Part shown: positions 1 to 26,907 of the stretch, piece by piece
Layout of the letters: each line of letters opens with the position of its first letter
Numbering within the stretch: the first letter of the stretch is position 1
IMG/VR virus record: IMGVR_UViG_2778261676_000004
Length of the DNA stretch: 26,907 nucleotides
Strand: one strand, 5' to 3'
Source of the DNA: a virus
Taxonomy: Duplodnaviria > Heunggongvirae > Uroviricota > Caudoviricetes
The notes under the pieces: model-generated
The model's input: only the letters and a program-made list of their open reading frames with translations
Told to the model about the DNA's origin: nothing
The model's database searches: none
Position numbers and translations under genes: made by a program

Positions 1-468
1 ATGCCAGATCAAAAAGAAAGTGAGAACACCAAACTCACTTGTGAAGAACAAAAGGATAATGAACTGGTTTCTCGAGTAATCGAAAATCCAGAGGTCTTAA
101 ACAGGGTTTTGGATAGTCCGCAGGTGCGGGCTATTGTTTGCCAGCATTTTCAGGGGCCTGTTCCGCCACCTTCAATGCTTAAAAAGTATGATCAACTGGT
201 GCCAGGGCTTGCAAATCGACTTGTTGAGTTGACCGAAAAAGAGCAGGCTCATCGCCATAAAACAGTGGCTGATAGCATTGATATTGCCAGAGATGGTCAA
301 ACAAAGGCTTTTTGGTTGGCAATATTGATCATCTTAGCTGCCACTGTCTTTGGCGTCATGGGGGAGACAGTTCTTGCCGGAACTCTCGTTTCAATAGATC
401 TTGTTGCATTGGTTACGGCATTTATTGTTGGAAAACATTATTCTAAGCAGGAACCTGATCAAGATTAG
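1..468 (+). CDS. Hypothetical membrane protein; hydrophobic C-terminus, may be host-side flank of the prophage
   Basis: 155-aa ORF from the track; C-terminal stretch FWLAILIILAATVFGVMGETVLAGTLVSIDLVALVTAFIVG looks like two transmembrane helices; followed by a hairpin terminator. Window may begin inside or at the gene start. Confidence 0.5.
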   Translation: MPDQKESENTKLTCEEQKDNELVSRVIENPEVLNRVLDSPQVRAIVCQHFQGPVPPPSMLKKYDQLVPGLANRLVELTEKEQAHRHKTVADSIDIARDGQTKAFWLAILIILAATVFGVMGETVLAGTLVSIDLVALVTAFIVGKHYSKQEPDQD

Positions 469-474
469 TCTCCG

Positions 475-500
475 AACCCCGGTTGATGCCGGGGTTTTTA
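475..500 (+). terminator. Rho-independent terminator
   Basis: Stem AACCCCGG / CCGGGGTT with loop TTGATG followed by TTTTTA, directly after the stop of the 1..468 ORF. Confidence 0.6.
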
Positions 501-544
501 CACTAGCAAAGTAATATCAACATTTTTCAGCTGTATTTATTTCG

Positions 545-1663
545 TCAAACAACCAATTTAACCCATTCCTGACCACGAGTATTGTTATAACGATCGGTGG
601 TTGCCTGGACTTTATGTCCCAGTAATGTTTTTGTATCGATACCCTGTGCACGGTACAGCCGTTCTGATAGAGAACGTTGTTCATGAAATGTTGGCGGAGT
701 TTTTCCTGCTGGTGGAATTATTCCAGCCAGCTCCCGCGCTTTGGCAAAGTAATCGCTCAGGTTGTCTTTACTCATTGGTTTTGGTTGTTTTTGGTGCCGA
801 CTATGAATCAGGTATGGACTCAATATTCTGTCCCTGCATCCATCAATCACTTCTTTTAGCGATATCCCAATGGCATCACAGCGTAGCGTCAGCGGTAACG
901 CCAGACGCATTCCAGTTTTTCCCTGGGTAATATGCAGGTGTTCGTTCCACACATCTGAAAAACGCATATGGCAAATGTCATCACGGCGCTGACCAGTAAC
1001 AATCGCAAGAAGCATTGCGTTACGGATAAAGTGTTTTTCAGGCGTTGCGTTGTAAATTTTTTGCCAGTCTTCCAGGGTGAGTCTGGCTCTGGTTACTTTA
1101 GGGATCGGTTTACGGGTAGCCTCCGGAGGATTCCATCCAGGAGGAACTTCCCCTGCATGCTGTGCTTCTTTATAAATATCAACCCATAATCCACGATTTA
1201 CTCTCGCTGTGCTGACCATGTCTTTATCCAGCCACTCATCCAGTATTAATGCAAAGTCTCTTACTTCCAGTTCTTTCAATGGGTGGTTTCCCAGACGGGA
1301 AACCAGGTATGCAGCCATTCGAGTTTTTTCTTTGTGAGTTGTAGCTGCAATATCTCCATTTTTCAGTCGCGTGTCCTGTATTTTCAGATATCGATCAACC
1401 CATGCCTTTAATCTGATACCCCGACGTTTTGTTGCTGATGGACTTTCATCAATTTTGCGCATGAAATATTCGGCTTCTGCTGCAGCTATTCGCTGATTGG
1501 CTGTGGAAGCGATTCTTTCAGCTTTGCCTTTGTCTGTTCCGAGTCCGTGAAATTTTCCAGTCACAGGGTTTTTATACTGGTAGTAAACTCTGCCAGTTCT
1601 GCGATCAAACTTTTCGTAAAGACCGGCTACGTCAGTGCTGTTTTTTCGTGGCCTCGGTGACAT
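545..1663 (-). CDS. int: Tyrosine recombinase, lambda-Int family integrase
   Basis: 372 aa; N-terminal arm-binding-like YYQYKNPVTGKFHGLG and C-terminal PPTFHEQRSLSERLY (H-x-x-R ... Y catalytic region) closely resemble lambda Int as I recall it; position at the prophage end next to an excisionase-like gene. Confidence 0.9.
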   Translation of the reverse strand: MSPRPRKNSTDVAGLYEKFDRRTGRVYYQYKNPVTGKFHGLGTDKGKAERIASTANQRIAAAEAEYFMRKIDESPSATKRRGIRLKAWVDRYLKIQDTRLKNGDIAATTHKEKTRMAAYLVSRLGNHPLKELEVRDFALILDEWLDKDMVSTARVNRGLWVDIYKEAQHAGEVPPGWNPPEATRKPIPKVTRARLTLEDWQKIYNATPEKHFIRNAMLLAIVTGQRRDDICHMRFSDVWNEHLHITQGKTGMRLALPLTLRCDAIGISLKEVIDGCRDRILSPYLIHSRHQKQPKPMSKDNLSDYFAKARELAGIIPPAGKTPPTFHEQRSLSERLYRAQGIDTKTLLGHKVQATTDRYNNTRGQEWVKLVV

Positions 1664-1901
1664 GAGTTAAAATCTCCTTCAGTGCATCATCATCGCCAGT
1701 ATGAATTTCCGGCGCAATTCCCGTTTCACCAGGTCCAACAAATACTGCCCGGCGATCTATCAGCCAACGTCCACGAATTTTTTGTGGTCTTGGTACGATG
1801 TATCCAAGTTTTCCGTATTTCACCAGGGTAGTGTTTGTTATTGGGAGACTGAACCGTTTGGGTTTCCACTCATCGAGCGTTATCAGGTACTGTTCGCTCA
1901 T
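1632..1901 (-). CDS. Excisionase-like small DNA-binding protein
   Basis: Small ORF directly upstream of int and overlapping its start; ATG at 1901 preceded by GGAG; the track ORF begins at an upstream GTG (1910). Function inferred from position and size only. Confidence 0.5.
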   Translation of the reverse strand: MSEQYLITLDEWKPKRFSLPITNTTLVKYGKLGYIVPRPQKIRGRWLIDRRAVFVGPGETGIAPEIHTGDDDALKEILTHVTEATKKQH

Positions 1902-1962
1902 GGTTATCACTCCGGAACGCGCCAGTTGCAGAATACCAACTACAACCGGCGACGGTTGAACA

Positions 1963-4401
1963 TTAAAAATCAGCCTGATTCGGGATCAGTTTTTGTATCG
2001 TGGCTGTAACGTATTTCGCCTGGTGACGGGCATCATCCAGCGCATGGTGGCGCACGCCTTCAAATAGAATAACTGTTCTGGCATCGAAGCCGATAGTTTT
2101 TCCCAGTTCAACGATTGTACGTACATCGCGATCGTTGTAGTAACGCCACGGGCAGGGGATGTTCAGGCGTTCGTACGAGGTTCGTAAAATAGTGTTGTCG
2201 AAAGTTGCACCATTGCCCCATACCTGAACGAATTCTTCATCCGAGTACTCATTGATGAATTCCCGAAATTGAATAAGAGCGTCAACCAGTTTTACCTGAT
2301 CAACTAAAATTGCAGATCTGGCTTCGCTGGACTGAGCAAGCCACCATTCGATGGTGGAACCATCAGGAACAGCACCCGTGTCCATAGCGTCAACCAGGCT
2401 GATAACGATATAAAATGTTGGCCCGATTTCCCCGGTCTGCGGATCGAAGAACACAGCACCAATAACCACGATGGGGGCATTACTTTTTTTACCCATCGTT
2501 TCAAGGTCGATCATCAGGTGGTACCACACTCTGCTGGTGGATGTGATAACGTGATGACCGTTCACCGCAATTAAGGGATCTGCCGTCTCGCCAGTTTCGC
2601 TATCGCTGGCGTGGTCCTGATAGCTGCCAGCATTCTCCTTGTGTGGATGTTCAGCGCCTTCCATTTCCTCCGGATCTTTTTCCTGAGATTCATCCAGATT
2701 TTCTTCATTAAAGGTTTCCTGATACGTTGCGTCGCCCATCACCGCACCACAATCAGGGCAGTTGCCGCCGCTGGTCTGACCGCAGGCGGTGCAGGCTTTT
2801 TCCGGCTCCTGTTGCGCATTTGGGCTGTTTTGTTCCGCTTTCTGGTCGTTCTGTTCCGTTTCTTTCTGGTTCTGATTCACTGAATCGCGGGTTTCAATCC
2901 CCTTCACCCATTTCGGATCATTCGGGTCGCTAATCCCTGCAACAAATTCACCACGTGATACAGCAAGCAACTTATTGGCGTCAGGCTGGCTGATATTGGC
3001 TGCCTGCATAATTTTGTTTACTTCGTCAGCGGTAACTTTTACCGGCTCTGGTTGTGCGATCGTGTCAGATGCACCAGTATTTTGTTGTGAACCTGAGTAT
3101 GTGCCGTTTTTGCGGGCAAAATATTCTTCTTTCGTGATTTCAGTAGCCCCTGCAGCCAGCGCCTTATTCAGACCAGAAAGTTTGTTTGCACGACCATATT
3201 TTTCGCCATCCTTATCGGTGAAAAGGAAGTAGAACGGCCCCTCACGCTCTACAGATGGTTCAGTTTCCAGCGTGCTTTCATTTTTTTGGGTATCAGATAC
3301 TTCAGTTTCCACTGCATCAGTTTGTGCTGCTGACGGCTGGAGAATATCAGCAGTGTTCTGGTCTGTTTCTTCATCCTCAAACACGCCCTTTGTCGCCAGG
3401 TATTCAGTGATGTATTTGTTCAGTGCCACGGGATCTTTGTGAATGTCGATCGGACGCTCACGGACAAGGCCAAAAATAGTCTGACGGTCGTAGCGGACGG
3501 CATCGGGTTGTTTGCGCATTGATGCGGAAATGCGCTTCCAGTCTTCGCGATCTTTGTCGATAACTTCATTTTTTGCCCAGCGATGGATGCTGCCGTCAAT
3601 GTTTCCGGCATTAATATCGCCAGGCCACAGAGCGTAGGCCAGTTCTTCATCCAGCGTTTTCCATGTCTGCTTGTATTCGCGACGAATGGCGGCAGTGGCG
3701 GGGTTGATTTTTCCTGCTGAGTTTTCAGTGTGCTGCCGGTTGACTCTGGCGCGGGCAAGATCAACAACAGACGTGTATTTCCCGGTTTCTTTGCGTTCGG
3801 CTTCGCGACGTTTTTTCCAGGTGCGTAATTCTGTCTGGATCTCAGGCCATTTTGCACCCGGCTTACATTTATGTTTAACCCACCCGATGGCGAACAGCTT
3901 TAGTTCTGAATACATGACGTTAACTTCAGGCATTTTCATCAATGCCTCAACGATATGCCCGTCGAATGTTGCCATGTCCTCCTGCAACAATTCCTGTGCA
4001 CTAATCACCATATCAACGGTGATGTTTTCACATGTACCGAACTTAACCAGGACCGCGTTCTGTACTTCAAGGGACAGCTTGTCAAAATTGACGTTCATCG
4101 GATCGGATTCTGGTTCGATCGGGACAAAAGAGGCTGACTCTTCATCCCAGCGGTTTTCCAGCATATATTCGGTATCCCAGGAGTCGATGGCAGGGCGGGG
4201 CATGCCGGGTTTATCCTCGCAAACAAGAAATTTATAAGCGCAGTCCTGAGCAGCCGGATATTGCTCCAGGAATTGCCAGGTAAATTTGGCACGGGCGCGG
4301 CGTTCGTCGCCGGCTTCAATGGCAGTGGCTACAGCGACTGCACCTTCTTCCTTTATTGCCTGTTCGTCCGGAATGGCGGCGCAAATAAAGACTTTACTCA
4401 T
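1963..4401 (-). CDS. Large prophage exonuclease with C-terminal DEDDh (DnaQ-like) 3'-5' exonuclease domain
   Basis: 812 aa; C-terminal motifs MIDLETMG, WGNGATFDN and HHALDDA match the DEDDh exonuclease pattern; central CTACGQTSGGNCPDCG is a C-x2-C...C-x2-C zinc-ribbon-like motif; acidic low-complexity linker. Confidence 0.8.
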   Translation of the reverse strand: MSKVFICAAIPDEQAIKEEGAVAVATAIEAGDERRARAKFTWQFLEQYPAAQDCAYKFLVCEDKPGMPRPAIDSWDTEYMLENRWDEESASFVPIEPESDPMNVNFDKLSLEVQNAVLVKFGTCENITVDMVISAQELLQEDMATFDGHIVEALMKMPEVNVMYSELKLFAIGWVKHKCKPGAKWPEIQTELRTWKKRREAERKETGKYTSVVDLARARVNRQHTENSAGKINPATAAIRREYKQTWKTLDEELAYALWPGDINAGNIDGSIHRWAKNEVIDKDREDWKRISASMRKQPDAVRYDRQTIFGLVRERPIDIHKDPVALNKYITEYLATKGVFEDEETDQNTADILQPSAAQTDAVETEVSDTQKNESTLETEPSVEREGPFYFLFTDKDGEKYGRANKLSGLNKALAAGATEITKEEYFARKNGTYSGSQQNTGASDTIAQPEPVKVTADEVNKIMQAANISQPDANKLLAVSRGEFVAGISDPNDPKWVKGIETRDSVNQNQKETEQNDQKAEQNSPNAQQEPEKACTACGQTSGGNCPDCGAVMGDATYQETFNEENLDESQEKDPEEMEGAEHPHKENAGSYQDHASDSETGETADPLIAVNGHHVITSTSRVWYHLMIDLETMGKKSNAPIVVIGAVFFDPQTGEIGPTFYIVISLVDAMDTGAVPDGSTIEWWLAQSSEARSAILVDQVKLVDALIQFREFINEYSDEEFVQVWGNGATFDNTILRTSYERLNIPCPWRYYNDRDVRTIVELGKTIGFDARTVILFEGVRHHALDDARHQAKYVTATIQKLIPNQADF

Positions 4402-4481
4402 TTTGTTTTAACCTCATTACAGATTTAAGGGTGAACAAATCCCTGCCATTGCTGGCATATAAAAATGAAACCGGATATTAA

Positions 4482-4685
4482 TTACGGTGCTGTTTTAAGT
4501 CCTGCCGGGATTTCGTTATTGTCCATGCGAATAACTTTATCAACCGGATAACAGTTGCCGGGAATTTTCTGTTCCGCTGCGGCAGCCATGCATTCTTTCA
4601 TTGAGTCATGTATACCAATAACAAGATCGACTGGTTCGCCTGTATTAAGAAAAACTGTCAGAACGAGTGCAAATGCTGTATTCAT
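4482..4685 (-). CDS. YdfD-like small protein (DUF1482-type)
   Basis: Internal ATG giving MNTAFALVLTVFLNTGEPVD...; hydrophobic N-terminus; lies immediately downstream of dicB as ydfD does in the K-12 Qin prophage (recalled, not searched). Confidence 0.6.
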   Translation of the reverse strand: MNTAFALVLTVFLNTGEPVDLVIGIHDSMKECMAAAAEQKIPGNCYPVDKVIRMDNNEIPAGLKTAP

Positions 4686-4687
4686 TG

Positions 4688-4870
4688 TCAGCGTCCTTTT
4701 TGCATCAGGCGTAAACGGGCCAGCATTGAAACAATGCATATTTGATTTAATAGCTCCCGTTCGTGTTTTCTCTTATTAATGGCATCTTCAGTAAATACAG
4801 GGTTACTGATTCTGACACCAATTTCAAAACAACCTTCAGACGTATTGACGTTTGGTAATAACGTTTCCAT
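4688..4870 (-). CDS. dicB: DicB-like cell division inhibitor
   Basis: 60 aa, METLLPNVNTSEGCFEIGVRISNPVFTEDAINKRKHERELLNQICIVSMLARLRLM, near-identical to my recollection of E. coli DicB (MKTLLPNVNTSEGCFEIGV...); RBS GAGGACG upstream. Confidence 0.8.
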   Translation of the reverse strand: METLLPNVNTSEGCFEIGVRISNPVFTEDAINKRKHERELLNQICIVSMLARLRLMQKGR

Positions 4871-4887
4871 TATCGCGTCCTCAACAA

Positions 4888-5049
4888 TGAATTTTGTGAT
4901 GCGGTGCCTGGTGCCTCCAGGTGACGTTAACTAGTTAACAATTAACGCCGGATACAGAGAACCCACCCATAAGAACCAATACGGAAGTCAACTGGCCTTT
5001 TTAACTGTTCCGCGTGCGCTGAGCCGCATTCACCGCATCACAAAATTCA
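4888..5049. repeat. Perfect 19-bp inverted repeat pair (4888-4906 and 5031-5049) enclosing about 124 nt
   Basis: TGAATTTTGTGATGCGGTG at 4888-4906 and its exact reverse complement CACCGCATCACAAAATTCA at 5031-5049; interior holds the 14-bp palindrome GTTAACTAGTTAAC (4926-4939) and CCTGGTGCCTCCAGG. Confidence 0.85.
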
Positions 5050-5051
5050 CT

Positions 5052-5108
5052 TTAAAAAGGACGGACATCAGCCAGCAATGAAACTGATGCCGCCAAAAGG
5101 TAATCAAC
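5052..5108 (-). ncRNA. dicF: DicF-like small RNA (approximate boundaries)
   Basis: Minus-strand sequence ...TTTTGGCGGCATCAGTTTCATTGCTGGCTGATGTCCGTCCTTTTTAAAGTGAATTTTGTG resembles my recollection of the DicF terminator hairpin and flank; sits between ydfB-like and dicB as in the dicB operon. Ends not determined. Confidence 0.45.
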
Positions 5109-5764
5109 ATGGGTTGTTGCAGCGGGGTTGTCACTCAGGCGTATGGTCAACCTGACAACCCGGTGTCCTCAACAGGGGGAAGGAATAACCCCGCCATACG
5201 TACCGCCGCGCCATTTCGCGGAGTGCCACAACCGGAAGCGCACGGTCGAATTAAATTTAACGACACCGTACAGTGAGACGAACTTCGCCGTGCGCTTTCG
5301 CGTTATGCCCTGACTTTTCAGGGATATATCCTTTCAGTAAACTGTCAGTGCCGGATTCTTATCCGTGTCCGGCGCACGACCACATGTGGCAGCATGTTGG
5401 TCTCCATTTTTAACCCAGAACCTCAATGGAGGATAAAATGTCAGACAAGTTAATTAACCCATTTACCTATCCATCTGTTGCAGCTTTGAACTTAACAGTT
5501 GAGTTAATTCGGGCTGGCAAAATGTCATCCCCTTCAGAGGCGGCTAATTCAGTTATTACAATCCGCAATATATTAAAAGAAGAAAAACAAGCCGCTATGG
5601 AGAAGACTGATAAAGAGCAATAAAGGCTTCTCTGATTTCTTGAGCCAGTTTTTTAGCTGGATCTACCTTTTCTGTCTCCCCGTTCAAAATGAGAGATTTC
5701 AGTGTTTCTGCGGCGATTTTCTGAGTGTCTGGAGGTAAATCTTTAAATTCCATCTTTAACCCCG

Positions 5765-5893
5765 TTAGTCGATAGATTTTGTCGAACTGGAAAGCGCCTG
5801 TTTAAACTCACTGAAGCTGAGAGCCTCTTCGCCTTCGGCAAGGTCTTCGAAGTATTCTTCGTAAGCCTTTTCCATGATTGTGTCGAAATCCAT
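5765..5893 (-). CDS. YdfB-like small protein
   Basis: 42-aa ORF MDFDTIMEKAYEEYFEDLAEGEEALSFSEFKQALSSSTKSID read by hand from the reverse complement (below the track length cutoff); size and position match ydfB of the dicB operon. Confidence 0.55.
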   Translation of the reverse strand: MDFDTIMEKAYEEYFEDLAEGEEALSFSEFKQALSSSTKSID

Positions 5894-5894
5894 A

Positions 5895-6050
5895 TCACTC
5901 ACCTGAGTTTCTTTCCAGCCAGCGACGGGCACCATTTTCGGTTTTAAACGTTTTGCTTTTGGTATACGTCATCGCGGTGAACGTGCCGTCCTGGTTGGGA
6001 AACACGCCGTACACCAGAGATTCGTTGTTGCCAAGATCGATAGTATCCAT
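5895..6050 (-). CDS. YdfA-like small protein (DUF1391-type)
   Basis: Internal ATG of the 78-aa track ORF gives 51 aa MDTIDLGNNESLVYGVFPNQDGTFTAMTYTKSKTFKTENGARRWLERNSGE, matching my recollection of YdfA; first gene downstream of the repressor on the minus strand. Confidence 0.6.
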   Translation of the reverse strand: MDTIDLGNNESLVYGVFPNQDGTFTAMTYTKSKTFKTENGARRWLERNSGE

Positions 6051-6256
6051 GCTGACCTCATTTCCCCTTAACGCCGGGGTAGCGGAACAAAAACCTGCTG
6101 CATAGTTATTAAAGTTGAACCCTGCCGTCATGTTCTTACGCCTCGGGCTGGCTACTTAACCCCTGACCACTGCCTGGTAACTCGAAGTATTGCCCTGCAT
6201 TCTGTGGGGCGGGGTGAGGGAATGAATGAAGTTTAGGAAAATGAACATTTAAGGTC

Positions 6257-6278
6257 AATGTTTTTTTATCAAAACATT
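6257..6278. promoter_or_regulatory. Operator-like inverted repeat downstream of the repressor gene (OL-like position)
   Basis: AATGTTTT (6257-6264) and AAAACATT (6271-6278) are exact reverse complements separated by 6 nt; a third AACATTT copy at 6244-6250. Confidence 0.3.
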
Positions 6279-6342
6279 TTAAGCAGGCAGCTGTTACGCC
6301 ATCACTACGATGGCATACAGTTAATCAAATAGATGAGGTTGG

Positions 6343-6981
6343 TTAAATATCTTGTTGAATTTTAAAGCATACTCCCAATATGCAAGATAGATCATCCAGC
6401 ATAATTGAAGGGTAGCGAGGATTCGTGGGGACTAAAAGAATATCCGGCCCTTCTATCTCCAGTTTGCGAATGACAGGCGTTGTGGTCCCTTTGGGTAAGG
6501 CAAGGACAATATTTCCTGGTTGTACGATTCGATCGGGATCAACAAAAACTGTTGAACCATTTGGGATGGAAACTCCACCACCAGATGTCGACATACTGTC
6601 ACTCTCTAGAACAACAGCAAAGGTATTGGCCGGGATTTCTCCGACAAGCTGCACACAAGAGGTTATTGAGGAATTTTTCATATAATCACTCCAGCTTGCT
6701 GCCTGCTGAAGTGATAGTAGCGGAACCGTTTTTATCGGCGGTAAAGATAGATCAAGCGAATCACCTGTATTTAACTCTCCTCCATTAAGAAGCCAATTTT
6801 CGTTTACTTTCAATATCTTTGCCAGTGAGCTTATGTAACGCGAGGACGGCGCTCCTCCACCGTTCATCCATTGACTTACGGAGCCTTTTGATGCGCCAGT
6901 GGCATTGACAAGGTCTTTGCCTTTCAAGTTTAGCGCATGCATACGTTGGGTTATGCGTTCAGATATTGTTTGCTTGTTCAT
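6343..6981 (-). CDS. cI-like repressor: HTH domain plus S24 LexA-like autopeptidase domain
   Basis: 212 aa; N-terminal HTH-like region; C-terminal VVLESDSMSTSGG (Ser of the S24 Ser-Lys dyad in a GDSM-like context) and later VIRKL; divergent from a Cro-like gene. Confidence 0.85.
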   Translation of the reverse strand: MNKQTISERITQRMHALNLKGKDLVNATGASKGSVSQWMNGGGAPSSRYISSLAKILKVNENWLLNGGELNTGDSLDLSLPPIKTVPLLSLQQAASWSDYMKNSSITSCVQLVGEIPANTFAVVLESDSMSTSGGGVSIPNGSTVFVDPDRIVQPGNIVLALPKGTTTPVIRKLEIEGPDILLVPTNPRYPSIMLDDLSCILGVCFKIQQDI

Positions 6982-7072
6982 GTTTTGATTTTAAAACACA
7001 GATGGTTTTGTTTCTTGACTTTCTTTGGTTTTGATTATTAAACTTTTGGCGTTCAGTTTTATGGAGCGAATC
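6982..7072. promoter_or_regulatory. Divergent promoter/operator region between the repressor and cro-like genes (OR-like)
   Basis: 91-bp AT-rich spacer with direct repeats GTTTTGATT (6982-6990, 7028-7036), GGTTTTG copies and a TTGACT -35-like hexamer at 7015-7020. Confidence 0.35.
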
Positions 7073-7315
7073 ATGAAAAAATCAGAAGTATTAGGCTATT
7101 TTGGCGGAGTTGTTAAAACAGCCGCCGCTCTAGGAACGTCAAAAACCACAGTCAGCATGTGGGGGGAAGACGTTCCGTGGAAATGGGCGTTGCTAATTCA
7201 GGCAGTCACTGCCGGGGCGCTCAAATATGAGTTACACATACCGACGGTTGTCATTCCCGGTTCTGATCATAATCCGCCTTCTAACCAAGGGGGGATTCAT
7301 GAAAATCAAGCATGA
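7073..7315 (+). CDS. Cro-like HTH regulator
   Basis: Internal start MKKSEVLGYFGGVVKTAAALGTSKTTVSMW...; small HTH protein divergent from the repressor; overlaps the next gene by 17 nt. Confidence 0.65.
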   Translation: MKKSEVLGYFGGVVKTAAALGTSKTTVSMWGEDVPWKWALLIQAVTAGALKYELHIPTVVIPGSDHNPPSNQGGIHENQA

Positions 7316-7724
7316 ACACATCCGCATGGCGATGAATGCCTGGGCACGTCCTGATGGCGAAAAAGTTCCGGCAGCTGGAATAACCCAGGCTTATTTTGAG
7401 TTGGGTATGACGTTTCCTGAACTGTACGACGACAGCCATCCGGACGCCCTGGCTCGCAATACCCAGAAAATTTTCCGCTGGATAGAGAAAGACACCCCTG
7501 ATGCAGTTGAAAAAATTCAGGCGTTGTTACCAGCGATCGAAAAGGCAATGCCACCTTTGCTGGTGGCCAGAATGCGCAGCCACAGTTCAGCTTATTTTCG
7601 GGAGCTGGTGGAGACGCGGGAGCGGCTGGTGAGAGACGCTGATGATTTTGTCGCAGTGGCAATCGCCGGTTTCAATCAGATGAACCGTGGTGGCCCGGCA
7701 GGAAATGCTGTGGCAGTACATTGA
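7299..7724 (+). CDS. YdaT-like / CII-like regulatory protein
   Basis: ATG at 7299 preceded by AAGGGGGG; MKIKHEHIRMAMNAWARPDGEKVPAAGITQAYFELGMTF... resembles the YdaT family found after cro in Rac-type prophages (recalled). Confidence 0.7.
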   Translation: MKIKHEHIRMAMNAWARPDGEKVPAAGITQAYFELGMTFPELYDDSHPDALARNTQKIFRWIEKDTPDAVEKIQALLPAIEKAMPPLLVARMRSHSSAYFRELVETRERLVRDADDFVAVAIAGFNQMNRGGPAGNAVAVH

Positions 7725-7795
7725 CTGACAATAGCCATATCGAATCGCTTCCGGCAACTCGTGAGTAAAAAGATTCGGTATCAGAAGAGGTGAGT

Positions 7796-8866
7796 ATGGC
7801 TAACGCCTGGCTCAGATTATGGCATGACATGCCAAATGACCCTAAGTGGCGAACAATTGCCAGGGTGTCAGGGCAGCCAATTGCAACAGTGATGGCAGTG
7901 TATATCCACCTCCTGGTGAGCGCGTCACGAAATGTCACGCGAGGTCACATTGATGTCACGACAGAAGATTTGGCAAGTGCGCTCGACGTGACAGAAGAGG
8001 TAATTGATTCAATTTTGCAGACGATGCAGGGGCGGGTACTTGATGGTGATTTAATCACTGGATGGGAAAAACGCCAGGTGCTTAAAGAGGACAACGGCAA
8101 TATTTCGCAAACCGCAAAATCTCCTGCAGAGCGCAAGAGGGCGCAGCGAGAGAGGGAAAGAAAGCGGGAACAAAATGGCGATTGTCACGGCGCGTCACGA
8201 AATGTCACGCACATGTCACGACGAGTCACGACAGATAAAGATACAGATAAAGATACAGATCAAGAAGATCAAAACACTATGGTCCATGGCGTAAAAAACG
8301 CCACGAACCAGGCAGGGGATGTTCAGACCGTCAATCTTGGTCAGCCAGCAGGCACGACACCGGAAGCCGATTCAGCGTATGCGCTGAAAGCCGATTCGGG
8401 CGCTGTGCAGCAGGTGATGACCGCAAGGCTGGAGCAATCACACCAACTGCAGCAGCCCGAAGCCGATTCCGCCATTCAGCGGGAAGCCGATCGGGTAGTC
8501 CCGGAAAACACCGGGCAGTCTGTGGGACGAGTGGATTATCCGGATGTGTTCGAACAGGTCTGGCGGGAGTACCCGTTGCGTGCCGGAGCAAACCCGAAGA
8601 AATCAGCTTTCAGTGCCTGGAAGGCCAGATTACGCGAGGGGGTGCCACCAGAGGCCATGCTGGATGGCGTGAGGCGTTACGCAAGATACTTGGCGGCTAC
8701 CGGGAAAACGGGAACGGAATTTGTTCAGCGAGCGACGACGTTTTTTGGACCGGACCGGAATTTTGAGAACCCCTGGTTGCTCCCGGTAAGCGGCACGAAC
8801 AACCAGCGTTGTGTGAATCATATTTCTGAACCGGATAACGAAATTCCGCCGGGCTTCAGGGGGTAA
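7796..8866 (+). CDS. Replication initiator, phage O-like (Phage_rep_O-type N-terminal domain)
   Basis: ATG at 7796 with GAGG 6 nt upstream; N-terminus MANAWLRLWHDMPNDPKWRTIARVSGQ typical of O-like replisome organisers; iteron arrays inside the coding sequence. Confidence 0.85.
   Translation: MANAWLRLWHDMPNDPKWRTIARVSGQPIATVMAVYIHLLVSASRNVTRGHIDVTTEDLASALDVTEEVIDSILQTMQGRVLDGDLITGWEKRQVLKEDNGNISQTAKSPAERKRAQRERERKREQNGDCHGASRNVTHMSRRVTTDKDTDKDTDQEDQNTMVHGVKNATNQAGDVQTVNLGQPAGTTPEADSAYALKADSGAVQQVMTARLEQSHQLQQPEADSAIQREADRVVPENTGQSVGRVDYPDVFEQVWREYPLRAGANPKKSAFSAWKARLREGVPPEAMLDGVRRYARYLAATGKTGTEFVQRATTFFGPDRNFENPWLLPVSGTNNQRCVNHISEPDNEIPPGFRG
7921..7962. repeat. Iteron-like cluster 1: four GTCACG/GTCACA repeats at about 10-bp spacing
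   Basis: GTCACG at 7924, 7934 and 7955 and GTCACA at 7944; helical-turn periodicity. Confidence 0.6.
8181..8257. repeat. Iteron-like cluster 2 (candidate ori): five GTCACG repeats then a GATAAAGATACA tandem duplication
   Basis: GTCACG at 8184, 8194, 8204, 8215 and 8225 (10-11 bp spacing), followed by GATAAAGATACAGATAAAGATACAGAT; lies in the apparent inter-domain linker of the O-like protein, as the origin does in lambda O. Confidence 0.65.
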
Positions 8867-8906
8867 GTGTTAATTTCTGGTCATGAGGTAATTTTCAGGA
8901 GGGCTT

Positions 8907-9329
8907 GTGGCAAAAGTTTTTACACAAGAAGAGCGGGAAAAAATTAAAGGACAGGTTGTTGAACTCGTACGCCAGAGTGGGCGTGAGACGTTACGGCAAC
9001 TGGAAGTCAAGACAGGTGCGACAAGATATCTGATGAGCGTTCTCGCAAGAGAGCTGGTTGCCAGCGGCGATGTATACAACTCTGGTTACGGGTTATTCCC
9101 GTCTGAACAGGCGCGTAAGGACTGGCAAAATGCCCGTAAAAAGCTCTCAAGGGCAAAGCTGAAGAAACCATCTGCGGTTGATCCGGACCTTATCTGGTCA
9201 TTACCTGACGGAGAAATACGTCGCTACGACAGGCGTCAGAACATAATCTGTCGCGAGTGCCGGAAGAGTGAAGTTATGCAGCGCATATTGTCGTTTTATC
9301 AGGGTGATGTTCGGTATTTATTGAAGTGA
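8907..9329 (+). CDS. Hypothetical protein following the O-like gene (GTG start)
   Basis: 140-aa ORF; GTG start with GGAGG upstream; basic and Cys-containing C-terminus (CRECRK); occupies the position where a P/DnaC-like helicase loader would normally lie. Confidence 0.55.
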   Translation: MAKVFTQEEREKIKGQVVELVRQSGRETLRQLEVKTGATRYLMSVLARELVASGDVYNSGYGLFPSEQARKDWQNARKKLSRAKLKKPSAVDPDLIWSLPDGEIRRYDRRQNIICRECRKSEVMQRILSFYQGDVRYLLK

Positions 9330-9530
9330 CGAGATTAAAGTGCATTAGTTCAGATGCAAATTGACATTTTGTGGCACAGGGTAGAGCTAGCGTGGTTGTC
9401 CGCTTTGTGCCAGGAGCGGACGTCTAGTTCGCTGAACCACAAAAAGTCGTTTCTAGTTATATTACTGGCTCATTAGTATCTTTATGCGATAATATTTCAT
9501 ACAACCAAAATTATGATGAAGGGAGTTCAA

Positions 9531-10652
9531 ATGGCAATTACGGTCTATTCTCGTACATTCAAAAAGGAATTGGACATGGTTCAATTGTTAAACCATTACT
9601 CATCAGATAACGCACTCAATTTCAGTGATTTCAAGGAATTTGTTGCCTTTGATGCAGAGTGCCCAATTTGCAATGTAAGCGGTGCGATTGTTGTTTCAGA
9701 AGGTTATTCGAAAAGAACAAATAAGATAGTCAGCCAATCTCATTTTTCGTTTAGAACAAAAGACGGAACTGATGCACACAAAGTATTTTGCGATCATTAC
9801 AGTGGTAATGATAAGCAAATAGATTCATCAAGGGATGGTTTTATAAAATTCGGCACCTCAGGTTCTGAGATTACAAGTATAATTCGCGAGCTTGTATGTA
9901 GAGGTATTGAACATGATGAGTTCAATCAGGAAGATATTCGAAACATGCGGCAATGGTTTACAGAATTACGCCAGTCAGGCACTTTTTCTGTTAACTATAG
10001 CCCTCACATGATCAATCTAATAAGGGCCAGCATGTATTCCCGTAAGGGAGAAAGTAAATATATTGTAGATGAAGAGAGGAAAAATAAATCCTGGTTTGAT
10101 ATAAACGATGAAGTGTATCGTTCGTTAAGATTCAAATATCCATCATTGATGATCGACATGACTAATGAAAATAATTCTGTTTTCTATAATCTTGTGAATA
10201 GTACCACATTTACTAAACAAGCACATCGATTAGTAGCACGAGATCGAGGTTATCAGGTTTATGATAGAAGGTTGCTTAAAGAAAAATATGAAGCAACGAT
10301 AAGAGTTGCACAAAAAATAACCAGGCATCACGAATTTCTTTTTAGGAAAATCAGGGGTATATCCGCTGTTAAAAAAAATAACCCCCTTTTGGCTGTATCT
10401 GCCTTGCTTCTTTTTGTCTCGGACTGGAATGAAACAACTGCAATCAACAAATTCATCAAATTGTGTGGTGTAGGGAAATCTAAAAATAATGATGAGGGGA
10501 ATGTAATTGGCTTAAATCCCTTTATTCATTACGATGTCTGGAATGTTATTCATCAACTTAAGGATTTAATGGTTACACTTCCAGACTTCTCAAATCTTGA
10601 TGAAGAATTTGACAGAGAAAAATCCAGATTAATTGAACTTTATAAGCTCTAA
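9531..10652 (+). CDS. Hypothetical protein, cargo gene A (no family recognised)
   Basis: 373 aa from ATG 9531 with AAGGGAG 5 nt upstream; strongly AT-rich coding sequence against a roughly balanced phage backbone; possible metal-binding motifs ECPICN and HKVFCDHY; no Walker A or nuclease motif seen. Confidence 0.8.
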   Translation: MAITVYSRTFKKELDMVQLLNHYSSDNALNFSDFKEFVAFDAECPICNVSGAIVVSEGYSKRTNKIVSQSHFSFRTKDGTDAHKVFCDHYSGNDKQIDSSRDGFIKFGTSGSEITSIIRELVCRGIEHDEFNQEDIRNMRQWFTELRQSGTFSVNYSPHMINLIRASMYSRKGESKYIVDEERKNKSWFDINDEVYRSLRFKYPSLMIDMTNENNSVFYNLVNSTTFTKQAHRLVARDRGYQVYDRRLLKEKYEATIRVAQKITRHHEFLFRKIRGISAVKKNNPLLAVSALLLFVSDWNETTAINKFIKLCGVGKSKNNDEGNVIGLNPFIHYDVWNVIHQLKDLMVTLPDFSNLDEEFDREKSRLIELYKL

Positions 10653-11265
10653 CATAAACTAGCAGGCTGCGTATACAGTCTGCTAATTTTCATAGTAAAG
10701 ACTTCATGCTTCAGTCTCGAGTTGGAGCTATCCGGCACACATCACCCAGGCAATTCAACCGAAATTTTTCATGGGGGGTAGAGAAGTTTTGTCTCGAAGA
10801 TTTGCTTTACAGCATACTAATCATTGAACCTCTGTTGAACCATAAGAAACTGGCAAGCACAATCCGTTGCTTGGGCATTGAATTCGACGATGCGTCGTAT
10901 AGCTCTGACTTGAACAAAACATAAGGTTTTTAGGGCTGCAACAGCACCTCTGTGTCATAGGCGGAAGTTAACAAACATTAAAATCTCTAAATCTGTAGGG
11001 ATCAGACTCCTTCTATAAAAGGATACTGTTCATATCCTTAGTTGTATATAGGTGTGTTTAGAGTATTAGGATGCTAGTTTTGAAAATTAATTTTTTAAAC
11101 ATATTGAATTTTTTAAGAATTGGGAATAGTGTATAGCTTTGTCATGGCGGATTTTTTCTCTTCACGTATTTATTTGAACACTACTTCTTGCACCTGCAAG
11201 GTTACAATATCGTGTAAATTTGTTCACAAAGACATAGATTATAATTTTTACTTAAAGGAAATTCA

Positions 11266-12519
11266 ATGTCAAAAAATCTCCCGGTTTTATTAAGCTCGCC
11301 ATCAACAACTAATTTTCCTGCAACAGTTAATACTGAAATAGAATTCCTTTCGCAAGCTAGAAAGTTGTTAGATTCTGGCTTCCCTGATCATGCTCTTTTA
11401 GATATATGGAATGCATCCATTCATAATCTTAGGCGGCGAATTGAGGCTTATGGTTTAGACTTATTCCTTTCCGCAATAAAGGATGATAGTGGTCGTAAAA
11501 AATATGATAAAGATGGTGAAACAATAAACGAGAGATGGTCAGGTGTAGATGATTTAGTGCTAATAAGTGGAGCCACCAAATTAGGGGTTCTGCATAAGAA
11601 AGCTGGAAAATCATTAGAAATGATCAATTGGATGAGAAACCATGCCTCTCCAGCCCATGCAAGTGATAGTAAAGTAGAGTCTGAGGATGTGTTTGCTTTG
11701 GCTCTTATGCTCCAGAAGAATTTATTCGAATCTGATATGCCAGACCCTGGACATTCGCCATCTGGATTATTTGAACCCATAAAAAAATCTGAACTATCAA
11801 TTGAGAGCATAGACTTACTTAAAGATCAAATAAGAGCATTTAAGCAAGCTGATATAAGAATAACATTTGGATTTTTATTGGATTTAATAACTAAGGGGGA
11901 AAATCCTGCTTATGTTAATGCTAGCAAGTTGTTTGAACAAGCATGGGAAAGATCTAATGATGACCTTAAAAAAACAGCGGGGGAAAGATATCACTCATTT
12001 ATGCTGGAGCCCGAATCGGATACAAGTGAGGATAAAGGAGCAAAAATAAGAATTTTAGAGACTTTAGTAAAAGTTAATGGTGTGAAATTTATACCTGATG
12101 CTGCTAGGGCAAGTTTATACAGACATGCGGTTAAACAGCTAGCTAAAGCTAAGGATACATCTTACGGCTGGAATGATGAAGAAAGAGCAGCCAAGGCACT
12201 TATACAATTTGGACCTCATGTTCCATCTATTGCTTTTGAAGATGTATATCAAGAAATACTTACTGTTTGGGTGGGGAATTACTGGGGAAGATCTGATGCA
12301 CATTTAGTACTTCAACCATTTTTAGATGTGTTAAATAGTAATCAATTGATGGCTCTCTCACGGTTGTTCGTGGAGAATGAAAGAGCAAATTCAGAACTGG
12401 TGTCATCAAGGCCCAAAAGAAGAGCAATAGAATTACTTGAGATAATAAAAAATAATCTAACAATTCAAGCAAGCATTGATGAAATTGATAGGATCATTTC
12501 TGAAATTGATAAAATGTAA
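11266..12519 (+). CDS. Hypothetical protein, cargo gene B (no family recognised; possible HEPN-like R-x6-H motif)
   Basis: 417 aa; ATG 11266 with AGGA upstream; AT-rich; motif WMRNHASPAH (nt 11635-11658) fits the HEPN R-x(4-6)-H pattern, but this is a weak single-motif match. Confidence 0.85.
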   Translation: MSKNLPVLLSSPSTTNFPATVNTEIEFLSQARKLLDSGFPDHALLDIWNASIHNLRRRIEAYGLDLFLSAIKDDSGRKKYDKDGETINERWSGVDDLVLISGATKLGVLHKKAGKSLEMINWMRNHASPAHASDSKVESEDVFALALMLQKNLFESDMPDPGHSPSGLFEPIKKSELSIESIDLLKDQIRAFKQADIRITFGFLLDLITKGENPAYVNASKLFEQAWERSNDDLKKTAGERYHSFMLEPESDTSEDKGAKIRILETLVKVNGVKFIPDAARASLYRHAVKQLAKAKDTSYGWNDEERAAKALIQFGPHVPSIAFEDVYQEILTVWVGNYWGRSDAHLVLQPFLDVLNSNQLMALSRLFVENERANSELVSSRPKRRAIELLEIIKNNLTIQASIDEIDRIISEIDKM

Positions 12520-13152
12520 TTTATTTGCAATTAAGCCATGCTTTTTAGGTGGCTTATTTTTTTTGAATCTACTACTTATATTGATATTAGCAATGTAATT
12601 GCTAAAGTATTCCTAGCCCACTATTCATCTAAATATGGTTGTCGAAAGGCCCGCTTCTCGCTCAAAGCGGACTAGAAGGTTAGCTTGCGTCGGACTTGGC
12701 GTATTTAAAGAAGTGCTGGTGGTGACTGGTTGTTGTGTTCCATTTCTACAGAACAAAATCACAGAAACTATACCCAATAGTTGTATCTCATCAATGATGA
12801 GACAGCCTCATATTTATCAGGACTGGTGTACGTCCAATACAGGAGGTTGTCGTGCTGGTTCTCAAATGTGCGCTGGCTATTGCAGCTGTAATGGCAATTT
12901 ATTGTCTTGCTGTTGTTCTTATGGATCGCCTTTCTGATTGATTTTATATTGGCGAGGTAACGGGAGTTAAGTAGAATGGCTGCGGGTGCTTGAGGCTATC
13001 TGTCTCAGGCATGAACACCAAAGGCAGATAGAGAAAAGCCCCAGTTAACATTACGCGTCCTGCAAGACGCTTAACATTAATCTGAGGCTCAATCTATGAA
13101 CGGCAAATCTAGGTTAGCCTCTTACGTGCCGAAAGGCAAGGAGAAGCAGGCT

Positions 13153-13308
13153 ATGAAGCAGCAAAAGGCGATGTTAATCGCCCTGATCGTCATCTGTTTA
13201 ACCGTCATAGTGACGGCACTGGTAACGAGGAAAGACCTCTGCGAGGTACGAATCCGAACCGGCCAGACGGAGGTTGCTGTCTTCGTGGACTACGAATCTG
13301 AGAAGTAA
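13153..13308 (+). CDS. Hok/Gef-family membrane toxin (type I toxin-antitoxin)
   Basis: 51 aa MKQQKAMLIALIVICLTVIVTALVTRKDLCEVRIRTGQTEVAVFVDYESEK, very close to my recollection of Gef/HokC; RBS AAGGAGAAG; in-frame upstream extension from 13096; 9-bp stem-loop GGCGGGAGA/TCTCCCGCC at 13318-13339 and a T8 run at 13391-13398 downstream. Confidence 0.8.
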   Translation: MKQQKAMLIALIVICLTVIVTALVTRKDLCEVRIRTGQTEVAVFVDYESEK

Positions 13309-13534
13309 GAGTGACCAGGCGGGAGAGTAATCTCCCGCCACCTCTGATGTGTCGGCATCCTCAACGCACCCGCGCTTAACCCTCTTGGCGTTTTTTTTGC
13401 TTTCAGATAATAAATTTACCAAAATGGTTTACAAAATCATTTTTTATGGTAATTTATTAGTCATGAAGTCTTCATCACAGGTTGTGCTTCGAAAATAGGC
13501 AGCCTGTTACTTATAGCGAATCGAGGAATTAACT

Positions 13535-13894
13535 ATGGCACTCACTGAATTCGGTAAGGCCGTTAGAAAAGCGAGGATAGATACCGACTGCACATTGCTT
13601 ACGATGGCCCAAGAACTGGGAGTAACTTCAGCTTTTCTGAGCGGTTTAGAAACAGGCAGTAAGAAAATCCCCAAAAAATGGGTAAAAGAGATTCAGGCTT
13701 TTTTCCTGAAAAGAGGTTATGAGATTAATAATCTTCAGGAATTGGCTGATGTATCTAATCAGTTTGTTTCCCTTGATGGATTGTCGCAAAATCAGCAAAT
13801 GTTGGTTGCTGGTTTTGCTAAATCCCCATTAACACCAGAGCAGTTAAAGCGAATAGCAGAGTTGATGAAAAGTATTAATCATGTTGAGGGATGA
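13535..13894 (+). CDS. HTH XRE-family transcriptional regulator
   Basis: 119 aa; N-terminal HTH-like TLLTMAQELGVTSAFLSGLETG; ATG with GAGGA RBS; stop immediately before the metallopeptidase gene. Confidence 0.8.
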   Translation: MALTEFGKAVRKARIDTDCTLLTMAQELGVTSAFLSGLETGSKKIPKKWVKEIQAFFLKRGYEINNLQELADVSNQFVSLDGLSQNQQMLVAGFAKSPLTPEQLKRIAELMKSINHVEG

Positions 13895-13897
13895 TCG

Positions 13898-14380
13898 TTG
13901 GAACAATCAGCTTACACATTACGTGGAAATCGTGTTGCACCAATGAGTATTGTTGATATAACAACTCGCGCTGTTAACTATAGCGCGATCTTCGACCTTA
14001 AAACGTTGAAAAGAAAAAAGCGGTTAGACCATGCATTTGAGTTGTTGAGTGAATATGGGATAACGCTCAATATCGTTGAGGATCGTGCGTGGACTAAAGC
14101 TACATATGATTTGACATCTGGGCATTACGATCCAATTACACTTACAATTAGTGTGCCGAATCATACATTTGAGTTGGCATGTAAAGGTGATAGAGAAGCA
14201 TTATTTGTGCTCTTTCATGAAATCGGACATTTGGTGTTGGGGCATAGAGCGTTATTTCACAGTTCCAATAAACCACCTTCGCAAATTGAAGATGCTGAAT
14301 GGCAAGCAGATTTGTTTGCTGAGGTGGTTTTGCGCGAATTAGGATTTTATATGGATCAACTATCATTTGACTTTTTATAA
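13898..14380 (+). CDS. ImmA/IrrE-family zinc metallopeptidase (HEXXH)
   Basis: 160 aa; HEIGHLVLGH contains the HEXXH zinc-binding motif; apparent TTG start 4 nt after the upstream stop, alternative ATG at 13943. Confidence 0.8.
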   Translation: MEQSAYTLRGNRVAPMSIVDITTRAVNYSAIFDLKTLKRKKRLDHAFELLSEYGITLNIVEDRAWTKATYDLTSGHYDPITLTISVPNHTFELACKGDREALFVLFHEIGHLVLGHRALFHSSNKPPSQIEDAEWQADLFAEVVLRELGFYMDQLSFDFL

Positions 14381-14403
14381 AAAAGCCCTGCTGTAACAGG
14401 GCT
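14376..14403 (-). terminator. Hairpin with a T-run on the minus strand (terminator for a leftward transcript, or bidirectional)
   Basis: AGCCCTG / CAGGGCT stem with loop CTGTAA; the A-run on plus (14370-14383) is a T-run on the minus strand. Confidence 0.4.
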
Positions 14404-14543
14404 TAGGATGGAAAGTCCGATAACTTTCCAGTGCAGATGGAGAACCCCACCGCCACACTTGGATTTGACAGATGCAAGTTTAGCGGTTCTCCCAACAAAT
14501 CGCAACCTGTATGGGGATACAGGTATGCAGGGACTTGCTTGTT

Positions 14544-14684
14544 ATGGCAATGAAAATCTGTAAGGAATGCGGAAAACCGTGCGAAATTATTTTTCGTTAT
14601 TCCGTTTGTATCAATGGAGTTATGCGATATGCGAGGAAGGGGCACCCTTTCCCGATTCCTGTTTGTGGTTGCTCCCGAACGTAG
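14544..14684 (+). CDS. Candidate small Cys-rich protein (46 aa)
   Basis: Hand-read ORF MAMKICKECGKPCEIIFRYSVCINGVMRYARKGHPFPIPVCGCSRT; C-x2-C ... C-x-C pattern suggests a zinc ribbon; no strong RBS; lies between two terminators. Confidence 0.25.
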   Translation: MAMKICKECGKPCEIIFRYSVCINGVMRYARKGHPFPIPVCGCSRT

Positions 14685-14705
14685 AGTTGCATAATGATCT
14701 AATCT

Positions 14706-14733
14706 AAACCCGCTTCGGCGGGTTTTTTGTTTT
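14706..14733 (+). terminator. Rho-independent terminator with TTCG tetraloop
   Basis: AAACCCGC TTCG GCGGGTTT followed by TTTTGTTTT. Confidence 0.75.
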
Positions 14734-14803
14734 ACGTATTCTGGTTTACAATCCACAGGCCAGCCTGAACAACTGGCACCTGCTGCGCCAGCAGAGACAA
14801 CCG

Positions 14804-15082
14804 ATGGCGCACGATACCAAATTACACAATTCTAATGATTCTGCTGTCTTTGCCAGCAGGTGCGGACGGCGTTTTCACGCATTCAAATCAGACTGGTTCC
14901 AGCATCCTCCATGCACTGAAGAGCAGGCTGAATGGATAATTCAGTGTTACCGCAGGCGTGGATACGAGGTTAAGAAAGCTCTTAGTCTCGACTATCGTCA
15001 CTGGATAATCTCAGTCAGACTCCCTTACTCCGAACGCCCACCGCGTCCGTCCCGCACATTCCAGCAACGGATCTGGAGGTAA
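14804..15082 (+). CDS. Hypothetical nin-region protein
   Basis: 92-aa ORF; stop at 15080-15082 directly before the GTG start of the next gene; weak RBS. Confidence 0.55.
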   Translation: MAHDTKLHNSNDSAVFASRCGRRFHAFKSDWFQHPPCTEEQAEWIIQCYRRRGYEVKKALSLDYRHWIISVRLPYSERPPRPSRTFQQRIWR

Positions 15083-15083
15083 C

Positions 15084-16133
15084 GTGCGGGTATTAGTGAC
15101 TCCTGAAATTGCTCACCGTCTGGGGATTGTACTTTTCAGGCCCGGTCCTGATGCGATGCCTTTGTTTATGCAGGGGCGTGTGCTGGTGGAGCCTGAACCG
15201 AAAAGCATGCGCAATCTGCCGCCCGGTGTCGTTCCTGCCGTTCGCCAGCCGCTGGCGGAAGATAAATCATTACTGCCATTTTTCAGCGATGAGCGGGTGA
15301 TTCGTGCTGCTGGTGGCACTGGTGCACTGTCTGACTGGCTGTTACGCCACGTTAAATCCTGCCAGTGGCCTCATGGAGACTATCACCATAGTGAAACCGT
15401 CATACATCGTTACGGTACCGGCGCAATGGTGTTGTGCTGGCACTGTGACAACCAGCTGCGTGACCAGACCTCCGAATCACTCGGGCAGCTTGCTCAACAA
15501 AATCTGACAGCCTGGATGATTGACGTCATACGTCACGCAATAAGCGGTACACAGGAGCGGGAATTATCGCTGGCTGAATTATCCTGGTGGGCGGTCTGTA
15601 ATCAGGTAGCGGACGCACTACCGGAGGTAGTATTACGTCGTTCTCTGGGGTTACGTGCGGAAAAAATCCGCTCTGTGTACCGCGAGAGCGACATCGTACC
15701 GGGAGAGCAGACAGCCACCAGCATACTGAAGCAGCGCACAAAAAATTTTGCGTCGTTGCCTCGCGCCCACCAGCAACCGAACCCACCACAGGAAAAGACG
15801 GTTGTAAGTATCACAGTTGATCCGGAGTCACCGGAATCTTTCATGAAGCGGCCTAAACGTCGTCGCTGGGTGAATGAGAAATACACGCGCTGGGTAAAAA
15901 CACAGCCGTGTACGTGTTGTGGTAAGCCAGCAGACGATCCCCATCACCTGATTGGTCACGGTCAGGGCGGAATGGGGACAAAAGCCCACGATATTTTTAC
16001 GTTGCCGCTGTGCCGGGAACATCACAACGAACTTCATGCAGATCCGCAGGCGTTCGAAGAAAAGCATGGTTCTCAGGTTGATTTAATTTTTCGTTTTCTT
16101 GATCACGCCTTTGCAACAGGCGTACTCGGATAA
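15084..16133 (+). CDS. DUF968-like prophage protein with C-terminal HNH-like Cys/His motif
   Basis: 349 aa; GTG start with GGAGG RBS; C-terminal CTCCGKPADDPHHLIGHGQGGMGTKAHDIFTLPLCREHHNELH resembles an HNH/zinc-finger nuclease signature; overall like YdfU-type proteins of E. coli prophages (recalled). Confidence 0.75.
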   Translation: MRVLVTPEIAHRLGIVLFRPGPDAMPLFMQGRVLVEPEPKSMRNLPPGVVPAVRQPLAEDKSLLPFFSDERVIRAAGGTGALSDWLLRHVKSCQWPHGDYHHSETVIHRYGTGAMVLCWHCDNQLRDQTSESLGQLAQQNLTAWMIDVIRHAISGTQERELSLAELSWWAVCNQVADALPEVVLRRSLGLRAEKIRSVYRESDIVPGEQTATSILKQRTKNFASLPRAHQQPNPPQEKTVVSITVDPESPESFMKRPKRRRWVNEKYTRWVKTQPCTCCGKPADDPHHLIGHGQGGMGTKAHDIFTLPLCREHHNELHADPQAFEEKHGSQVDLIFRFLDHAFATGVLG

Positions 16134-16145
16134 AAGAGGTTACTG

Positions 16146-16517
16146 ATGGGGATAGAATTTGTTTTGCCTTACCCGCCAACGGTGAACACCTACTGGCGAC
16201 GTCGTGGCAGCACATATTTTGTATCAAAAGCCGGTGAGCGTTATCGCCGTGATGTGGCGCTTATTGTTCGCCAGCAGCGACTGAAATTAAACCTGTCCGG
16301 AAGGCTGGCAATAAAAATTATTGCAGAGCCACCGGATAAGCGCCGCCGCGACCTGGACAATATCCTGAAGGCACCACTGGATGCGCTGACGCATGCCGGA
16401 CTACTTATAGACGACGAGCAGTTTGATGAAATCAATATTGTGCGCGGACTGCCTGTTCCTGGTGGGCGGTTGGGCGTGAAGATTTACGAAATTACAGGTG
16501 ATAACGATGGTGCGTGA
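16146..16517 (+). CDS. rusA: RusA-family Holliday junction resolvase
   Basis: 123 aa; [21 protein letters not shown] ... [26 protein letters not shown] is the RusA signature as I recall it; RBS AAGAGG. Confidence 0.9.
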
Positions 16518-16893
16518 TATTCAGCAGGTTATGGAGCGGTGGGGAGCATGGGCTGCGAACAATCACGAAGATGTGTCATGGGCGTCAATCGCTGCTGGTT
16601 TTAAAGGATTAATCCCGCCGAAAGTGAAATCACGCCCTCAGTGTTCTGATGATGATGCAATGATAATTTGTGGCTGTATGGCCCGGTTGAACAAGAAAAA
16701 TCAGGATTTGCACGATTTGTTGGTGGATTATTACGTAGGTGGAATGACTTTTATGGGGTTGGCACGAAAGCATGGGTGTTCGGATACCTGTATTGGCAAG
16801 CGCCTGCAGAAAGCGGAAGGGGTTATTGATGGCATGTTGATGATGCTTGATATCCGACTGGAGATGGACAGATACGTAGAACGAATCATGTAG
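16507..16893 (+). CDS. Late-gene antiterminator Q (QuuD-like)
   Basis: [36 protein letters not shown]...[14 protein letters not shown] closely matches my recollection of E. coli DLP12 QuuD; overlaps the rusA 3' end by 11 nt. Confidence 0.85.
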
Positions 16894-16897
16894 GAGC

Positions 16898-16927
16898 TTG
16901 ACCAGACACATTGTCCGGGGCTATATT
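16898..16927 (+). promoter_or_regulatory. Candidate late promoter (PR'-like) just downstream of Q
   Basis: TTGACC (16898-16903), 18-bp spacer, TATATT (16922-16927); followed by a structured leader and a hairpin terminator. Confidence 0.35.
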
Positions 16928-16987
16928 CCTCACGCGCCAGCAAAATCTGGCGTCGGGATTGGCGTCCCGGATGAAAAAGGCGACAAC

Positions 16988-17010
16988 AGACGCGCCAGCG
17001 TCTTTTTTAT
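16988..17010 (+). terminator. Leader terminator (tR'-like) downstream of the candidate late promoter
   Basis: AGACGC GCCA GCGTCT followed by TTTTTTAT. Confidence 0.55.
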
Positions 17011-17166
17011 TGTCGTTTGCACTGTCACATCTCAATGGTGGGCTGTGTGGGGGCGGAGCGATCCGCGCCGGTTCCTTTTTCCCGGTTACGCCAACCCTGC
17101 ACAGTTCACCACCATACTGATTGGCGTCAGCAGTGGTGATGATTCACATAGAAAAAGGATCATCCT

Positions 17167-17655
17167 ATGGCTATTCAAATCTCAGTTGAAACTCTTTCCC
17201 CGATCACCCATAACCAAATCCCTGTCATTACTACCGAGCTTTTGGCACAACTTTATGGCACCGAAACTAATAACATCAAAGTGAACTATACACGCAATGC
17301 CGAGCGTTTTGTTTGTGGGAAACACTACTTCAAATTGGAAGGGGCTGAGTTGCGGGAATTTAAGAACAAGGTTACTCAAAGTAACTTAGTTGCACCGCGT
17401 ACAAAGCACCTCATCCTCTGGACAGAACGCGGAGCAGCCCGTCACGCCAAAATGCTGGAAACCGATCAGGCGTGGGAAGTGTTCGAAAAACTGGAAGACT
17501 GTTATTTCAGCCAAAAACAACCACCAGCAGCACAAAACACCCCAACCCAAAATGATGGATGCGCATTACTGATCCACTTCGATAAACACGGTCAGGTCGA
17601 CTTCACGGAAAAACTACCCGCCGATGCGATGGTATGCACTCTGGAACGGTTTTAA
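17167..17655 (+). CDS. ORF6N-domain protein (antirepressor-like cargo)
   Basis: 162 aa; VITTELLAQLYGTETNNIKVNYTRNAERFVCGKHYFKLEGAELREFK fits the ORF6N pattern as recalled. Confidence 0.75.
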   Translation: MAIQISVETLSPITHNQIPVITTELLAQLYGTETNNIKVNYTRNAERFVCGKHYFKLEGAELREFKNKVTQSNLVAPRTKHLILWTERGAARHAKMLETDQAWEVFEKLEDCYFSQKQPPAAQNTPTQNDGCALLIHFDKHGQVDFTEKLPADAMVCTLERF

Positions 17656-17730
17656 AAATTTTCCCCGAACGCTTTACGATCGTAAAAAGTTGAATATCCT
17701 GTTAAGAGTGGTTACTACGCCAAACAGCTT

Positions 17731-17757
17731 AAACCCGCCACTGAGCGGGTTTTTTAT
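17731..17757 (+). terminator. Rho-independent terminator
   Basis: AAACCCGC CACTGA GCGGGTTT followed by TTTTTAT. Confidence 0.75.
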
Positions 17758-17877
17758 GCCTGAAAAACGGTACAGGACGTTAAACGCGCTGGTGGTTGCG
17801 AATACTGGTCTTTCGGCTTGTATTTTTGTAAATCGATATATACTTATCTTGTGACCAGTAATGTCAGGGCAATTGAT

Positions 17878-18621
17878 ATGAATGAAGCTTGTTCTGTTGT
17901 TTTTGTTCATTCCCCGTTTGTTGTGCTCTTTGAAGGAAAAGAGCTCTCTCTGGAAAGTGGTAGTGCACTTCTTGTCAGGGGGGGAGCTGGATCGTTATTG
18001 CCCTTTTCGGAATGTTTTCGGCGAATAAGTCTCAGTGAATCGACAATTATCCGTTACCTGTTGTGTGGAGACGAAAAACAGGATGTAGTTTTAGTCCGGC
18101 AAATACCACGATATCTTTGCGTGAGTTTTCCCAAGGCAGAATTGATGGGCATCCTGATTGATTATCTTTGTGAGGAAAAGATTCATACGGACAATTTAGC
18201 GGAAATGCTTTCCTTTTCGTGTCTGGCGTTTTTCTCATCAGAGAAAATGTTTTCGTCGTTTCTGACCGCGTGTATTGGCAATATTAGTGACAGGCTTAGT
18301 GCATTGTTTCGTACGGACATTGCAGCAAACTGGACTCTGAGAGATGTGTCTTCGCGGTTATGTATCAGTGAAAGTTTGTTAAAAAAAAGACTGAAAGAAG
18401 AAGGCACCTGTTTCAGTGAGTTGTTGCTTACAGAGAGAATGAGAATGGCAGCAATGCTGTTGAATCAATCTCGTTGCGCCATCAACAGAATCGCTGCTCA
18501 GTGTGGCTATAATTTTACATCTTATTTTATCAGCGTATTCAGGAGTTATTTTGGTGTTACACCGGCAGGTTACAGGATGGCTGCATTCAATGAGATGAGT
18601 TTAAGTGTTACTCAAGAATAA
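17878..18621 (+). CDS. AraC-family transcriptional regulator (prophage cargo)
   Basis: C-terminal AraC-type HTH WTLRDVSSRLCISESLLKKRLKEEG ... CGYNFTSYFISVFRSYFGVTPAGYR; AT-rich gene; start assigned to the first ATG (17878), the track ORF opens at an upstream TTG. Confidence 0.75.
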   Translation: MNEACSVVFVHSPFVVLFEGKELSLESGSALLVRGGAGSLLPFSECFRRISLSESTIIRYLLCGDEKQDVVLVRQIPRYLCVSFPKAELMGILIDYLCEEKIHTDNLAEMLSFSCLAFFSSEKMFSSFLTACIGNISDRLSALFRTDIAANWTLRDVSSRLCISESLLKKRLKEEGTCFSELLLTERMRMAAMLLNQSRCAINRIAAQCGYNFTSYFISVFRSYFGVTPAGYRMAAFNEMSLSVTQE

Positions 18622-18762
18622 TTGAATTTTGCACTCATTGAAAACAGGCTCGCTGCGGCGGGCCTTTTTTATATCCGCGCCACGTCCGGCGCACATCACA
18701 TCAGATAACACCACACAAAAGGTATCTGCGGGTGCCTTTGACGGGGTGTTGTTTTTTTACGG

Positions 18763-18790
18763 GCCGACAGTGGCCCTTTTTTATTTACAG
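18763..18790 (+). terminator. Hairpin with T-run upstream of the lysis genes
   Basis: GGGCC GACAGT GGCCC followed by TTTTTTATTT. Confidence 0.5.
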
Positions 18791-18800
18791 GAGAAAAAGT

Positions 18801-19193
18801 ATGTCTGAACCCTTATCCGGTTCCGGCACGGCTGCGGCGCTCGGCGGGGCGACGGTATTCGGGCTGTTTACCGGAACGGATTTCGGGATTGTGTTTGGCG
18901 CATTTGCCGGGGCGCTGTTTGTGGCCACAATGCCGCAGGCACTATCTGCCTGGCGTGTGGCAGCGCATTTTCTGGTGTCGTTTATCGTTGGCGTGCTGGG
19001 TGCGCATGTGCTGTCAGCCTGGATTGCATCAAAAACAGGTTATGACGGTACATCGGCGGATGCACTGTGTGCGGTGCTGGTGGCGGTGGTGTCGGTGAAG
19101 ATTCTCTCGTTCATCCACCAGCAGGATATTGCATCGCTGGTGTCTGGCCTGTTCTCCCGCCTGCGGGGTGGAGGAGGCGGCAATGTTAAGTAA
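18801..19193 (+). CDS. Holin-like multi-pass membrane protein
   Basis: ATG 18801 with AGGAG RBS; several Gly/Ala-rich hydrophobic segments; first gene of a three-gene cassette ending in an endolysin. Confidence 0.65.
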   Translation: MSEPLSGSGTAAALGGATVFGLFTGTDFGIVFGAFAGALFVATMPQALSAWRVAAHFLVSFIVGVLGAHVLSAWIASKTGYDGTSADALCAVLVAVVSVKILSFIHQQDIASLVSGLFSRLRGGGGGNVK

Positions 19194-19461
19194 CCTTCCC
19201 GGATTGCTGAATGTGGCGTTATGCACGGTTATCGTGCTGACGCTCTTTTTTTATCGTCGTCGTGATTCCAGACATAAACCGCTGATGTCATGGCTGGCCT
19301 GGTTGCTGATGCTGCTGTATGCCTTTGCGCCCCTCAGCTATCTGTGTGGTCGCCCGTTAGCAACGGGCTGGCTGGAAGTGTTTTTTAACCTGCTGTTCTG
19401 CGTGCTGGTGGTTCGTGCTCGTGGGAACGTTTCAAAAATCTTTGTATTACGAAGGCGCTGA
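19183..19461 (+). CDS. Second lysis-cassette membrane protein (holin/antiholin-like)
   Basis: ATG 19183 with GGAGG RBS, overlapping the end of the previous gene; hydrophobic segments LLNVALCTVIVLTLFFY and LAWLLMLLYAFAPL; basic C-terminus. Confidence 0.55.
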   Translation: MLSNLPGLLNVALCTVIVLTLFFYRRRDSRHKPLMSWLAWLLMLLYAFAPLSYLCGRPLATGWLEVFFNLLFCVLVVRARGNVSKIFVLRRR

Positions 19462-19462
19462 G

Positions 19463-20008
19463 ATGAAGTCGAAAGATGAAATTTTTGATGCTGTTCTTGG
19501 CAAAGAGGGCGGCTACGTCAACCACCCTGATGATAAAGGTGGTCCGACTAAATGGGGCATTACTGGAAAAGTTGCCCGTGCACACGGTTATCAGGGGGAT
19601 ATTCGTGACCTGACGCGTGGGCAGGCCCTCGAAATTCTTGAAGCGGACTACTGGTACGGGCCACGTTTTCACAAGGTTGCGAGCCTGTCTCCGGAGATCG
19701 CTGCTGAATTGTGTGATACCGGCGTAAACATGGGGCCGTCAGTGGCATCCAGAATGCTTCAGCGCTGGCTTAATGTATTTAACCAGAAAGGAGAGTTGTA
19801 TCCGGACATTGATGCAGATGGTTGTATCGGCCCACGTACCATTAATGCGTTACGCGCCTATTTGTCAAAACGTGGCAGGGATGGTGAGTTGGTGATTCTG
19901 ACAGCGCTAAACTGTACGCAGGGAGATCGCTACCTTGAACTGGCAGAAAAACGTGAGGCTAATGAATCGTTCGTGTATGGCTGGATGAAAGAGCGCGTGG
20001 TGGTGTAG
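19463..20008 (+). CDS. Endolysin, GH108-type lysozyme with C-terminal peptidoglycan-binding domain
   Basis: MKSKDEIFDAVLGKEGGYVNHPDDKGGPTKWGIT matches the GH108 N-terminal signature as recalled. Confidence 0.8.
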   Translation: MKSKDEIFDAVLGKEGGYVNHPDDKGGPTKWGITGKVARAHGYQGDIRDLTRGQALEILEADYWYGPRFHKVASLSPEIAAELCDTGVNMGPSVASRMLQRWLNVFNQKGELYPDIDADGCIGPRTINALRAYLSKRGRDGELVILTALNCTQGDRYLELAEKREANESFVYGWMKERVVV

Positions 20009-20325
20009 TTGGCATTAATGAGGCCAGTAAATCCAACCTGCGGTTAGCTTGTTATTAGACTTACCGAACAAGAAAAACGACTGGAGAAAGAGTTCGGTTT
20101 TTATACCAAACAAAGAGGAGAATATGAATCAGTGAGTACAGAGAAAAATCCTCGGCAGATCGTATAAATCTTCTTTTAAAGCCGTCCGTTATGAAAGGAA
20201 TAGAAAAGAAAGTAACTGCACGTCTTTATGTGACACGGTCTGCTTTTGCTATTTTTCTTTTGGAGGTTGTTATTTGCGCATCAAGTGCAGATAGAGTTGC
20301 CCATCGAGATGGGCAACTTATGATA

Positions 20326-20619
20326 TTATTGTGAGCAATATACCCGAGCTTCCAGCGGAGTATAAATGCCGAAAGTGATAAAACCGAGCAATCCATTTAC
20401 GAATGTTTGCTGGGTTTCAGTCTTAACAACTTTTTCTGCGCCACCACAAATTTTGGCTGCATCGACAGTTTTCTTCTGACCAATTCCAGAAACGAAGAAA
20501 TGATGAGTGATGGTTTCCTTCGGTGTTACTGTTGTCGGTTGGTTTTCAACAGTAAACGTCTGTTGAGCACATCCAGAGATAAGCAGGGCCAGCGTGAAAG
20601 TGAGTAGCGTTTTTTTCAT
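20326..20619 (-). CDS. bor: Bor/Iss-family outer-membrane lipoprotein
   Basis: 97 aa; MKKTLLTFTLALLISGCAQQTFTV ... ARVYCSQ nearly identical to my recollection of lambda Bor; lipobox LISGC; palindrome GTTGCCCATCGAGATGGGCAAC (20297-20318) just 3' of the stop. Confidence 0.9.
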   Translation of the reverse strand: MKKTLLTFTLALLISGCAQQTFTVENQPTTVTPKETITHHFFVSGIGQKKTVDAAKICGGAEKVVKTETQQTFVNGLLGFITFGIYTPLEARVYCSQ

Positions 20620-20843
20620 AGTGTTATTCCCGTTGTGTTTTTAAGGTTGTTGAATCGTATTTGTAGAAATTTAAACAAAACCTAAACAATGAGTTGAAAT
20701 CTCATATTTTTAATGTTTATTAAAGTATGCCAGATGTGCTGTATTTTCATTGTATTCCCGGATTAACTATGTCCTCAGTACCGACTGGTAACTCCTGTGT
20801 GGGAGTGCCGGATAGTGAGGGGGATTAAACCGGGCGATATGGT

Positions 20844-21254
20844 TTAGCGTGGAAAAAATTGTGTCGTGTTCTGAATGCTTTCGGTAAACAATAATGAGTT
20901 GTCAAAGGTATAGTAATACCTTTTGTGTTCATGGACATTTGTAACCCATCGGAAAACTCCAGCCTTAGCCAGATTTTCCCTGTATTCATGAAATGTGATT
21001 TCTCTTGATTTCAACTTATGAGAGTAAGTTTCTATAAGTCGCGTGTCTCTGCGAAATTTAACATTCACAACCTCCTCAAGTCCTTTTATTAACACTGCGT
21101 TATCATTTTTCAATACAACGTGAATATTACCTGTGGCTAAATAGTAAATGTAATGTGAGACATTGTGACGTTTTAGTTCAGAGTAAAATCGGTCACAGTT
21201 TAAATCTTTCCGCACTTGATCAAATATTTCTTTAAAAAGGGCAACCTGAGCCAT
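20844..21254 (-). CDS. YbcV-like (DUF1398-type) prophage protein
   Basis: 136 aa, the size I recall for DLP12 YbcV; lies between bor and the former packaging region as in lambdoid genomes. Confidence 0.65.
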
Positions 21255-21369
21255 CAGTATAACCTTGTATATGATATGGGGTGCGTAGTCTGCATGAGAG
21301 CTTTTAATACTGCAATCTGGTCAGATGTCTTTATCCTGTGTGGATGATAATTGATCTTACCCAGCAATA

Positions 21370-23256
21370 GTGGACACGCGGCTATGCGATGCCCGCCGGG
21401 CGTTACATGAACTGATGATCGGACGTGCTGTGGTTTCCGTCAGCAAGGACGGGCGTCAGGTTCAGTATTCGCGGGCGACAATTGGTGAACTGCGTCAGTA
21501 TATTGAAGAGCTGGAAAGTGCGCTGGGTGTATGGGGGCTGAAGCTGCCGACGCTGCGCCAGCGACTGTTCCGCTGCGTGAGTATCCGTGAGAACGACGAC
21601 GGCACGTATGCCATCACCGCCGTGCAGCATGTGCCGGAAAAAGAGGCCATCGTGGATAACGGGGCGCACTTTGACGGCGAACAGAGTGGCACGGTGAATG
21701 GTGTCACGCCGCCAGCGGTGCAGCACCTGACCGCAGAAGTCACTGCAGACAGCGGGGAATATCAGGTGCTGGCGCGATGGGACACACCGAAGGTGGTGAA
21801 GGGCGTGAGCTTCCTGCTCCGTCTGACCGTAACAGCGGACGACGGCAGTGAGCGGCTGGTCAGCACGGCCCGGACGACGGAAACCACATACCGCTTCACG
21901 CAACTGGCGCTGGGGAACTACAGGCTGACAGTCCGGGCGGTAAATGCGTGGGGGCAGCAGGGCGATCCGGCGTCGGTATCGTTCCGGATTGCCGCACCGG
22001 CAGCACCGTCGAGGATTGAGCTGACGCCGGGCTATTTTCAGATAACCGCCACGCCGCATCTTGCCGTTTATGACCCGACGGTACAGTTTGAGTTCTGGTT
22101 CTCGGAAAAGCAGATTGCGGATATCAGACAGGTTGAAACCAGCGCGCGTTATCTTGGTACGGCGCTGTACTGGATAGCCGCCAGTATCAATATCAAACCG
22201 GGCCATGATTATTACTTTTATATCCGCAGTGTGAACACCGTTGGCAAATCGGCATTCGTGGAGGCCGTCGGTCGGGCGAGCGATGATGCGGAAGGTTACC
22301 TGGATTTTTTCAAAGGCAAGATAACCGAATCCCATCTCGGCAAGGAGCTGCTGGAAAAAGTCGAGCTGACGGAGGATAACGCCAGCAGACTGGAGGAGTT
22401 TTCGAAAGAGTGGAAGGACGCCAACGATAAGTGGAATGCCATGTGGGCTGTCAAAATTGAGCAGACCAAAGACGGCAAACATTATGTCGCGGGTATTGGC
22501 CTCAGCATGGAGGACACGGAGGAAGGCAAACTGAGCCAGTTTCTGGTTGCCGCCAATCGTATCGCGTTTATTGACCCGGCAAACGGGAATGAAACGCCGA
22601 TGTTTGTGGCGCAGGGCAACCAGATATTCATGAACGACGTGTTCCTGAAGCGCCTGACGGCCCCCACCATTACCAGCGGCGGCAATCCTCCGGCCTTTTC
22701 CCTGACACCGGACGGAAAGCTGACCGCTAAAAATGCGGATATCAGTGGCAGTGTGAATGCGAACTCCGGGACGCTCAGTAATGTGACGATAGCTGAAAAC
22801 TGTACGATAAACGGTACGCTGAGGGCGGAAAAAATCGTCGGGGACATTGTAAAGGCGGCGAGCGCGGCTTTTCCGCGCCAGCGTGAAAGCAGTGTGGACT
22901 GGCCGTCAGGTACCCGTACTGTCACCGTGACCGATGACCATCCTTTTGATCGCCAGATAGTGGTGCTTCCGCTGACGTTTCGCGGAAGTAAGCGTACTGT
23001 CAGCGGCAGGACAACGTATTCGATGTGTTATCTGAAAGTACTGATGAACGGTGCGGTGATTTATGATGGCGCGGCGAACGAGGCGGTACAGGTGTTCTCC
23101 CGTATTGTTGACATGCCAGCGGGTCGGGGAAACGTGATCCTGACGTTCACGCTTACGTCCACACGGCATTCGGCAGATATTCCGCCGGATACGTTTGCCA
23201 GCGATGTGCAGGTTATGGTGATTAAGAAACAGGCGCTGGGCATCAGCGTGGTCTGA
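21370..23256 (+). pseudogene. Deletion remnant: gpW-like N-terminus fused in frame to the C-terminal part of tail tip protein J
   Basis: First ~55 residues ([42 protein letters not shown]) resemble lambda gpW; the remainder matches the lambda J C-terminus ending ...[10 protein letters not shown] as recalled; ORF opens at GTG right after an in-frame TAG; no terminase, portal, capsid or tail genes anywhere in the window. Confidence 0.65.
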
Positions 23257-23317
23257 GTGTGTTACAGAGGTTCGTCCGGGAACGGGCGTTTTATTATAAA
23301 ACAGTGAGAGGTGAACG

Positions 23318-23937
23318 ATGCGTAATGTGTGTATTGCCGTTGCTGTCTTTGCCGCACTTGCGGTGACAGTCACTCCGGCCCGTGCGGAAGGTGGACATGG
23401 TACGTTTACGGTGGGCTATTTTCAGGTGAAACCGGGTACATTGCCGTCGTTGTCGGGCGGGGATACCGGTGTGAGTCATCTGAAAGGGATTAACGTGAAG
23501 TACCGTTATGAGCTGACGGACAGTGTGGGGTGATGGCTTCCCTGGGGTTCGCCGCGTCGAAAAAGAGCAGCACAGTGATGACCGGGGAGGATACGTTTCA
23601 CTATGAGAGCCTGCGTGGACGTTATGTGAGCGTGATGGCCGGACCGGTTTTACAAATCAGTAAGCAGGTCAGTGCGTACGCCATGGCCGGAGTGGCTCAC
23701 AGTCGGTGGTCCGGCAGTACAAGGGATTACCGTAAGACGGAAATCACTCCCGGGTATATGAAAGAGACGACCACCGCCAGGGACGAAAGTGCAATGCGGC
23801 ATACCTCAGTGGCGTGGAGTGCAGGTATACAGATTAATCCGGCAGCGTCCGTCGTTGTTGATATTGCTTATGAAGGCTCCGGCAGTGGCGACTGGCGTAC
23901 TGACGGATTCATCGTTGGGGTCGGTTATAAATTCTGA
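23318..23937 (+). pseudogene. lom: lom (Ail/Lom outer-membrane protein), frameshifted
   Basis: Track ORFs 23318-23533 and 23530-23937 together match lambda Lom as recalled; they are in different frames, broken at the G4 run 23527-23530 (AGTGTGGGGTGATGG); one extra G would restore a single ORF. Confidence 0.75.
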
Positions 23938-23964
23938 TTAGCCAGGTAACACAGTGTTATGACA

Positions 23965-23990
23965 GCCCGCCGGAACCGGTGGGCTTTTTT
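23965..23990 (+). terminator. Rho-independent terminator after lom
   Basis: GCCCGCCGG AACC GGTGGGC followed by TTTTTTG. Confidence 0.6.
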
Positions 23991-24001
23991 GTGGGGTGAA
24001 T

Positions 24002-26326
24002 ATGGCAGTAAAAATTTCAGGAGTCCTGAAAGACGGCACAGGAAAACCGGTACAGAACTGCACCATTCAGCTGAAAGCCAGACGTAACAGCACCACGGTG
24101 GTGGTGAACACGGTGGGCTCAGAGAATCCGGATGAAGCCGGGCGTTACAGCATGGATGTGGAGTACGGTCAGTACAGTGTCATCCTGCAGGTTGACGGTT
24201 TTCCACCATCGCACGCCGGGACCATCACCGTGTATGAAGATTCACAACCGGGGACGCTGAATGATTTTCTCTGTGCCATGACGGAGGATGATGCCCGGCC
24301 GGAGGTGCTGCGTCGTCTTGAACTGATGGTGGAAGAGGTGGCGCGTAACGCGTCCGTGGTGGCACAGAGTACGGCAGACGCGAAGAAATCAGCCGGCGAT
24401 GCCAGTGCATCAGCTGCTCAGGTCGCGGCCCTTGTGACTGATGCAACTGACTCAGCACGCGCCGCCAGCACGTCCGCCGGACAGGCTGCATCGTCAGCTC
24501 AGGAAGCGTCCTCCGGCGCAGAAGCGGCATCAGCAAAGGCCACTGAAGCGGAAAAAAGTGCCGCAGCCGCAGAGTCCTCAAAAAACGCGGCGGCCACCAG
24601 TGCCGGTGCGGCGAAAACGTCAGAAACGAATGCTGCAGCGTCACAACAATCAGCCGCCACGTCTGCCTCCACCGCGGCCACGAAAGCGTCAGAGGCCGCC
24701 ACTTCAGCACGAGATGCGGTGGCCTCAAAAGAGGCAGCAAAATCATCAGAAACGAACGCATCATCAAGTGCCGGTCGTGCAGCTTCCTCGGCAACGGCGG
24801 CAGAAAATTCTGCCAGGGCGGCAAACACGTCCGAGACGAATGCCAGGTCATCTGAAACAGCAGCGGAACGGAGCGCCTCTGCCGCGGCAGACGCAAAAAC
24901 AGCGGCGGCGGGGAGTGCGTCAACGGCATCCACGAAGGCGACAGAGGCTGCGGGAAGTGCGGTATCAGCATCGCAGAGCAAAAGTGCGGCAGAAGCGGCG
25001 GCAATACGTGCAGAAAATTCGGCAAAACGTGCAGAAGATATAGCTTCAGCTGTCGCGCTTGAGGATGCGGACACAACGAGAAAGGGGATAGTGCAGCTCA
25101 GCAGTGCAACCAACAGCACGTCTGAAACGCTTGCTGCAACGCCAAAGGCGGTTAAGGTGGTAATGGATGAAACGAACAGAAAAGCCCCACTGGACAGTCC
25201 GGCACTGACCGGAACGCCAACAGCACCAACCGCGCTCAGGGGAACAAACAATACCCAGATTGCGAACACCGCTTTTGTACTGGCCGCGATTGCAGATGTT
25301 ATCGACGCGTCACCTGACGCACTGAATACGCTGAATGAACTGGCCGCAGCGCTCGGGAATGATCCAGATTTTGCTACCACCATGACTAACGCGCTTGCGG
25401 GTAAACAACCGAAGAATGCGACACTGACGGCGCTGGCAGGGCTTTCCACGGCGAAAAATAAATTACCGTATTTTGCGGAAAATGATGCCGCCAGCCTGAC
25501 TGAACTGACTCAGGTTGGCAGGGATATTCTGGCAAAAAATTCCGTTGCAGATGTTCTTGAATACCTTGGGGCCGGAGAGAATTCGGCCTTTCCGGCAGGT
25601 GCGCCGATCCCGTGGCCATCAGATATCGTTCCGTCTGGCTACGTCCTGATGCAGGGGCAGGCGTTTGACAAATCAGCCTACCCAAAACTTGCTGTCGCGT
25701 ATCCATCGGGTGTGCTTCCTGATATGCGAGGCTGGACAATCAAGGGGAAACCCGCCAGCGGTCGTGCTGTATTGTCTCAGGAACAGGATGGAATTAAGTC
25801 GCACACCCACAGTGCCAGTGCATCCGGTACGGATTTGGGGACGAAAACCACATCGTCGTTTGATTACGGGACGAAAACAACAGGCAGTTTCGATTACGGC
25901 ACCAAATCGACGAATAACACGGGGGCTCATGCTCACAGTCTGAGCGGTTCAACAGGGGCCGCGGGTGCTCATGCCCACACAAGTGGTTTAAGGATGAACA
26001 GTTCTGGCTGGAGTCAGTATGGAACAGCAACCATTACAGGAAGTTTATCCACAGTTAAAGGAACCAACACACAGGGTATTGCTTATTTATCGAAAACGGA
26101 CAGTCAGGGCAGCCACAGTCACTCATTGTCCGGTACAGTCGTGAGTGCCGGTGCACATGCGCATACAGTTGGTATTGGTGCGCACCAGCATCCGGTTGTT
26201 ATCGGTGCTCATGCCCATTCTTTCAGTATTGGTTCACACGGACACACCATCACCGTTAACGCTGCGGGTAACGCGGAAAACACCGTCAAAAACATTGCAT
26301 TTAACTATATTGTGAGGCTTGCATAA
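24002..26326 (+). CDS. stf: Side tail fibre protein Stf
   Basis: N-terminus [26 protein letters not shown] matches lambda Stf as recalled; long Ala/Ser-rich repeat region and Gly/His-rich C-terminal repeats (GAHAH, SHSHS). Confidence 0.9.
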
Positions 26327-26907
26327 TGGCATTCAGAATGAGTGAACAACCACGGACCATAAAAATTTATAATCTGCTGGCCGGAACTAATGAATTTATT
26401 GGTGAAGGTGACGCATATATTCCGCCTCATACCGGTCTGCCTGCAAACAGTACCGATATTGCACCGCCAGATATTCCGGCTGGCTTTGTGGCTGTTTTCA
26501 ACAGTGATGAGGCATCGTGGCATCTCGTTGAAGACCATCGGGGTAAAACCGTCTATGACGTGGCTTCCGGCGACGCGTTATTTATTTCTGAACTCGGTCC
26601 GTTACCGGAAAATTTTACCTGGTTATCGCCGGGAGGGGAATATCAGAAGTGGAACGGCACAGCCTGGGTGAAGGATACGGAAGCAGAAAAACTGTTCCGG
26701 ATCCGGGAGGCGGAAGAAACAAAAAACAACCTGATGCAGGTAGCCAGTGAGCATATTGCGCCGCTTCAGGATGCTGCAGATCTGGAAATTGCAACGGAGG
26801 AAGAAACCTCGTTGCTGGAAGCCTGGAAGAAGTATCGGGTATTGCTGAACCGTGTTGATACATCAACTGCACCTGATATTGAGTGGCCGACTTCACCTGC
26901 AGAGTAA
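26326..26907 (+). CDS. tfa: Tail fibre assembly protein Tfa
   Basis: [54 protein letters not shown] matches lambda Tfa as recalled; start overlaps the stf stop (ATAATGG); stop at 26905-26907. Confidence 0.9.

Follow-up and report, generated by a model that had tools for sequence, protein, structure and literature searches.

A perfect inverted repeat upstream of dicB in an Escherichia coli prophage closes a predicted STnc100/PasD-like RNA domain and is a probable RNase III processing stalk

The spacer between a DicF-like small RNA (sRNA) and the cell-division inhibitor gene dicB, carried on the minus strand of a 26,907-nt viral sequence (the whole stretch analysed here, hereafter the window), is, as judged from homology and covariation, a diverged, unannotated, below-threshold relative of the prophage sRNA family STnc100/PasD. 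A perfect 19-nt inverted repeat lies at the base of this domain and is probably an RNase III processing stalk of read-through RNA of the dicBF type; processing by RNase III is the best-supported function for the stalk in our analysis. On this analysis, what has been called the 'long untranslated region' of the dicBF operon is a conserved structured RNA of the STnc100/PasD family, with its base stem at a reported RNase III cut. DicB, KilR and DicF are prophage-encoded FtsZ inhibitors that are toxic to the host, and their expression needs tight gating. The processing and translation of transcripts that pass the DicF terminator have so far been poorly described.

The window corresponds to a lambdoid E. 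coli prophage next to potC/potD, and its early-left operon resembles the dicBF operon of Qin. It is 99.9% identical to a prophage beside potC/potD in E. coli EC11, where the same gene is annotated dicB. Positions 4300-5700 of the minus strand carry, in order, ydfA/ydfB-like small genes, ~300 nt of untranslated RNA, the DicF-like sequence, the spacer (~185 nt), dicB and a ydfD-like DUF1482 gene (features in Table 1). From its protein-family matches, the identity of dicB can be considered secure. The dicF-dicB region is ~87% identical at the nucleotide level to that of Qin in E. coli K-12 (DH1) and to that of phage Tritos, where DicF is annotated. The K-12 locus shares with the window the order of repressor, ydfA/B-like genes, sRNA with terminator, spacer of ~175-185 nt, dicB and ydfD-like gene, as well as the long stem, the core helices and the context of the Shine-Dalgarno (SD) sequence. 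It differs in that the window has a 14-nt insertion in the variable arm, a U in the 3' strand of the terminator that completes the pairing with the SD, and a DicB of 60 aa as opposed to 62 aa. Because the K-12 counterpart of the stem sits at an RNase III cut reported in 1990, we regard the locus as a variant copy of a known arrangement and not as a new system. The features that mark it as a variant are its perfect stalk, its divergent DicF-like sRNA and the 14-nt insertion.

Table 1 Features of the dicF-dicB region, in window coordinates
Feature	Position	Strand	Evidence and remarks
Upstream helix, CGAAAGCGCACGG / CCGUGCGCUUCCG	5233-5300 (arms 5233-5245 and 5288-5300)	-	Inverted repeat scan; folds of window and K-12
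DicF-like sRNA: variable 5' part UGUUGAUUACCUUUU, terminator hairpin GGCGGCAUCAG...CUGAUGUCCGUCC, U-tract 5054-5058	5054-5109	-	Permissive Rfam scan, terminator scan, fold
Structured domain, ~165 nt: P1, P2, variable arm, P5, P6	4886-5051	-	Rfam STnc100, 33 bits; covariance model R1, 158.5 bits; fold, -70.6 kcal/mol
P1 5' arm	5031-5051	-	Exact arm 5031-5049 plus G5050 and A5051; putative RNase III cut 5040/5039
P2 hairpin, GCGGC-UCAGC-GC(A)CGC, preceded by invariant junction GGUGAAU	5012-5027	-	RNAalifold consensus and pair counts
P5 hairpin, conserved loop UGUUAACU, holds the palindrome 4926-4939	4925-4947	-	Pair counts, alignment A3
P6 hairpin, CCUGG-AGGCA-CCAGG, family signature motif, abuts P1 3' arm	4907-4921	-	Pair counts
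P1 3' arm	4886-4906	-	Exact arm 4888-4906 plus U4887 and U4886; putative partner cut 4896/4895, assuming a 2-nt 3' overhang
dicB SD region, GAGGACG	4876-4882	-	Predicted pairing with CGUCCUU (5057-5063: 3' side of DicF-like terminator and start of U-tract); pairing probabilities
dicB, cell-division inhibitor gene 3' of the stalk	4688-4870	-	ORF, 60 aa; Pfam PF05358, E=1.5e-37; NCBIfam CellDivInhibDicB

The initial annotation had described two exact 19-nt complementary segments bracketing 124 nt, and a repeat search recovered just these, 100% complementary, at 4888-4906 and 5031-5049. They form the top inverted repeat of the whole 26.9-kb window, a scan of which yielded no other perfect inverted repeat of at least 14 nt with arms within 400 nt. 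By simple arithmetic (26907 x 400 x 4^-19), ~4e-5 such 19-nt repeats are expected by chance. The stem had been placed 16 nt before the dicB start codon; the intervening sequence is in fact 17 nt, since 4888 is the last base of the 3' arm and 4870 the first of the ATG. The palindrome described within the stem, GTTAACTAGTTAAC, is present at 4926-4939 but is exact in this copy only, most homologues reading GTTAACTGGTTAAC at that place.

The RNA structure prediction proposed at the time has now been run, and the transcript 4860-5115(-) folded with -101.2 kcal/mol (z = -6.1 against shuffles), the repeat forming its long stem. This minimum-energy fold and the strand-specific covariation described below bear out the expectation of a long stem in the transcript. 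An A-U and a G·U pair extend the 19 perfect base pairs into a 21-bp helix (P1), which amounts to about two turns of near-uninterrupted double-stranded RNA, as expected of an RNase III site. With an arm-duplex energy of -42.2 kcal/mol, the stalk of the window is the strongest among 151 elements compared.

What the initial annotation overlooked is that the 124 nt inside the stem are not a spacer but form a conserved, structured RNA domain that belongs with the STnc100 family. The Rfam model STnc100 (RF02076) aligned to 4893-5047(-) at 33 bits (E=2.7e-5, model positions 21-154 of 206), below its gathering score of 47, its outer helix falling on the inverted repeat. The helix layout of the family is present, with a closing helix P1, hairpins P2 and P5, a hairpin P6 abutting P1, and the motifs GGUGAAU and CACCNGGAGGCACCNGGCACC. 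Its P6 motif CACCNGGAGGCACCNGGCAC matches more than 120 viral contigs. A motif of the subfamily to which the window belongs, GTGAATGCGGCTNNGCGCACGCGG, matches more than 120 viral contigs and 21 genome contigs, the latter from Escherichia, Shigella, Klebsiella, Raoultella, Citrobacter and Enterobacter and from two metagenome-assembled genomes labelled Veillonella and Collinsella. All members of this 'GCGGCU' subfamily score 33-43 bits against STnc100, with the dicF-dicB spacer of K-12 at 34.4 bits, as compared with 68-161 bits for canonical copies. We assign the spacer to the family as a diverged relative because of the STnc100 match, the motif scans, and this comparison of subfamily with canonical scores.

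Canonical STnc100/PasD RNAs and the element of the window have in common a closing helix that starts from GGUG/CACC, the junction AAU, P2, a variable arm, P5 and a P6 of the form CCNGG-AGGCA-CCNGG that abuts the 3' strand of P1, and both have their home in lambdoid prophages of Enterobacteriaceae (Zhu, Shabalina & Storz 2026). They differ in P2, which reads GCGGC.. here and CCCCU.. in canonical copies, and in setting: the window element is embedded in an mRNA, lacks a promoter and terminator of its own, and has a P1 of the 19-22-bp class as opposed to 6-9 bp. A terminator scan found no intrinsic terminator after the 3' arm and before dicB, whose SD and ATG follow within 18 nt, so the arrangement is not that of a free-standing gene that ends in its own terminator and yields an sRNA of ~160-210 nt. 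A search of the window with the covariance model R1, built from the elements themselves, found no second copy.

Canonical STnc100 has been detected by Northern blot, and free-standing family members yield RNAs of ~190-210 nt. The related PasD sRNAs came to light through Hfq RIL-seq, with Northern blots as validation, and association with Hfq and with base-pairing targets has been reported for canonical STnc100/PasD members only (Zhu, Shabalina & Storz 2026). That 2026 survey makes no mention of dicF or dicB. In strain EDL933, the STnc100 copies annotated with Rfam lie more than 10 kb from its dicF copies; therefore, none of these copies is a dicF-dicB spacer, and an RNA-seq/Ribo-seq paper on this strain names no novel ncRNAs after positions beside those dicF copies. 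As regards annotation, E. coli prophage copies of the element and of DicF variants score below the Rfam thresholds in their hundreds and currently go unlabelled.

To assess conservation of the helices, we aligned 56 distinct elements by sequence alone with MAFFT (alignment A2) and tested a structure consisting of P1 (21 bp), P2, P5 and P6. In A2, 85.5% of cells were paired, as compared with 32-41% when partners were slid by 1-3 columns, and covariation was 0.282 against 0.06-0.09 for slid partners, a value that none of 500 shuffles reached. RNAalifold independently recovered the inner part of P1, P2 and P6. We then built a covariance model (R1) from A2 and realigned 63 elements with it (A3). 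In A3, 89.9% of cells were paired, covariation was 0.370 as compared with 0.03-0.10, and both partners varied in 17 of the 21 P1 pairs; A3 leans towards the structure because the alignment was fitted to it. In P5, the stem sequence of which differs between lineages, 7 of 8 pairs change on both sides and 90% of cells are paired (A3), and the middle pair of P6 is U-A in 33 sequences and G-C in 30. GTGAAT, in the junction before P2, is invariant in the 56 sequences.

The stalk itself is fully Watson-Crick in the window and has two wobbles in K-12, where U·G and G·U stand in place of the C-G and G-C of the window; phage Tritos is intermediate, with one of each. Stalks of unrelated sequence are still complementary, including one of 22 perfect bp (CAACAGACCUUGCAAUGCAGUG, copy L037), those with ...CAGGCUUUGCAAU... 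in Klebsiella and Raoultella copies, and that with ...UUAAAUUUAUU... in an Enterobacter copy (L138). Within the inner stalk, we counted ~30 G·U wobble cells and 8 A·C or C·A cells, an excess that fits an RNA made from the dicB strand, since the other strand would predict the opposite. Taken with the covariation, these counts show that helix and domain are conserved as RNA of the dicB strand.

We computed the flank duplex energy for 151 distinct elements and obtained a bimodal distribution. Each of the 64 elements at or below -29.9 kcal/mol lacks a terminator and precedes an SD and an ORF, which come 28-62 nt past the first position of the 3' arm. The 87 elements at or above -25.8 kcal/mol have a P1 of 6-9 bp and mostly have their own intrinsic terminator, predicted 30-60 nt downstream, as free-standing sRNA genes. 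The long stalks of the gene-embedded copies measure ~19-22 bp, some with a bulge, and the ORFs behind them encode DicB, KilR (NCBIfam 'FtsZ inhibitor protein', E=1e-46), a protein of the YdaE family, another that resembles Ash/Rha, and a number of small hydrophobic peptides. The association of long stalk and ORF does not stand for 64 independent events, because there are only ~8 classes of stalk sequence and the dicB-type sequences are close relatives. Two copies embedded upstream of TerB-like genes (L132 and L145) have a P1 of only 9 bp, so a long stalk is not obligatory for embedding.

E. coli K-12 carries the cassette twice, before dicB in Qin and before kilR in Rac. The Rac copy has a DicF-like sRNA with terminator, a long-stalk element (R1, 147 bits) and a gene for an FtsZ inhibitor 30-40 nt after the stalk, as in the window. 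It differs in that its stalk contains a 1-nt bulge and a wobble, the 5' part of its sRNA reads UGCUGUGUGUAGUC..., the SD of kilR is not predicted to be masked, and KilR is unrelated to DicB. In prophages of Klebsiella, Raoultella and Enterobacter, the same cassette stands in front of other small genes. Judging by the literature searched, neither the identity of the spacer as an embedded, long-stalk member of STnc100/PasD nor the sharing of the cassette by dicB, kilR and further small genes in several enterobacterial genera seems to have been described. Our findings also suggest how a phage sRNA family of free-standing genes and a form inside operons could be converted into each other.

Processing of the stem by RNase III, raised in the initial annotation, gains indirect support from K-12. 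[quoted passage not shown] According to two papers citing that study, a 53-nt DicF ends at the terminator, and a 72-nt DicF is produced by RNase III from the full-length dicBF RNA. With DicF at 2781-2833 of locus L001, arithmetic on these quoted lengths puts the end of the 72-nt species at 2852, which is position 10 of the 19-nt 5' arm (UGAAUUUUGU|GAUGUGGUG), in a sequence 87% identical to the window. A 190-nt DicF species has a 5' end ascribed to RNase III (Ragunathan 2023), and by the same arithmetic it would start inside the 3' arm of the upstream long helix (K-12 ~2634-2650). We consider the quoted lengths usable because this independent 5' end also lands in a long helix. From this positional match, obtained by arithmetic only, the upstream helix of the window (Table 1) likely corresponds to the K-12 RNase III site at which the 190-nt precursor acquires its 5' end. 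Ragunathan 2023 names the upstream RNase III site only and makes no mention of a downstream one, and two global RNase III studies discuss dicB only by citing the 1990 paper. ManS and other RNase III-processed sRNAs were also among the matches of our literature search.

Following this logic, read-through past the DicF-like terminator would allow the two 19-nt segments to pair, with two extra pairs, as the 21-bp P1 stalk of a ~165-nt domain. RNase III would cut the full-length operon RNA within this stalk, ~10 nt into the 5' arm, yielding a 3'-extended DicF, which in K-12 is the 72-nt form. RNase III usually leaves a 2-nt 3' overhang, and a staggered cut in the window (5040|5039 and 4896|4895) would put the DicF-like RNA and the dicB-ydfD message on separate molecules. 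Such a cut would free a folded core of ~144 nt with a 9-bp P1, close to the 6-9 bp of the free-standing members, and would leave a 25-nt leader on the dicB mRNA. More speculatively, it may also detach the 3' strand of the terminator and the U-tract from the dicB SD and so modestly favour dicB translation in this copy.

RNase III processing stalks are familiar from the N-leader site of phage lambda, the early intercistronic sites of T7 and the stems that flank 16S and 23S rRNA. The stalk described here resembles them as a duplex of about two turns formed by the flanks of a functional unit in a polycistronic RNA, where cleavage would separate the units and could alter downstream expression. It differs from them in that the excised unit would be a ~144-nt multi-helix domain, and cleavage is known only from the K-12 homologue. 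Tentatively, the dicB and kilR spacers could be viewed as a 'pre-sRNA' inside an mRNA, namely an STnc100/PasD-type domain in which promoter and terminator have been swapped for a ~20-bp RNase III stalk, so that one cut would free a folded, functional RNA of ~144 nt, mature the DicF-like sRNA next to it, and either uncouple the toxic gene that comes after it or activate that gene. This extended reading is a possibility that we hold with much less confidence than processing itself. If true, lambdoid early-left operons would contain a conserved three-in-one processing cassette that is present twice in E. coli K-12, in Qin and in Rac, and is unannotated there. The cassette offers a concrete, mutable target for experiments on the control of dicB and kilR.

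The initial annotation had also proposed translational control of dicB. In such an operator, the stem and its extension would hold the 3' strand of the terminator and the U-tract on the dicB SD, and toxic DicB would be poorly made from read-through RNA until the structure is opened or cut. Part of this proposal stands: in dicB-type read-through RNA, GAGG is predicted to be paired (unpaired probability ~0) and the AUG to lie inside a local hairpin, and the mean unpaired probability of the SD window rises from 0.14 in uncut RNA to 0.63 after the putative cut in the window, and from 0.14 to 0.30 in K-12. A C·A mismatch in the SD extension of K-12 is repaired in two ways, by a U in the window and by a G in the SD region of another copy (L159), although this is anecdotal and the commonest dicB-type variant retains the mismatch. 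The part that does not hold is its generality. The SD of kilR-type copies is largely open in prediction, and several other long-stalk lineages likewise have neither masking of the SD by the 5' flank nor opening after the cut; across 17 representatives of all long-stalk lineages, the mean unpaired probability was 0.42 uncut and 0.44 cut. Furthermore, the perfect 19-bp helix stops 17 nt before the AUG, at the edge of the ribosome footprint, and the whole argument draws on thermodynamic prediction. Because the cut is predicted to open the ribosome-binding site so inconsistently across long-stalk lineages, we treat translational control as a rival reading that is rather unlikely to be the function of the stalk; in the folding model it may be a possible local add-on, not a conserved function.

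It is also conceivable, if improbable, that the long stalk merely insulates the folding of an STnc100-like functional RNA, be it an sRNA, a sponge or a protein-binding domain, with no RNase III cut and no link to dicB. P2, P5, P6 and the junction motifs covary or are conserved independently of dicB, and the same core is found as free-standing genes, of which canonical STnc100 and the PasD sRNAs are detectable on Northern blots. However, a near-uninterrupted duplex of 19-22 bp exceeds what insulation needs, and some embedded copies make do with 9 bp. RNase III recognises duplexes of 19-22 bp, and the cut in K-12, as relayed by later papers, is placed at the same position. A reading of the P1-P6 stack as a tRNA-like structure or RNase P substrate seems unlikely, the loop of P6 being 5 nt and not 7.

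Control at the level of transcription, in which the structured cassette would be the site where Rho/NusG termination or put-like antitermination decides whether polymerase reaches the division-inhibitor gene, we judge highly improbable for the element in general. The cassette does come after an intrinsic terminator, and the same cassette lies upstream of kilR in Rac of K-12, a gene whose expression depends on read-through when NusG is lowered; a Rho/NusG silencing role is plausible for the kilR copy. On the other side, no Rho-utilisation site was located here, and strong RNA structure generally disfavours Rho loading. The free-standing members have terminators 30-60 nt on and accumulate as RNAs of ~190-210 nt, which argues against resistance to termination; a put-like antiterminator is unlikely for the same reason, as the free-standing copies terminate normally and accumulate as discrete RNAs. 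Scarcely credible is a role of the arms in DNA, whether as the inverted ends of a small mobile element, as a palindrome bound by a protein or as a boundary between recombining phage modules: the element does occur in several contexts, with mosaic junctions to dicB, kilR and ash/rha-like genes right after the 3' arm, but arm sequences differ between lineages and are still complementary, wobbles are strand-specific (~30 G·U against 8 A·C), the interior covaries as RNA does, and the sequences next to the arms (AAAG before, UUGU after) showed no direct repeats. The strand-specific wobble pairs and the variable arms likewise contradict a MITE or DNA palindrome.

Under the RNase III reading, the cut would set free the sRNA that precedes the stalk, which the initial annotation had called DicF-like. 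It occupies the position of DicF in an operon of the dicBF type, with ydfA/B-like genes before it, dicB after it and an intrinsic terminator, in synteny with K-12 and EC11, and its terminator is conserved (terminator scan match 5091-5064(-); hairpin fold -18.3 kcal/mol; U-tract intact). As to the covariance model, an Rfam scan at gathering thresholds found neither DicF nor STnc100 in the region, and a permissive search of 900 nt aligned DicF (RF00039) to 5059-5109(-) at 28.6 bits (E=5e-4), below the gathering score of 48, as compared with 76.7 bits for K-12 DicF. Aligned to dicF of K-12, it is conserved in the terminator half, with a 10-nt deletion or replacement in its 5' part and a different loop, which lacks the ACUCCG segment through which K-12 DicF is complementary to the ftsZ ribosome-binding site. 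In a crude, full-length duplex test against the ftsZ region (-70 to +40), the DicF-like RNA reached -29.7 kcal/mol, no better than shuffles (mean -31.6), and K-12 DicF reached -38.5 kcal/mol against -33.1 for shuffles. The RNA would thus be a positional and structural homologue of DicF that should not be filed as DicF. Of 5426 complete E. coli genomes, 83 carry the DicF-like type of the window, and in none of them is it annotated. Across the loci that we fetched, the sRNA before the spacer is modular, being canonical DicF, the UGCUGUGUGUAGUC... type or the CAUGUUGAUUACCUUUUGG... type of the window.

E. coli K-12 also carries the cassette in its Rac prophage, directly upstream of kilR. There, a DicF-like sRNA with its terminator is followed by a long-stalk copy of the structured RNA element and then by kilR, whose start lies ~12 nt past the end of the match to R1, the covariance model built from our aligned elements. 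The stalk of this Rac copy contains a 1-nt bulge, and no annotated feature lies on the kilR-upstream cassette (L224 in the table).

Other arrangements of the element were also observed. Free-standing STnc100 genes occur as tandem arrays adjoining tRNA genes (L030 and L028), and the individual copies each seem to carry a terminator of their own. A further subfamily shows the opposite order: a short-stalk element (closing stem P1 of ~9 bp) is followed immediately by a DicF-like sRNA that reads UGCUGUGUGUAGUC...GGUACCAG...CUGGUACCGUCCUUUUU (L004, L006, L019, L052 and others). Embedded copies upstream of TerB-like ORFs (L132, L145, L148, L150 and L188) belong to the same subfamily as the long-stalk embedded copies; their P1 is nevertheless only ~9 bp, which breaks with the long-stalk rule for embedded elements, and a Shine–Dalgarno sequence and ORF follow within 40–45 nt. 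The element alone (query ~294–560) matched Aeromonas phage AP1 (MT713136.1) and Actinobacillus phage vB_Apl-pPE4 (PP818812.1) at 83–86% identity. The hosts listed for both are non-enterobacterial, and these matches may reflect transfer or contamination.

The window's DicF-like variant (5052–5135) has a distinct 5' part, CAUGUUGAUUACCUUUUGG, and was present in 83 of 5,426 complete E. coli genomes at a coverage of 80% or more, with no feature annotated under any of the listed matches. A second long helix lies ~190 nt upstream of the 3' end of this RNA; by arithmetic, the RNase III-dependent 190-nt DicF precursor of K-12 has its 5' end inside the equivalent 3' arm. The dicB start codon falls in a predicted local hairpin (GAUAAUG-GAAA-CGUUAUU; 4855–4873, minus strand), which is likewise predicted in K-12-type copies. 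Downstream of the ydfD-like gene, the window carries an intact 812-aa ORF. Its counterpart in EC11, an E. coli strain with a 99.9%-identical prophage, is listed in the annotation as a 3'-5' exoribonuclease-domain pseudogene with a frameshift. Three further regions of the window gave Rfam matches above threshold.

Coordinates of features in the window and in comparison loci
Feature	Location	Strand	Remarks
812-aa ORF	window 1963-4401	minus	intact
Second long helix	window 5233-5245 + 5288-5300	minus (RNA)	13 nt, 92% complementary; extended in fold
sok antitoxin RNA	window 12984-13158		Rfam
c4-a1b1 / isrK / C4 antisense immunity cluster	window 16921-17116		Rfam
IS009	window 26669-26867		Rfam
kilR-upstream cassette	L224 (E. 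coli DH1 NC_017638.1 1392000-1420000) 8424-8660	minus	R1 147 bits
Tandem STnc100 array	L030 342-1253		three copies: 342-532, 607-785, 862-1038
Tandem STnc100 array	L028 2795-3798		two copies within this range
Reversed-order type	L004 3445-3667	minus

Follow-up and report, generated by a model that had tools for sequence, protein, structure and literature searches.

Two arrays of phased hexamers, the A/T-rich (GATAAA)n tract that follows the second array, and possibly a hairpin beyond it, very likely make up the replication origin of a lambdoid prophage, placed inside the gene for its own initiator. Our best reading of the sequence is a bipartite iteron origin that would be bound by the N-terminal domain (N-domain) of the initiator itself. 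All positions refer to the window, which is the whole stretch of 26,907 nucleotides (26.9 kb) of viral DNA that was analyzed. The initiator gene starts with an ATG at 7796, with a GTG two codons upstream at 7790. Its product consists of an N-terminal winged-helix domain, a basic helix, a disordered linker and a C-terminal module, and matches phrog_3729 ("replication initiation protein") from end to end with an E-value of 3e-257. Homologues of the initiator begin with MAN(A/S)W. The features are the following.

7796..8866, plus strand: initiator gene, 356 aa
7796..8080, plus strand: coding region of the predicted winged-helix DNA-binding domain (aa 1-95)
7924..7960, plus strand: iteron array 1, with GTCACG, GTCACG, GTCACA and GTCACG at 7924, 7934, 7944 and 7955; encodes aa 43-55
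7987..7992, minus strand: inverted iteron copy (CGTGAC on the plus strand), 27 nt past array 1; encodes D64-V65-T66
8123..8185, plus strand: basic helix (aa 110-130, ERKRAQRERERKRE), just upstream of array 2; a helix in the AlphaFold model
8184..8230, plus strand: iteron array 2, with five GTCACG at 8184, 8194, 8204, 8215 and 8225; linker aa 130-145
8231..8275, plus strand: A/T-rich, A-strand-biased tract, 2.9 copies of ACAGATAAAGAT followed by CAAGAAGATCAAAAC; candidate DNA-unwinding element
8267..8866, plus strand: exchangeable C-terminal module (aa 158-356); the BLASTP alignment starts at aa 158
8280..8310, no strand assigned: inverted repeat TGGTCCATGGCGT-AAAAA-ACGCCACGAACCA, directly past the A/T tract

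Phased GTCACG hexamers

A preliminary description of this DNA had noted two clusters of GTCACG, with four and five copies at helical-turn spacing. Both are found as described, except that one of the four copies in array 1 is GTCACA. Exact copies on the plus strand lie at 7924, 7934, 7955, 8184, 8194, 8204, 8215 and 8225, and on the minus strand at 7987-7992; the near-copy at 7944 completes the first array. Start-to-start distances are 10/10/11 in array 1 and 10/10/11/10 in array 2, and the starts of the two arrays are 260 bp apart. A stretch of 310 bp holds 9 of the 16 GTCACG copies of the whole window, where the rate outside the cluster would predict 0.08, and in 300 dinucleotide-preserving shuffles the densest 310 bp contained one to three copies, and once five. 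No second GTCACG cluster exists anywhere in the 26.9-kb window. The repeats are real, clustered and phased.

The phasing extends to relatives. Across 23 diverged loci, 97 of the distances are 10 bp and 30 are 11 bp. The common element is a GTCACG core in direct orientation, separated by variable spacers of 4-5 nt, with only a weak preference for T at position -1; the inverted copy is kept in most homologues. A core of 6 bp is short for a specific initiator site, which counts against an origin. When viral contigs were scanned for three phased copies of GTCACG, 60 of the 80 loci examined were inside this initiator gene family, and about 10 others were in linker regions of organizer-like ORFs that are more divergent. 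About 10 of the 80 arrays were intergenic, with no recognisable homologue nearby, and these also speak against the origin reading.

Conservation of the hexamers as DNA

The arrays were compared with those of annotated phages (Pseudomonas phita81A and Aeromonas pAEv1818), of E. coli variants, and of 39 further loci from species-representative genomes, whose N-domains are 43-99% identical and whose hosts include Escherichia, Serratia, Rahnella, Pseudomonas, Bordetella, Aquitalea, Chromobacterium, Castellaniella and Sphingomonas. Nearly all of these relatives have both arrays in the same two places, together with the inverted copy. Codon usage was analyzed in 24 diverged homologues of the GTCACG type (51-90% protein identity). 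Outside the hexamers, conserved N-domain residues have a normalised codon entropy that is mostly 0.65-1.0, with near-saturated synonymous sites (R7 is encoded by six codons, P28 by four in about equal proportions), which excludes very recent common ancestry as the cause of codon fixation. The hexamer codons of the same 24 homologues have a normalised entropy of about 0. In array 1, the codons are GCG for A43 (22/24), TCA for S44 (23/24), GTC for V47 (24/24), ACG for T48 (24/24), GGT for G50 (24/24), CAC for H51 (23/23), GTC for V54 (24/24) and ACG for T55 (23/24). In the inverted copy, V65 is always GTG (21/21), though valine has four codons, and in array 2 the fixed codons are CAC for H131 (21/21), TCA for serine (23/23) and GTC for V144 (23/23). 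The spacer codon R49, by contrast, varies freely between CGA, CGC and CGT.

The hexamer occurs in each of the three reading frames, as V-T, x-S-R and (C/G/S)-H-x, and the repeat unit is therefore DNA and not peptide. The reading in three frames and the period of 10-11 nt also explain why H131, S134, R135, V144 and T145 are the sole invariant residues of a variable linker. Judging from these codon patterns, the arrays are selected as DNA, independently of the protein. By the same measure, array 1 is constrained at the DNA level as strongly as array 2, suggesting that the origin is probably bipartite.

The preliminary description had further reported a peptide encoded by both clusters, and had taken it to imply a segmental duplication. 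The peptides are present in the 356-aa product (ASRNVTRGHIDVTT, aa 43-56, and ASRNVTHMSRRVTT, aa 133-146). They agree in 9 of 14 residues, the arrays share 21 identical nucleotides in the E. coli lineage (GCGCGTCACGAAATGTCACGC), and family members share a conserved array-1 peptide. All of this would fit the idea that the repeats are a by-product of protein conservation, or of a segmental duplication of the peptide motif ASRNVT...VTT, and have no function as DNA. We regard the probability of this explanation as next to negligible. It does not account for synonymous positions that are fixed in hexamer codons only, for a repeat period of 10-11 nt that is out of frame, for an array 2 whose frame and number of copies differ between loci (for example, SHGMSREVTESHD) while the hexamer is kept, or for lineages in which both arrays have switched hexamer together, altering the peptide. 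The shared peptide is what one phased hexamer pattern yields when both arrays are translated in a common frame, and does not by itself imply a segmental duplication. The 21-nt identity is compatible with local gene conversion, and an ancient duplication of the arrays appears not to be needed as an explanation.

Across related phages, copy number varies by whole repeat units, from three to six overall. Array 1 has four copies, or six in three loci with a 21-nt (7-aa) insertion (L003, L004 and L088). Array 2 has three to five in typical homologues of the GTCACG type and six in L111, and its frames differ. The hexamer itself can also change. GTAACG replaces GTCACG in both arrays of loci from Pantoea (L107), Enterobacter (L109), Marinobacter (L117) and Sphingomonas (L119), and CGAACG is found in both arrays of L114, L116 and L118, with positions and phasing unchanged (in L118 at nucleotides 134/144/154/164 and 359/369/379 of the gene). 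The same hexamer type occupies both array positions in 31 of 38 assessable loci. Partial arrays are seen in L122 and L124, and five of the 38 loci are without clear arrays: L113, L115 and L120, which are of low GC content and have at most about two degenerate copies at the second position, and L121 and L123, which have a different architecture. As far as these alignments go, both arrays change hexamer together between lineages. Iteron origins have repeats that co-vary and are co-inherited with a cognate initiator, and here there are three hexamer types, each of them in both arrays of a locus.

The initiator is the only gene that is always found with the arrays, while the upstream regulators differ between loci. 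This bears on the suggestion that the hexamers are read by some other factor, be it a partition protein, a protein of the host, or a phage regulator such as the YdaT/cII-like or the DUF977 protein. Genes for a YdaT-like and a DUF977 protein do flank the initiator gene in the window, and short phased repeats in two clusters would also be in keeping with a plasmid centromere; parC of plasmid R1, for instance, has two phased arrays. However, the arrays also occur in Pseudomonas, Aeromonas and Bordetella phages that have other neighbors, and there are no partition genes in the early region examined (approximately 5.4-18.6 kb). A host factor is an unlikely reader in particular, since the hexamer type differs within the same host group (GTAACG in Enterobacter L109, but GTCACG in E. 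coli; CGAACG in Pseudomonas L116, but GTCACG in Pseudomonas L094). Taken as a whole, recognition by a factor other than the initiator seems very unlikely.

The basic helix differs by hexamer type (REQRER, REYRER or AKRWR), with L111 breaking the pattern. We do not claim any N-domain residues that track the hexamer type, as the L111 protein resembles those of the GTAACG type, yet its gene carries GTCACG.

The A/T-rich tract, the hairpin and the inherited module

A tandem duplication past array 2 had been recorded in the preliminary description as two units of GATAAAGATACA. These are confirmed at 8234-8245 and 8246-8257, within the AT-richest 40 nt of the gene. In another register, ACAGATAAAGAT is repeated in tandem at 8231-8242 and 8243-8254, with a third copy (91%) at 8255-8265. 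The tract has an AT content of 71%, versus 46% for the whole gene; the AT-richest 40 nt of the region 7700-8870 start at 8235 (75% AT), and the top strand is strongly A-rich. GATC sites lie at 8258 and 8267. In nearly all homologues, the last hexamer of array 2 is followed by a AGATAAAGATA(A/C)AGA-like tract. Its GC content in most of them is 0.17-0.40, versus 0.5-0.66 for the gene, the exceptions being L112 (0.50) and a few loci of GAACG type or unclear type (0.35-0.57). The tract is retained in hosts with 58-66% GC, and also where it is read in another frame (L089, L094 and L110). D147 is encoded by GAT in 22 of 22 cases, though the rest of the domain mostly uses GAC. No such A/T-rich tract accompanies array 1. 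With at least three phased direct repeats and an adjacent A/T-rich candidate unwinding element, the region has the composition of an iteron origin.

The inverted repeat at 8280-8310 has a predicted DNA folding energy of -8.7 kcal/mol (z -2.75). Its counterpart in Stx phage 75/02 is TGGCGA-AAAAA-TCGCCA, a compensatory change that alters two amino acids. Among 34 homologues, short G/C-rich hairpins are enriched 27-66 nt past the last iteron, despite unrelated C-terminal modules; the per-locus ranks of this offset against the rest of each locus give a Kolmogorov-Smirnov p of 4e-5 for loci that are not independent of each other. These observations are suggestive of a possible right-hand origin element.

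Array 2 had been placed in the linker between two domains by the preliminary description. AlphaFold agrees, in that the winged helix is modeled with confidence for aa 1-95 and pLDDT is below 50 for aa 135-188 and 190-200. In the model, array 2 is located in the predicted disordered inter-domain linker, and the A/T tract also falls into the disordered part (aa 135-200). Proteins that carry other C-terminal modules are homologous only up to a point shortly past the array, at aa 157/158. On the DNA, blastn and BLASTP boundaries place the module junction at approximately 8253-8271, around 8266. Array 1, on the other hand, encodes the end of H1, the H1-H2 loop and the beta1 strand of the winged helix in the model. 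We rejected the loop encoded by array 1 as a DNA-reading element, since in the model the H1-H2 loop and beta1 lie away from the recognition helix. The basic helix at aa 110-130 may provide a second DNA contact, and divergent ORFs likewise have a basic segment ahead of the linker array.

The alignments indicate a single inherited module, made up of the N-domain, the two arrays and the A/T tract, which is joined to at least three unrelated C-terminal modules. The C-terminal module in the window matches phrog_1701 ("DnaD-like helicase loader") and phrog_270, and is 63% identical to that of the initiator of Shigella phage 75/02 Stx, while the N-terminal parts are unrelated. The phage 75/02 gene, which shares the module from aa 158 (nt 8267), is followed by a DnaC gene. 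L003 and L004 have a C-terminal module with a DnaT-like ssDNA-binding domain, and a P gene comes next. In its last 24 aa, the window protein matches the C-terminal end of the DnaT model NF002770, a sequence similarity that we treat as a lead, not as a result. A scan of IMG/VR with the single protein returned only identical or near-identical copies, which we used for population variation only: of 80 copies, 75 keep all nine sites, and variation begins at 8261.

The position of the junctions raises the possibility that the main role of the repeats and the A/T tract is to offer a patch of homology for recombination that shuffles N- and C-terminal modules. Junctions do lie right after the A/T tract, and (GATAAA)n is common to otherwise unrelated genes. 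This explanation leaves the helical phasing, the co-variation of the hexamers and the existence of array 1, 300 bp from the junction, unaccounted for, and the use of the tract as a junction is more simply a consequence of its conservation than the cause. We consider a primary role in recombination extremely unlikely.

Comparison with known origins

The initiator gene sits where gene O would be in the early-right operon of a lambdoid phage. Upstream of it are genes for a cI-like S24 repressor (6343-6981, minus strand), a P22-Cro-like protein (7073-7315) and a YdaT/cII-like protein (7299-7724), and the gene directly after it is DUF977. The preliminary description had called the gene O-like and had compared array 2 with lambda ori. 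The likeness holds for gene position and for function, but not for the protein family, as there is no match to Phage_rep_O and the N-domain is predicted to be a DnaD-like winged helix. In fact, the whole protein has no Pfam match at E <= 0.01, and at E <= 10 the N-domain finds only Phage_rep_org_N and HTH_Crp_2. A lambda-like origin inside the initiator gene is itself supported, at the sequence level, by the invariant synonymous sites, the joint switching of hexamers, the co-inheritance with the N-domain and the A/T tract; what has to be revised is its extent, since array 1 probably belongs to it as well, which would make the origin bipartite.

Lambda ori, like its variants in Stx phages, lies in gene O, and the number of its repeats varies between relatives, adding residues to the protein (PMC7466680). 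As in lambda, the putative origin is in mid-gene (array 2 covers aa 130-145 of 356), where a linker separates the DNA-binding domain at the N-terminus from an exchangeable one at the C-terminus, and a cluster of repeats of the initiator-binding type, here putative, is directly followed by an A/T-rich tract; also as in lambda, the gene is placed after cI, cro and cII-like genes. In contrast, the lambda iterons are imperfect inverted repeats of 19 bp (PMC7466680), whereas those in the window are direct repeats of 6 bp every 10-11 bp, and a second array lies inside the coding region of the DNA-binding domain. A further difference is the absence of a P-type loader gene downstream: the interval from 8866 to Q (16498) contains no gene of the P, DnaC or DnaB families, while relatives with other C-terminal modules do have P or DnaC. 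PADLOC returned nothing for two low-GC ORFs downstream.

SPP1 oriL, inside gene 38, combines direct repeats and, next to them, an A/T-rich unwinding element (PMC6316719, PMC5737612), and its repeats, at approximately nt 360-450 of gene 38, occupy a position within the gene that corresponds to that of array 2. The two systems have different repeat sequences. SPP1 also brings a loader and a helicase of its own, and its second binding region (oriR) is distant, while here the second array is 260 bp away. The N-domain aligns weakly, but end to end, with Phage_rep_org_N: the scores are 15.7 bits for PF09681 (cut-off 23.3) and 18.3 bits for TIGR01714 (cut-off 49.8). A bona fide Phage_rep_org_N member from IMG/VR (the L174 ORF, 29.9 bits to PF09681) has three GTCACG in its linker, followed by (GATACA)n, and in hhalign the A2 family profile matches this ORF with 96% probability (E 3.6e-9). 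The family profile gave no significant hhalign match to SPP1 G38P, and a profile of the N-domain retrieved nothing from the PDB sequences. Membership in Phage_rep_org_N is thus supported only transitively, through sequence similarity. The predicted structure is consistent with a DnaD-NTD-like winged-helix fold, and the N-domain may be described as a predicted DnaD-like winged helix that is distantly related to Phage_rep_org_N.

The third system, the plasmid pSK41, is a functional match as an origin inside an initiator gene. Its ori is central in rep, the ori-encoded linker is dispensable, and the N-terminal domain is DnaD-like (PMC5703833). The window protein has no match to RepA_N (PF06970), so that the resemblance is at the level of the fold only. 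pSK41 is a Gram-positive plasmid and not a prophage of Proteobacteria, has a single set of four Rep boxes, and its C-terminal domain binds DnaG. What distinguishes the window from lambda, SPP1 and pSK41 alike is the combination of 6-bp cores at one-turn spacing with an array inside the coding region of the DNA-binding domain.

These comparisons also bear on the idea that the arrays are operators, bound by the initiator for autoregulation, as a transcriptional roadblock or for copy control by handcuffing, while replication starts elsewhere. Both arrays are inside a transcribed gene, array 1 is without its own A/T-rich tract, and the second site of SPP1 G38P is thought to stall forks and not to start replication (PMC3485210). 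On the other hand, array 2 is nearly always accompanied by a conserved A/T-rich tract, as is characteristic of an iteron origin; the window offers no further GTCACG cluster as a start site; and every characterized analogue with repeats in the linker uses them as origin (PMC7466680, PMC5703833, PMC5737612). Regulation and origin function can, moreover, coexist. An exclusive role as operators therefore appears unlikely to us. GC skew was left out as evidence, because divergent transcription at approximately 7 kb confounds it. Isolated phages, namely Tritos, Evi and members of the vB_Eco series, carry genes nearly identical to that of the initiator, and we count this in favor of the origin.

Together, the data suggest a model for the origin, in which the binding protein, its oligomerization and looping, the site of unwinding and the recruitment of the helicase are drawn from the anatomy of the region and by analogy to the systems above. 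One winged-helix N-domain monomer would bind each hexamer. Because of the 10-11 bp phasing, all sites would face the same side of the helix, allowing bound monomers to assemble head to tail along each array. Bridging of the arrays over the 260 bp between their starts could then produce a single nucleoprotein complex, which would destabilize the adjoining A/T tract at 8231-8275, and the exchangeable C-terminal module would recruit the helicase. As no P, DnaC or DnaB gene follows, this would have to be the host helicase (DnaB/DnaC, with the host loader).

Significance and spread

Origins inside initiator genes are textbook knowledge, and the general picture of phage replication therefore remains as it was. 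What is new is the initiator family and its short, helically phased, two-array form of origin, for which we found no earlier description. Our search of the literature, incomplete in its coverage and hence weak evidence, turned up no account of the motif or the origin of this family, and no binding, unwinding or replication experiment. A more far-reaching interpretation, which we put forward as a tentative and rather doubtful one, is that phased arrays of the GTCACG type mark a widespread, undescribed class of phage origins that belong to DnaD-like winged-helix initiators, in prophages of E. coli, Pseudomonas and Bordetella as well as in much more divergent phage initiators, some of them in high-GC DNA. 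In the proteobacterial family, one array would be written in three frames into the coding sequence of the DNA-binding domain, and site specificity and protein sequence would then have to change together. In the window, a single protein would constitute the whole replication module, capturing the host helicase via its DnaT-like C-terminal tail.

A defined origin would be useful in two ways. The three hexamer specificities could serve to predict replication compatibility or interference between co-resident prophages, and the gene could provide a compact one-gene replicon for vectors. The arrays also offer a clean case of dual coding, with six nucleotides fixed across proteins that have diverged to approximately 50% identity. 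The initiator gene is found at a coverage of at least 80% in 1,647 of 5,426 complete E. coli genomes, and further copies are present in temperate coliphages that have been isolated and in phages of Pseudomonas and Aeromonas. In the NCBI annotation pipeline, its product is usually labeled "hypothetical protein".

Elements downstream of the second array

Past the second array of phased GTCACG hexamers (array 2) in the initiator gene, the A/T-rich tract (8231-8275) that is a candidate DNA-unwinding element and the start of the exchangeable C-terminal module (C-module) carry three further features:

8258 and 8267: a pair of GATC (Dam) sites with 9-bp spacing, where the A/T tract ends on the right
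8280-8310: inverted repeat with the core TGGCGT-AAAAA-ACGCCA, directly after the A/T tract (z -2.75)
8363, 8387, 8459 and 8483 (span 8363-8493): the motif RAAGCCGATYS, present four times in frame within the C-module's disordered linker

At the position of the GATC pair, several homologues carry AAAGATCTAAAAGAT. The bottom strand of the tract reads GATCTGTATCTTT, which appears to resemble the consensus of the oriC 13-mers, GATCTnTTnTTTT.

The inverted repeat has a counterpart in Shigella phage 75/02 Stx (locus L006, 2903-2935), which shares the C-module but not the N-terminal part of the initiator, and there a T:A pair is replaced by A:T in a compensatory change. A comparison of 34 homologues whose C-modules are unrelated shows an enrichment of G/C-rich hairpins 27-66 nt past the last iteron (KS p 4e-5, the loci not being independent of one another). 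The four RAAGCCGATYS copies of the window encode the peptides EADS, KADS, EADS and EADR; phage 75/02 has two copies.

Many homologues carry CCCCCC-N3-5-CCCCCC past the A/T tract, about 40-60 nt after array 2 (loci L001, L093, L096, L098, L101, L109, L110 and L124), an element that is absent from the window. It encodes PPxPP, often has GGGGG after it, and could be a protein motif that starts the C-module, or else a DNA element.

The replication module and its neighbourhood

In the region 8866-16900 of the window, between the initiator and Q (16498-16893), there is no P, DnaC or DnaB-type gene, so the replication module of this phage appears to consist of one protein. In phage 75/02, DnaC comes after the same C-module. 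The last 24 residues of the initiator, NHISEPDNEIPPGFRG and the residues before it, match DnaT (model NF002770) over its C-terminal tail. Downstream of the replication gene, before the nin/Q region, lie two ORFs:

9513-10652: ORF of 379 aa
11266-12519: ORF of 417 aa

Neither has a match in Pfam or PADLOC, and both may be moron or defence cargo; in phage Tritos their place is occupied by other genes.

N-terminal domain and arrays in other contexts

In Serratia (L121) and Pantoea (L123), the same N-terminal domain as in the initiator is joined to a different segment (gene nt 300-470; YVYYV...GISRNPWAR), which by eye looks like a GIY-YIG nuclease and contains palindromic repeats of the ACTACGTA type. 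Hexamer arrays are absent from both loci. IMG/VR also contains phased GTCACG arrays, with 3-4 copies each, on unrelated viral contigs (L131, L141, L150, L156, L195, L205 and others), where they lie in DNA that appears to be intergenic, with no recognisable initiator homologue nearby; a giant-virus MAG is among these contigs.

Follow-up and report, generated by a model that had tools for sequence, protein, structure and literature searches.

A lambdoid prophage cargo section with two exchangeable slots, one of them a probable site-specific landing pad

Introduction

In Acinetobacter, the dif modules of Rep_3 plasmids are accessory modules that lie between short inverted sites (pdif or XerCD sites), each made of two arms and a central region; neighbouring modules share a site, one arm belonging to each, and the modules shuffle between replicons (PMC6160057, PMC6449649, PMC13141974). 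Integrons combine a recombinase (IntI) and its own proximal site (attI) with cassettes bounded by imperfect palindromes (attC); the cassettes stack into arrays and often carry anti-phage genes, and chromosomal integrons store defence systems (10.1101/2024.07.02.601686). P2/P4 prophages and satellites hold defence hotspots at a fixed position, with highly variable, AT-rich and defence-enriched cargo (PMC9122126, PMC13586616). Short palindromes of the REP/REPIN and CGTC kinds occur widely in Proteobacteria, often in head-to-head dimers among which certain heterodimers are preferred; no transposase is associated with the CGTC class (PMC3733652). Here we analysed the accessory region of a window of 26,907 nt from a virus of the Caudoviricetes (IMG/VR record IMGVR_UViG_2778261676_000004) and compared it with related loci. 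The features are collected in Table 1.

Results

Two variable slots with a conserved hok/sok locus between them

The replication genes (replisome organiser, DUF977) precede the region, and the DUF968-RusA-Q genes follow it. Windowed GC content was 0.33–0.40 over 9250–12750 and 0.40–0.46 to about 14500, with 0.50–0.57 in the flanks on both sides. This profile, together with the DUF977 gene on the left and the 92-aa and DUF968 genes on the right, agreed with a preliminary description that had proposed an AT-rich accessory region with lambdoid backbone flanks. That description had also called the region a composite island; the cargo is real, but it occupies two slots split by conserved hok/sok instead of forming a single island.

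Comparison with related prophages defined the insertion boundaries and indicated that both slots were variable. Left backbone homology with L001, L003 and L004 extended to 9421–9423, homology with L004 restarted at 12653, within the right boundary site of slot 1, and backbone homology picked up again at 14704, to the right of slot 2. Between DUF977 and hok, L001 carries SDR, WYL regulator and integrase genes followed by A and B, L003 a DUF3606 gene and three hypothetical genes, L004 a single 269-aa gene, and K-12 Qin flxA and relBE. In the interval from hok to the 92-aa/DUF968 genes, rem was found in L001 and K-12, and XRE and ImmA genes in L003 and the window; in L004 this interval is empty. 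The A + B block is 99.8% identical to a copy in a non-phage island (the ICE L002), which has only 9389–12673 in common with the window. In other genera, A occurs without B and B without A. A lacks B in L008, L009, L011 and L334, and B stands alone within defence islands in L005 and L006. Since relatives with the same backbone hold different genes at the same two places and A and B are separable, the region is a hotspot with several independent acquisitions, as had been proposed.

The Hok toxin ORF scored 79.8 bits with Pfam HOK_GEF (cut-off 22; E=1.1e-22). The sok antisense/hok leader RNA (Rfam RF01794), which scored 110 bits where gathering requires 59, was located at 12984–13158, upstream of the toxin start and overlapping it. 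The Hok/Gef locus of the preliminary description is thus real. It is kept in every relative inspected (L001, L003, L004 and K-12) and therefore belongs to the backbone, not to the cargo among which it had been counted; together with the flanking backbone, it is conserved across thousands of genomes.

Table 1. Features of the cargo section and its flanks (window coordinates).
Feature	Position	Strand	Details
DUF977 gene, left backbone	8907..9329	+	Last conserved replication-module gene; Pfam DUF977 E=7e-30
Inverted repeat of the preliminary description	9363..9448	.	Arms 9363–9379 and 9432–9448; 17 nt, 82% complementary; judged fortuitous
Slot 1	9398–12672		Between DUF977 side and hok side
T-type site, slot 1 left boundary	9398..9425	+	GTCCGCTT / TGTGCCAG / GAGCGGAC(GTCT); putative attB-like target of small recombinase
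Gene A	9531..10652	+	373 aa from RefSeq-type start, 379 aa for ORF from 9513; orphan fold
Dead recombinase remnant	10673..10924	+	HxxR segment deleted, catalytic Tyr to Cys; tblastn, DNA similarity, ORF translation
Decayed recombinase-proximal site	10933..10969	+	GGGCTGCAACAGCACCTC / TGTGTCAT / AGGCGGAAGTT; A unit/B unit junction
Gene B	11266..12519	+	417 aa; N-terminal HEPN-like domain and all-helical C-terminal domain (predicted)
A-type site, slot 1 right boundary	12649..12672	-	GTCCGCTT / TGAGCGAG / AAGCGGGC as read on - strand
hok/sok type I toxin-antitoxin	12984..13308	+	hok CDS 13153–13308; Rfam sok, Pfam HOK_GEF
Slot 2	13405–14703		Between hok and 92-aa/DUF968 genes
XRE-type HTH gene	13535..13894	+	119 aa; first slot 2 gene
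Putative ImmA/IrrE-type zinc metalloprotease gene	13898..14380	+	160 aa; HEIGH motif
Conserved non-coding leader	14381..14543	+	Three hairpins, the central one enclosing a TTGACA motif
Small unannotated gene	14544..14684	+	46 aa; four-Cys zinc-ribbon-like (MAMKICKECGKPCEIIFRYSVCINGVMRYARKGHPFPIPVCGCSRT)
Intrinsic terminator	14706..14725	+	Closes slot 2
92-aa gene (phrog_1212) and DUF968/HNH gene, right backbone	14804..16133	+	RusA and Q next

Cargo of slot 1

The cassette originally described as unknown comprises two unknown genes, A and B, which had no match in Pfam, NCBIfam or PADLOC; zero defence families of PADLOC (PADLOC-DB dated 2023) were found for both proteins, and gene B matched none of the curated HEPN families in these three collections. 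The gene A product has conserved Cys and His residues (C50, C53, H77, H89 and C93). The gene B product is predicted to have a four-helix HEPN fold and to be an RNase; because Pfam finds nothing, this assignment comes solely from the predicted structure. It contains an invariant segment, R124-N-H-A-S-P-A-H131 (DNA 11635–11658), in which R124 and H131 of the HEPN Rx4-6H motif are invariant in 42 sequences that are 57–94% identical to the query. Sister cassettes matched Tmn, PD-T7-1, PD-T7-5, PD-T4-2, Pycsar, DarTG, GmrSD and HEPN families; judged by these matches, their cargo is rich in known defence systems. We infer that A and B are anti-phage genes.

Slot 2 is a single module

Slot 2 is one module of XRE repressor, putative ImmA protease, structured leader and 46-aa zinc-ribbon gene, and its parts stay together in about 48 contigs. 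The HTH-XRE/ImmA pair noticed earlier was recovered with Pfam scores at or just under the cut-offs. The HTH protein scored 19.7 bits against HTH_3 (cut-off 23) and 1.4e-6 against PADLOC HTH_VI; the ImmA product scored 21.7 bits against Peptidase_M78 (cut-off 22) and 1.7e-15 against the phrog_87 metalloprotease, and has HExxH in the form HEIGH. Near-identical proteins bear corresponding names in RefSeq, where the homologue in L003, which carries the same module (region 92% identical), is called ImmA/IrrE. The two ORFs are adjacent in the same operon (end at 13894, start at 13898), and the pair weakly matched PADLOC capH and capP.

The stretch behind them (14381–14760) had been taken as structured, non-coding and separate from the XRE/ImmA pair. 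The first part, up to 14543, is indeed a non-coding structured leader: its variability showed no 3-nt periodicity, and 13 of 23 predicted pairs had compensatory changes. This palindromic covariation is equally compatible with a DNA operator and with an RNA fold. From 14544 to 14684, the stretch instead holds a conserved 46-aa ORF (variability at the three codon positions 0.16/0.12/0.39 over 27 loci), so about half of it is coding. The 46-aa protein matched no family in Pfam, NCBIfam or PHROG. We suppose that the XRE and ImmA proteins control the 46-aa gene.

Paired palindromes bound slot 1

Slot 1 is bounded by two 24-nt lox-like palindromes, in which 8-nt arms flank an 8-nt centre. The T site (24 nt at 9398–9421) and the A site are inverted, facing each other, and differ at two centre positions (TGTGCCAG in T, TGAGCGAG in A). 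They are the longest inverted repeat in the region, and the site pattern matched twice, with zero matches expected. Both form 7–8-bp hairpins. Where their stems vary, wobble on the strand as written keeps the positions paired; G.T wobble was commoner than A.C at the 8/17 and 9/16 stem pairs.

Another short inverted repeat had been proposed to mark the left edge. It exists, and the T hairpin is nested between its arms, but we rejected it as a boundary marker, since the left arm belongs to the backbone and the right arm to the cargo, and L002 has the right arm only. The left arm, 9363–9379, is a decayed T-like remnant.

At least 120 loci with such sites were retrieved from a redundant collection by a pattern that favours canonical sites. 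Among the matches listed for E. coli and IMG/VR, 57 of 68 convergent pairs were T–A, with no T–T and no A–A pair, and the 68 pairs enclosed 47 distinct cargo clusters. Back-to-back doublets among the matches listed were always heterotypic (18 versus 0). When the same slot was compared in 40 related loci, the DUF977 side had T in 40/40 and the hok side had A in 40/41; the sequence was constant through site position 15 and diverged from position 16, with 14 and 18 different cargo ends. Crossover mapping gave the same picture from both directions: with the same backbone and different cargo, site positions 1–13 were nearly invariant and 16–28 variable; where the backbones differed around shared cargo, variation was confined to positions 4, 8, 9 and 14. 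The junctions are thus fixed. In E. coli, sites occur at a median of 1 and a maximum of 5 places per genome.

In Alphaproteobacteria, palindromes of this family are present in many copies, arranged in tandem in the intergenic gaps between housekeeping operons; in Erwinia they occur as doublets that separate ordinary accessory operons. These copies look REP-like, and the phage cassette system does not explain them.

A small Xer-like recombinase is associated with the T site

In L001, an element of 2534 bp (element X), which holds the SDR, WYL regulator and 200-aa recombinase genes, is inserted exactly at the T site and bounded by an 18-bp direct repeat, TGTGCCAGGAGCGGACGT, with copies at 4415 and 6967 of L001. 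The window is the empty counterpart, having a single uninterrupted T site at this position. The T site therefore has the layout of an attachment site: copies of the core in direct repeat enclose the insert, and a relative has the empty site.

The intact recombinase (L001:6338–6940) weakly matched Xer-type models and has no N-terminal domain. In 39 of 50 IMG/VR loci, a GC hairpin, the T core and the inner arm come in this order after its stop codon, and beyond them the sequences diverge; Proteus/Providencia and marine gammaproteobacterial loci have the same layout. In a divergent recombinase subgroup, the core co-varies (CCGGCCA). The remnant between genes A and B showed 46% identity to residues 100–191 of the L001 enzyme by tblastn. 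It is followed by the decayed junction site, and in L334 a DUF4365 gene, not B, comes after a junction of this type. By sequence comparison, a widespread family of ~200-aa Xer-like tyrosine recombinases, among them WP_024178309.1, appears to insert cassettes at the sites, many of them with anti-phage genes.

By tblastn, the recombinase was found in 4/133 loci, most T...A cassettes having none. No enzyme linked to the A-type site was found among the loci compared, and no transposase adjoined the sites in the loci inspected. The remnant was the sole recombinase trace in the window, which has no IntI-type integrase accompanied by attI and a cassette promoter, as an integron would. E. coli dif had no match in the window within 3 mismatches, and the site consensus differs from it throughout. 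The searchable literature yielded no description of this site/recombinase system.

Discussion

The explanation that we consider probable, taken as a whole, is that a Qin/Rac-type lambdoid E. coli prophage has its cargo section here, with two exchangeable slots and hok/sok between them, and that slot 1 is a site-specific landing pad bounded by two sites. Cargo would be exchanged by breakage and joining inside the site centre, so that the outer arm is kept by the backbone and the inner arm moves with the cargo. The T site would be the target of the ~200-aa recombinases, which ride on small cassettes, bring their own T-core half-site just past the stop codon and presumably catalyse the exchange. 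The mode of movement of integrase-less T...A cassettes is likewise presumptive. The window would hold two stacked events, a unit of A and the now dead recombinase having entered the T site ahead of the B unit.

Lambdoid phages swap modules by homologous recombination. Under ordinary mosaicism, the hairpins, REP- or terminator-like, would contribute to exchange only by offering ~24 nt of shared sequence at which RecA or Red/RecET-type recombination could join co-resident elements. The resemblance of the palindromes to extragenic repeats in Alphaproteobacteria and Erwinia fits this explanation, as does the lack of a recombinase in most cassettes. We nevertheless think it unlikely, given that exchange points are limited to the central 7–8 nt and not spread over 24 nt or kilobases of common backbone, and that the sites are low-copy in E. 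coli. The strict T/A pairing (57 versus 0 among the matches listed), the 18-bp repeat around a recombinase-bearing insert and the cognate half-site with its co-varying core also speak against it.

Far less probable is breakage provoked by the palindromes, in which SbcCD or a resolvase such as phage RusA cuts the hairpin or cruciform and repair joins heterologous DNA at its centre. Junctions do fall in the hairpin loop, the backbone encodes RusA a short way downstream, and the excess of G.T over A.C fits single-strand folding; there is, however, no RusA near the ICE copy, and conservation of arms and centres across orders, two centre types, strict pairing and a recombinase-linked half-site would all be left unexplained. 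Marginally less credible again is a role of the hairpins in RNA, for instance in the processing, stabilisation or insulation of cargo transcripts, with their boundary position secondary. The wobble-kept stems would suit such a role, but nothing in Rfam matches the sites, a direct repeat and fixed junctions at the DNA level require a DNA process, and the sites are on opposite strands, so one transcript cannot hold both in the wobble-tolerant sense. That the region is conserved core of a phage lineage can practically be dismissed: thousands of genomes keep hok/sok and its flanks, but A + B is present in 13/5426 genomes and the slot 2 module in 36, the window's arrangement was found in no complete genome searched, and relatives hold other genes in both slots, which already refutes this for the cargo.

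A site-specific landing pad at slot 1 resembles dif modules in that inversely oriented sites bound the modules, with one arm per neighbour. Its sites have no dif similarity and are 8-8-8 near-palindromes, whereas XerC/XerD sites are 11-6-11; they come with a 200-aa recombinase of their own, and the hosts are Enterobacterales prophages and ICEs. Integrons likewise combine a tyrosine recombinase and its proximal site with stackable, palindrome-bounded cassettes and defence cargo. The recombinase here, however, is ~200 aa and consists of the catalytic domain only, its site is 3' of the gene, and the cassettes have their own promoters and terminators and sometimes several genes. Unlike attC (R''-L''...L'-R', 57–141 nt, one orientation), the sites are 24–28 nt, of two types and in inverted pairs, with no IntI/attC structure.

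P2/P4 hotspots are defined by conserved flanking genes, and the searched text of those reports does not describe dedicated sites or a recombinase; slot 1 differs in lying in Qin/Rac-type lambdoid prophages and in having sites. Like REP/REPIN elements, the sites are short palindromes with heterotypic doublets. CGTC families have 4–5-nt loops and 8–9-bp stems whose first pairs are A/T, whereas these sites have an 8-nt centre, are low-copy in E. coli and mark cargo junctions. The high copy number that, with a RAYT transposase, defines REP/REPIN is seen only in Alphaproteobacteria, and no transposase adjoins the sites in the loci inspected.

Slot 2 is similar to the ImmR/ImmA, CapH/CapP and DdrO/IrrE switches, as an XRE repressor gene followed by that of a putative ImmA/IrrE-type metalloprotease lies beside a candidate regulated gene. 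It differs in its putative output, a zinc-ribbon protein of 46 aa whose gene is preceded by the conserved structured leader of 160 nt.

As a working analogy only, slot 1 is like engineered cassette exchange with heterospecific lox/FRT sites, having two inverted sites with the same arms and different 8-nt centres. If T and A are incompatible, intramolecular excision would be blocked and exchange with a matching donor allowed.

Layout and composition of the prophage region

The window is a Qin/Rac-type lambdoid prophage. GC content was 0.50-0.57 before the drop, 0.33-0.40 across 9250-12750 and 0.40-0.46 to about 14500, confirming the AT-rich composition claimed in the preliminary description. 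A search for tRNA genes found none. At the gathering and E-value thresholds of Rfam, sok was the sole match in the region, and neither the hairpin sites nor the slot 2 leader was matched; a match to rsmX was dismissed, as it reached 26 bits where the gathering score is 56. A sigma-70 promoter scan gave 17 sites, with 16 expected, and was uninformative.

Features of the prophage region
Feature	Position	Strand	Remark
cI-like repressor	6343-6981	-	left of region
cro, then YdaT-like gene			between repressor and replisome organiser (gene order)
Replisome organiser	7790-8866		left backbone
DUF977 gene	8907-9329		last gene left of region
Left site	9398-9421	+	GTCCGCTT / TGTGCCAG / GAGCGGAC
Gene A	9513/9531-10652		
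AT-rich spacer, 613 bp			between genes A and B
Decayed recombinase site	10933-10969		between A and B
Gene B	11266-12519		
Right site	12649-12672	-	GTCCGCTT / TGAGCGAG / AAGCGGGC
sok	12984-13158		Rfam
hok CDS	13153-13308		
XRE HTH gene	13535-13894		
ImmA-type protease gene	13898-14380		
Stretch of ~380 nt			3' of ImmA-type gene, terminator at its end
92-aa gene			right backbone
DUF968/HNH gene	15084-16133		right backbone
RusA, Q			right backbone

Elsewhere in the window, a second AT-rich stretch (20000-21250, GC 0.38-0.40) was flanked by GC-rich blocks and is a possible further cargo slot. Directly past Q, at 16921-17116, Rfam matched isrK (79 bits), C4 antisense RNA (74 bits) and a1/b1 targets (52 bits), with a 162-aa ORF downstream (17167-17655); together they look like a P1/P7-type c4-ant immunity module. 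IS009 RNA was matched full-length at 26669-26867 (225 bits).

The region is a hotspot with two cargo slots

We compared the region with 5426 complete E. coli genomes by megablast. Its flanks were common there, and its arrangement was found in none (0/5426); genes A and B were found together in 13 of the genomes, and 36 carried the slot 2 insert. Between DUF977 and hok (slot 1), the same-backbone relative L001 carried an SDR gene, a WYL regulator, an integrase, A and B; L003 carried a DUF3606 gene and three hypothetical genes, L004 a single 269-aa gene, and K-12 Qin flxA and relBE. The interval from hok to the 92-aa gene (slot 2) held rem in some relatives and XRE plus ImmA in others, and was empty in L004. 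Breakpoints against relatives fell at 9421-9423 and 12653 for slot 1, and at 13397-13404 and 14704 for slot 2. Since hok/sok was kept in all compared same-backbone relatives (L001, L003, L004 and K-12), it is a backbone landmark. The earlier reading of a hotspot was thus borne out, as relatives carry different genes between shared flanks at fixed places; the single composite island resolved into two slots, and hok/sok was reassigned from cargo to backbone.

The terminator-like sequences bounding slot 2 (13374-13404 and 14704-14734) were alike, and the single copy in L004 aligned to both. In K-12 Qin, a T/A site pair (4001 and 4994 of L253) surrounded flxA, with the T site inside the annotated ORF ydfV. 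The flxA cassette was oriented opposite to that of the window, and the classic relBE-hokD operon was placed between this site pair and hokD.

Slot 1 is bounded by paired 24-nt palindromic sites

The longest inverted repeat within 9200-15000 had arms at 9385-9419 and 12651-12685, and its core was a 24-nt palindromic element. A degenerate pattern of this site matched at exactly two places, the left and right sites (0 expected). The A and B block recurred with 99.8% identity in the ICE-type island L002, and the common stretch, 9389-12673, ran from site to site. An inverted repeat at 9372-9444 had been proposed as the left-edge marker. That repeat (9363-9379 / 9432-9448) brackets the left site and was judged fortuitous, because one arm lies in backbone and the other in cargo.

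More than 120 IMG/VR contigs contained the site pattern. Two types dominated the 163 non-redundant elements, T..C (T site, n=68) and A..G (A site, n=73), which differ solely at centre positions 11 and 14. Convergent pairs were T-A in 57 of 68 cases and homotypic in none (0/68); they enclosed 47 different cargo clusters of 0.4-5.8 kb, with GC mostly 0.32-0.46. Where cassettes abutted, back-to-back doublets were heterotypic in 18 cases versus 0 homotypic. At window-type flanks (40 loci) the DUF977 side had T in 40/40 and the hok side A in 40/41. These loci were constant to site position 15 and divergent from 16, with 14 and 18 distinct cargo ends. Conditional entropies assigned positions 1-13 to the backbone and positions 10-28 to the cargo, apart from slight deviations at 9 and 14; exchange would therefore take place within the 8-nt centre. 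The T-type site was present in 2870 of the 5426 E. coli genomes at low copy (median 1 place, maximum 5).

Other interpretations of the sites were rejected. Similarity to dif was tried and dismissed. Covariation of the two cassette ends (C/T at position 4, window against ICE) was considered as a sign of end-to-end pairing, but pairs elsewhere mix C and T freely; the covariation is accounted for by the outer arms being a backbone property.

In L002 (4328-8001), two T-type sites at a spacing of exactly 3673 nt enclosed a BCCT transporter plus DUF2254 unit. This unit also occurred in the IMG/VR loci L025, L037, L050, L073, L097, L102 and L114; it recurs in at least 7 contigs, with differing downstream cassettes adjoining.

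A small tyrosine recombinase is tied to the T site

L001 carried a 2534-bp element exactly at the T site, with an 18-bp direct repeat (TGTGCCAGGAGCGGACGT, site positions 9-26) on both sides. The window is the unoccupied state of this T site. The element encodes an SDR and a WYL regulator, together with a tyrosine recombinase of 200 aa that has only the Phage_integrase catalytic domain. Intact forms of the recombinase include WP_024178309.1 from strain 2018-166 and P0216 from Proteus. About 8000 proteins matched the recombinase at <=1e-10, a total that probably takes in tyrosine recombinases generally. The best 120 of these were mostly 200-203 aa and 78-97% identical, and ranged from Enterobacterales to Idiomarina and Cycloclasticus. 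One identical protein had different neighbouring cargo in different Proteus/Providencia genomes and, in marine elements, lay between arsenic- and copper-resistance modules. Downstream of the recombinase stop codon came a GC hairpin (CAGGGCTG...CAGCCC), then the T core and then the inner arm, with divergence beyond; this arrangement held in all Proteus/Providencia and marine loci examined and in 39 of 50 IMG/VR loci. In a subgroup of 60-63% identity, the core co-varied (CCGGCCA).

The window itself contains a dead copy at 10673-10924, which has lost the HxxR region and has a Cys in place of the catalytic Tyr. In E. coli strain SF-468, A and the recombinase remnant were followed by a DUF4365 gene in place of B, in a different prophage region. 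Slot 1 probably consists of two stacked insertions, a unit with A and the dead recombinase and a unit with B. K-12 ydfW was considered as a remnant of the small recombinase and rejected.

Cargo of the two slots

Genes A (373 aa) and B (417 aa, predicted HEPN fold) had no match in Pfam, NCBIfam or PADLOC, and matched only families of unknown function in PHROGs. For gene A, 82 homologues were found, mostly in Enterobacterales and with varying neighbours; its structural model was confident (pLDDT 85.6) and had no fold match. An obligate two-gene system was rejected, as each gene was found without the other. In the sister cassettes, 70 proteins matched 104 PADLOC models, including Tmn, PD-T7-1, PD-T7-5, PD-T4-2, NsnA, Pycsar, DarTG and several PDC candidates, and Pfam added GmrSD, RelA/SpoT and several HEPN families. 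From context only, we infer a defence role for A and B.

Gene B was unusually conserved for mobile cargo: even in distant phyla its best homologues showed at least 57% identity, and most of them had a length of exactly 417 aa. In a Pantoea ICE (L009/L010, 7001-9089), an FRG-domain protein begins at or just past the stop of the gene A homologue, and in SF-468 (L334, 6831-7871) the homologue is paired with the downstream DUF4365 gene. These pairings hint that gene A may serve exchangeable effectors as a shared partner or sensor.

Slot 2 is one module of XRE, ImmA, leader and small ORF. Conservation of the DNA 3' of ImmA extended along the entire stretch in about 48 contigs, including cases in which ImmA was only 50-60% identical. 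This stretch had been described as structured and non-coding, which held for its first half: 14381-14543 showed no periodicity and formed three hairpins with compensatory changes, the middle one enclosing a TTGACA motif. The second half, at 14544-14684, is coding. It holds a four-Cys ORF of 46 aa that evolves under purifying selection (variability by codon position 0.16/0.12/0.39), was intact in 27/27 aligned sequences, is unannotated in RefSeq and gave no family membership in our searches. The simplest reading is a putative XRE/ImmA repressor/protease switch governing the 46-aa gene.

A candidate cassette platform and its relation to known palindromes

Prophage defence hotspots are usually defined by conserved flanking genes alone, and cargo entry and exit are mostly unexplained. 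In slot 1 the junctions are nucleotide-fixed within a small palindromic site that is linked to one specific small recombinase of very wide distribution. The fixed junctions, strict site pairing, empty/occupied pair and recombinase-site association support, at the level of sequence comparison, a site-specific mechanism that would be dif-module/integron-like. We tentatively suggest, as a possibility somewhat short of probable, a new integron-like cassette platform. Its components would be a tyrosine recombinase of about 200 aa that consists of the catalytic domain alone, a proximal site 3' of the recombinase gene made up of a GC hairpin and the T core, and 24-nt lox-like sites of two heterospecific types on either side of the cargo. 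Such a platform would be distributed over gammaproteobacterial prophages, ICEs and chromosomes, and would stock lambdoid prophage hotspots with defence genes through natural cassette insertion and exchange. We nominate three gene sets as candidates for new defence or abortive-infection functions: gene A; gene B, a predicted HEPN protein whose conservation spans phyla; and the XRE-ImmA-leader-zinc-ribbon module. If confirmed, the platform would provide a mechanism for rapid defence-gene turnover in lambdoid prophages and ICEs, a simple sequence signature (the T/A sites) by which to mine new cargo, and, as a potential genetic tool, a compact natural system of cassette exchange. Searches of the open-access literature by site sequence, protein accession and topic found no description of the sites or the recombinase role.

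In Erwinia and Ewingella, doublets of the same palindrome family separate small accessory operons. In Erwinia mediterraneensis (L176, 548-4100) and Ewingella americana (L162), back-to-back T/A doublets about 1.7 kb apart parted chromosomal operons (ArsR+ACT+ABM, AraC+LysE, phytase-like); non-phage DNA of Erwiniaceae and Yersiniaceae is therefore likewise organised by the site system.

The same palindrome family (ATGTCCGC-N10-GCGGACAT) was found in large numbers in Alphaproteobacteria and Acidobacteria, where it forms direct tandem units, 45 or 91 nt long, that lie between ordinary operons. Chance was ruled out for the alphaproteobacterial matches by the many copies per locus, and this amplification hints at a much older, wider system. 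The family was high-copy in Alphaproteobacteria, Betaproteobacteria and Acidobacteria MAGs (L211, L207, L155, L156, L168 and other genome_contigs loci within L133-L252). Neighbouring operons encoded, for example, ABC-transporter binding proteins and cytochrome oxidase, and translation of the palindromes gave a recurrent spurious peptide, V-R-F-x-P-x-A-D-I. The palindromes resemble the published CGTC REP families, yet their stem and loop geometry differs, which excludes identity with them.

Follow-up and report, generated by a model that had tools for sequence, protein, structure and literature searches.

The closest described counterparts of one of the two genes reported here (gene B, below) are HEPN-domain proteins. 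HepS (STM14_3211), encoded by the Salmonella prophage Gifsy-1, is a solo HEPN abortive-infection anticodon nuclease, which stays inactive until a phage tail protein binds to it (PMC13043305). HEPN-MNT toxins (SO_3166, PDB 5yep; 8xdj; 7ae2) are approximately 130 aa long and are neutralised by an adjacent MNT nucleotidyltransferase. The tail-activated HEPN system Tha is encoded by S. aureus prophages (PMC11087260), and HEPN domains are also found in lactococcal Abi proteins (AbiA, PDB 8oz7).

We analysed a 26,907-nt stretch of caudoviricete DNA (hereafter, the window), in which two neighboring genes, gene A and gene B, had been proposed to form a single undescribed defence or abortive-infection system (the original prediction). 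With moderate confidence, we interpret them instead as two unrelated single-gene modules that are stacked in a variable slot, with gene B encoding a solo Abi-type RNase and gene A a separate accessory protein.

HepS is the nearest functional precedent for gene B, as it is a solo HEPN Abi protein encoded at the same kind of lambdoid prophage position. Like HepS, gene B stands alone in a lambdoid accessory slot, after DUF977 and replication-side genes. The two proteins nevertheless differ in their motifs (Rx6H in gene B versus Rx4H in HepS) and in the extra helical-repeat domain of about 250 aa that only gene B possesses, and no sequence similarity between them was detected at E ≤ 10 among PDB chains, in which the presence of the HepS entry (9OIK) was not confirmed. 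Compared to HEPN-MNT toxins, the gene B protein is three times larger and has no conserved neighbor, and no adjacent MNT antitoxin gene was found. Tha and AbiA differ from gene B in architecture and partners, and no sequence relationship of gene B to either of them was found.

Anatomy and composition of the cargo block

Gene A (9531..10652, + strand) and gene B (11266..12519, + strand) are intact open reading frames of 373 and 417 aa, as originally described. By direct reading, each is preceded by a ribosome-binding site located 5 nt before its ATG (AAGGGAG at 9519–9525 for gene A and AAAGGAA at 11254–11260 for gene B). Gene A could alternatively be read from position 9513 as a 379-aa frame. 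Because its homologs start with MAITVYS or MPITAYS, and the longer reading is unused among them, we consider 9531 to be the true start. Upstream of the two genes, we saw no clear sigma-70 consensus promoter; promoter-like sites are no more numerous there than in shuffled sequence. An intrinsic-terminator-like stem-loop (10660..10685, + strand), which consists of a 10-pair stem followed by a T-rich tail, is located 8 nt past the gene A stop codon, and its position directly after gene A supports the suggestion that the two genes are transcribed independently. A possible terminator is also located 3′ of gene B (12533..12564, + strand; AAGCCA...TGGCTT, followed by A plus T8). It was recognised by direct reading, since the terminator scan skipped this structure because its loop is longer than 8 nt.

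The block had been described as AT-rich, and its composition confirms this. The GC content is 0.355 in 9423–12650 versus 0.488 in the remaining window, and the lowest value among 345 other 3.2-kb segments is 0.449. GC3 is 0.31 in gene A and 0.25 in gene B versus 0.49–0.55 in the flanking genes. The block is clearly foreign, horizontally acquired cargo.

Genes for a cI-like repressor, Cro, a YdaT-like protein, a 358-aa protein and DUF977 lie upstream of the block, and sok/hok, an HTH gene, an IrrE/ImmA-like gene and DUF968 lie downstream. These neighbors place the block between DUF977 and hok/sok, in the early-right accessory region of a lambdoid prophage of the Qin/Rac type. The original prediction had placed it in this region and next to an O-like replication gene; the former holds, but we could not confirm that the 358-aa gene, whose product has no Pfam family, is O-like. 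Similarly, the proposed Hok neighbor is present (Pfam, 1e-22), together with sok RNA (Rfam, 110 bits), at 12984–13308, and the proposed HTH/ImmA pair is found at 13535–14380, with Pfam matches that are both weak and fall just under the curated cut-offs.

Neither protein has a match in Pfam, NCBIfam or PADLOC (nothing at E ≤ 1 in PADLOC-DB 2.0), in agreement with the claims that they belong to no recognised family and that the cargo is undescribed. Their sole library matches are to PHROGs of unknown function, all public sources label both proteins as hypothetical, and a literature search retrieved no description of either.

The slot, its boundary sites and a small tyrosine recombinase

The block is bracketed by two sites. 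The left boundary site (type 1; 9398..9421, + strand) reads GTCCGCTT-TGTGCCAG-GAGCGGAC and consists of 8-bp inverted arms around an 8-bp spacer. The right boundary site (type 2; 12649..12672, − strand) repeats the left site in inverted orientation, with the spacer TGAGCGAG. Together they form a 35-nt inverted repeat (9385–9419 / 12651–12685), which is the longest of the region. Sites of the slot have the layout of recombinase core sites, being 24-nt arm-spacer-arm cores with an asymmetric spacer, and they fall into two heterospecific classes (TGTGCCAG versus TGAGCGAG). The left site has exact matches in at least 120 viral contigs, and a scan with the arms only recovered 149 sites in 840 kb, where chance would yield about 3. 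Among the 69 non-seed sites in viral contigs, 48 belong to the second spacer class and are downstream and inverted.

Immediately beyond the left site, homology breaks off between loci with different cargo, and the right site is shared with a locus that carries other cargo (L003). In the 80 fetched loci, the upstream backbone forms two main clusters and the downstream 1.5 kb forms 40, and a right-type site ends the cargo 0.5–5.8 kb away in 52 of them. At least 47 cargo protein families occupy the slot. Of the alternative cargo, 43 protein clusters were compared with PADLOC models, and approximately one-third of them match known or candidate defence proteins (PD-T7-1, PD-T7-5, ThsB, DarT, DarG, LmuA, an RT-protease, Ago-associated nuclease and TIR proteins, and PDC-S07, S31, S39 and S66). 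The claim that the block sits in a defence hotspot is thereby upheld: in other prophages, the same slot houses established defence genes.

A small, 200-aa tyrosine recombinase (Pfam Phage_integrase, 7e-18 for the intact protein) is encoded in 872 of 5,426 E. coli genomes, where its cargo differs from case to case, and in only 3 of the 80 viral slot loci. We also considered simple elements made of an integrase and its cargo, with attL and attR at the junctions, and found that a slot with two site classes and an integrase at cassette junctions fits better. The layout of the slot suggests cassette exchange, which we predict from the sites; neither the sites nor cassette exchange at this slot was described in the literature that we searched. 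The slot resembles integron cassette arrays and engineered lox/FRT recombinase-mediated cassette exchange in its two core sites with different spacers, its tyrosine recombinase and its many alternative, often defence, cargoes. It differs from integrons in the size of the recombinase (200 aa), in having 24-nt arm-spacer-arm cores instead of attC sites, and in the inverted orientation of sites of two classes. Specifically, neither an IntI-type integrase nor attC sites were found at the slot, and the recombinase matches only the catalytic Phage_integrase domain.

The gene A protein

The gene A protein has an N-terminal beta-rich domain, which contains conserved C44, C47, H83 and C87, followed by an all-helical domain. 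This small family comprises 154 clusters of uniform length that are mostly proteobacterial. In addition to the four residues above, E13, D15, D41, Q69 and H71 are invariant or nearly so, and a GNxIGLNPF motif near the C-terminus is conserved in homologs. The C44/C47/H83/C87 quartet looks like a candidate CCHC, zinc-type site that would bind metal. No recognisable catalytic motif is present in the protein.

Its structure model is confident, yet has no structural relative. A BFVD fold search returned noise only, searches of PDB chain sequences provided no route to a known structure for either gene A or gene B, and a profile search added no more distant gene A relatives with an annotation. Judging from the model, gene A represents an orphan family with a fold that appears not to be represented among solved or viral structures.

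The genomic neighborhoods of gene A vary. In E. coli SF-468, gene A is located between a dCTP deaminase defence gene (PADLOC, 5e-127) and a gene for an Ago-associated REase-domain protein; in Pantoea, the PADLOC candidate PDC-S15 (5e-105) begins 1 nt past the gene A stop codon; and in Serratia, the island that contains genes A and B adjoins Tmn (2e-178). In Acinetobacter and Pseudomonas, an AcrVA2-like gene and umuC-type genes are found near gene A, and SSU5-type phages carry gene A relatives among small genes resembling those of an early region.

Hotspots of this kind also carry non-defence and anti-defence cargo, which counts against reading either gene as a defence gene from its location. 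One or both genes could be morons without a defence role, acting in counter-defence, in superinfection exclusion by another route or as modifiers of host physiology. The roughly two-thirds of slot cargo clusters that match no defence model are compatible with such a role, as are the AcrVA2-like, umuC-type and SSU5-type settings of gene A. Nonetheless, known or candidate defence genes directly flank gene A in three lineages and gene B has a nuclease signature typical of Abi effectors, and we regard the moron explanation as unlikely. For gene A as a probable anti-phage accessory protein, the guilt-by-association case is good.

The gene B protein

The gene B protein consists of an N-terminal HEPN-fold domain and a C-terminal helical-repeat domain of about 250 aa. 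The N-terminal domain has the four-helix up-and-down fold of HEPN proteins and a conserved motif of the Rx4-6H type where the last two core helices meet. Specifically, the motif R124-N-H-A-S-P-x-H131 (Rx6H) is situated at the end of helix 111–126, ahead of helix 139–154. R124, N125, H126 and H131 are invariant in 47 close homologs, H131 is at least 90 per cent conserved among 56 superfamily members with identities down to 18 per cent, and an RNxxSxAHP block is retained in relatives at 18–25 per cent identity. The original prediction, which had seen no nuclease motif in either protein, was therefore mistaken for gene B.

No curated HEPN family model in Pfam, NCBIfam or PADLOC matches gene B, and the 56 superfamily members yielded just one weak DUF4145 match (E = 0.007) and one AbiJ match (E = 0.07). 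All PDB chain sequences were searched with profiles and with single sequences, which returned only unrelated matches at E ≤ 10. The HEPN assignment is based on fold and motif, and on these grounds gene B is best described as representing a new HEPN family whose architecture is also new. Such a protein would be expected to act as a metal-independent RNase with a composite site formed by a dimer. Helical repeats make up the C-terminal 250 residues; they resemble designed repeat proteins as well as TOG/HEAT domains and have conserved positions of their own (W227, E305, N338 and G341).

The gene B family comprises 435 clusters in a collection at 90 per cent identity, and 420 representative clusters were retrieved by profile search. 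Its members are of constant length and retain 48–60 per cent identity in Cyanobium, Burkholderia, Acidobacteriota, Treponema, Firmicutes and CPR bacteria. Among 50,697 sequenced phages, gene B is absent. Distant members are found on 84 plasmids, including small plasmids of Clostridium perfringens, and on plasmid pC5103 the distant member is cargo next to a gene of the same small integrase family (hhalign 100 per cent, E = 1e-64). No ORF of at least 80 aa is conserved next to gene B across 28 loci, and nucleotide similarity between the loci stops at the ends of the coding sequence. A minority of gene B neighbors in other genomes are defence genes (type I and IIG R-M, PrrC, HEC-06 and MADS, as identified by PADLOC), and many of the neighborhoods consist of housekeeping genes. 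The notion that gene B belongs to type I R-M operons, which arose because many of its neighbors are about 1000 aa or about 500 aa long, was rejected as a general rule: in a Pfam search of 69 neighbors, we found one HsdR and two methylases in an otherwise mixed housekeeping set. A 120-aa Serratia ORF (L004, 12037–12399) that was considered as RelE/ParE-like has no Pfam match.

Fast-evolving defence genes are not typically conserved to the extent seen in gene B (48–60 per cent identity across phyla), which counts against a defence role. Its absence from the sequenced phages and its many housekeeping neighborhoods weigh in the same direction. Alternatively, gene B could serve to stabilise mobile elements rather than to counter phages, either as a selfish toxin or addiction module or as a general stress RNase. 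Such a protein could well have a HEPN fold and motif and reside on plasmids, and conservation across phyla suggests a conserved cellular target. Yet no conserved antitoxin or other partner adjoins gene B, the similarity between loci does not extend beyond the coding sequence, and the slot in which gene B resides is rich in defence genes. Moreover, a free toxin that has no partner must be self-inhibited, which is the design of Abi-type proteins. We consider the toxin explanation rather improbable, and continue to favor gene B as a solo Abi-type RNase.

Independence of genes A and B

The 613-nt gap between the genes contains, besides the terminator, a decayed C-terminal fragment of the gene for the small (200-aa) tyrosine recombinase (10673..10894, + strand). 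In tblastn comparisons, this fragment is 46–49 per cent identical over 88–92 aa to the intact and partial integrases of loci L001 and L002 (E = 6e-19 and 2e-21). Further downstream, at 10933..10967 (+ strand), an alignment by eye revealed a decayed post-integrase hairpin, GGGCTGCAACAGCACCTC, and a decayed type-1 core, TGTGTCATAGGCGGAAG, which mark the junction between module A and module B. They are decayed versions of the sequences that trail the integrase genes in L001, L002, L004 and L037–L040, and the hairpin and core are found 3′ of every intact copy of the small recombinase gene. An intact recombinase gene precedes gene A in strain 2012EL-2448 (L001), and in Serratia montpellierensis (L004) it follows gene B. 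Five E. coli genomes, SF-468 among them, carry gene A (91.5 per cent identity) alone at another site, followed by an integrase fragment. The terminator, the recombinase scar and the solo gene A with its integrase fragment therefore indicate separate modules that were joined by successive insertions.

The distribution of the two genes agrees with this. Of 5,426 complete E. coli genomes, 19 carry gene A and 13 carry gene B. All 13 copies of gene B belong to one block that also contains gene A, and because these copies are at least 99.6 per cent identical, they point to a single acquisition of the pair in E. coli. Gene A is absent from 28 of the 29 genome loci of gene B relatives (17 of which have full 10-kb flanks), the exception being a 99 per cent identical block in Serratia. 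Conversely, gene A is found without gene B in eight other contexts. Its relatives in Pectobacterium, Citrobacter, Salmonella, Pantoea, Acinetobacter and Pseudomonas, none of which has gene B nearby, are located on IncFII plasmids, in an ICE, at the end of a P2-like prophage and in small genomic islands.

Consequently, the original proposal of a joint defence or abortive-infection system appears very unlikely; a sensor paired with a HEPN effector would be an example of such a system. The genes are adjacent and co-oriented, and they occur together at 99 per cent identity or higher in 13 E. coli genomes and one Serratia. These co-occurrences, however, are all copies of one block, and between the genes lie a terminator, the remains of a recombinase gene and a recombination site that has likewise decayed. 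In strain JMF1, IS903B is annotated within the block, and the coordinates place the extra sequence between two intact genes. The survey of homologs revealed neither conserved co-occurrence of genes A and B nor a conserved operon structure across lineages. Genes A and B are independent, separately acquired single-gene cargo. The idea that gene A is part of the replication module, as a lambda P-like helicase loader, is effectively refuted by the distribution of gene A, and no structural similarity to lambda P was found.

Proposed origin and function of the two modules

Taken as a whole, the original prediction was correct in seeing undescribed cargo in a genuine defence hotspot and incorrect in seeing a two-gene system; a defence function is what we infer. 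Such a function, or one in abortive infection, is plausible for both genes, with a stronger case for gene B than for gene A.

In the scenario that we favor, successive site-specific insertions would have stacked the two modules in the lambdoid prophage slot. Module A (approximately 9422–10967) comprises gene A and the remains of the small tyrosine recombinase that presumably once moved it, and module B (approximately 10968–12648) comprises gene B, whose recombinase survives only in the Serratia copy. Gene B would most likely act alone as an abortive-infection-type RNase. Its HEPN domain is predicted to dimerise, creating a composite active site from R124 and H131, and this site would be kept inactive until an infection cue is sensed by the C-terminal helical-repeat domain. 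Once switched on, the protein would cut tRNA or other RNA, and phage growth would stop. Gene A would be an independent accessory protein, probably also anti-phage, that combines a CCHC site of the zinc type with a helical body whose fold is unrecognised.

We tentatively extend this scenario in two directions, although the extended version is more doubtful: gene A may found a single-protein anti-phage function on an unsolved fold, and the slot and its 200-aa recombinase may constitute a natural recombinase-mediated cassette-exchange system. If so, type-1 and inverted type-2 sites would let defence cassettes swap between lambdoid prophages, plasmids and chromosomal sites, and the slot would be a functional analogue of integrons, undescribed so far.

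Gene B defines a large, cross-phylum HEPN family (420 representative clusters) that is recognised by no annotation library. If it is an Abi RNase like HepS, its sensor architecture would be new and would pose a testable problem of how a trigger is coupled to RNase activity. Gene A, with known defence genes adjacent to it in three lineages, is a good candidate for a new mechanism. The boundary sites suggest a mechanism by which such slots are refilled. Additionally, the bracketing sites provide a simple sequence rule with which more cargo, about two-thirds of which is still unknown at this slot, may be harvested from thousands of prophages.

Relatives of the two cargo genes

Among the relatives of gene A, the orphan-family gene with a CCHC site, those in Pseudomonas viridiflava and Acinetobacter baumannii directly adjoin umuD/umuC-type genes, and those in Pantoea and Acinetobacter lie within 4 kb of genes for large HATPase_c_3 proteins; regions with one or other of these neighbors are found at positions 6178-9146 of compared loci L035/L036 and 5427-8107 of L042. 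Further relatives, with 28-29% identity, occur in SSU5-type phages of Salmonella and Klebsiella, where small hypothetical genes surround the gene (phage SSU5, locus L046, positions 5001-6200).

The HEPN-fold gene B of E. coli shares 48-60% protein identity with relatives from CPR bacteria, Firmicutes, Spirochaetes and Acidobacteriota (loci L005-L030), across which its length is constant. Judged from these protein comparisons, such conservation is unusually high for a mobile gene. A distant, full-length member of the superfamily, with the motif MRNDIGASHPN, is a 476-aa cargo protein of plasmid pC5103 (L040, positions 4430-5860; hhalign 100%, E 1e-64), and its gene adjoins the small integrase.

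In strain JMF1 (NZ_CM139231.1, hit H5), the A+B block contains an annotated IS903B-family element; gene coordinates assign the extra sequence to the gap that separates gene A from gene B, and the two coding sequences are intact. In the Serratia island (L004), gene B and the intact integrase flank a 120-aa ORF (positions 12037-12399) that matches no Pfam family; the E. coli copies of the block lack this ORF.

Genes flanking the slot

In the window, a complete hok/sok module (12984-13308; sok at 110 bits in Rfam and HOK_GEF at 1e-22 in Pfam) begins approximately 300 nt downstream of the right boundary site. It is followed by an HTH and IrrE/ImmA-like pair (13535-14380), for which Pfam support is weak, as both matches (HTH_3, 9e-4; Peptidase_M78, 2e-4) fall just under the curated cut-offs; PADLOC HTH_VI also matches the pair weakly. 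At E<=0.01, no Pfam family matches the 358-aa gene at 7790-8866, which the original prediction considered O-like; its replication role is therefore putative.

Boundary sites and the small tyrosine recombinase

The 200-aa tyrosine recombinase (L001, 11372-11974; L004, 12581-13183; L037-L040, 6001-6603) is carried by 872 of 5,426 E. coli genomes, in which the adjoining cargo differs each time. A GGGCTGC-AACA-GCAGCCC hairpin and the type-1 core, that of the left slot boundary, always lie 3' of the gene. The intK/ydfW pseudogene in K-12 Qin may be the same gene.

The variable slot is bounded by two 24-nt arm-spacer-arm sites (window 9398-9421 and 12649-12672), which are inverted relative to each other and differ in their spacers (TGTGCCAG versus TGAGCGAG). 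Such sites are also present at loci L001-L004 and L037-L126, and 149 were found in 840 kb of viral contigs, compared to approximately three expected. Slot cargo comprises at least 47 protein clusters; about one-third of the 43 clusters scanned match defence models. The slot, with its two-spacer boundary sites, may represent a natural cassette-exchange system.

Follow-up and report, generated by a model that had tools for sequence, protein, structure and literature searches.

A conserved protein of a lambdoid prophage carries an R-x6-H motif in a predicted HEPN-like domain

HEPN-MNT toxins, such as SO_3166 (PDB 5yep) and those of PDB 8xdj and 7ae2, are proteins of about 130 aa whose genes always lie beside that of an MNT antitoxin. 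The solo prophage HEPN proteins HepS (PMC13043305) and Tha (PMC11087260) are self-contained abortive-infection systems. HepS, the 'HEPN solo' Abi protein of the Salmonella Gifsy-1 prophage (PDB 9oik), is a tetramer; the tail-tip protein J switches it on, and it then cleaves the anticodon loops of tRNAs (PMC13043305). Tha is a tail-activated HEPN system of S. aureus prophages: it responds to minor tail proteins, acts as a non-specific RNase and loses its defence activity when the motif histidine is mutated (PMC11087260). DUF4145 (PF13643) is a recognised HEPN family often found in R-M and defence contexts (PMC3710099).

The protein studied here, protein B, is encoded in a 26,907-nt stretch of viral DNA (IMG/VR record IMGVR_UViG_2778261676_000004; the window), which corresponds to a Qin/Rac-like lambdoid prophage of E. 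coli. Its gene is located downstream of the replication-region gene DUF977, in a block of low GC content (36% versus 49% elsewhere). The features of the gene and of its predicted product are the following.

11255-11259: AAGGA, Shine-Dalgarno-like, 6 nt 5' of the protein B ATG
11266..12519, + strand: protein B CDS, 417 aa plus stop
11323..11730, + strand: N-terminal HEPN-like domain (N-domain), residues about 20-155
11635..11658, + strand: R124-N125-H126-A-S-P-A-H131, predicted catalytic R-x6-H motif, codons 124-131
11761..12516, + strand: C-terminal all-alpha helical-repeat domain (C-domain), residues 166-417, confidently predicted
12532-12556, + strand: terminator-like hairpin, 13 nt past the protein B stop, followed by U8 (12557-12564)

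The position and residue numbers given to the motif in a first-pass annotation, which had read it as HEPN-like, are exact on the translation, where the R-N-H-A-S-P-A-H segment stands in the context EMINWMRNHASPAHAS. The hairpin (MFE -12.2 kcal/mol, z -2.6) and U8 tract just past the stop codon suggest that the gene closes its own transcription unit; the hairpin is absent from the output of a consensus scan. Protein B is under purifying selection, dN/dS being 0.09 in the comparison with the Providencia copy and 0.05 with the Psychrobacter copy.

Comparison with the described systems reveals shared design but distinct architecture. HepS occupies in Gifsy-1 the same accessory slot as protein B, past a replication-region gene. 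However, HepS is 218 aa long, carries an R-x4-H motif (R100-H105) and has no 250-aa C-terminal repeat domain, whereas protein B has 417 aa and an R-x6-H motif. HepS was also missed by an HMM profile search of PDB sequences and is thus not a sequence-level relative; no sequence homology of protein B to the HepS family was found. Tha resembles protein B in being a prophage-encoded single protein in which HEPN is joined to a second, uncharacterised domain. In Tha, however, the HEPN domain is C-terminal (184-296 of 301) with an R-x4-H motif (RNSIMH), and confidence in the prediction of the second domain is low, while protein B has an N-terminal HEPN-like domain, an R-x6-H motif and a confidently predicted, highly conserved helical repeat. 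AbiJ shares with protein B the RN-type motif, the single-protein Abi design and the fusion of an HEPN effector to a presumed sensor (PMC3710099), but there the HEPN domain follows AbiJ-NTD domains at the C-terminus, whereas protein B carries it at the N-terminus, ahead of a new domain. The AbiJ family Abi_C (PF14355) gave the best Pfam match of the consensus of the 417-aa clade, covering the motif (residues 103-136; E 0.028, 14.9 bits) but falling below the cut-off of 24 bits; protein B lacks both an Abi_C match above the gathering score and a C-terminal HEPN domain. DUF4145 matches were likewise sub-threshold (two distant members, E 0.007; 475-aa clade consensus, E 0.14), and protein B has none of the usual partners (REase, helicase, Zn-ribbon) to which DUF4145 is fused. 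Finally, neither an MNT gene nor any other partner is conserved at protein B loci, in contrast to HEPN-MNT systems, and no MNT antitoxin gene adjoins the protein B gene. In sequence-profile comparisons no established HEPN family matched at a significant level, and HMM profiles of the full-length protein and of the N-domain retrieved only chance hits among PDB sequences (a uridylyl transferase and ribosomal protein L6). The sequence-level link of the N-domain to HEPN families is weak but consistent.

The bare pattern is within chance expectation. Protein B contains 22 R and 10 H residues, and at least one R-x(4-6)-H match was present in 81% of 20,000 shuffles of its sequence, with a mean of 1.5 per shuffle; the caution of the first-pass annotation, that a single short motif is weak evidence, was well founded. 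The stricter R-[NDH]-x(3-5)-H form was present in 20% of 20,000 shuffles. It is the conservation and the structural position of R124-H131 that place this motif beyond chance. In an alignment of 27 close homologues, no invariant stretch exceeds L117-E-M-I-N-W-M-R-N-H-A-S-P129 plus H131 in length. Among 40 motif-bearing representatives sharing 17-57% identity, R124 and H131 are present in all 40, as the annotation's reading would require, and N125 in 38. Just seven positions are invariant in these 40 sequences (W48, R124, H131, W227, L292, E305 and G341), and realignment of the N-domain left W48, R124 and H131 as its only invariant columns. The family consensus of the motif is phi-R-N-x-x-S-A-A-H-P. 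Counted over all 46 representatives, R124 is found in 40, N125 in 40, H131 in 41 and H126 in 27. The invariance of R124 and H131, the near-invariance of N125 and the variability of H126 fix the reading as R-x6-H. Two alternative motifs were discarded: R124-x1-H126, in which H126 is unconserved, and R281-x5-H287, the second R-x(4-6)-H match of protein B, in which H287 is unconserved. N125 provides the polar residue (N, D or H) directly after the conserved R that was described for HEPN active sites by Anantharaman et al. (PMC3710099).

The remaining 6 of the 46 representatives form a divergent clade of about 440-456 aa (P0236, P0241, P0245, P0256, P0262 and P0267 in alignment A2) that keeps both domains and has lost R124, N125 and H131. 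Its members are presumably catalytically dead derivatives.

The AlphaFold2 model of full-length protein B is all-alpha (pLDDT 87), with an N-domain at residues about 20-155 and a C-domain at 166-417. A Foldseek search of the PDB with this model returned only HEAT/ARM-like repeats, with E above 0.02. Since the long C-domain dominated this search, the N-domain was modelled separately (pLDDT 91, pTM 0.87). The following elements were observed in the N-domain.

Residues 22-36: helix 1
Residues 40-62: helix 2
Residues 64-106: insert with three short helices
Residues 111-126: helix 3
Residues 139-154: helix 4

The predicted domain has HEPN topology, that is, two alpha-hairpins with the insert between helices 2 and 3. 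In structure comparisons the highest scores were obtained with AF0298 (2hsb; 10.3), HepN toxin SO_3166 (5yep; 9.5), Roquin (9.3), TTHA0636 (9.3), AMPylated HEPN toxin (8xdj; 8.9), HI0074 (8.8), sacsin HEPN (8.5), Csm6 (8.3), AbiA (8.2), Csx1 (8.2) and LsoA (7.9), with RnlA at 7.1 and HepS at 6.3. For unrelated bundles (hemerythrin, cytochrome b562, designed proteins) the scores did not exceed 7.4. The same ranking was obtained from the full-length model. Helix 3 of the predicted structure ends with R124 and N125, and H131 lies in the loop toward helix 4, the same place, at the helix 3 end and loop, as expected for the HEPN superfamily (PMC3710099). Thus structure prediction and fold comparison, in which known HEPN structures lead the ranking, agree with residue invariance in supporting the original HEPN-like reading. 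A second conserved acidic residue, in helix 2 (E-x3-[KR]), occurs in many but not all families of the HEPN superfamily (Pfam clan CL0291; Anantharaman et al. 2013). Helix 2 of protein B has no invariant acidic residue: D41, at its start, is present in 32 of 40 sequences, position 49 holds N or D, and only the 417-aa clade keeps E60 in every sequence.

Many proteins of 130-250 aa (P0300-P0419) match the N-domain profile with E around 1e-40 to 1e-49. We do not claim a stand-alone form of the domain: the short proteins inspected stop at or just past the domain boundary or end in frameshift-like tails, and resemble members of the 475-aa clade that have been truncated or frameshifted.

The C-domain gave only generic matches of the HEAT/ARM/TOG/MIF4G type in structure searches, and its consensus had no meaningful match in Pfam. 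It nevertheless carries four of the seven family-invariant residues (W227, L292, E305 and G341), and N218, P320 and N338 are nearly invariant. The conserved residues form motifs of the types NFYxE305 and GN338xxG341xS. We propose that the C-domain is a sensor or regulatory domain, and the invariant motifs hint at a second functional site without known relative.

Protein B belongs to a widespread family. A collection of 5.8 billion proteins contains 435 full-length homologues from many lineages, almost all of exactly 417 aa, with 57-94% identity; they are called 'hypothetical' wherever the source names them. The identical protein is encoded on at least 1000 contigs for which the source names E. 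coli or Enterobacteriaceae. In species-representative genomes, copies of nearly constant length and 48-63% identity were found in Campylobacterota, Lentisphaerota, Acidobacteriota, Bacteroidota, Chloroflexota, Spirochaetota, Cloacimonadota, Firmicutes and three CPR lineages, namely Saccharibacteria, Wolfebacteria and Kaiserbacteria (loci L007-L032). Exhaustive profile searching of 1.84 billion cluster representatives (50% identity) retrieved 419 relatives, among them clades of about 430 aa and about 475 aa, in which both domains are common and identity is 17-30%. Conservation from E. coli to CPR bacteria is remarkable for mobile cargo.

The only label found for protein B is PHROG 27609, 'unknown function' (E 7e-186). 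Protein B had no match in Pfam, PADLOC or NCBIfam, PADLOC matched no member of the wider family, clades included, and a search of deposited phage genomes gave no match. A literature search on its E. coli accession found nothing, and neither this accession nor the motif peptide is present in the parts of the DefensePredictor supplements that were examined. The family is thus undescribed, with no Pfam, NCBIfam or PADLOC model, while its kind, the prophage single-gene Abi HEPN effectors, is known. The missing models, the lack of detectable sequence kinship to HepS, HEPN-MNT proteins or solved structures, and the combination of an N-terminal HEPN-like domain with a new conserved domain make it a new family within that kind.

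In the window, the gene is part of a low-GC cassette of 3.27 kb that contains protein A, an integrase remnant and protein B. The cassette is 99.8-99.9% identical in an unrelated tRNA-Ser integrative island with trbJ/trbL. This near-identity between a lambdoid prophage and a tRNA-Ser island indicates that the cassette is transferred whole from one kind of mobile element to another. It is rare, being present in 13 of 5426 complete E. coli genomes. The corresponding spans and components are the following.

9402-12673 of the window, 10001-13272 of L041 and 12001-15580 of L006: matching spans of the cassette
9513-10652: protein A, 379 aa, PHROG 12525, unknown function
10706-10924: integrase remnant, a 72-aa ORF between protein A and protein B
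5285-6867 of L043 and 2869-5042 of L042: loci around the integrase-remnant slot

Protein A had no match in Pfam, NCBIfam or PADLOC; its N-terminal stretch is rich in Cys and His (CPIC...H...CDH). The 72-aa ORF resembles part of a 'site-specific integrase' fragment and is 43-44% identical to a second locus copy. In E. coli SF-468, protein A and the integrase remnant are followed by a DUF4365 protein in place of protein B; the position after the remnant is therefore a variable slot. A two-gene system of A and B is not obligatory, as protein A accompanies protein B only in the near-identical Enterobacteriaceae cassette and is absent beside it in Providencia, Burkholderia, Cyanobium, Acinetobacter and Pseudomonas. 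A Serratia montpellierensis contig carries a 100% identical protein B copy alongside protein A.

The settings of other copies are diverse. A 476-aa paralogue lies between DUF2254 and an integrase fragment on the IncF plasmid pC5103. In Pseudomonas the gene comes after the Prim-Pol gene for replication in a prophage, and in Cyanobium it is inserted on the reverse strand between portal and terminase. No neighbour of protein B is conserved in 32 loci. Among 148 flanking proteins from about 26 diverse loci, none of the 25 most frequent families occurs more than three times and none is a nucleotidyltransferase; the flanks contain integrases, R-M genes, a few defence genes and many housekeeping genes. 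A toxin-antitoxin reading was discarded since no neighbour is conserved. In Providencia/Morganellaceae islands (L001-L005 9560-10276), a convergent DUF6602 gene always follows the protein B homologue, an arrangement not seen in other taxa; these islands also contain DUF932, anti-restriction, YeeP-like GTPase, type I R-M and RelA_SpoT genes.

On balance, protein B is probably a solo RNase of the HEPN superfamily, gated by its C-domain, with a single-gene role in abortive infection or superinfection exclusion as the most likely function. Such a role would follow from the solo gene and its mobile low-GC cargo setting, as for HepS and Tha. In a proposal modelled on characterised HEPN enzymes, a dimer or higher oligomer would bring the R-x6-H motifs of two protomers together in a composite, metal-independent RNase site. 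The paired site would cut RNA (tRNA, mRNA or rRNA) and leave 2',3'-cyclic phosphate ends. The 250-residue C-domain would keep the RNase off until a trigger is bound, so that an infection cue would release it and lead to abortive infection or superinfection exclusion. The gene stands alone, with no conserved partner or antitoxin, and travels as low-GC cargo of prophages, integrative islands and plasmids. What the analysis shows directly is the motif and its invariance, the HEPN-like predicted fold, the solo mobile setting and the purifying selection; RNase activity, dimerisation, a sensing C-domain and a role against phages are inferred. The main caveat concerns the putative sensor: its very high conservation agrees better with a trigger or substrate that is itself conserved than with a phage protein under rapid evolution. 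We can only tentatively suggest that the family is a pan-bacterial single-protein immune RNase whose C-domain senses a conserved trigger (a nucleotide, a nucleic acid carrying modifications, or an RNA universal among hosts or phages) rather than a quickly changing phage protein, which would explain the 48-63% whole-protein identity across phyla.

The same chemistry would be expected of an active HEPN RNase working outside defence, whether as a toxin of mobile elements that serves addiction or competition, as a means by which a prophage takes over its host or counters defences, or in the processing of RNA. The unusual conservation across phyla, C-domain included, the housekeeping genes among the neighbours, and the absence from PADLOC results in every clade and from the examined DefensePredictor material are in keeping with this explanation. 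We nevertheless consider it rather unlikely: no antitoxin or immunity partner is conserved, the patchy spread on prophages, islands and plasmids and the variable slot are typical of defence cargo, and defence is the role of HepS and Tha, its closest analogues in function. HEPN-like folds can also be non-catalytic, as in nucleotidyltransferase substrate-binding domains, MtlR, sacsin and Roquin. That the N-domain is such a nucleotide-, ligand- or RNA-binding or scaffold module is improbable, given that R, N and H are its most conserved residues whereas the Rx4-6H motif is typically lost in non-catalytic HEPN domains (PMC3710099). A chance motif in a generic four-helix bundle, with an artefactual HEPN likeness, would agree with the shuffling frequency of the bare pattern, with sequence profiles below significance and with the readiness of four-helix bundles to match each other; the conservation and position of the motif largely refute it, and we regard it as highly improbable.

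For a protein labelled 'hypothetical', the preferred reading, a C-domain-gated solo RNase, offers a predicted active site (R124, N125, H131) and a predicted layout, with the effector at the N-terminus and a candidate sensor at the C-terminus. Should protein B prove to act in defence, the catalogues would gain both an HEPN family and a regulatory domain that are new, and identifying the trigger would be worthwhile given such unusual conservation.

Finally, an HTH protein (119 aa) and an M78/ImmA-like metallopeptidase (160 aa) are encoded by adjoining genes at 13535-14380 of the window. The pair gave weak PADLOC matches to capH/capP and RmrA-type regulators and may represent damage-responsive regulators of the prophage or of neighbouring cargo.

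Follow-up and report, generated by a model that had tools for sequence, protein, structure and literature searches.

Evidence for a complete hok/mok/sok locus of the hokW/hokD subgroup in a defective lambdoid prophage

The region at approximately 12949..13398 of the window, the 26,907-nucleotide stretch of viral DNA analysed here, is very probably a complete hok/mok/sok type I toxin–antitoxin locus of the hokW/hokD subgroup, residing in a defective lambdoid prophage of E. coli. As read from the sequence, the locus is intact, with all elements present and neither an IS element nor a frameshift. A chance resemblance is excluded by far, both by the match of the Rfam family RF01794 (E = 1.7e-24) and by the predicted fold of the full-length hok RNA (minimum free energy (MFE) −161 kcal/mol, z = −5.9), which none of 100 shuffled sequences equalled. 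The initial annotation had placed a Hok/Gef-type toxin locus at 13096..13400; the locus does lie there, but its promoter and 112-nt leader (12949..13095) fall outside that interval. The locus is an ordinary one that has already been described, as hokW/sokW is annotated in the record of phage 933W and was tested experimentally in 2021. In RefSeq, homologous loci carry no label other than 'hokD' or 'Hok/Gef family protein', and mok, Sok, and the leader of ~170 nt are omitted. Where transcript ends, RNA processing, the instability of Sok, a dependence on RNase III and Hfq, or toxicity are described below, they are what would be expected from the relatives of the locus.

The Hok toxin

The hok open reading frame (ORF) (13153..13308, plus strand) consists of 51 codons, starts at an internal ATG at 13153 behind the Shine–Dalgarno (SD) sequence AAGGAG (13138..13143), and encodes the product MKQQKAMLIALIVICLTVIVTALVTRKDLCEVRIRTGQTEVAVFVDYESEK. 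Its initial assignment to the Hok/Gef toxins is confirmed by the Pfam family PF01848 (HOK_GEF; 81.1 bits against a cutoff of 22), whose match spans the whole profile (1–42 of 42, E = 4e-23), and the protein also matches PHROG 251 'MokW-like host killing' with 112.9 bits. Hok scores under the curated cut-offs of both NCBIfam models, NF007279 (Hok subfamily; 53.6 versus 73) and NF007290 (HokA equivalog; 38.8 versus 89); these models cover other Hok subgroups and do not contradict the Pfam membership, and the protein should not be named HokA.

In alignments, Hok has the same sequence as HokW of the Shiga-toxin phages 933W/Sp5 (100% identity) and is 92% identical to Tritos HokD, 80% identical to HokC/Gef, and 45% identical to R1 Hok. 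Across HokW, HokD, HokC, R1 Hok, and P1-like Hok, the invariant residues are C15, T17, T25-R26-K27, L29-C30-E31, R35, G37, E40-V41, F44, and Y47-E48. The conserved transmembrane and Cys features, on which the initial identification had been made to depend, are thus kept in the alignment: Hok has an N-terminal transmembrane helix with the conserved Cys and a periplasmic tail with the TRK..LCE motif. HokW has been reported to be toxic, to be neutralised by SokW, and to localise to the inner membrane (PMC8621323).

The Tyr47 codon (TAC followed by G) forms a putative UACG TadA editing motif (13291..13294, plus strand), recognised by its position, its codon phase, and its local fold, in which it lies within a predicted 7-nt loop, CUACGAA. 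If A13292 were edited, codon 47 would specify Cys in place of Tyr; the UACG motif and the editing of the equivalent Tyr have been described for hokC, hokD, and hokE (PMC12214031).

The 5′ part of the hok mRNA

A promoter-like site on the plus strand (12949..12977) comprises a −35 element, TTGGCG (12949..12954), a 17-nt spacer, and a −10 element, TAGAAT (12972..12977); the promoter scan gives a 9/12 match and predicts a start near 12984. The −10 element and the start region are kept in 933W, JCKP02, Tritos, mEp460, and HannyBb, and the start thus placed is also where the Rfam model begins (position 1). The full-length hok mRNA would therefore comprise ~415 nt (12984..13398, plus strand), its 5′ end being set by the promoter and the Rfam model, and its 3′ end being assumed at the T8 run.

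The Rfam search that had been proposed as a check returns a match of RF01794 to the leader (12984..13158), covering the complete model (1–157 of 157) on the hok strand with 110 bits against a gathering score of 59. The model, which carries the name 'sok', is hok-sense, as verified at the K-12 and 933W loci, whose sokC and sokW annotations lie on the other strand. A plus-strand Sok, which the name of the matching family could suggest, was rejected on this ground, and matches of RF01794 are not to be read as the strand of the antitoxin.

The first element of the leader, the translational activator tac (12984..12995, plus strand; GGGUGCUUGAGG), is predicted to have three partners: fbi in the full-length RNA, ucb in the shortened RNA, and 13002..13012 in the nascent RNA, where a metastable 5′ hairpin forms. 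In silico, nascent fragments of 30–52 nt pair nucleotides 3–13 with nucleotides 19–29 (−16.9 kcal/mol). The upstream complementary box or anti-SD element, ucb (13036..13042, plus strand; AAGCCCC), is partnered by the mok SD in the closed form and by tac in the open form; in the pair lists, nucleotides 54–57 and 59 pair with 106–103 and 101 in the former, and nucleotides 53–59 pair with 8–1 in the latter. The open form also contains the predicted Sok-target hairpin (13084..13121, plus strand), which pairs the mok SD, GAGG (13084..13087), with dcb, AGCCUC (13116..13121), and holds the mok AUG. This hairpin appears in the folds of the shortened RNA and of the leader alone, and in the Rfam consensus structure.

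The in-frame upstream extension to 13096, noted in the initial annotation as giving 70 codons in total, is present in the sequence and corresponds to mok (13096..13308, plus strand), which is preceded by the same GAGG sequence. By analogy with known systems, mok is presumably the leader ORF through which hok is translated. Five of the seven loci compared carry such an in-frame extension; 933W, Tritos, PPompW, K-12 hokC, and R1-type loci have one. The exact 70-aa Mok product occurs on 351 public contigs.

The 3′ part of the hok mRNA

The 9-bp stem-loop claimed at the end of hok is real, although it starts 10 nt past the stop codon and not immediately after it. It occupies 13318..13339 on the plus strand, with the arms GGCGGGAGA (13318..13326) and TCTCCCGCC (13331..13339), the loop GUAA, and a folding energy of −19.7 kcal/mol; six of its nine pairs show compensatory changes across seven hok loci. 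By analogy, it would be the expected hairpin that protects the 3′ end of the processed hok mRNA, a role described for the post-stop hairpin of R1 (PMC9841398).

The fold-back inhibitory element, fbi (13359..13371, plus strand; CCUCAA(C)GCACCC), is complementary to tac except for one bulged base. The tac/fbi duplex has an energy of −21.5 kcal/mol, and the helix is present in the full-length MFE structure. Within the hokD/W group, the sole variable base of fbi is the bulge (C/T), and R1 keeps the tac/fbi pairing with GGCGC/GCGCC instead of GGGUGC/GCACCC. For R1, the automatic duplex search chose a non-homologous site, and inspection of the sequence gave the GAAGCGCC/GGCGCUU pairing instead.

The transcript is assumed to end at a weak stem followed by a T8 run (13372..13398, plus strand), a degenerate version of the hok terminator. 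The stem has five pairs, including a G-U pair, and a 10-nt loop, with an energy of −4.4 kcal/mol versus −12.7 kcal/mol for the Tritos counterpart, CCCGC-TTCG-GCGGG; a terminator scan of the window called no canonical intrinsic terminator at the T8 run. The T8 run reported initially is thus present (13391..13398), whereas its description as a terminator is doubtful, as the preceding hairpin is degenerate. This degeneracy also leaves the 3′ end of the primary transcript uncertain, and transcription may continue into the HTH/ImmA genes downstream. The terminator hairpin is also absent after 933W hokW, which is functional.

The Sok antisense RNA

The predicted Sok RNA is encoded on the minus strand (13034..13104), comprises 71 nt, and consists of a 14-nt single-stranded 5′ tail (GCCGUUCAUAGAUU), a long hairpin, and a CUUUU tail. 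Its position was obtained by transferring the sokW misc_RNA annotation of 933W to the window through a gap-free alignment, and it covers the mok SD and reaches 9 nt into mok. The predicted fold of Sok has an energy of −30 kcal/mol, and a 96-nt minus-strand segment containing it (13030..13125) folds with z = −4.1.

The candidate sok promoter (13111..13139, minus strand) consists of a −35 element, TTGCCT (13139→13134), a 17-nt spacer, and a −10 element, TAACCT (13116→13111), which lies 7 nt upstream of the predicted Sok start at 13104. With a 7/12 consensus match, it falls under the threshold of the generic promoter scan and was not called. Its sequence is identical to that of the 933W promoter, and its geometry is kept in K-12 hokC, R1, PPompW, and 933W. 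In sokW, changing the −10 hexamer from TAACCT to GAGCCG (primers YO-421/422, TAGGTTAG to CCGGCTCG) destroyed the antitoxin activity (Takada et al. 2021, PMC8621323), and the TAACCT of the window is identical to the element that was mutated. The antitoxin activity of SokW is partly dependent on RNase III and Hfq (PMC8621323). An antisense RNA had been expected on the minus strand around 13050..13160; the promoter, hairpin, and U tail argue for a Sok-like gene on that strand, but it would run from 13104 to 13034 behind a promoter at 13139→13111.

Closed and open forms of the hok mRNA

In the MFE structure of the full-length RNA, tac is closed on fbi and the mok SD is sequestered by ucb. When the RNA is cut before fbi, it refolds in silico into the tac/ucb and SD/dcb hairpins, a structure identical to the Rfam consensus. 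Both forms were evaluated across seven loci including R1, and the paired percentages are inflated, since the loci other than R1 are close relatives and it was the window sequence that supplied the tested structures: the closed-specific pairs are 84.3% paired versus 36–52% when slid, the open structure is 89.7% paired versus 36–46% when slid, the tac/fbi helix is 91.6% paired, its unpaired cells being the misaligned R1 row, and the tac/ucb helix is 97.9% paired. Nine closed-specific pairs are changed on both sides, versus 3.7 expected (0/500 shuffles), and the open structure contains 17 compensatory pairs (0/500 shuffles). The five SD/dcb pairs are invariant in the seven loci.

A mechanism can be drawn by homology with the plasmid R1 hok/sok and Sp5 hokW/sokW systems. 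The promoter at 12949..12977 would produce the ~415-nt hok mRNA, and the 5′ tac would be held in the metastable hairpin while transcription runs. In the finished RNA, tac (12984..12995) would pair with fbi (13359..13371) and ucb (13036..13042) would cover the mok SD, so that the closed RNA would be neither translated nor bound by Sok. Slow 3′ trimming to the 9-bp hairpin (13318..13339) would remove fbi, upon which tac would switch to ucb and the hairpin at 13084..13121 would present the mok SD and AUG. The 71-nt Sok would pair at this presented hairpin, and the duplex would be destroyed by RNase III; once the unstable Sok is exhausted, ribosomes would translate mok, and hok through mok. The 51-aa Hok would then enter the inner membrane and collapse the membrane potential. 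The scheme of hok processing and duplex cleavage is that described for R1 (PMC9841398).

Comparison with known systems

The closest characterised relative is hokW/mokW/sokW of Stx2 phage 933W/Sakai prophage Sp5 (AF125520; PMC8621323), with DNA that is 94.5% identical over 418 nt. The two loci share tac, fbi, ucb, the SD/dcb hairpin, the sok promoter, and the Sok hairpin, and Sok has 71 nt in both. They differ in Mok codons 2–5 (NGKS in the window, LNTC in 933W), a difference that, read on the antisense RNA, changes six of the first ten nucleotides of the 5′ tail of Sok (GCCGUUCAUA in the window, GUUCAGCAUG in 933W). As target recognition in R1 begins at this region, cross-neutralisation with SokW may be reduced. 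The flanks diverge upstream of the hok −10 element and past fbi, and the genomic places also differ, the window locus residing in the nin/Q region of a defective prophage and the 933W locus beyond the tail-fibre genes.

With respect to position, the locus resembles those of the hokD (relF) type (Tritos 'HokD toxin', JCKP02 'hokD', and Rac/PPompW 'hok/gef'), which occupy the same prophage position within a shared gene order of replication genes, cargo, hok, (rem or HTH/ImmA), DUF968, RusA, and Q. The E. coli JCKP02 locus is 98.1% identical, with the same HTH and ImmA neighbours and the same degenerate terminator, and Tritos has the Sok-tail allele and an upstream 29-codon ORF in common with the window. 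Canonical HokD ends in ...FTAYEPEE, whereas the window protein ends in ...FVDYESEK, like HokW. The hokD of the K-12 Qin prophage is without mok, sok, and leader (literature cited in PMC12214031), in contrast to the complete copy in the window.

Plasmid R1 hok/mok/sok has the same tac/fbi, ucb, and SD/dcb elements, an in-frame mok of ~70 codons, a Sok start just inside mok, and a post-stop hairpin, although the R1 Hok protein is only 45% identical to that of the window. The R1 type scores 87 bits against RF01794, compared with 110 bits for the window; the Sok hairpin is longer in the window, where a 16-nt insertion relative to the Rfam consensus gives 71 nt, and the replicon is a prophage instead of a conjugative plasmid. 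K-12 hokC(gef)/mokC/sokC encodes a protein with 80% identity, and its leader scores 118 bits against RF01794. The 5′ end of Sok lies 9 nt inside mok at both the K-12 hokC locus and the window locus, while SokC has 59 nt and the window Sok has 71 nt. In K-12, an IS186 element follows the post-stop hairpin of hokC and has removed fbi, whereas the window copy is uninterrupted.

The upstream segment

Just ahead of the hok −35 element lies an unannotated hydrophobic ORF of 29 codons (12852..12941), which starts with GTG behind an AGGAGG SD and ends, with its stop codon, 7 nt (8 positions) before that element. The ORF goes together with the hok promoter in four phages and in many E. coli genomes, also in cases where the more distant upstream DNA is unrelated. 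Its variable sites are distributed 3:3:5 over the three codon positions, and its 29-aa product has no family match in Pfam, NCBIfam, PHROG, or PADLOC. A TTAACT-18-TAAAAT site (12970→12941) is a candidate origin for an antisense RNA to this ORF. In the conserved segment 12651..12985, a permissive Rfam scan gave nothing credible, and folds of both strands were no better than those of shuffled sequences (z = −0.7). The PasA sRNA, suggested by a preprint noting Sok near PasA, was rejected as an identity for this segment because PasA lies between esterase and holin genes. A 100-aa ORF (12635..12937) was likewise rejected as coding, being Cys-rich, overlapping the 29-aa ORF out of frame, and not kept open in relatives, among which indels occur.

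That hok/sok and the 29-codon ORF constitute a composite unit and, separately, that the divergent Sok 5′ tail defines a distinct specificity class are both unlikely proposals. The product of the 29-codon ORF could act as another small membrane toxin or modulate Hok. If such a Sok-tail specificity class were real, it would let several hok-bearing prophages coexist without cross-neutralisation.

Prophage context and possible roles

Genes enriched in prophages include those of the hok family, and the initial placement of the locus inside a prophage is upheld by the genes around hok: integrase, exonuclease, CI-like repressor, replication initiator, DUF968/HNH, RusA, and Q, followed by holin, endolysin, and tail fibre. 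The hok locus lies in the cargo region that separates the replication genes from the Q antiterminator, and two neighbouring cargo ORFs (417 aa and 379 aa) have no defence-system match in PADLOC. Directly behind the lysis genes come Bor, DUF1398, and an ORF in which gpW-N is fused to J-C (gpW-N::J-C). The window prophage has no terminase, portal, capsid, or tail-shaft genes, although a related prophage has its terminase at that position; the element is probably unable to release progeny on its own.

Of the whole explanation, the biological role carries the least certainty. As the prophage is without terminase, head, and tail-shaft genes, the locus most likely serves either to stabilise the element through addiction or to kill the cell once host transcription has been shut down, as an infecting phage might do; an aid to the release of its own progeny is less likely. 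The latter would correspond to an active module with the role shown for Sp5, in which SOS induction would eliminate Sok and let Hok act before holin and endolysin, for faster lysis and more phage release. The toxin is identical and Sok nearly identical to those of Sp5, where deletion of hokW-sokW halved the phage yield and delayed growth arrest by ~40 min (PMC8621323), and the window prophage retains the CI-like repressor, Q, holin, and endolysin. The missing structural genes, which make release of its own progeny improbable, and the location in the nin/Q region, in place of the 933W position beyond the tail-fibre genes, nevertheless render this role rather unlikely.

It is distinctly unlikely that the locus is a silent relic, intact in sequence yet inactive, like the chromosomal hok loci of K-12, through its degenerate terminator or weak promoters. 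The terminator hairpin is indeed degraded relative to Tritos, PPompW, and Rac, the prophage itself has decayed, and chromosomal hokA, hokB, and hokC showed no killing in earlier tests, the K-12 copies being inactivated (bioRxiv 10.1101/2025.08.07.668861; PMC12214031); failure of chromosomal hok loci at post-segregational killing in past tests is stated in the same preprint (bioRxiv 10.1101/2025.08.07.668861). However, the regulatory elements and both ORFs are intact, with no IS insertion of the kind found at K-12 hokC, the protein equals the toxic HokW, and the sok promoter equals the functional sokW promoter. 933W hokW likewise works without a terminator hairpin, and the same allele, including the degenerate terminator, occurs at 97–98% identity in several unrelated E. 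coli genomes. It is scarcely credible that only the Hok ORF matters, with no working antisense regulator, as for hokD (relF) of K-12 Qin, and that the Rfam 'sok' match is a naming artefact. Although RefSeq gives homologous loci no Sok or Mok, and the Rfam match lies on the hok strand, RF01794 matches that strand even where sokC and sokW are annotated opposite, and the full leader, mok, sok promoter, and Sok hairpin with its U tail are present and co-linear with the annotated sokW.

Significance

A complete hok/mok/sok locus with a most likely role in addiction or cell killing is of little weight as a discovery, and its value lies in annotation. The exact Hok and Mok proteins occur on hundreds of public contigs under Hok-family names, and the element map of the locus is transferable to thousands of E. 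coli prophage copies.

Hok and Mok proteins

The reading of the initial annotation, a Hok/Gef-type type I toxin locus inside the prophage, is supported, and the evidence argues for a complete, apparently intact hok/mok/sok module. The toxin gene hok (13153..13308, + strand) starts at an internal ATG at 13153 within the 70-codon mok ORF (13096..13308, +), which is the in-frame extension previously described from 13096, and encodes a 51-aa product. Its proposed membership of the Hok/Gef family is borne out by matches to Pfam HOK_GEF (81 bits, cutoff 22, whole profile covered) and to PHROG 251, “MokW-like host killing” (113 bits), and on alignment every family-invariant residue is kept, both cysteines included. 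The protein is identical to HokW (100%), the toxin of Stx2 phage 933W and Sakai prophage Sp5, and shares 92% identity with HokD of phage Tritos, 80% with K-12 HokC/Gef, and 45% with Hok of plasmid R1. Under Hok-family names, the exact Hok sequence occurs in at least 999 public contigs and the exact 70-aa Mok sequence in 351, while the locus DNA matches 110 phage records and 4,941 of 5,426 complete E. coli genomes (median of 2 places per genome; top identity, 98.1%). The hok/mok/sok subgroup to which the locus belongs is already known, having been both annotated and experimentally characterized.

The Tyr47 codon TAC is followed by G (13291..13294, +), forming UACG, the TadA motif (PMC12214031), in a predicted CUACGAA loop. 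Low to moderate editing of the equivalent Tyr to Cys has been reported for hokC, hokD, and hokE (PMC12214031), and the editing site is thus conserved in this hok gene.

The hok promoter and mRNA leader

The search for hok/sok RNA elements suggested in the initial annotation, an Rfam scan of the whole window at the gathering threshold, returned a match over the whole RF01794 model (“sok antitoxin”) at 12984..13158 (+), with 110 bits against a gathering score of 59. The orientation of this family was examined at two loci with an annotated Sok: RF01794 matches the hokC/mokC strand in K-12 and the hokW strand in 933W, with sokC and sokW annotated on the opposite strands, and it therefore models the hok mRNA leader. 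Judged from the sequence, the match in the window would cover the first 175 nt of hok mRNA; strand calls made from RF01794 would mislabel the antitoxin, despite the name of the family. A sigma-70-like site, TTGGCG-17-TAGAAT (12949..12977, +), would place the start of hok transcription at ~12984, exactly position 1 of the RF01794 model, and the locus thus begins ~150 nt upstream of the interval first assigned to it (13096-13400).

The Sok antisense RNA

In the 933W record, sokW is annotated as an RNA of 71 nt on the minus strand, with its 5′ end 9 nt into mokW, and because the alignment of the window with 933W is gap-free across sokW, the predicted Sok RNA is 13104->13034 (−, 71 nt). Relative to these coordinates, the span of 13050..13160 first guessed for Sok on this strand sits too far to the right, although it overlaps both the gene and the promoter. 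The predicted RNA (−30 kcal/mol) starts with an unstructured 5′ tail of 14 nt (GCCGUUCAUAGAUU), continues into a long hairpin, and finishes with CUUUU. Its −10 hexamer, TAACCT (13116->13111, −), lies 7 nt upstream of the Sok start, and its −35, TTGCCT (13139->13134, −), 17 nt further upstream. The same geometry recurs in K-12 sokC, whose annotated 5′ end is 9 nt inside mokC, in R1 (TTGCGC-17-TATCCT), and in PPompW; the sokW promoter is identical at every base. Takada et al. destroyed the sokW hexamer TAACCT with primers YO-421/422 (TAGGTTAG to CCGGCTCG), which unleashed HokW toxicity that SokW in trans partly reversed (PMC8621323).

Folding and 3′ end of hok mRNA

The RNA from 12984 to 13398 folds with a minimum free energy (MFE) of −161 kcal/mol (z = −5.9; 0 of 100 shuffles as good). 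In the full-length MFE structure, the translational activator element tac, the first 12 nt of the mRNA (GGGUGCUUGAGG, 12984..12995, +), pairs with the fold-back inhibitory element fbi (CCUCAA-C-GCACCC, one bulge; 13359..13371, +), and the upstream complementary element ucb (AAGCCCC, 13036..13042, +) pairs with the mok Shine-Dalgarno sequence GAGG (13084..13087, +). Removal of the 3′ end upstream of fbi switches the MFE structure: tac and ucb form a 5′ hairpin, and the mok Shine-Dalgarno sequence pairs with the downstream complementary element dcb (AGCCUC, 13116..13121, +) in a hairpin displaying the mok AUG, a fold that equals the Rfam consensus structure of RF01794. In nascent fragments of 30-52 nt, tac lies in a local hairpin (nt 3-13 with 19-29; −16.9 kcal/mol). 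Metastable, closed (full-length), and open (truncated) conformations have been described for R1 hok mRNA (PMC9841398), and the window RNA is predicted to fold into the same three states.

Comparative support came from an alignment of seven loci (the window, 933W, Tritos, a P1-like IncY plasmid, PPompW, Rac, and an R1-type IncFII hok). Pairing stands at 84.3% for the closed-specific pairs (36-52% with slid partners) and at 89.7% for the open structure (36-46% with slid partners), percentages to be read with six of the seven sequences being near relatives and the tested structures being derived from the window sequence. Changes on both sides affect 9 closed-specific pairs (3.7 expected; 0 of 500 shuffles), and the open structure holds 17 compensatory pairs (0 of 500 shuffles). 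Within the hokD/W group the predicted bulge is the sole variable base of fbi; the tac/fbi pairing, GGGUGC/GCACCC in this group, is kept in R1 as GGCGC/GCGCC.

The 9-bp stem-loop earlier reported immediately after the stop codon is present (13318..13326/13331..13339, +; GUAA loop; −19.7 kcal/mol), but begins 10 nt past the stop, and 6 of its 9 pairs show compensatory change among the seven loci. The T8 run proposed as a terminator likewise exists (13391..13398, +), but the hairpin preceding it is weak (−4.4 kcal/mol, 10-nt loop), and the terminator scan called no terminator there. Relatives such as Tritos have a clean CCCGC-TTCG-GCGGG-T5 terminator at the same position (−12.7 kcal/mol), whereas the window version is degraded, as it also is in JCKP02, the closest E. 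coli relative. The AT-rich stretch separating hok from the following HTH gene holds a minus-strand consensus match to a promoter, TTGTAA-16-TATTAT (13434->13407), which is directed back toward fbi and the hok 3′ UTR.

Differences from hokW

At codons 2-5, Mok reads NGKS in the window and LNTC in 933W; on the other strand, the first 10 nt of Sok consequently differ from SokW at 6 positions. Recognition begins at the Sok 5′ tail in R1; since this tail differs, reduced cross-talk of the window Sok with SokW is plausible by analogy. Homology to 933W breaks off a little upstream of the hok −10 and shortly past fbi, which marks the module as a recombination cassette. The module lies beyond the tail-fibre genes in 933W; in the window its place is between the replication genes and DUF968-RusA-Q, a position shared with Tritos, JCKP02, Rac, and Qin-like prophages.

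A small ORF upstream of hok

An unannotated 29-codon ORF with a GTG start (12852..12941, +), preceded by an AGGAGG Shine-Dalgarno sequence (~12840..12845, +), encodes a one-helix hydrophobic peptide, MLVLKCALAIAAVMAIYCLAVVLMDRLSD, and the hok −35 follows the end of its stop codon at a distance of 7 nt (8 positions). Tritos, Evi, mEp460, HannyBb, and many E. coli genomes all carry the ORF intact, always directly upstream of hok, and in HannyBb it survives beside unrelated DNA further upstream. The 335 nt around it occur in ~1,775 E. coli genomes, none annotated there; the exact peptide is present in 146 contigs, and a single call of it exists, as “hypothetical protein”. The residue replacements (A/T/V, V/I, R/H) are conservative, variable sites fall 3:3:5 by codon position, the coding signal is weak, and no family match was found in Pfam, NCBIfam, PHROG, or PADLOC. 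The ORF product may be a further small membrane peptide or toxin. From a minus-strand promoter-like sequence, TTAACT-18-TAAAAT (12970->12941), antisense transcription would run into the 3′ end of the ORF. A perfect palindrome with 8-bp arms, TCTCATCA-A-TGATGAGA (12786..12802), is unique to the window; relatives carry TTGAATCACTGACGAGA at this position, where TTGAAT-17-CATATT resembles a promoter for the ORF, and because the palindrome replaces TTGAATCACTGACGAGA, the window copy may have lost the −35 of this putative promoter.

Prophage context and possible role

The window opens with integrase and excisionase, exonuclease, CI-like repressor, and replication initiator genes, followed by two cargo genes, hok, an HTH and ImmA/IrrE pair, DUF968/HNH, RusA, and Q; after Q come an ORF6N protein, an AraC-type regulator, holin, endolysin, Bor, and DUF1398, and the window ends with a gpW-N/J-C ORF, tail fibre, and tail fibre assembly genes. 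The cargo ORFs (9513..10652, 379 aa; 11266..12519, 417 aa; both +) match only phrog_12525 and phrog_27609, both of unknown function, with no Pfam, NCBIfam, or PADLOC match; relatives have other genes there, such as one for an FRG-domain protein. Immediately downstream of hok lie genes for a 119-aa XRE-type HTH protein (13535..13894, +) and a 160-aa ImmA/IrrE-type HEXXH metallopeptidase (13898..14380, +). JCKP02 has the same pair, Tritos a longer one, and other relatives rem, and the slot adjoining hok appears exchangeable. Right after the Q antiterminator gene (16498..16893), and before the ORF6N-domain gene (17167..17655), Rfam matches to c4-a1b1 (16921..16973), isrK (16934..17008), and C4 antisense RNA (17031..17116; all +) form a cluster at the late-gene switch that resembles an RNA-controlled module, either P1/P7 immI-like or Gifsy IsrK-like. 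A full-length match to the IS009 “sRNA” family (26669..26867, +; 225 bits) overlaps coding sequence, falling within the gene for tail fibre assembly (26326..26907, +; Caudo_TAP).

The fusion ORF (21370..23256, +) joins the N-terminus of the head-tail joining protein gpW (aa 4-54) to the C-terminal half of tail-tip protein J, comprising its C-terminal Ig and receptor-binding domains, and is directly preceded by Bor and DUF1398 (20326..21254, −). A related prophage carries the small and large terminase subunits between DUF1398 and gpW, whereas the window prophage lacks terminase, portal, capsid, and tail-shaft genes and is therefore defective. The hokW/sokW locus of Sp5 speeds lysis and doubles phage release on induction (PMC8621323). 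Because the window prophage is defective, such a lysis function is the less likely one to have been selected here, and stabilization of the element, or killing once transcription is shut off, is the more likely role of the module.

Follow-up and report, generated by a model that had tools for sequence, protein, structure and literature searches.

The gap 3' of the prophage ImmA gene is a conserved, unannotated cassette, consisting of a structured RNA leader, a gene for a 46-residue cysteine-rich protein and a terminator, to which a candidate antisense RNA probably also belongs. The cassette was analyzed in the window, a 26,907-nucleotide stretch of DNA from a Caudoviricetes virus (IMG/VR record IMGVR_UViG_2778261676_000004), where it follows an XRE–ImmA module (Table 1). 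RefSeq has nothing annotated at the locus, and we found no description of the cassette in the literature on COG2856/Xre or on ImmA with a small protein and an antisense RNA. Few gene pairs of phages and mobile elements are as abundant as Xre-COG2856 pairs, and what many of them control has been a standing question since 2009; for a whole group of these pairs, the cassette is a specific and testable candidate for the output that has been missing. It also adds to the catalogues a candidate antisense RNA, an RNA motif that Rfam lacks and a protein family almost always missed by annotation pipelines.

Table 1. The XRE–ImmA module and the features of the cassette behind it, in window positions
Feature	Position	Strand	Description
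XRE-family HTH gene, 119 aa	13535..13894	+	First gene of the module; from the ORF list
ImmA/IrrE-like gene (COG2856, peptidase M78), 160 aa	13898..14380	+	HEIGH motif, ...LFHEIGHLVLGH...
H1 hairpin	14379..14404	minus terminator; also first plus-strand leader helix	AAGCCCTG-CTGTAA-CAGGGCTT, arms 14383-14390/14397-14404
Predicted cis-antisense RNA, ~93 nt	14379..14471	-	From candidate promoter to H1 terminator
117-aa ORF	14403-14756	-	From the ORF list
H2 hairpin	14409..14430	+	TGGAAAGT-CCGATA-ACTTTCCA, arms 14409-14416/14423-14430
P3 long-range helix	14439..14492	+	GGAGAACC/GGTTCTCC, arms 14439-14446/14485-14492
Candidate sigma-70 promoter	14477..14505	-	-35 TTGCGA (14505->14500), 17-nt spacer, -10 TAAACT (14482->14477)
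P4 hairpin	14505..14524	+	ACCTGTAT-GGGG-ATACAGGT, arms 14505-14512/14517-14524; directly 5' of the ribosome-binding site
SD-like GCAGGGA	14527..14533	+	10 nt 5' of the ATG; read from the sequence
Small protein gene, 46 aa	14544..14684	+	MAMKICKECGKPCEIIFRYSVCINGVMRYARKGHPFPIPVCGCSRT
Plus intrinsic terminator	14706-14733	+	AAACCCGC-TTCG-GCGGGTTT then TTTGTTTT; right border of the cassette

Folding of the gap and its terminators

Folding of positions 14381-14735 is above chance, as evidenced by a minimum free energy of the plus-strand RNA of -123.3 kcal/mol compared with -97.2 ± 5.0 in shuffles (z = -5.24), and the minus-strand RNA 14376-14473 folds with z = -4.24 relative to shuffles. A search for perfect 8-nt inverted repeats returned four local pairs and one long-range pair. 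An earlier note had described strong structure across the stretch, and the structure is indeed conserved with compensatory changes. All of the hairpins are present: the hairpin at 14409-14430 was found as a perfect 8-nt inverted repeat, the minus-oriented hairpin at 14384-14403 was found at 14383-14404 and flagged as a minus terminator, and the plus terminator with a TTCG loop was flagged by the terminator scan. The CCTGTAT/ATACAGG hairpin also exists, although its place is 14505-14524, ~5 nt from the 14499-14520 given earlier.

The pattern of rho-independent terminators, a GC-rich hairpin with a U-tract behind it in the transcript, occurs on both strands. The scan called a minus terminator at 14404->14383, with the tail TTTTATAAAA after the counted stem, and a plus terminator at 14706-14725 followed by its T-run. 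The minus tail begins with TTTT and reaches six U in total when two within the stem are included; the plus arms (14706-14713/14718-14725) form a perfect 8-nt inverted repeat. Both terminators are conserved in relatives. The plus one is conserved in kind, a GC-rich hairpin with a T-run lying 10-30 nt past the stop of the small ORF in every variant listed (judged by eye), in downstream contexts that are very different. Rather than being convergent, as had been proposed, the two terminators face outward, the minus one at the left edge and the plus one at the right, and would thus close two outward-running transcripts that overlap in the centre.

The Rfam covariance search that the earlier note had suggested gave zero matches at gathering score for 14381-14760. 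The best sub-threshold match, rsmX, scored 26.1 bits against the 56 needed and was driven by the terminator; the matches to rsmX, Trp-leader and isrK models on either strand (E up to 10) were all discarded as due to terminators only.

A conserved structured leader

The ~160 nt upstream of the small ORF form helices H1, H2, P3 and P4, all four of which are recovered by RNAalifold. What had been read as a loose set of many stem-loops is instead a single conserved 5' leader with a long-range helix, part of a portable cassette. This long-range helix, P3, which the earlier note lacked, runs through GGAG(AACC), CCGC and ACACUU into a variable apical loop and returns through AAGU, GCGG and (GGUU)CUCC, so named segment by segment from 5' to 3', and its 3' strand is anti-SD-like.

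The leader is a conserved structured RNA, supported by compensatory substitutions, and its motif is absent from Rfam. For the covariation test, 30 leaders were aligned with MAFFT, blind to structure; in this alignment 91.4% of the cells pair, compared with 31-47% when the partners are slid. Double changes were seen in 13 pairs versus 5.1 ± 1.6 in shuffles, with none of 500 shuffles reaching the observed value, and the covariation score was 0.157 versus 0.04-0.06 for slid partners. Compensatory changes affect three of the eight H1 pairs, both sides are changed at six of the eight H2 pairs, one P3 pair (88-121 of alignment A5) is AU in 14, GC in 12 and GU in 3 leaders, and P4 carries compensatory and G.U changes. 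G.U pairs outnumber A.C mismatches in P3 (35:17) and P4 (19:4), which favours the plus strand for these helices; the counts for H1 (0 G.U versus 3 A.C) and H2 (14 versus 10) favour neither strand.

A conserved upstream ORF that would begin with the invariant ATGGAG (14437) was rejected, its frame being shifted between variants by a 2-nt indel. The conserved T[TA]GACA of the P3 loop was considered as part of a plus-strand sigma-70 promoter within the leader, and no -10 element was found at 16-18 nt from it.

A gene for a small cysteine-rich protein

Judged by its pattern of substitution, the 46-codon ORF is a real protein-coding gene under strong purifying selection, so that the candidate status given to it earlier can be raised and the label 'non-coding' for the stretch falls away; with the ORF a real gene, 40% of the stretch is coding. 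Across 37 distinct homologous coding sequences, 41 of 44 third codon positions vary compared with 11 of 44 second positions; the in-frame pN/pS is 0.16, whereas the remaining sense frames give 1.4-1.5. All variants have an SD (AGGGA or AGGAG) 6-10 nt before an ATG that is itself invariant (AGGAG at 6-7 nt in the distant relatives), a stop codon stands in frame directly 5' of MAM in four variants, and the six cysteines are invariant among close relatives. Hairpins and small ORF are both conserved in relatives.

The window protein is basic (8 K/R versus 2 D/E), and it founds a family of basic proteins, 44-52 aa long and rich in Cys. An AF2 model built with the alignment has five strands at a pLDDT of 83.7, and the best sequence and fold matches, all weak, are zinc ribbons such as Nop10, Rpb9 and RpoM; the protein is a candidate zinc ribbon and probably binds zinc. 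The family has no match in Pfam, NCBIfam or PDB, and a word-indexed protein search with the 46-aa query returned nothing; it was detected only by exhaustive HMMER search and a profile. The profile search retrieved 31 proteins of 44-61 aa in Yersinia, Proteus, Vibrio, Alteromonas and Ursidibacter, and the family as a whole ranges over Escherichia, Klebsiella, Yersinia, Proteus, Vibrio and Alteromonas, where it is almost never annotated. ORFs that some records show fused to the leader are mis-annotations.

Linkage to HTH operons

The left border of the cassette is exactly H1: homology between different contexts begins at its A-run, and it does so in three unrelated upstream contexts. A scan with the leader DNA pattern found the small ORF in 47 of 47 evaluable matches. 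The cassette lies nearly always a few nt past the stop of an HTH-regulator operon, mostly XRE + ImmA, and is thereby linked to HTH operons in many gamma-proteobacterial prophages. Carriers include E. coli BCE049 (NZ_CP042250, 100% identical), STEC005, O39 F8704-2 and Proteus CP023273, as well as strains of Vibrio parahaemolyticus and Klebsiella. Loci in Proteus, Alteromonas and Yersinia, together with two unassigned ones, have an HTH gene (116-143 aa), an M78-like gene (157-163 aa), a gap of 170-177 nt and the small ORF; Vibrio loci have a gap of ~407 nt and two tandem small ORFs. Other operons found upstream are HicAB with a 146-aa product and a 253 + HTH215 + 304-aa arrangement. Identities among homologous loci are 60-80%, and the loci are therefore not a single recent clone.

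The window pair is an XRE HTH gene beside an M78 HExxH metallopeptidase gene, with both Pfam scores just below gathering and RefSeq names in agreement. The XRE gene matches HTH_3 (E=8.9e-4, 19.7 bits, gathering score 23) and PADLOC HTH_VI (1.4e-6), with a weak match to capH, and is a 'helix-turn-helix domain-containing protein' in RefSeq; the ImmA-like gene matches Peptidase_M78 (E=1.9e-4, 21.7 bits versus a cut-off of 22) and the metallo-protease family phrog_87 (1.7e-15). The arrangement, an XRE HTH gene adjoining a ~160-aa HExxH M78-like gene in a prophage, is that of ImmR/ImmA of ICEBs1, DdrO/IrrE and CapH/CapP. It differs in its partner: where RelE, PIN or a large defence operon might be expected, a zinc-ribbon-like protein of 46-49 aa is encoded, with a conserved RNA leader before it. 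In PADLOC-DB v2 the pair proteins have weak matches only, with E of about 1e-3 to 1e-2 (capH 1.9e-3, capP 4.3e-4, RmrA 5.8e-4, Lit 9e-3), the small protein has no credible match, and no known anti-phage defence system is matched significantly.

No conserved plus-strand promoter belonging to the cassette was found, homology beginning at H1. Context-specific plus promoters are possible, with candidates inside the upstream gene (ATGACA-18-GATAAT at locus L038; 14119-14148 in the window), and an XRE-controlled promoter is thus a putative driver of the cassette.

A candidate antisense RNA on the minus strand

H1 is present in 58 of 60 unique units. An A-run precedes it on the plus strand, such that the minus strand reads as an intrinsic terminator with U6, and across the 58 units its minus-strand U-run exceeds the plus-strand one in 40, matches it in 17 and falls short of it in one; in the window, only two U follow the stem on the plus strand. 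Upstream of this terminator, a promoter-like element, TTGCnn-17-TAnnnT, occurs in 30 of 30 aligned leaders and in all 58 unique units with H1. The window element has 8 of 12 matches and is not flagged by the promoter scan, that of Proteus (TTGCAA-17-TACAAT) has 9 of 12 and passes it, and a diverged Vibrio leader keeps TTGCGT-18-TAATCT though the P3 sequence is lost (by eye). The bases with the greatest weight for sigma-70 are the invariant ones, and the plus-strand structure leaves two of these unpaired. The conserved bases also fall within conserved RNA, in the P3 3' strand and the P3-P4 linker, and RNA structure or protein binding could be an alternative cause of their invariance. Taken together, the promoter-like element and H1 as minus terminator predict, from sequence, a cis-antisense RNA of ~93 nt, which would be complementary to H1, H2, the P3 5' strand and the P3 apical loop.

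A second minus-strand promoter, flagged by the scan at 14614->14586, was set aside: it lies over codons E14-N24 of the small ORF and falls to 4+4 matches in most variants. The 117-aa minus-strand ORF, already suspected of being non-coding, was likewise rejected as a gene, with a pN/pS of 1.36 in the same-codon antisense frame and stops inside the 44-codon overlap in 7 of 39 variants, and is a mis-annotation.

Proposed mechanism

Most type I toxins are hydrophobic, and the small protein is not; we nevertheless consider a role as module output under type-I-toxin-like RNA control. The reading that we favour, at slightly better than even, is that the cassette 14379-14733 (leader, ribosome-binding site, 46-aa gene, terminator and antisense RNA) is expressed by read-through of the upstream HTH operon and that the small protein is the output of the module. 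By analogy with ImmR/ImmA, DdrO/IrrE and CapH/CapP, the protein would appear only once the XRE repressor is inactivated. Through pairing with the leader's 5' half, the antisense RNA would set a threshold. This pairing may open P3, so that its 3' strand, which contains CUCC (14489-14492), becomes free to mask the ribosome-binding site; alternatively, it may create an RNase III substrate. In folds computed without the P3 5' strand, the 3' strand pairs with the SD region in four of five variants folded; these SD-occluding folds are not better than those of shuffles (z -0.7 to -2.7), and the window's own predicted alternative fold uses another pairing. Whether as effector, toxin or regulator, the small protein would then be the 'unknown third component' that Xre-COG2856 pairs were predicted to control, as part of a three-component TA system (Makarova et al. 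2009, PMC2701414).

Twin loops of H1 and H2

In 51 of 58 unique units, H1 and H2 carry one and the same loop on different stems. The two loops lie 28-32 nt apart and change jointly between variants, with a repertoire of at least nine different sequences, and at the DNA level form twin 6-10-bp direct repeats within palindromes. Co-variation of this kind, which forces one variable loop on two different hairpins, is unusual in evolution and points to a specific molecular partner. A cis-antisense RNA by itself gives no reason for the identity of the two loops. Within ±3 kb of 14 loci, no RNA complementary to the twin loops was found besides the opposite strand itself, and complements in the window are chance-level 6-7-mers only. 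Loop type is uncoupled from the small-protein sequence (L002 versus L004), from XRE/ImmA (L003 versus L004, which have a common leader and different XRE/ImmA types) and from upstream context, and recognition of the loops by any of these three proteins was therefore rejected. Similarity to boxA/NusB sites (UGCGCUAACA/UGCUCUAACA), CsrA GGA loops and anticodon-loop mimicry (Y-U-NNN-R-A) each suits only some loop variants.

A bolder form of the read-through reading, which we offer tentatively and hold to be possible but doubtful, would see in gamma-proteobacterial prophages a widespread hybrid module not recognised before, where a type-II-like sensor pair (XRE + ImmA, or another HTH operon) drives a type-I-like, antisense-guarded mRNA for a ~48-aa zinc-ribbon effector, and where the twin loops serve as a specificity code against cross-talk with co-resident cassettes or those of an incoming phage.

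Alternative explanations

The twin loops would find a more direct explanation if the leader were a protein-bound cis-regulatory element without any antisense RNA. The cassette would then be the operon's last cistron, with H1 and H2 as twin sites for a dimeric RNA-binding factor controlling translation or stability of the small-protein mRNA, and the promoter-like bases would be kept as parts of the RNA. There are precedents in CsrA, which binds two loops, and phage N, which binds boxB. The spacing, identity and joint change of the loops on differing stems fit such a factor, as does the lack of a complementary site within ±3 kb besides the opposite strand; the small protein, very basic like small RNA-binding zinc ribbons, could conceivably autoregulate. 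Yet no encoded partner co-varies with loop type, which is independent of small protein, XRE/ImmA and upstream context, a host factor of fixed specificity cannot explain at least nine loop sequences, and both the better minus-strand terminator of H1 and the exact 17-nt TTGC/TAnnnT spacing in all units are left unexplained. We consider this explanation unlikely.

We think it more unlikely still that the cassette is an autonomous type I toxin-antitoxin system hitch-hiking behind other operons, the protein being the toxin and the antisense RNA the antitoxin, with no functional tie to XRE/ImmA. As in hok/sok, tisB/istR-1, zor/orz and symE/symR, a very small ORF (<50 aa) follows a long structured 5' UTR in a prophage, and a candidate antisense gene with its own promoter and terminator lies inside that UTR, with terminators at both borders. 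The cassette also recombines independently of its neighbours, as indicated by the leader common to L003 and L004 and by the three upstream contexts, and in the window it adjoins hok/sok, at the place that relBE has in the K-12 Qin prophage. In contrast to the known type I families, to none of which it has any Rfam or sequence relation, the cassette lacks a conserved sense promoter, homology beginning at H1; its protein is basic, Cys-rich, soluble-looking and predicted to be all-beta rather than a hydrophobic membrane peptide, its toxicity is putative and its antisense RNA predicted. Moreover, the HTH + M78 neighbour recurs in every distant lineage sampled, with the gap fixed at 170-177 nt in most, which argues for functional coupling and not for chance adjacency.

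Recognition of H1 and H2 as DNA, for example at a recombination site or at one end of a small mobile element, is very improbable. It would explain why the homology border is exactly H1 in unrelated contexts, and it agrees with the H1 pairs, all Watson-Crick and equally good as DNA, and with the direct repeats inside the palindromes; however, no transposase, recombinase or matching hairpin was found at the right end, signs of a target duplication were absent, G.U pairs are tolerated in H2, and the rest of the leader behaves as RNA. Finally, that the gap is ordinary spacer, with H1 a bidirectional terminator of the ImmA operon, 14706-14733 a backbone terminator, the other hairpins incidental and the small ORF spurious, is scarcely credible: RefSeq is blank here, Rfam has no match, and the plus terminator with the rem-upstream flank occurs without the cassette in ~2000 of 5426 complete E. 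coli genomes, but the idea is contradicted by the codon-position pattern and low in-frame pN/pS, by compensatory changes in four helices, by conservation of leader and ORF across Enterobacterales, Vibrio and Alteromonas, and by the short plus-strand U-run of H1 in the window.

Further comparisons and neighbouring loci

The C4 antisense RNA of phages P1 and P7 (a1b1/a2b2 boxes) resembles the leader in that short boxes occur more than once per transcript and, as a specificity code, vary from one related phage to the next. The cassette is unlike C4 in that its boxes form the loops of two neighbouring hairpins, a separate RNA with the complement was not found within ±3 kb, and sequence or Rfam similarity is absent. 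The small protein, for its part, can be compared with phage Mu Com and with small zinc-ribbon proteins that bind RNA, such as Nop10 and ribosomal L37e-type proteins: it is small and basic, has Cys knuckles (CxxCG ... CxC) and is encoded beside a structured RNA. In the window, a real hok/sok locus lies beside the cassette, and a C4/isrK cluster lies 2.2 kb downstream of it.

Position and folding of the stretch

The window, a lambdoid prophage of E. coli, matches strain BCE049 with 100% identity over the query; the stretch 14381-14760 lies between its ImmA-like and rem-like genes. RNA from this stretch folds far beyond chance on either strand (z = -5.24 for plus RNA 14381-14735; z = -4.24 for minus RNA 14376-14473). 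The hairpins, both terminators and the Cys-rich small ORF described in an earlier note are all present in the sequence. Perfect 8-nt inverted repeats span H1, H2, P4 and the plus terminator, matching the hairpin positions in that note except for P4, which it had put at 14499-14520; a repeat search adds a long-range pair, 14439-14446/14485-14492, that had been overlooked. The terminator scan returned two hits, 14404->14383 (minus strand) and 14706-14725 plus TTTGTTTT (plus strand); they point outward and not at each other, contrary to their description as convergent.

Features of the stretch and its surroundings (window positions)
Feature	Position	Strand	Remark
sok/hok	12984-13308	+	Rfam sok 110 bits
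XRE-type HTH gene	13535-13894	+
ImmA/IrrE-like HExxH peptidase gene	13898-14380	+
H1	14383-14404		helix
H2	14409-14430		helix
P3	14439-14492		helix, three segments, variable apical loop
Candidate promoter	-35 14505->14500; -10 14482->14477	-
P4	14505-14524		helix, directly 5' of ribosome-binding site
Small ORF	14544-14684	+	46 aa
Plus terminator	14706-14725	+
rem-like gene	14804-15082	+	3' of stretch 14381-14760
DUF968, rusA, Q-like antiterminator		+	in that order after rem-like gene
c4-a1b1	16921-16973		Rfam
isrK	16934-17008		Rfam, 79 bits
C4 antisense RNA	17031-17116		Rfam, 74 bits

A small Cys-rich gene and its family

Related copies of the stretch occur at ~73% identity in a different E. 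coli lineage and, within a different gene neighbourhood, in a Klebsiella prophage (78%), and a back-translated scan led to 59 IMG/VR loci and one Lelliottia genome. Among 37 distinct coding sequences of the small ORF, third positions vary in 41 of 44 codons and second positions in 11 of 44, six Cys are invariant, and pN/pS is 0.16 in the ORF's own frame versus 1.4-1.5 in the two other sense frames. A Shine-Dalgarno (SD) sequence is found in all variants, and in four of them a stop codon immediately precedes the MAM start. Judged by its pN/pS and codon-position pattern the small ORF is a real gene, and the earlier label of the stretch as non-coding has to be dropped. The 117-aa minus-strand ORF, already called probably non-coding, reads the small ORF's codons in exact antisense register; it is ruled out as a gene by a pN/pS of 1.36 in its frame, by stop codons that interrupt the 44-codon overlap in 7 of 39 variants and by its shorter length in relatives (60-83 aa in other loci with ORFs listed).

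A word-indexed protein database yielded no relative of the window's 46-aa protein; exhaustive HMMER followed by a profile search yielded 31 proteins, 44-61 aa long; the named sources among them are Yersinia, Proteus, Vibrio parahaemolyticus, Alteromonas and Ursidibacter. None of the 31 contains a Pfam domain. Residues C6, C9, C13, F17, G25, F36, I38 and C43 are invariant across the family, and G10, P39 and C41 nearly so. The protein may be a nucleic-acid- or ribosome-binding zinc ribbon, to judge by its size, charge and Cys pattern. Of 5426 complete E. coli genomes, ~55 contain the full unit, and in none of them does RefSeq have an annotation at the small ORF. Gene callers go wrong here: a 62-aa 'hypothetical protein' is called across the leader in Klebsiella phage ST13-OXA48phi12.4 (L003 2498-2686), and calls of 86 and 109 aa (proteins P0001 and P0009) consist of the small protein joined to a reading frame from the leader. 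The window variant only carries a perfect tandem duplication, TATGCGA TATGCGA, at 14621-14634 (codons M27-R31 region).

A structured RNA leader

We aligned 44 distinct leaders and, in a second alignment, 30 that include Proteus, Alteromonas, Yersinia and two unassigned lineages; both contain four helices in the 160 nt 5' of the small ORF, all recovered by RNAalifold. In a structure-blind MAFFT alignment, pairing cells amounted to 91.4% versus 31-47% with slid partners, and 13 pairs were changed on both sides versus 5.1±1.6 in shuffles, none of the 500 shuffles reaching any of the observed pairing or covariation measures. By these comparative measures the 160 nt are a conserved structured RNA. 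G.U outnumbers A.C in P3 (35:17) and P4 (19:4), which places these helices on the plus strand, that of the small ORF; the counts for H1 (0:3) and H2 (14:10) do not discriminate strand. The Rfam search that the earlier note had suggested matched no family to the leader or to the stretch. Conservation in related prophages is seen in both parts, the helices covarying and the ORF being under purifying selection.

A portable cassette

Homology between contexts begins at the H1 A-run, 3-10 nt past the stop codon of whichever gene is upstream, and by eye a GC-rich hairpin with a T-run lies 10-30 nt past the small ORF's stop in every variant listed. When the leader alone was the query of a DNA-pattern scan, the small ORF was present in 47/47 evaluable matches. 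Most loci have an XRE + ImmA-like protease pair upstream; others have an operon for a 253-aa, an HTH 215-aa and a 304-aa protein, or HicA + HicB + a 146/158-aa protein with a convergent integrase past the cassette (L038, L036, L042, L054, L061 (about 470-2770); L047, L049, L052). Among the scanned proteins of these two operons, all but the HicA-like ORF, the only Pfam or PADLOC families were HicB and a weak HTH match, and both operons may be uncharacterised toxin-antitoxin or defence modules. Contexts on the 3' side also vary (rem, dinI, convergent integrase, others), with the terminator hairpin kept. Because the plus terminator and rem-upstream flank (14706-14810) are backbone, found in ~2000 of 5426 complete E. 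coli genomes at up to 6 places per genome and mostly without the cassette, the cassette sits at a recombination joint of that backbone.

The loci examined from Proteus, Alteromonas, Yersinia and two unassigned sources have an HTH gene (116-143 aa), an M78-like gene (157-163 aa), a 170-177-nt gap and the small ORF, the Proteus locus lying between icd/attL and int. In Vibrio parahaemolyticus (L064-L067, 3093-3644) a ~407-nt gap and then two tandem diverged paralogous small ORFs follow the ImmA-like gene; the first has CxxCK and NNCGK variants, and the leader differs and, at ~190 nt, is longer. Loci L003 and L004 have a leader type in common but differ in XRE/ImmA types, whereas the small proteins of L002 and L004 are almost alike and the 5' halves of their leaders differ, and the cassette therefore recombines both as a unit and within itself. 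On this comparison of loci, the stretch is a portable cassette.

A candidate antisense RNA

The minus strand carries TTGCnn, exactly 17 nt and TAnnnT in 30/30 aligned leaders, and this element is in place in 58/58 unique units having H1. Its invariant bases are those weightiest for sigma-70 (TTG; T-12, A-11, T-7), and the plus-strand structure leaves two of them (A14482 and A14504 on the plus strand) unpaired. A promoter scan passes the Proteus version, TTGCAA-17-TACAAT; the window version matches 8/12 and was not flagged. In 40 units the minus strand has the longer H1 U-run; in 17 the two strands are equal, and in 1 the plus-strand run is the longer. The window itself has six U on the minus strand and two on the plus. 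The diverged Vibrio leader, inspected by eye, no longer has the GGTTCTCC strand of P3 and retains TTGCGT-18-TAATCT with a minus-oriented H1-like terminator. The conserved promoter-like element and the minus orientation of H1 thus predict a ~93-nt RNA (about 14471->14379), a candidate cis-antisense RNA complementary to H1, H2 and the P3 5' strand. Since this RNA would not contain the complement of the P3 3' strand, it does not explain the covariation of P3, and therefore both strands of the leader seem functional.

P3 joins an SD-like GGAG (14439-14442) to CUCC (14489-14492). Folds that omit the P3 5' strand leave GGUUCUCC free, and in 4/5 variants folded it pairs with the true SD region; in the window another pairing forms that also covers the SD-to-ATG spacer; the energies of these alternative folds are indistinguishable from shuffles. 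We offer as a suggestion only that antisense binding might free the P3 3' strand, which could then pair with the SD region.

Twin loops of H1 and H2

H1 and H2 carry the same loop in 51/58 unique units, on differing stems, and the common sequence varies by variant (CGCTAA, CTCTAA, CTAGGA(A), CTTCGAA, CTGCAAA, CTGAGAA, TTGGCA, TTGACG); exceptions are the window (CTGTAA versus CCGATA) and Alteromonas. A search of ±3 kb gave no complementary site, loop type does not track the small protein, XRE/ImmA or context, and a cis-antisense pair does not require loop identity; another partner or constraint is therefore implied, for which a dimeric RNA-binding factor, redundant kissing contacts or a specificity code among co-resident cassettes are candidates.

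Proposed working

As there is no conserved plus-strand promoter inside or 5' of the cassette and H1 is poor as a plus terminator, the HTH-regulated operon probably includes the small ORF as its final cistron. ImmR/ImmA, DdrO/IrrE and CapH/CapP are established systems, to which the window's pair has weak matches; by analogy with them, a stress or infection signal would lead the protease to inactivate the XRE repressor. This would relieve repression of the operon, and production of the small protein would follow once its mRNA outnumbers the antisense RNA. Expression, antisense RNA, switch and function are all inferred from sequence.

Closest in working is the type I toxin-antitoxin locus, with its small ORF, structured UTR and antisense RNA (a candidate here); however, the cassette's protein is not a hydrophobic toxin of the classical type I kind, and no type I family is related to the cassette by sequence or in Rfam. 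The upstream pair is of the Xre-COG2856 kind, for which an 'unknown third component' was predicted (Makarova et al. 2009, PMC2701414); if our model is true, the small protein would be that component. Neither the combination nor the protein family, RNA motif or twin-loop signature turned up in Pfam, NCBIfam, PADLOC, Rfam, PDB or the open-access literature that could be searched.

Other features of the prophage

Directly 5' of the XRE-ImmA module, the sok/hok locus comprises a complete sok RNA and a 70-aa mok/hok-type ORF with a HokD-like peptide at its end; in the K-12 Qin prophage, relBE-hokD occupies the same backbone position. Just 5' of sok/hok, a 417-aa ORF without Pfam or PADLOC match (11266-12519), with an AT-rich stretch lacking ORFs >100 aa after it, is possibly another moron or defence candidate. 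An imperfect palindrome 5' of the XRE gene (13407-13459; ATAATAAATTTACCA ... TGGTAATTTATTA), seen by eye only and absent from the repeat search (seed 7, minimum length 10), could be the XRE operator. Directly 3' of the Q-like gene (16498-16893), 16921-17116 is a P1/P7-type C4 immunity RNA cluster within a lambdoid prophage, and a full-length Rfam IS009 match (225 bits) lies at 26669-26867, near the window's right end.

Follow-up and report, generated by a model that had tools for sequence, protein, structure and literature searches.

Predicted IsrK/C4-type antirepressor cassette, 933W-type late promoter and portable AraC-family gene in the Q-to-lysis interval of a lambdoid prophage

The region between the antiterminator gene Q and the lysis genes of the lambdoid prophage studied here is probably made up of three separate units, which are an antirepressor switch, the late promoter and a portable cassette encoding a regulator of the AraC family. 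Each of these parts is a further member, or a further arrangement, of a known kind and not a new kind of system. The analysis was done on a stretch of 26,907 nucleotides (IMG/VR record IMGVR_UViG_2778261676_000004), hereafter the window. All the features listed for this interval by a first-pass annotation were found at the positions it gave, and two of them were reassigned in their role. The elements, with the evidence for each one in brackets, are the following:

16510..16893, + strand: Q antiterminator of the Q21/933W family, 127 aa (PF06530, E=6.3e-53)
16898..16927, + strand: promoter P_isrK, with −35 TTGACC at 16898-16903, an 18-nt spacer and −10 TATATT at 16922-16927 (consensus scan)
16934..17010, + strand: IsrK-like sRNA, equivalent of the C4 a1/b1 target element (Rfam RF01394, RF03163)
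16988-17010, + strand: IsrK intrinsic terminator, a hairpin with a T-tract (scan; within the Rfam IsrK match)
17031..17116, + strand: C4-type antisense RNA, STnc1160 equivalent (Rfam RF01695)
17035..17139, + strand: small ORF of 34 aa that overlaps C4, positional equivalent of Gifsy-1 orf45 (ORF)
17121..17159, + strand: targets in the antirepressor leader, b2 UUGGCGU at 17121-17127 and a2 GAAAAAGGA at 17151-17159 (complementarity)
17167..17655, + strand: ORF6N-domain antirepressor of AnrP/Ant type, 162 aa (PF10543, E=1.2e-21)
17673..17757, + strand: late promoter pR' of 933W type and first hairpin (homology to Sakai/phi24B pR')
17821..18698, + strand: low-GC AraC moron cassette, CDS 17878-18621, 247 aa (comparison of carrier and non-carrier loci)
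18646-18672 and 18761-18783, + strand: two intrinsic terminators between the AraC gene and the holin gene (terminator scan)
18801-19193, + strand: holin (Pfam; lysis-gene set PF16931, PF05449, PF05838 with PF09374)
19183-19461, + strand: second holin (Pfam; same set)
19463-20008, + strand: GH108 endolysin (Pfam; same set)

The lysis genes (18801..20008, +) are the downstream limit of the slot. Unlike in Stx phages, tRNA genes were identified neither in the Q-to-lysis interval nor elsewhere in the window. The promoter scan gave one promoter-like site (3.0 ± 1.9 expected by chance) and the terminator scan six terminator-like sites (3.7 ± 1.8 expected). Although these counts alone are within chance, P_isrK and the IsrK terminator were accepted as real because they are conserved.

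P_isrK matches the sigma-70 consensus at 10 of 12 positions, and its −10 ends at 16927, 7 nt before position 1 of the IsrK model (16934). Of 46 distinct upstream regions of related loci, 42 contained the motif TTGACN-N17/18-TATA[T/G]T, with a variable spacer sequence, and the −35 and −10 were invariant in Gifsy-1, phi24B and CFSAN029787, whereas the spacer differed. The RNA that follows matched RF01394 (IsrK) with 79.4 bits (gathering threshold 50) over model positions 1-77 of 77 at 16934-17008, and RF03163 (c4-a1b1) with 52.2 bits (gathering threshold 46.7) at 16921-16973. It combines the attributes that define an IsrK RNA, namely a full-length covariance-model score, its own sigma-70 promoter and a Rho-independent terminator. 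The TTGACC-18-TATATT motif and the 16988-17010 hairpin had been proposed as a candidate late promoter and its leader terminator. Both elements exist but their late role did not hold, and from their sequence 16898-16927 is the promoter, and 16988-17010 the terminator, of an IsrK-type sRNA in a portable cassette. The nearest system is the Gifsy-1 antQ-isrK-orf45(STnc1160)-anrP-isrJ locus of Salmonella (Hershko-Shalev et al., 2016; PMC4825925). P_isrK of Gifsy-1 is active in a lacZ fusion and drives anrP transcription, and IsrK supplied in trans raised anrP translation 139-fold; Hfq binding and trans-activation of antirepressor translation have been described only for this Gifsy-1 IsrK (PMC4825925).

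The C4-type RNA scored 74 bits with RF01695 (gathering threshold 45). Its minimum free energy fold (−43.5 kcal/mol) leaves unpaired both the loop a' (UCCUUUUUC, 17073-17081) and the linker b' (ACGCCAA, 17088-17094). Exact complements of the two elements were found on both sides of the C4 sequence. Those in IsrK, the putative decoy sites, are UUGGCGU (16959-16965; 7 nt to b') and GAAAAAGG (16973-16980; 8 nt to a'), and those in the antirepressor leader are b2 (7 nt to b') and a2 (9 nt to a'), the latter spanning the Shine-Dalgarno sequence of the ORF6N gene. Only 1 of 20,000 shuffles reached both matches for the IsrK sites, and the same proportion (1 of 20,000) was obtained for the leader sites. 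In addition, a three-way covariation of C4, IsrK sites and leader sites was observed across 40 distinct related sequences, which contained 14 a' loops, 9 b' linkers and 19 combinations of them, figures that give the minimum diversity. In this set the cognate complements averaged 6.6–7.5 nt against 4.3–4.9 nt in non-cognate pairs, and b' had an exact complement of 7–8 nt at both target sites in 40/40. The b' linker of the CFSAN029787 allele reads AGACCAA. Parts of the IsrK/C4/antirepressor cassette were found in about 1500 of 5426 E. coli genomes.

This organization recalls the immI region of bacteriophages P1 and P7, which comprises the c4 antisense RNA, the a1/b1 and a2/b2 targets and icd-ant. 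As in immI, the C4 and a1/b1 elements of the window (both above the gathering thresholds) and a downstream target pair overlapping the antirepressor-side ribosome-binding site lie on a single transcript, with the target copies upstream of the antisense RNA, and specificity is set by a pair of short unpaired elements differing from phage to phage. However, no icd gene was found upstream of the antirepressor, so that the coupled icd-ant operon of P1/P7 has no counterpart in the window and the target covers the Shine-Dalgarno sequence of the antirepressor itself. Two other differences from P1/P7 are the intrinsic terminator after a1/b1, which is predicted to release IsrK as a free decoy sRNA, and the lambdoid nature of the prophage.

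With Gifsy-1 the window shares the order Q, P_isrK, IsrK and its terminator, C4-like RNA, ORF6N antirepressor and a second promoter with a short terminated RNA, and in both loci IsrK and C4 score above the Rfam gathering thresholds. The two loci differ in the type of Q (PF06530, Q21/933W type, in the window; 82 type in Gifsy-1), in the a' loop (UCCUUUUUC in the window and CGGUGAU in Gifsy-1), in the small ORF (34 aa and uncoupled from ant in the window; 45 aa and overlapping the anrP start in Gifsy-1) and in the antirepressor, which is shortened in the window. The downstream promoter is a 933W-type pR' in the window and that of IsrJ in Gifsy-1, and it is followed by the AraC gene in the former and by a tRNA and gogA in the latter.

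The protein encoded by the ORF6N gene matched the phrog_2379 'anti-repressor' profile (E=2.6e-78, profile positions 1-163 of 187) and was 58% identical to Gifsy-1 AnrP, which induces its prophage (PMC4825925), and 97% identical to a 186-aa allele of CFSAN029787. The initial description of this gene as cargo was not borne out, as it is an AnrP homolog with an anti-repressor profile match and it lies upstream of the late promoter, given that the pR' homolog is located at 17673-17700, downstream of ORF6N. Since the locus matches the antQ-isrK-anrP cassette of Gifsy-1, it belongs to the regulatory machinery of the phage and not to its cargo. The conserved N-terminal ORF6N domain is complete and the C-terminus is not. 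A 67-bp deletion takes away the last 24 residues, which the 186-aa allele and AnrP both have, so that the protein ends in CTLERF, and its PGAP annotation is that of a pseudogene with a 'missing C-terminus'. The truncated allele was found in 10 IMG/VR loci with an identical matched N-terminal segment of 125 residues, and the region is 99.8–100% identical in 12 complete genomes. Near-related prophages in other genomes carry IS3 and ISEc20 insertions.

Regarding the late promoter, Q is 82–85% identical at amino acid level to the Q proteins of VT2-Sakai, BP-4795 and other Stx phages, matches the Q21 structures 6p18/6jnx of the PDB (E=2.6e-7) and lacks the 19 C-terminal residues of the Stx-phage protein when compared with the Sakai sequence. 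The Stx phages 933W, Sp5 and Sp15 have a pR'-tR' region with the StxS sRNA, and the pR' start and the 258-nt StxS of Sakai were mapped by experiment (Sy et al., 2020; PMC7547250). When the mapped pR' coordinates of that work were transferred to the Sakai sequence, positions 17673-17755 of the window showed 81% identity over 83 nt to the pR' region of the Sakai Stx2a phage, and 17673-17757 also aligned with the annotated pR'/qut/terminator of phi24B. The element consists of a −35 TTTACG (17673-17678), a 16-nt spacer and a −10 TATCCT (17695-17700), with an inferred start near 17707, and includes the conserved AAGAGTGGTTAC region. Against this assignment, its −10 is weaker (TATCCT vs. TATCAT) and the octamer annotated as qut in phi24B is not the same in the window. 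The promoter is followed by a hairpin with a U-tract (17731-17757; 8-bp stem, −13 kcal/mol), overlooked by the consensus scan because extension of the stem consumes the T-tract. This hairpin is the 'strong terminator' previously noted after ORF6N; its presence was confirmed and, by 933W/Sakai homology, it was reassigned as the first hairpin of pR'. The 17673-17757 element thus joins homology to a mapped pR' of the cognate Q family with a hairpin and late genes after it, whereas no similarity to the Sakai or phi24B pR' was found at 16898-17010. Moreover, the pR'/qut motif was present downstream of the ORF6N segment in 27 of 27 IMG/VR loci with this Q type detected on the upstream side and 400 nt or more of sequence after the matched ORF6N segment, with cassette alleles differing among them; the one other locus with this Q type detected (L016) ends 114 nt after that segment. 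By homology, then, the Q-cognate late promoter is 17673-17757, downstream of ORF6N, and not P_isrK.

Compared with Stx phages, a 0.78-kb antirepressor cassette separates pR' from Q in the window, the 258-nt StxS region is reduced to roughly its first 50 nt, and the cargo is an AraC regulator and not tRNAs and stx; accessory genes between the pR' region and the holin are common to both. A StxS homolog was considered and rejected, as nothing beyond pR' and the first hairpin remains, both the 3' 74-nt StxS and tR' being absent.

The AraC gene is the first one after the 933W-type pR' and precedes the holin, which supports the earlier proposal that it occupies the slot where Stx phages carry their toxin genes. 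In every context examined, comprising three different Q or neighbour contexts, it was located between Q and the holin. The cassette core (17821-18640, about 0.8 kb) was carried by 65 of 5426 E. coli genomes; the gene was absent from otherwise near-identical late regions, for instance that of locus L002. The G+C content of the AraC region is 41–45%, against 46–60% in the adjacent Q and holin regions, and the gene has its own terminators, with fold energies of −16.8 kcal/mol (18640-18680, first terminator) and −14.0 kcal/mol (18730-18790, second terminator). Presence or absence among related phages, deviant composition and an own terminator are the marks of a moron, and the AraC gene is, as judged from these traits, accessory cargo in the stx slot of the Q-to-lysis interval. 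The scan did not identify a canonical sigma-70 promoter for it in 17758-17877. The best candidate found by eye was TTGTAT-15-TATACT at 17818-17844, and the 60 nt upstream of the gene are conserved in three cassette variants. A relative with 37% identity occupies the same slot in phage Lambda_ev066.

The AraC protein matched PF12833 (HTH_18) and PF00165 (HTH_AraC), in keeping with the C-terminal domain with two helix-turn-helix motifs that defines the AraC/XylS family. This family includes YdeO, GadW, GadX and AppY and the PatE, PsrA and PsrB proteins of EHEC prophages, which are regulators of acid resistance and type III secretion (PMC10877973). The homology search suggested in the first-pass annotation, which had mentioned Psr/PatE-type proteins, placed it in the YdeO/GadW/AppY/PatE regulator group by NCBIfam and full-length alignments. 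Over its full length the protein aligned with YdeO, GadW, AppY and ECs0287, including an N-terminal MxxxCSV motif, and was 37% identical to YdeO, 30% to AppY and 39% to ECs0287, the protein on which the Psr/PatE-type sequence comparison rests. ECs0287 is probably PatE, judging from its position in Sp1/OI-8 and because it is the only AraC-like gene in Sakai Sp1. The score with the NCBIfam YdeO model (NF007407) was 146.9 bits, below the curated cutoff of 348, and by this comparison the protein is a relative of YdeO and not its ortholog. Its identity to any relative outside its own clade is 42% at most, and a search of 1.84 billion representatives gave no more than 8 clusters at E≤1e-30 for this separate clade. 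Members of the clade were seen mainly in bovine, farm and porcine E. coli. Since the score is so far below the YdeO cutoff and the identity outside the clade does not exceed 42%, targets are not transferable with confidence. The AlphaFold model had a mean pLDDT of 64.9, with residues 71-133 below 50. The modelled DNA-binding domain superimposed on that of GadX (3mkl) with a TM score of 0.91–0.93, and a fold search with the model went no further than confirming the Rns/ToxT/GadX class, and no ligand could be deduced from it. From homology, the protein is probably a regulator of transcription. The likeness to the YdeO/PatE group extends to the same length, the prophage location and the low G+C content; PatE and AppY, unlike the protein of the window, are encoded at the right end of their prophages and not in the Q-to-holin slot. 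The traits that mark prophage-encoded PatE/Psr-type regulators are the activation of gadE/hdeA and the repression of LEE.

We propose that P_isrK would be constitutive and would make a short, terminated IsrK, while read-through transcripts would carry the C4-type RNA and the antirepressor mRNA. Pairing of a' and b' with a2 and b2 in the leader would cover the Shine-Dalgarno sequence and block antirepressor translation, and IsrK, with near-identical copies of the targets, could act as a decoy that titrates C4 and turns this translation on. Q from the upstream gene would load at 17673-17757 and not at P_isrK. The AraC gene, the first after pR', would be transcribed with the late operon upon induction, and in lysogens its expression might rely on transcription that passes the single hairpin or on a weak promoter of its own. 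Its product would most likely bind AT-rich host promoters of acid-resistance or virulence type.

Several other explanations were weighed. According to one of them, TTGACC-18-TATATT is a Q-dependent late promoter, 16988-17010 its leader terminator, and ORF6N and the AraC gene are cargo of the late operon. P_isrK does start 5 nt after the stop codon of Q, where pR' would be expected, the Gifsy-1 promoter likewise follows its Q gene directly, and the sequence between −35 and −10 goes with the type of Q and not with the cassette allele. However, that spacer is unlike the cognate 933W-type pR', a clear homolog of which lies at 17673-17757, and the identical cassette is found behind Q genes of two unrelated families, PF06530 here and the 82 type in Gifsy-1. 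In phi24B the same promoter/sRNA/terminator cassette is found between ninE and roi, in the nin region, upstream of a Q gene that has its own pR'. The position after anrP in Gifsy-1 also holds a promoter and IsrJ, and elsewhere the IsrJ unit abuts an 82-type Q. All this makes a late promoter at 16898-16927 very improbable. A different objection concerns C4, which could be only cis-acting, as a segment of alternative structures of the IsrK-ant mRNA that IsrK opens, with ant translation requiring that of the small ORF. The Gifsy-1 authors concluded in this sense, that IsrK acts through alternative cis structures and orf45 translation and not through a free C4 antisense RNA, on the basis of mutations and native gels that support structures A and B and a dependence on orf45 translation, and STnc1160 co-expression gave no relief of IsrK toxicity (PMC4825925). 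The mutated residues G28 and G31 of IsrK and their partners C162 and C159 appear to fall within b1 and b', which would also suit that explanation. Against it, the element scores as a full C4 RNA, its a' loop is complementary to the ant Shine-Dalgarno sequence itself, and a stable processed STnc1160 species has been reported in Salmonella. Furthermore, the small ORF varies among relatives in length (8–48 aa) and in the position of its stop, which lies anywhere between 102 nt before the ant ATG and an overlap with it; in the window the stop comes 28 nt before that ATG. Because of this variation and of the distance in the window, translational coupling is unlikely to be general. The small ORF was also rejected as a conserved peptide, and it is probably not a conserved protein. 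We consider an exclusively cis-acting C4 possible, if on balance unlikely; the cis and trans models of C4 action are not mutually exclusive.

The antirepressor switch of this prophage could also be a decaying remnant, with only the AraC gene and the lysis cassette being of importance. The loss of the conserved 24 C-terminal residues by the 67-bp deletion, together with the pseudogene call, favours this explanation, as do the IS3 and ISEc20 insertions, which suggest decay in related prophages. As the antirepressor is shortened and annotated as a pseudogene, the switch may indeed be vestigial here, and the shortened protein may be inactive. In contrast, the promoter, IsrK, C4 and the four target sites are all undamaged, with perfect matches, the ORF6N domain is whole, and the truncated allele was recovered in the 10 IMG/VR loci mentioned above, the region being almost identical in 12 complete genomes. 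A decaying remnant is less likely than not, although it has a real chance of being the correct explanation. Finally, the AraC protein could serve the phage, by tuning late or lysis genes or the lysogeny decision, and not the host. Its gene immediately precedes the holin gene within the late operon in all the contexts examined, and the scan detected no independent canonical promoter. However, a phage function seems quite unlikely for a gene found in just 65 of the 5426 genomes and missing from near-identical late regions such as L002, with moron-like composition and terminators, and whose product is closest, among named proteins, to YdeO, GadW, AppY and PatE, which act on acid-resistance and related regulons of the host.

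A broader idea, speculative and in our opinion rather unlikely, is that the IsrK/C4/antirepressor cassettes constitute a combinatorial RNA address system, in which free IsrK would derepress only matching a'/b' pairs and so would link, or insulate, the induction of co-resident prophages. Two unrelated Q systems have the cassette inserted between Q and pR', if IsrJ of Gifsy-1 is taken as a pR' leader, and the antirepressor mRNA would then arise as an early-right read-through product in a feed-forward arrangement, with AraC being expressed from an always-active pR' through a leaky hairpin.

The arrangement described here indicates that a promoter and a terminator directly after Q need not be pR'-tR'. 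As the late promoter is located 0.78 kb further on, the genes that count as Q-controlled cargo change. The covariation data provide a compact specificity rule for a widespread antirepressor switch. An uncharacterised YdeO/PatE-like clade is found exactly at the stx position, and the AraC proteins of this clade are candidate regulators through which prophages could control acid resistance or colonisation in strains associated with livestock.

The window belongs to a lambdoid prophage of Escherichia coli, and 12 complete chromosomes, most of them of cattle or farm origin, matched the 2.3 kb around the finding at 99.8–100% identity. ARS-C101 is among these; its prophage is Qin/Kim-like and adjoins potABCD-cobB. 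Pfam searches gave the gene order DUF968, RusA, Q (PF06530), an ORF6N protein, an AraC-family protein, two holins and a GH108 endolysin, followed by Bor and DUF1398 in reverse orientation to the rest. The identical ARS-C101 region (window about 1–2700 and 9000–10400) has a Qin/Kim-like DicA/DicC/DicB immunity region, and an IS3 copy separates the DUF1398 gene of ARS-C101 from its terminase genes. The prophage of E. coli 1303 differs from the window outside 14708–21384. Upstream of the DUF968-RusA-Q block, an Rfam match to the sok antitoxin RNA (12984–13158, 110 bits) indicates a hok/sok type I toxin-antitoxin locus, and hokD is annotated at the equivalent place in related genomes. A full-length Rfam IS009 match (225 bits) was found at 26669–26867, near the right end.

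Features between Q and the holin genes (Rfam scores in bits against the gathering score)
16510–16893, plus strand: antiterminator gene Q
16898–16927: promoter TTGACC-18-TATATT
16921–16973: a1/b1 target element of C4 (52.2 against 46.7)
16934–17008: IsrK (79.4 against 50)
16959–16965 and 16973–16980: IsrK target sites UUGGCGU and GAAAAAGG
16988–17010: hairpin with T-tract
17031–17116: C4 antisense RNA (74 against 45)
17035–17139: small ORF of 34 aa overlapping C4
17073–17081: C4 loop (a'), UCCUUUUUC, unpaired in the predicted fold
17088–17094: C4 linker (b'), ACGCCAA, unpaired in the predicted fold
17121–17127 and 17151–17159: ORF6N leader target sites UUGGCGU and GAAAAAGGA
17167–17655: ORF6N gene
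17673–17678: pR' −35, TTTACG, followed by a 16-nt spacer
17695–17700: pR' −10, TATCCT (TATCAT in Stx phages)
17731–17757: hairpin with U-tract (−13 kcal/mol) after the ORF6N gene
17878–18621: AraC gene, G+C 41–45% versus 46–60% in the adjacent Q and holin regions

All the features listed in the first-pass annotation, made from the sequence alone, were recovered at their positions, including the promoter, both hairpins, the ORF6N gene and the AT-rich AraC gene. The consensus scan by itself was not above chance (1 promoter-like site observed versus 3.0 expected), and it is conservation, not consensus matches, that makes the case for the promoter and terminator elements. The hairpin at 17731–17757, though clear, was absent from the terminator list of the scan; folding suggests that it was missed since its 8-bp stem takes in three T of the T-tract.

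The annotation had proposed 16898–17010 as a candidate late promoter and leader downstream of Q. In the spacer between Q and the ORF6N gene, three Rfam families exceeded their gathering scores. IsrK begins 7 nt past the end of the −10 hexamer, and the supposed late-leader terminator is the terminator of IsrK. In the predicted fold of C4 (−43.5 kcal/mol) the loop and the linker are unpaired, and exact complements of both occur as two sets, one in IsrK and the other in the ORF6N leader, where GAAAAAGGA is the Shine-Dalgarno sequence of the ORF6N gene. Among 20000 shuffles per target segment, both matches were reached in 1. IsrK would be a target mimic titrating the C4 determinants off the antirepressor leader, a proposal of our own that agrees with data from Gifsy-1.

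The Gifsy-1 antQ-isrK-orf45-anrP locus is the nearest system that has been studied; in it, the isrK promoter drives transcription, not translation, of anrP, IsrK supplied in trans increases anrP translation 139-fold, and AnrP leads to more antQ mRNA and prophage induction (PMC4825925). The same authors described STnc1160 as a stable processed RNA, pointed out the likeness to SeqA/CI of P4, and reported a helix b-I in which G28/G31 pair with C162/C159 (PMC4825925). STnc1160 occupies the position of the Rfam C4 match in Gifsy-1, and helix b-I would seem to be the counterpart of the b1:b' pairing.

Comparison with the Stx phages indicated where the late promoter probably lies. The window Q shares 82–85% identity with their Q proteins (e.g., VT2-Sakai and BP-4795) and is a distant relative of Q21. 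The pR' −35 is located at, or overlapping, the 3' end of the Q gene in both phi24B and Sakai Sp5. Alignment of the phi24B/Sakai pR' region to the window gave no match at 16898–17010 and a clear one at 17673–17755 (81% over 83 nt), comprising the −35, the −10, the conserved AAGAGTGGTTAC and the first hairpin. In Sakai, the pR' start and a 258-nt StxS transcript have been mapped experimentally (PMC7547250). Carried over via the terminator position, with the start 7 nt past TATCAT, these coordinates would set the window start at about 17707. Of the StxS region, only some 50 nt at the start are retained; by comparison with Sakai, the 74-nt StxS and tR' proper are absent from the window.

phi24B carries the IsrK/C4/ant cassette, same promoter included, in the interval from ninE to roi, 1.5 kb upstream of Q. 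The pR'/qut motif was present 790–890 nt past the IsrK −10, despite differing cassette alleles, in all 27 IMG/VR loci where this type of Q was detected upstream and the sequence extends 400 nt or more beyond the matched ORF6N segment; the sole other locus with this Q type upstream ends 114 nt beyond that segment. Both observations indicate, at the level of sequence comparison, that the cassette has been inserted in the interval separating Q from its pR', an insertion that exchanged the 19 terminal codons of the Stx-type Q for two. At 16880–16893 Q ends early, while Stx-phage Q runs 19 residues further, overlapping the pR' −35; the shorter protein nevertheless covers the whole Pfam Q domain (1–118 of 118).

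A comparable arrangement is predicted for Gifsy-1, where the Salmonella sRNA IsrJ begins 33 nt past the anrP stop, behind TTGCAA-17-TATATT (4328–4434 of the fetched Gifsy-1 locus). This promoter and the 5' part of IsrJ are found again at the 3' ends of Q genes of the 82 type in Klebsiella, Enterobacter and Escherichia phages (e.g., 2001–2089 of locus L095), with the lysis genes coming next; the Klebsiella and Gifsy-1 Q proteins share 60% identity. Since this unit recurs there, IsrJ would seem to be the short leader RNA made from pR' in the late operon of Gifsy-1, which would likewise place the antirepressor cassette between Q and pR'.

Alignment of the region with its counterparts in Gifsy-1, phi24B and E. 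coli CFSAN029787 showed an invariant −35 (TTGAC) and −10 (GGGGCTATATTCC) with a variable spacer; changes in the loop and linker went together with changes in both target pairs. In a wider sample of 80 IMG/VR loci encoding ORF6N-domain relatives (46 distinct upstream regions), TTGACN-N17/18-TATA[T/G]T was kept in 42 of the 46. C4 was recognisable in 40, with 14 loop variants, 9 linker variants and 19 combinations; in all 40 the linker had an exact 7–8 nt complement in IsrK as well as in the leader. Mean complement length was 6.6–7.5 nt for cognate targets versus 4.3–4.9 nt for targets of other specificity. P1/P7 heteroimmunity also has its specificity carried by two short elements, and the cassette family follows this P1/P7 immI logic. 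The small ORF, equivalent to orf45 of Gifsy-1, ranges from 8 to 48 aa among relatives and its stop shifts by more than 100 nt, so it is not a conserved protein. Translational coupling to the antirepressor of the kind shown in Gifsy-1 is unlikely in the window, where the ORF stops 28 nt short of the antirepressor start codon.

The ORF6N protein matched phrog_2379 'anti-repressor' (profile positions 1–163 of 187) and shares 58% identity with AnrP and 97% with the 186-aa CFSAN029787 allele. As its gene is upstream of pR' and part of the phage induction circuitry, it is not cargo in the stx sense, contrary to the first-pass annotation. Relative to the CFSAN029787 allele, a 67-bp deletion makes the protein stop at CTLERF, without 24 conserved C-terminal residues. 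PGAP annotates the gene as a pseudogene, and the antirepressor may be inactive in this prophage. At the deletion junction (17647–17651) the two aligned pieces share 5 bases.

A search of 5426 complete E. coli genomes found the segment containing the AraC gene (17821–18640) in 65, with 35 matching at ≥99% identity and 23 at 90–95%; among the listed records, the latter are mainly porcine ETEC and edema-disease strains. CFSAN029787 has the flank in common with the window up to 17820 and then other genes. In the loci examined, the AraC gene always lies between a Q gene and a holin, with different neighbours: a 274-aa antiterminator upstream and a methyltransferase downstream in STEC308, two preceding reverse-strand genes in an O139:H1 strain, and the same context as the window in UTAK-5. 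Compared with STEC308, the window is without about 956 bp of DNA, carrying a DNA methyltransferase, in the stretch from the AraC gene to the holin (18698–18705). Two terminators follow the AraC gene. Relatives at 31–40% identity occur in several coliphages, and in Lambda_ev066, the one context examined, the gene is again directly upstream of a holin.

The protein has both AraC helix-turn-helix motifs. The best NCBIfam match, YdeO, was full length but below cutoff (146.9 bits versus 348). The protein could be aligned over its whole length with ECs0287 of Sakai Sp1 (39% identity), probably PatE/Z0321, with YdeO (37%), with AppY (30%) and with GadW. The best solved relatives were GadX, Rns, CsvR and ToxT, and the AlphaFold model was poor in the N-terminal domain. 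The clade is small, with only 8 clusters at E ≤ 1e-30 among 1.84 billion representatives. PatE and PsrB activate gadE/hdeA, PsrA and PsrB raise GadE expression, and repression of LEE or type III secretion genes is common to all three regulators (review PMC10877973); a similar function for this protein would be a guess from homology alone. The consensus scan found no canonical promoter between the 17731–17757 hairpin and the AraC start codon, and the 60 nt upstream of the gene are conserved in all three cassette variants. In Sakai the mapped primary transcript continues to +258, so the homologous first hairpin must be read through there (PMC7547250). By analogy, a constitutively active pR' may leak past the hairpin and transcribe the AraC gene in lysogens.

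Every component described here belongs to an already described family. The new points are a reassigned late promoter, the placement of the cassette between Q and pR', a three-way covariation rule, and an uncharacterised YdeO/PatE-like clade occupying the stx slot, the first position after pR' and before the lysis genes.

Follow-up and report, generated by a model that had tools for sequence, protein, structure and literature searches.

The window, that is, the whole 26,907-nucleotide stretch of DNA analyzed here, holds a lambdoid prophage whose source contig continues into chromosomal DNA on both flanks, with potC/potD to the left of the prophage and potB/potA to its right. The prophage carries int, xis, and genes for an S24 repressor, Q, holins, and an endolysin, as is characteristic of a defective (cryptic) lambdoid prophage. 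Next to the last intact gene before the scar, which encodes a DUF1398 (YbcV-like) protein, the ORF list of the window gives an uninterrupted frame of 628 aa with a GTG start (positions 21370-23256, plus strand). An in-frame W::J fusion had been predicted directly after the YbcV/DUF1398 gene, and this ORF is indeed such a fusion; it is, however, a chimera of three parts, comprising the end of an IS3, a piece of the gpW gene, and half of J, of which the original prediction had overlooked the first, a 33-bp left-end remnant that separates the YbcV region from W. The features of this region and of its neighbors are collected in Table 1. Downstream of the chimera, lom is frameshifted, and its 71-aa product is widespread, occurring also in prophages whose J and tail genes are intact.

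Table 1. Features at the W::J scar and in adjoining parts of the prophage (window positions).
Feature	Position	Strand	Basis
Lysis cassette: two holins and GH108 endolysin	18801..20008	+	100% protein identity to ARS-C101; Pfam families
DUF1398 (YbcV-like) gene, last intact gene before the scar	20844..21254	-	136 aa, 100% identical to ARS-C101 protein; DUF1398 annotation in relatives
AAT, left copy of the 3-bp target duplication of the ancestral IS3 insertion	21349..21351	.	ARS-C101 comparison
IS3 left terminal repeat remnant, first 33 nt, TGATCTTACCCAGCAATAGTGGACACGCGGCTA	21352..21384	+	Identical to same-site IS3 left end in ARS-C101, EC11, and sibling L026
Chimeric ORF	21370..23256	+	Codons: IS3-derived 1-4, W 8-57, J 558-1132
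gpW head-tail joining gene, internal fragment (W nt 21-172; codons 8-57 of 69)	21381..21532	+	100% DNA identity
Junction 1, 4-bp microhomology GCTA (IS3 nt 30-33 = W nt 21-24)	21381..21384	.	Three-way base alignment; 4,338 bp missing relative to ARS-C101
Junction 2, 4-bp microhomology GTAT (W nt 169-172 = J nt 1672-1675)	21529..21532	.	Three-way base alignment; 15,068 bp missing relative to ARS-C101
Tail-tip gene J, 3' half (codons 558-1132: two Ig-like domains, tail-tip fiber, receptor-binding domain)	21529..23256	+	DNA identity and Pfam
lom, split by a 1-bp deletion after 23526	23318..23937	+	Alignment with ARS-C101 and lambda
stf side tail fiber gene, intact	24002..26326	+	774 aa, 99.7% identical to ARS-C101 protein
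tfa tail fiber assembly gene, intact, last prophage gene before potB	26326..26907	+	193 aa, 99% identity

All three pieces of the chimera are 99.2-100% identical to contiguous parental sequences, far beyond chance. The IS3 remnant supplies codons 1-4, together with the GTG start at 21370 and the in-frame TGA at which the frame opens, and homology to IS-free relatives stops at ~21353. Whereas the IS3 of ARS-C101 is complete (1258 bp) with AAT on either side, the window retains the left AAT only; the right end of the element and the right AAT copy are gone, and its transposase orfAB gave no tblastn match in the window (E ≤ 1e-3). The W fragment is identical in DNA sequence to W of ARS-C101, EC11, and at least 10 other genomes. 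ORF residues 5-54 match Pfam PF02831, gpW (E = 5.6e-17; 61.7 bits, cutoff 22.5; profile positions 5-55 of 66), and BLASTP of the W part against lambda W gave 44% identity over 43 aa (E = 4e-12), in agreement with the prediction of a gpW-like segment lacking its first codons. Seven of the 69 codons are deleted at the start and a further 12 at the end, such that the fragment does not represent a complete protein of ~68-69 aa, and the two genes between which W usually lies, those for the large terminase and the portal, occur in relatives but not in the window. The J part, previously described as the C-terminal third, amounts to half of the protein (575 of 1132 aa): ORF residues 54/55-628 correspond to lambda J residues 558/559-1132 with ~97% identity, and at the DNA level this part is 99.8% identical to ARS-C101 J and 99.6% to lambda. 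Pfam matches above cutoff were obtained for each of Ig_J, Ig_J_second, Phage_Tail_Tip, and Ig_GpJ_C; the N-terminal hub domains listed for full-length J of relatives (FNIII-A_GpJ and Phage-tail_3) are missing from the fusion, codons 1-557 having been deleted. Across J-lom-stf-tfa as a whole (lambda 17176-22535), lambda and the window share 99.6% DNA identity.

The E. coli ARS-C101 prophage, located between potC and potB, was used as the intact reference. The window maps collinearly onto it with exactly two internal gaps, which confirms the prediction of large-scale deletion and corrects "at least one" to two missing stretches. Deletion 1 (4,338 bp) extends from 33 bp inside the left end of IS3 to W nt 20, removing the rest of IS3 (1,225 bp) and 3,113 bp of neighboring DNA with cos, nu1, A, and the start of W. 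Deletion 2 (15,068 bp) extends from W nt 173 to J nt 1671, removing the portal, protease, capsid, head-completion, tail tube, tape measure, and tail-tip assembly genes, through I. Between them survives a W-only island of 148 bp (152 bp with the shared ends). One copy of a 4-bp direct repeat is left at each join, GCTA at the first and GTAT at the second, and the parental arrangement is seen in ARS-C101 and EC11, as expected for microhomology-mediated deletion at both junctions; the search for microhomology that had been proposed was thus successful. Of the two predicted positions, ~21530 proved exact (21529-21532), and ~21365 pointed to the correct region but not to a single site, as the IS3 end begins at 21352 and the IS3/W junction lies at 21381-21384.

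As originally predicted, the window has no terminase, portal, capsid, tail-tube, or tape-measure gene: W and J aside, the 19 morphogenetic proteins of the ARS-C101 prophage all gave zero tblastn matches (E ≤ 1e-3). Nor are the structural genes located elsewhere in the same prophage, pot genes flanking it on both sides. The packaging site cos is gone as well: the ARS-C101 cos (homologous to lambda nt 1-88) falls within deletion 1, and nothing like it was detected in the window. Cargo, lysis, and tail-fiber genes are retained as had been stated, except that lom is not intact, its frameshift predating the deletion. We infer that the element can neither form particles nor be packaged any longer, although integrase, immunity, replication, Q, lysis, bor, stf, and tfa genes are still in place; since cos is deleted, a helper phage would be unable to package it either, whereas a phage satellite (helper-dependent element) keeps a cos or pac site recognized by the terminase of its helper.

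The locus is thus very probably a recent deletion scar in a lambda-like prophage inserted between potC and potB, seen in one strain so far. Its ancestor resembled the ARS-C101 prophage, with IS3 already inserted just past the DUF1398 gene and with a full late operon, including lysis genes, bor, DUF1398, cos, nu1, A, W, and portal, continuing to J, lom, stf, and tfa; the IS3-to-W and W-to-J stretches were lost afterwards, each via a 4-bp direct repeat. No observation speaks against this account. That the junctions are instead assembly artefacts, with repeats misjoined and the real genome carrying a complete IS3 and the full morphogenetic region, is scarcely credible. It is true that only one draft assembly is known to contain the scar and that many E. 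coli genomes have several copies of IS3, W, and J, but k-mer assemblers need overlaps of tens of bases rather than 4 bp, and short-read assemblies normally break at IS copies instead of retaining 33 bp of one. Moreover, the two 4-bp joins lie just 148 bp apart inside one 330-kb contig, and independent assemblies, multi-megabase contigs included, contain six comparable junctions at the same J site.

For the deletion scar, the joins are proposed to have formed by RecA-independent illegitimate recombination, either microhomology-guided end joining or template switching, and one complex event appears at least as likely as two separate deletions because merely the 148-bp island survives between them. 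The scar resembles the products of short-homology illegitimate recombination (slippage or microhomology-mediated end joining) in its 4-bp direct repeats, of which one copy is kept, and in having no recombinase site. Unlike simple slippage, it spans long distances (4.3 and 15 kb), and its J endpoint recurs with unrelated partners, contrary to what ordinary random use of microhomology predicts. A link between the left break and an abortive IS3 excision is possible, by analogy with the IEE-promoted deletions at IS3-family elements described for IS629, whose classes include partial IS loss with large adjacent loss (PMC9330008). In the window, too, an IS3-family element at the left junction was partly lost together with adjacent DNA, but the break did not fall at the IS end; it lies 33 bp within the element and used microhomology with W. 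The right break would have fallen at a spot in J that repeatedly breaks in other prophages.

The scar is on record in one assembly only and was not found in 5,426 complete E. coli genomes, GTDB representatives, JGI metagenomes, or the phage collection. Look-up of the exact 628-aa and 613-aa versions of the fusion product returned no match, scans of the GTDB representatives for junctions 1 and 2 detected neither, a scan of JGI metagenomes for junction 1 yielded no copy, and megablast of positions 21300-21620 against phage records found neither junction. A search for a complete genome sharing window positions 6000-14900 returned only mosaics (coverage ≤53%) and no one-deletion intermediate. The deletion event looks recent on sequence comparison, because the right arm differs from that of its nearest relatives, in which J is intact, by 3 mismatches in 5,379 bp, and because most of the proteins shared with ARS-C101 are 100% identical (lom aside, the range is 96-100%, with all but two at 99-100%). 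The J part itself has one private substitution over 1.7 kb. A sibling (L026) shares the early-region mosaic of the window and carries DUF1398 followed by a full IS3. The relative order of events, as read from these comparisons, is that the IS3 insertion and the lom frameshift came earlier and the deletion later; post-deletion decay was considered for the lom frameshift and dropped, many prophages with intact tails sharing it.

Expression signals for the chimera were assessed at its candidate starts. No Shine-Dalgarno sequence was found at any of them, the anti-Shine-Dalgarno duplex energies of the three being +0.6, -2.7, and -4.2 kcal/mol, compared to -9.3 kcal/mol for native W, and no promoter-like site was found within 21255-21369. 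The public gene call places the start at GTG 21430 (608 aa). Judging from these signals, the fusion is probably transcribed only within the Q-dependent late transcript, with little or no translation, although weak initiation may occur at GTG 21430 or ATG 21415. The open frame would be accidental: its GTG lies in the IS3 remnant without a ribosome-binding site, the translational coupling of W with gene A would have been lost, and an in-frame join has a one-in-three chance. Given that chance and the lack of a Shine-Dalgarno sequence, the in-frame join gives no evidence of function, and for the same reasons the chimera is most likely a recent, neutral pseudogene. The equivalent scars of E3 and Ecol_517, described below, are annotated by the NCBI pipeline as paired partial pseudogenes.

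A domesticated gene would offer another explanation for 628 open codons in which all four C-terminal J domains are complete, for a J part that has acquired so little private change, and for the intact stf and tfa downstream. Its product would be a soluble receptor-binding half of J (Ig-like domains, tip fiber, and LamB-binding domain) with a short W-derived N-terminus, acting, for example, in receptor masking against lambdoid superinfection or as an adhesin-like protein with stf and tfa. This is very unlikely. The low divergence of the J part reflects recency, the whole right arm being only 3 nt per 5.4 kb away from intact-J relatives, and an in-frame join is to be expected in one case out of three. 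Furthermore, the fusion is without a Shine-Dalgarno sequence or promoter, begins within an IS remnant, has no signal peptide, and is missing the J hub domains required for any assembly. With the scar in one assembly only, neither spread nor selection is visible, and the equivalent scars of E3 and L039 are out of frame.

Decay of prophages by such deletions is of an ordinary kind, and scars similar to this one (Nu1'::'J and holin'::'J) are common. The Rac, DLP12, and Qin elements of K-12 are, like the window prophage, integrated lambdoid elements in which internal deletions cost head and tail genes, while regulatory, lysis, bor/ybcV-type, and side-tail-fiber genes were kept; for instance, Rac keeps ynaA-lomR-stfR-tfaR behind a gutted late region. 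DLP12 has lysis and terminase genes around cos in common with lambda, and Qin and Rac have stf and tfa (PMC3945230). These three are old elements that have become fixed in the K-12 lineage and show heavy erosion (IS5 in lomR, trkG inserted), in contrast to the window prophage, which is recent, occurs in one assembly, and shares proteins at 96-100% identity with intact relatives. Rac ynaA was also considered as a remnant of J and rejected, as it has no detectable DNA similarity to J of the window.

The E3 (Nu1'::'J) and Ecol_517 (holin'::'J) scars have the same layout as that in the window: a fragment of an upstream late gene abuts the C-terminal part of J, tail-fiber genes follow, and the morphogenetic block is lost. 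The partner in E3 is the N-terminus of Nu1, at a site near appY/ompT, and in Ecol_517 it is the holin, at a site near ydfJ. The J breakpoint of E3 (nt 1691) lies 19 nt away from that of the window. Unlike the window, E3 has kept cos and its join is out of frame, and neither E3 nor Ecol_517 has an IS remnant or an intervening island.

The J breakpoint of the window, GTA^TGGGGG (J nt 1672-1678), is common to five other independent rearrangements in both orientations. In L038 and L039, it borders deletions by which the C-terminal part of J, lom, stf, and a portion of tfa were lost, the L039 scar being out of frame. This recurrence suggests a breakage hotspot. It is possible, if somewhat short of probable, that lambdoid J contains a sequence-specific fragile site at GTA^TGGGGG (nt 1672-1678, codons 558-560), perhaps with a second at nt 1462-1469. 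At such a site, DNA would break or replication would switch template repeatedly, truncating independent prophages in either direction, and the W::J scar would be one of its products. Polymerase might stall at the G run, where a GC-rich hairpin has its base, or a nuclease might target and cleave this conserved block of J. The site lies at the base of an imperfect hairpin, and deletion endpoints are classically found in such a setting; an unusually stable DNA hairpin was unsupported (z = -1.73; 12 of 200 shuffles fold equally well). No Chi site is known at the breakpoint, and cleavage from the Eco57I site CTGAAG that adjoins the G run would fall ~25 nt further downstream.

Other accounts of the cluster were tried and rejected. 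Ascertainment by the first query does not explain it, a control query with the site internal having returned the same cluster; the edge of a conserved block does not, conservation climbing at ~codon 550 and the partner genes being unrelated; and as regards an IS insertion hotspot at the site, no IS-derived tails were seen among the truncated proteins. A pattern scan of viral contigs, a collection with few decayed prophages, found no chimeras at the J site.

It is unlikely, though less so than domestication, that the deletion is a scar whose endpoint was shaped by selection, with the right arm (the J half, stf, and tfa) kept for the benefit of the host or as a reservoir of host-range modules for incoming lambdoid phages. 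Scars in which a phage gene fragment is joined to the J C-terminus and followed by tail-fiber genes do recur, lambda picks up stf/tfa-region DNA of Rac and Qin at ~2e-6 (PMC3945230), and a laboratory lambda has a 1,336-bp tract of J (nt 1545-2796) from its E. coli host (bioRxiv 10.1101/771998). However, the same J site also bounds the L038 and L039 deletions, which take away the C-terminal side of J together with lom, stf, and part of tfa, and the breakpoint is therefore not accounted for by a right arm being kept. In addition, a benefit for phages is not selection on the host.

As a deletion scar, the locus is a clean, textbook example in which both breakpoints, the parental arrangement, and the relative order of events can be read directly, and it illustrates the conversion, within one or two steps, of a functional prophage into a remnant that cannot be packaged. 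The importance of these remnants lies in their retained lysis genes and host-range modules, which infecting phages can capture (PMC3945230; bioRxiv 10.1101/771998). The finding that the J breakpoint is not private to this prophage is a more interesting lead than the scar alone: if the hotspot is real, it would go some way to account for the large number of E. coli prophage remnants that begin or end in the middle of J, and it would provide a defined sequence for studying illegitimate recombination.

The open reading frame (ORF) that follows the DUF1398/YbcV-like gene is a genuine in-frame W::J fusion, as the original prediction held, with gpW recognized in residues 5-54 (Pfam PF02831, E=5.6e-17, 61.7 bits against a cutoff of 22.5 bits, profile positions 5-55 of 66; BLASTP to lambda W, 44% identity across 43 residues, E=4e-12) and residues 54/55 to the end matching lambda J 558/559-1132 at ~97% identity. 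At junction 2 a single codon serves both as valine 57 of W and as valine 558 of J, so that the reading frame is kept; an in-frame join has a chance prior of 1/3 and so is no sign of a functional gene. The J portion, which includes the Ig_J, Ig_J_second, Phage_Tail_Tip, and receptor-binding Ig_GpJ_C domains, is the C-terminal half (575/1132 residues) rather than the predicted third. The W fragment does lie after the YbcV region, but a 33-nt IS3 end had been overlooked; it supplies the ORF's opening stop (TGA 21352), GTG start (21370), and codons 1-4, the start lying 116 nt from the start codon of the DUF1398/YbcV-like gene.

Coordinates of features in the window and of J breakpoints at other database loci
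Feature	Position	Strand	Description
Gene pair	9513-10652 and 11266-12519		379 and 417 aa; no Pfam or PADLOC match
HTH protein	13535-13894		119 aa
M78/U49-like peptidase	13898-14380		160 aa
DUF1398/YbcV-like gene	20844-21254	-	divergent from W::J ORF
IS3 left-end remnant	21352-21384		first 33 nt of IS3: TGATCTTACCCAGCAATAGTGGACACGCGGCTA
W::J ORF	21370-23256	+	628 aa, GTG start, uninterrupted
Junction 1	21381-21384		IS3 to W nt 21 via common GCTA
Junction 2	21529-21532		W nt 172 to J nt 1672 via common GTAT
lom	23318-23937		split, 1-bp deletion after 23526
stf	24002-26326		774 aa, intact
Collinear segment 1	14787-21384		L003 16296-22893, 99.2% identity
Collinear segment 2	21381-21532		L003 27232-27383, 100% identity; within W gene (27212-27421)
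Collinear segment 3	21529-26907		L003 42452-47831, 99.8% identity; 99.6% to lambda 17176-22535
Deletion 1			4,338 bp: IS3 nt 34-1258, 653-bp spacer with cos, nu1, A, W nt 1-20
Deletion 2			15,068 bp: W nt 173-210 through J nt 1-1671
J break, window			W::J; crossover in GTAT, J nt 1672-1675
J break, L040	L040 734		early-region sequence::J; crossover in GTAT
J break, L039	L039 4196		J::stf, out of frame; crossover in TAT
J break, L038	L038 4192		J::tfa; J ends at nt 1674
J break, L042	L042 169		holin::J; J starts at nt 1675, no microhomology
J break, L041	L041 351		internal J deletion; left edge nt 1678

The fused arrangement is absent from complete E. coli genomes, in many of which the three pieces occur separately. 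All three are found within a single intact prophage, that of ARS-C101 (NZ_CP132979.1; locus L003), located between potC and potB and ordered DUF2335, int, xis, exonuclease ... Q, holins, GH108 endolysin, bor, DUF1398, IS3, nu1, A, W, portal ... J, lom, stf, tfa; the window is collinear with it in three segments. IS3 occupies the identical site in ARS-C101, EC11, seven more complete genomes, and the draft sibling L026, and in ARS-C101 it is complete (1258 bp) with an AAT target duplication (window 21349-21384; L003 22861-24118). At least nine complete genomes carry IS3 just downstream of the DUF1398 gene, 8/9 of them from cattle or farm sources, and IS3 at this site marks one lineage of the prophage. 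Window 6088-14787 (immunity, replication, cargo) is a mosaic, covered to 53% at best by any complete E. coli genome and carried by draft siblings (L015-L019, L026).

Deletion 2 removed the portal, protease/scaffold, decoration, and major capsid genes, as well as FI, FII, Z, U, V, G, T, H, M, L, K, and I. In tblastn searches with each protein, no further copy of the deleted proteins or of the IS3 transposase was detected elsewhere in the window, in agreement with the predicted lack of terminase, portal, capsid, tail-tube, and tape-measure genes; sensitive blastn gave no match in the window to the cos region of the relative (L003 ~24583, homologous to lambda nt 1-88, inside the 653-bp spacer). 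Relocation of the structural genes within the element was considered. Contig NONG01000004.1 (GCA_002518955.1), 100% identical to the window, shows the element bordered by potC/potD (left) and potB/potA/pepT (right), with one prophage ORF outside the window (67 aa, adjoining potC). Since chromosomal pot genes lie on both sides, the window covers all other prophage genes and nothing was moved. The element would be unable to build particles, as predicted, and a helper phage would be unable to package it.

Judging from its sequence, the fusion ORF is probably not a functional gene. The fusion has lost the native W signals (GGAGG and the coupling with the end of gene A), and anti-Shine-Dalgarno duplex energies are +0.6 kcal/mol at GTG 21370, -2.7 at ATG 21415, and -4.2 at GTG 21430 (the start in the public gene call), compared with -9.3 for native W, -7.1 for lom, -6.0 for stf, and -5.6 for tfa. 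The stretch from the DUF1398 gene to the ORF has no promoter-like site, the count for this region not exceeding that of shuffled sequence, and the J hub domains, required for any tail assembly, are deleted. By analogy with lambda, the region would still be transcribed within the Q-dependent late transcript, together with stf and tfa.

The remaining genes in common with ARS-C101 are intact, most at 100% protein identity, including int, xis, exonuclease, dicB, DUF968, rusA, Q, an AraC-like gene, bor, and DUF1398, as well as the lysis and tail-fibre genes expected to be retained (both holins, endolysin, stf, and tfa). The lambda reference stf has a known 1-bp deletion at the position matching window 25185, splitting it into orf-401 and orf-314. 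Of the 379/417-aa gene pair, the 417-aa protein looks like mobile cargo: the collection lists it in 3,445 blocks and in varied settings, among them lambdoid prophages, islands beside integrase/WYL/SDR genes, and IS-flanked segments. The HTH protein and peptidase, with weak CapH/CapP-like PADLOC matches, are a regulator pair of a type often adjoining defence systems.

The 71-aa truncated lom product recurs in 252 collection blocks and, among the matches listed, mostly with full-length J and tail genes, indicating that the lom frameshift is older than the deletions and the pseudogene widespread. The IS3 insertion and lom frameshift are both common to relatives and hence earlier. Over 5,379 nt, the right arm has only 3 mismatches with its closest relatives, the fusion product is recorded in one assembly only, and neither junction was found in complete E. 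coli genomes, GTDB representatives, and phage records or, for junction 1, JGI metagenomes. Sequence comparison thus places the deletions after both earlier changes, as apparently recent events known to date from one sequenced strain.

The protein collection was queried with the junction-spanning N-terminus and, as a control with the site in the query interior, with J residues 500-640; both recovered several chimeras whose J portion starts or stops at codons 556-564. At the DNA level, six independent events break within 7 nt, at GTA^TGGGGG (J nt 1672-1678; window 21529-21540), and three more within 20 nt: the database proteins P0001 (Rz::J, ~nt 1666) and P0030 (Nu1::J, ~nt 1686), and strain E3 (nt 1691). 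Three loci have a second recurrent boundary in common, at nt 1462-1469 with crossover in GGTAT: the Ecol_517 holin::J (L036 7001), the L038 J island (3980), and one L041 internal deletion (142). Because both orientations occur, the pattern cannot be put down to selection for retention of the J C-terminus. Codons 558-559 account for 4 of the 19 true junctions in the control set (binomial p=1.6e-4 with the site fixed in advance by the window; p=0.006 in a 2-codon scan; not significant in a 10-codon scan, p=0.12). The breakpoint adjoins a G5 run and sits at the 5′ base of an imperfect hairpin, CAGCGT...ACGCTG (J nt 1668-1698); hairpin stability is not significantly above that of shuffled sequence (z=-1.73). 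The breakpoint may be an illegitimate-recombination hotspot; a true sequence-specific fragile site is possible, if not quite probable, and is rated a lead only, since the sample was a word-indexed set of short proteins and no census.

Many database J alleles are frameshifted at the G5 run (window 21533-21537, J codons 559-560; P0002, P0016, P0022, P0024, P0027, P0059, P0061, P0095, P0140), through genuine pseudogenisation or through sequencing errors in the homopolymer. The L041 J gene (1-1213, on a 2.2-kb contig) is an unusually moth-eaten remnant with four internal deletions (nt 1333 to 1469, 1678 to 1888, 2069 to 2179, and 2381 to 2713). P0045, from a 284-bp contig, runs from antisense J into sense J with a fold-back at the palindrome CGCTG-CGC-CAGCG (J nt ~1693-1705, window ~21550-21562), explained by an artefact of the library or by a true template switch at this small hairpin.

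Both joins in the window would have arisen by short-homology illegitimate recombination. A single complex event involving two template switches is at least as likely as two separate deletions, since two independent deletions would rarely leave just a 148-bp island in ~20 kb and no intermediate with one deletion only was found. The left break falls within an IS3-family element, and partial IS loss with loss of adjacent DNA is among the described outcomes of IEE-promoted excision (PMC9330008); the right break coincides with the recurrent J breakpoint.

The original interpretation is supported, with the corrections made here, and the scar is very ordinary as a kind, belonging to the well-known class of deletion scars in defective lambdoid prophages. 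In E3, a 34-codon Nu1 fragment is joined out of frame to a J C-terminal fragment followed by tail-fibre genes, and in Ecol_517 J begins at nt 1462 directly behind a holin fragment, with fragments of lom and tail-fibre genes after it; the NCBI pipeline annotates both as paired partial pseudogenes. Likewise, K-12 Rac retains ynaA-lomR-stfR-tfaR behind a gutted late region. Infecting lambda takes DNA from defective prophages (PMC3945230), and a laboratory lambda carries a host-derived J tract (nt 1545-2796; bioRxiv 10.1101/771998). The intrinsic novelty of the scar is low; the possible J breakage hotspot is a moderately interesting, testable lead.
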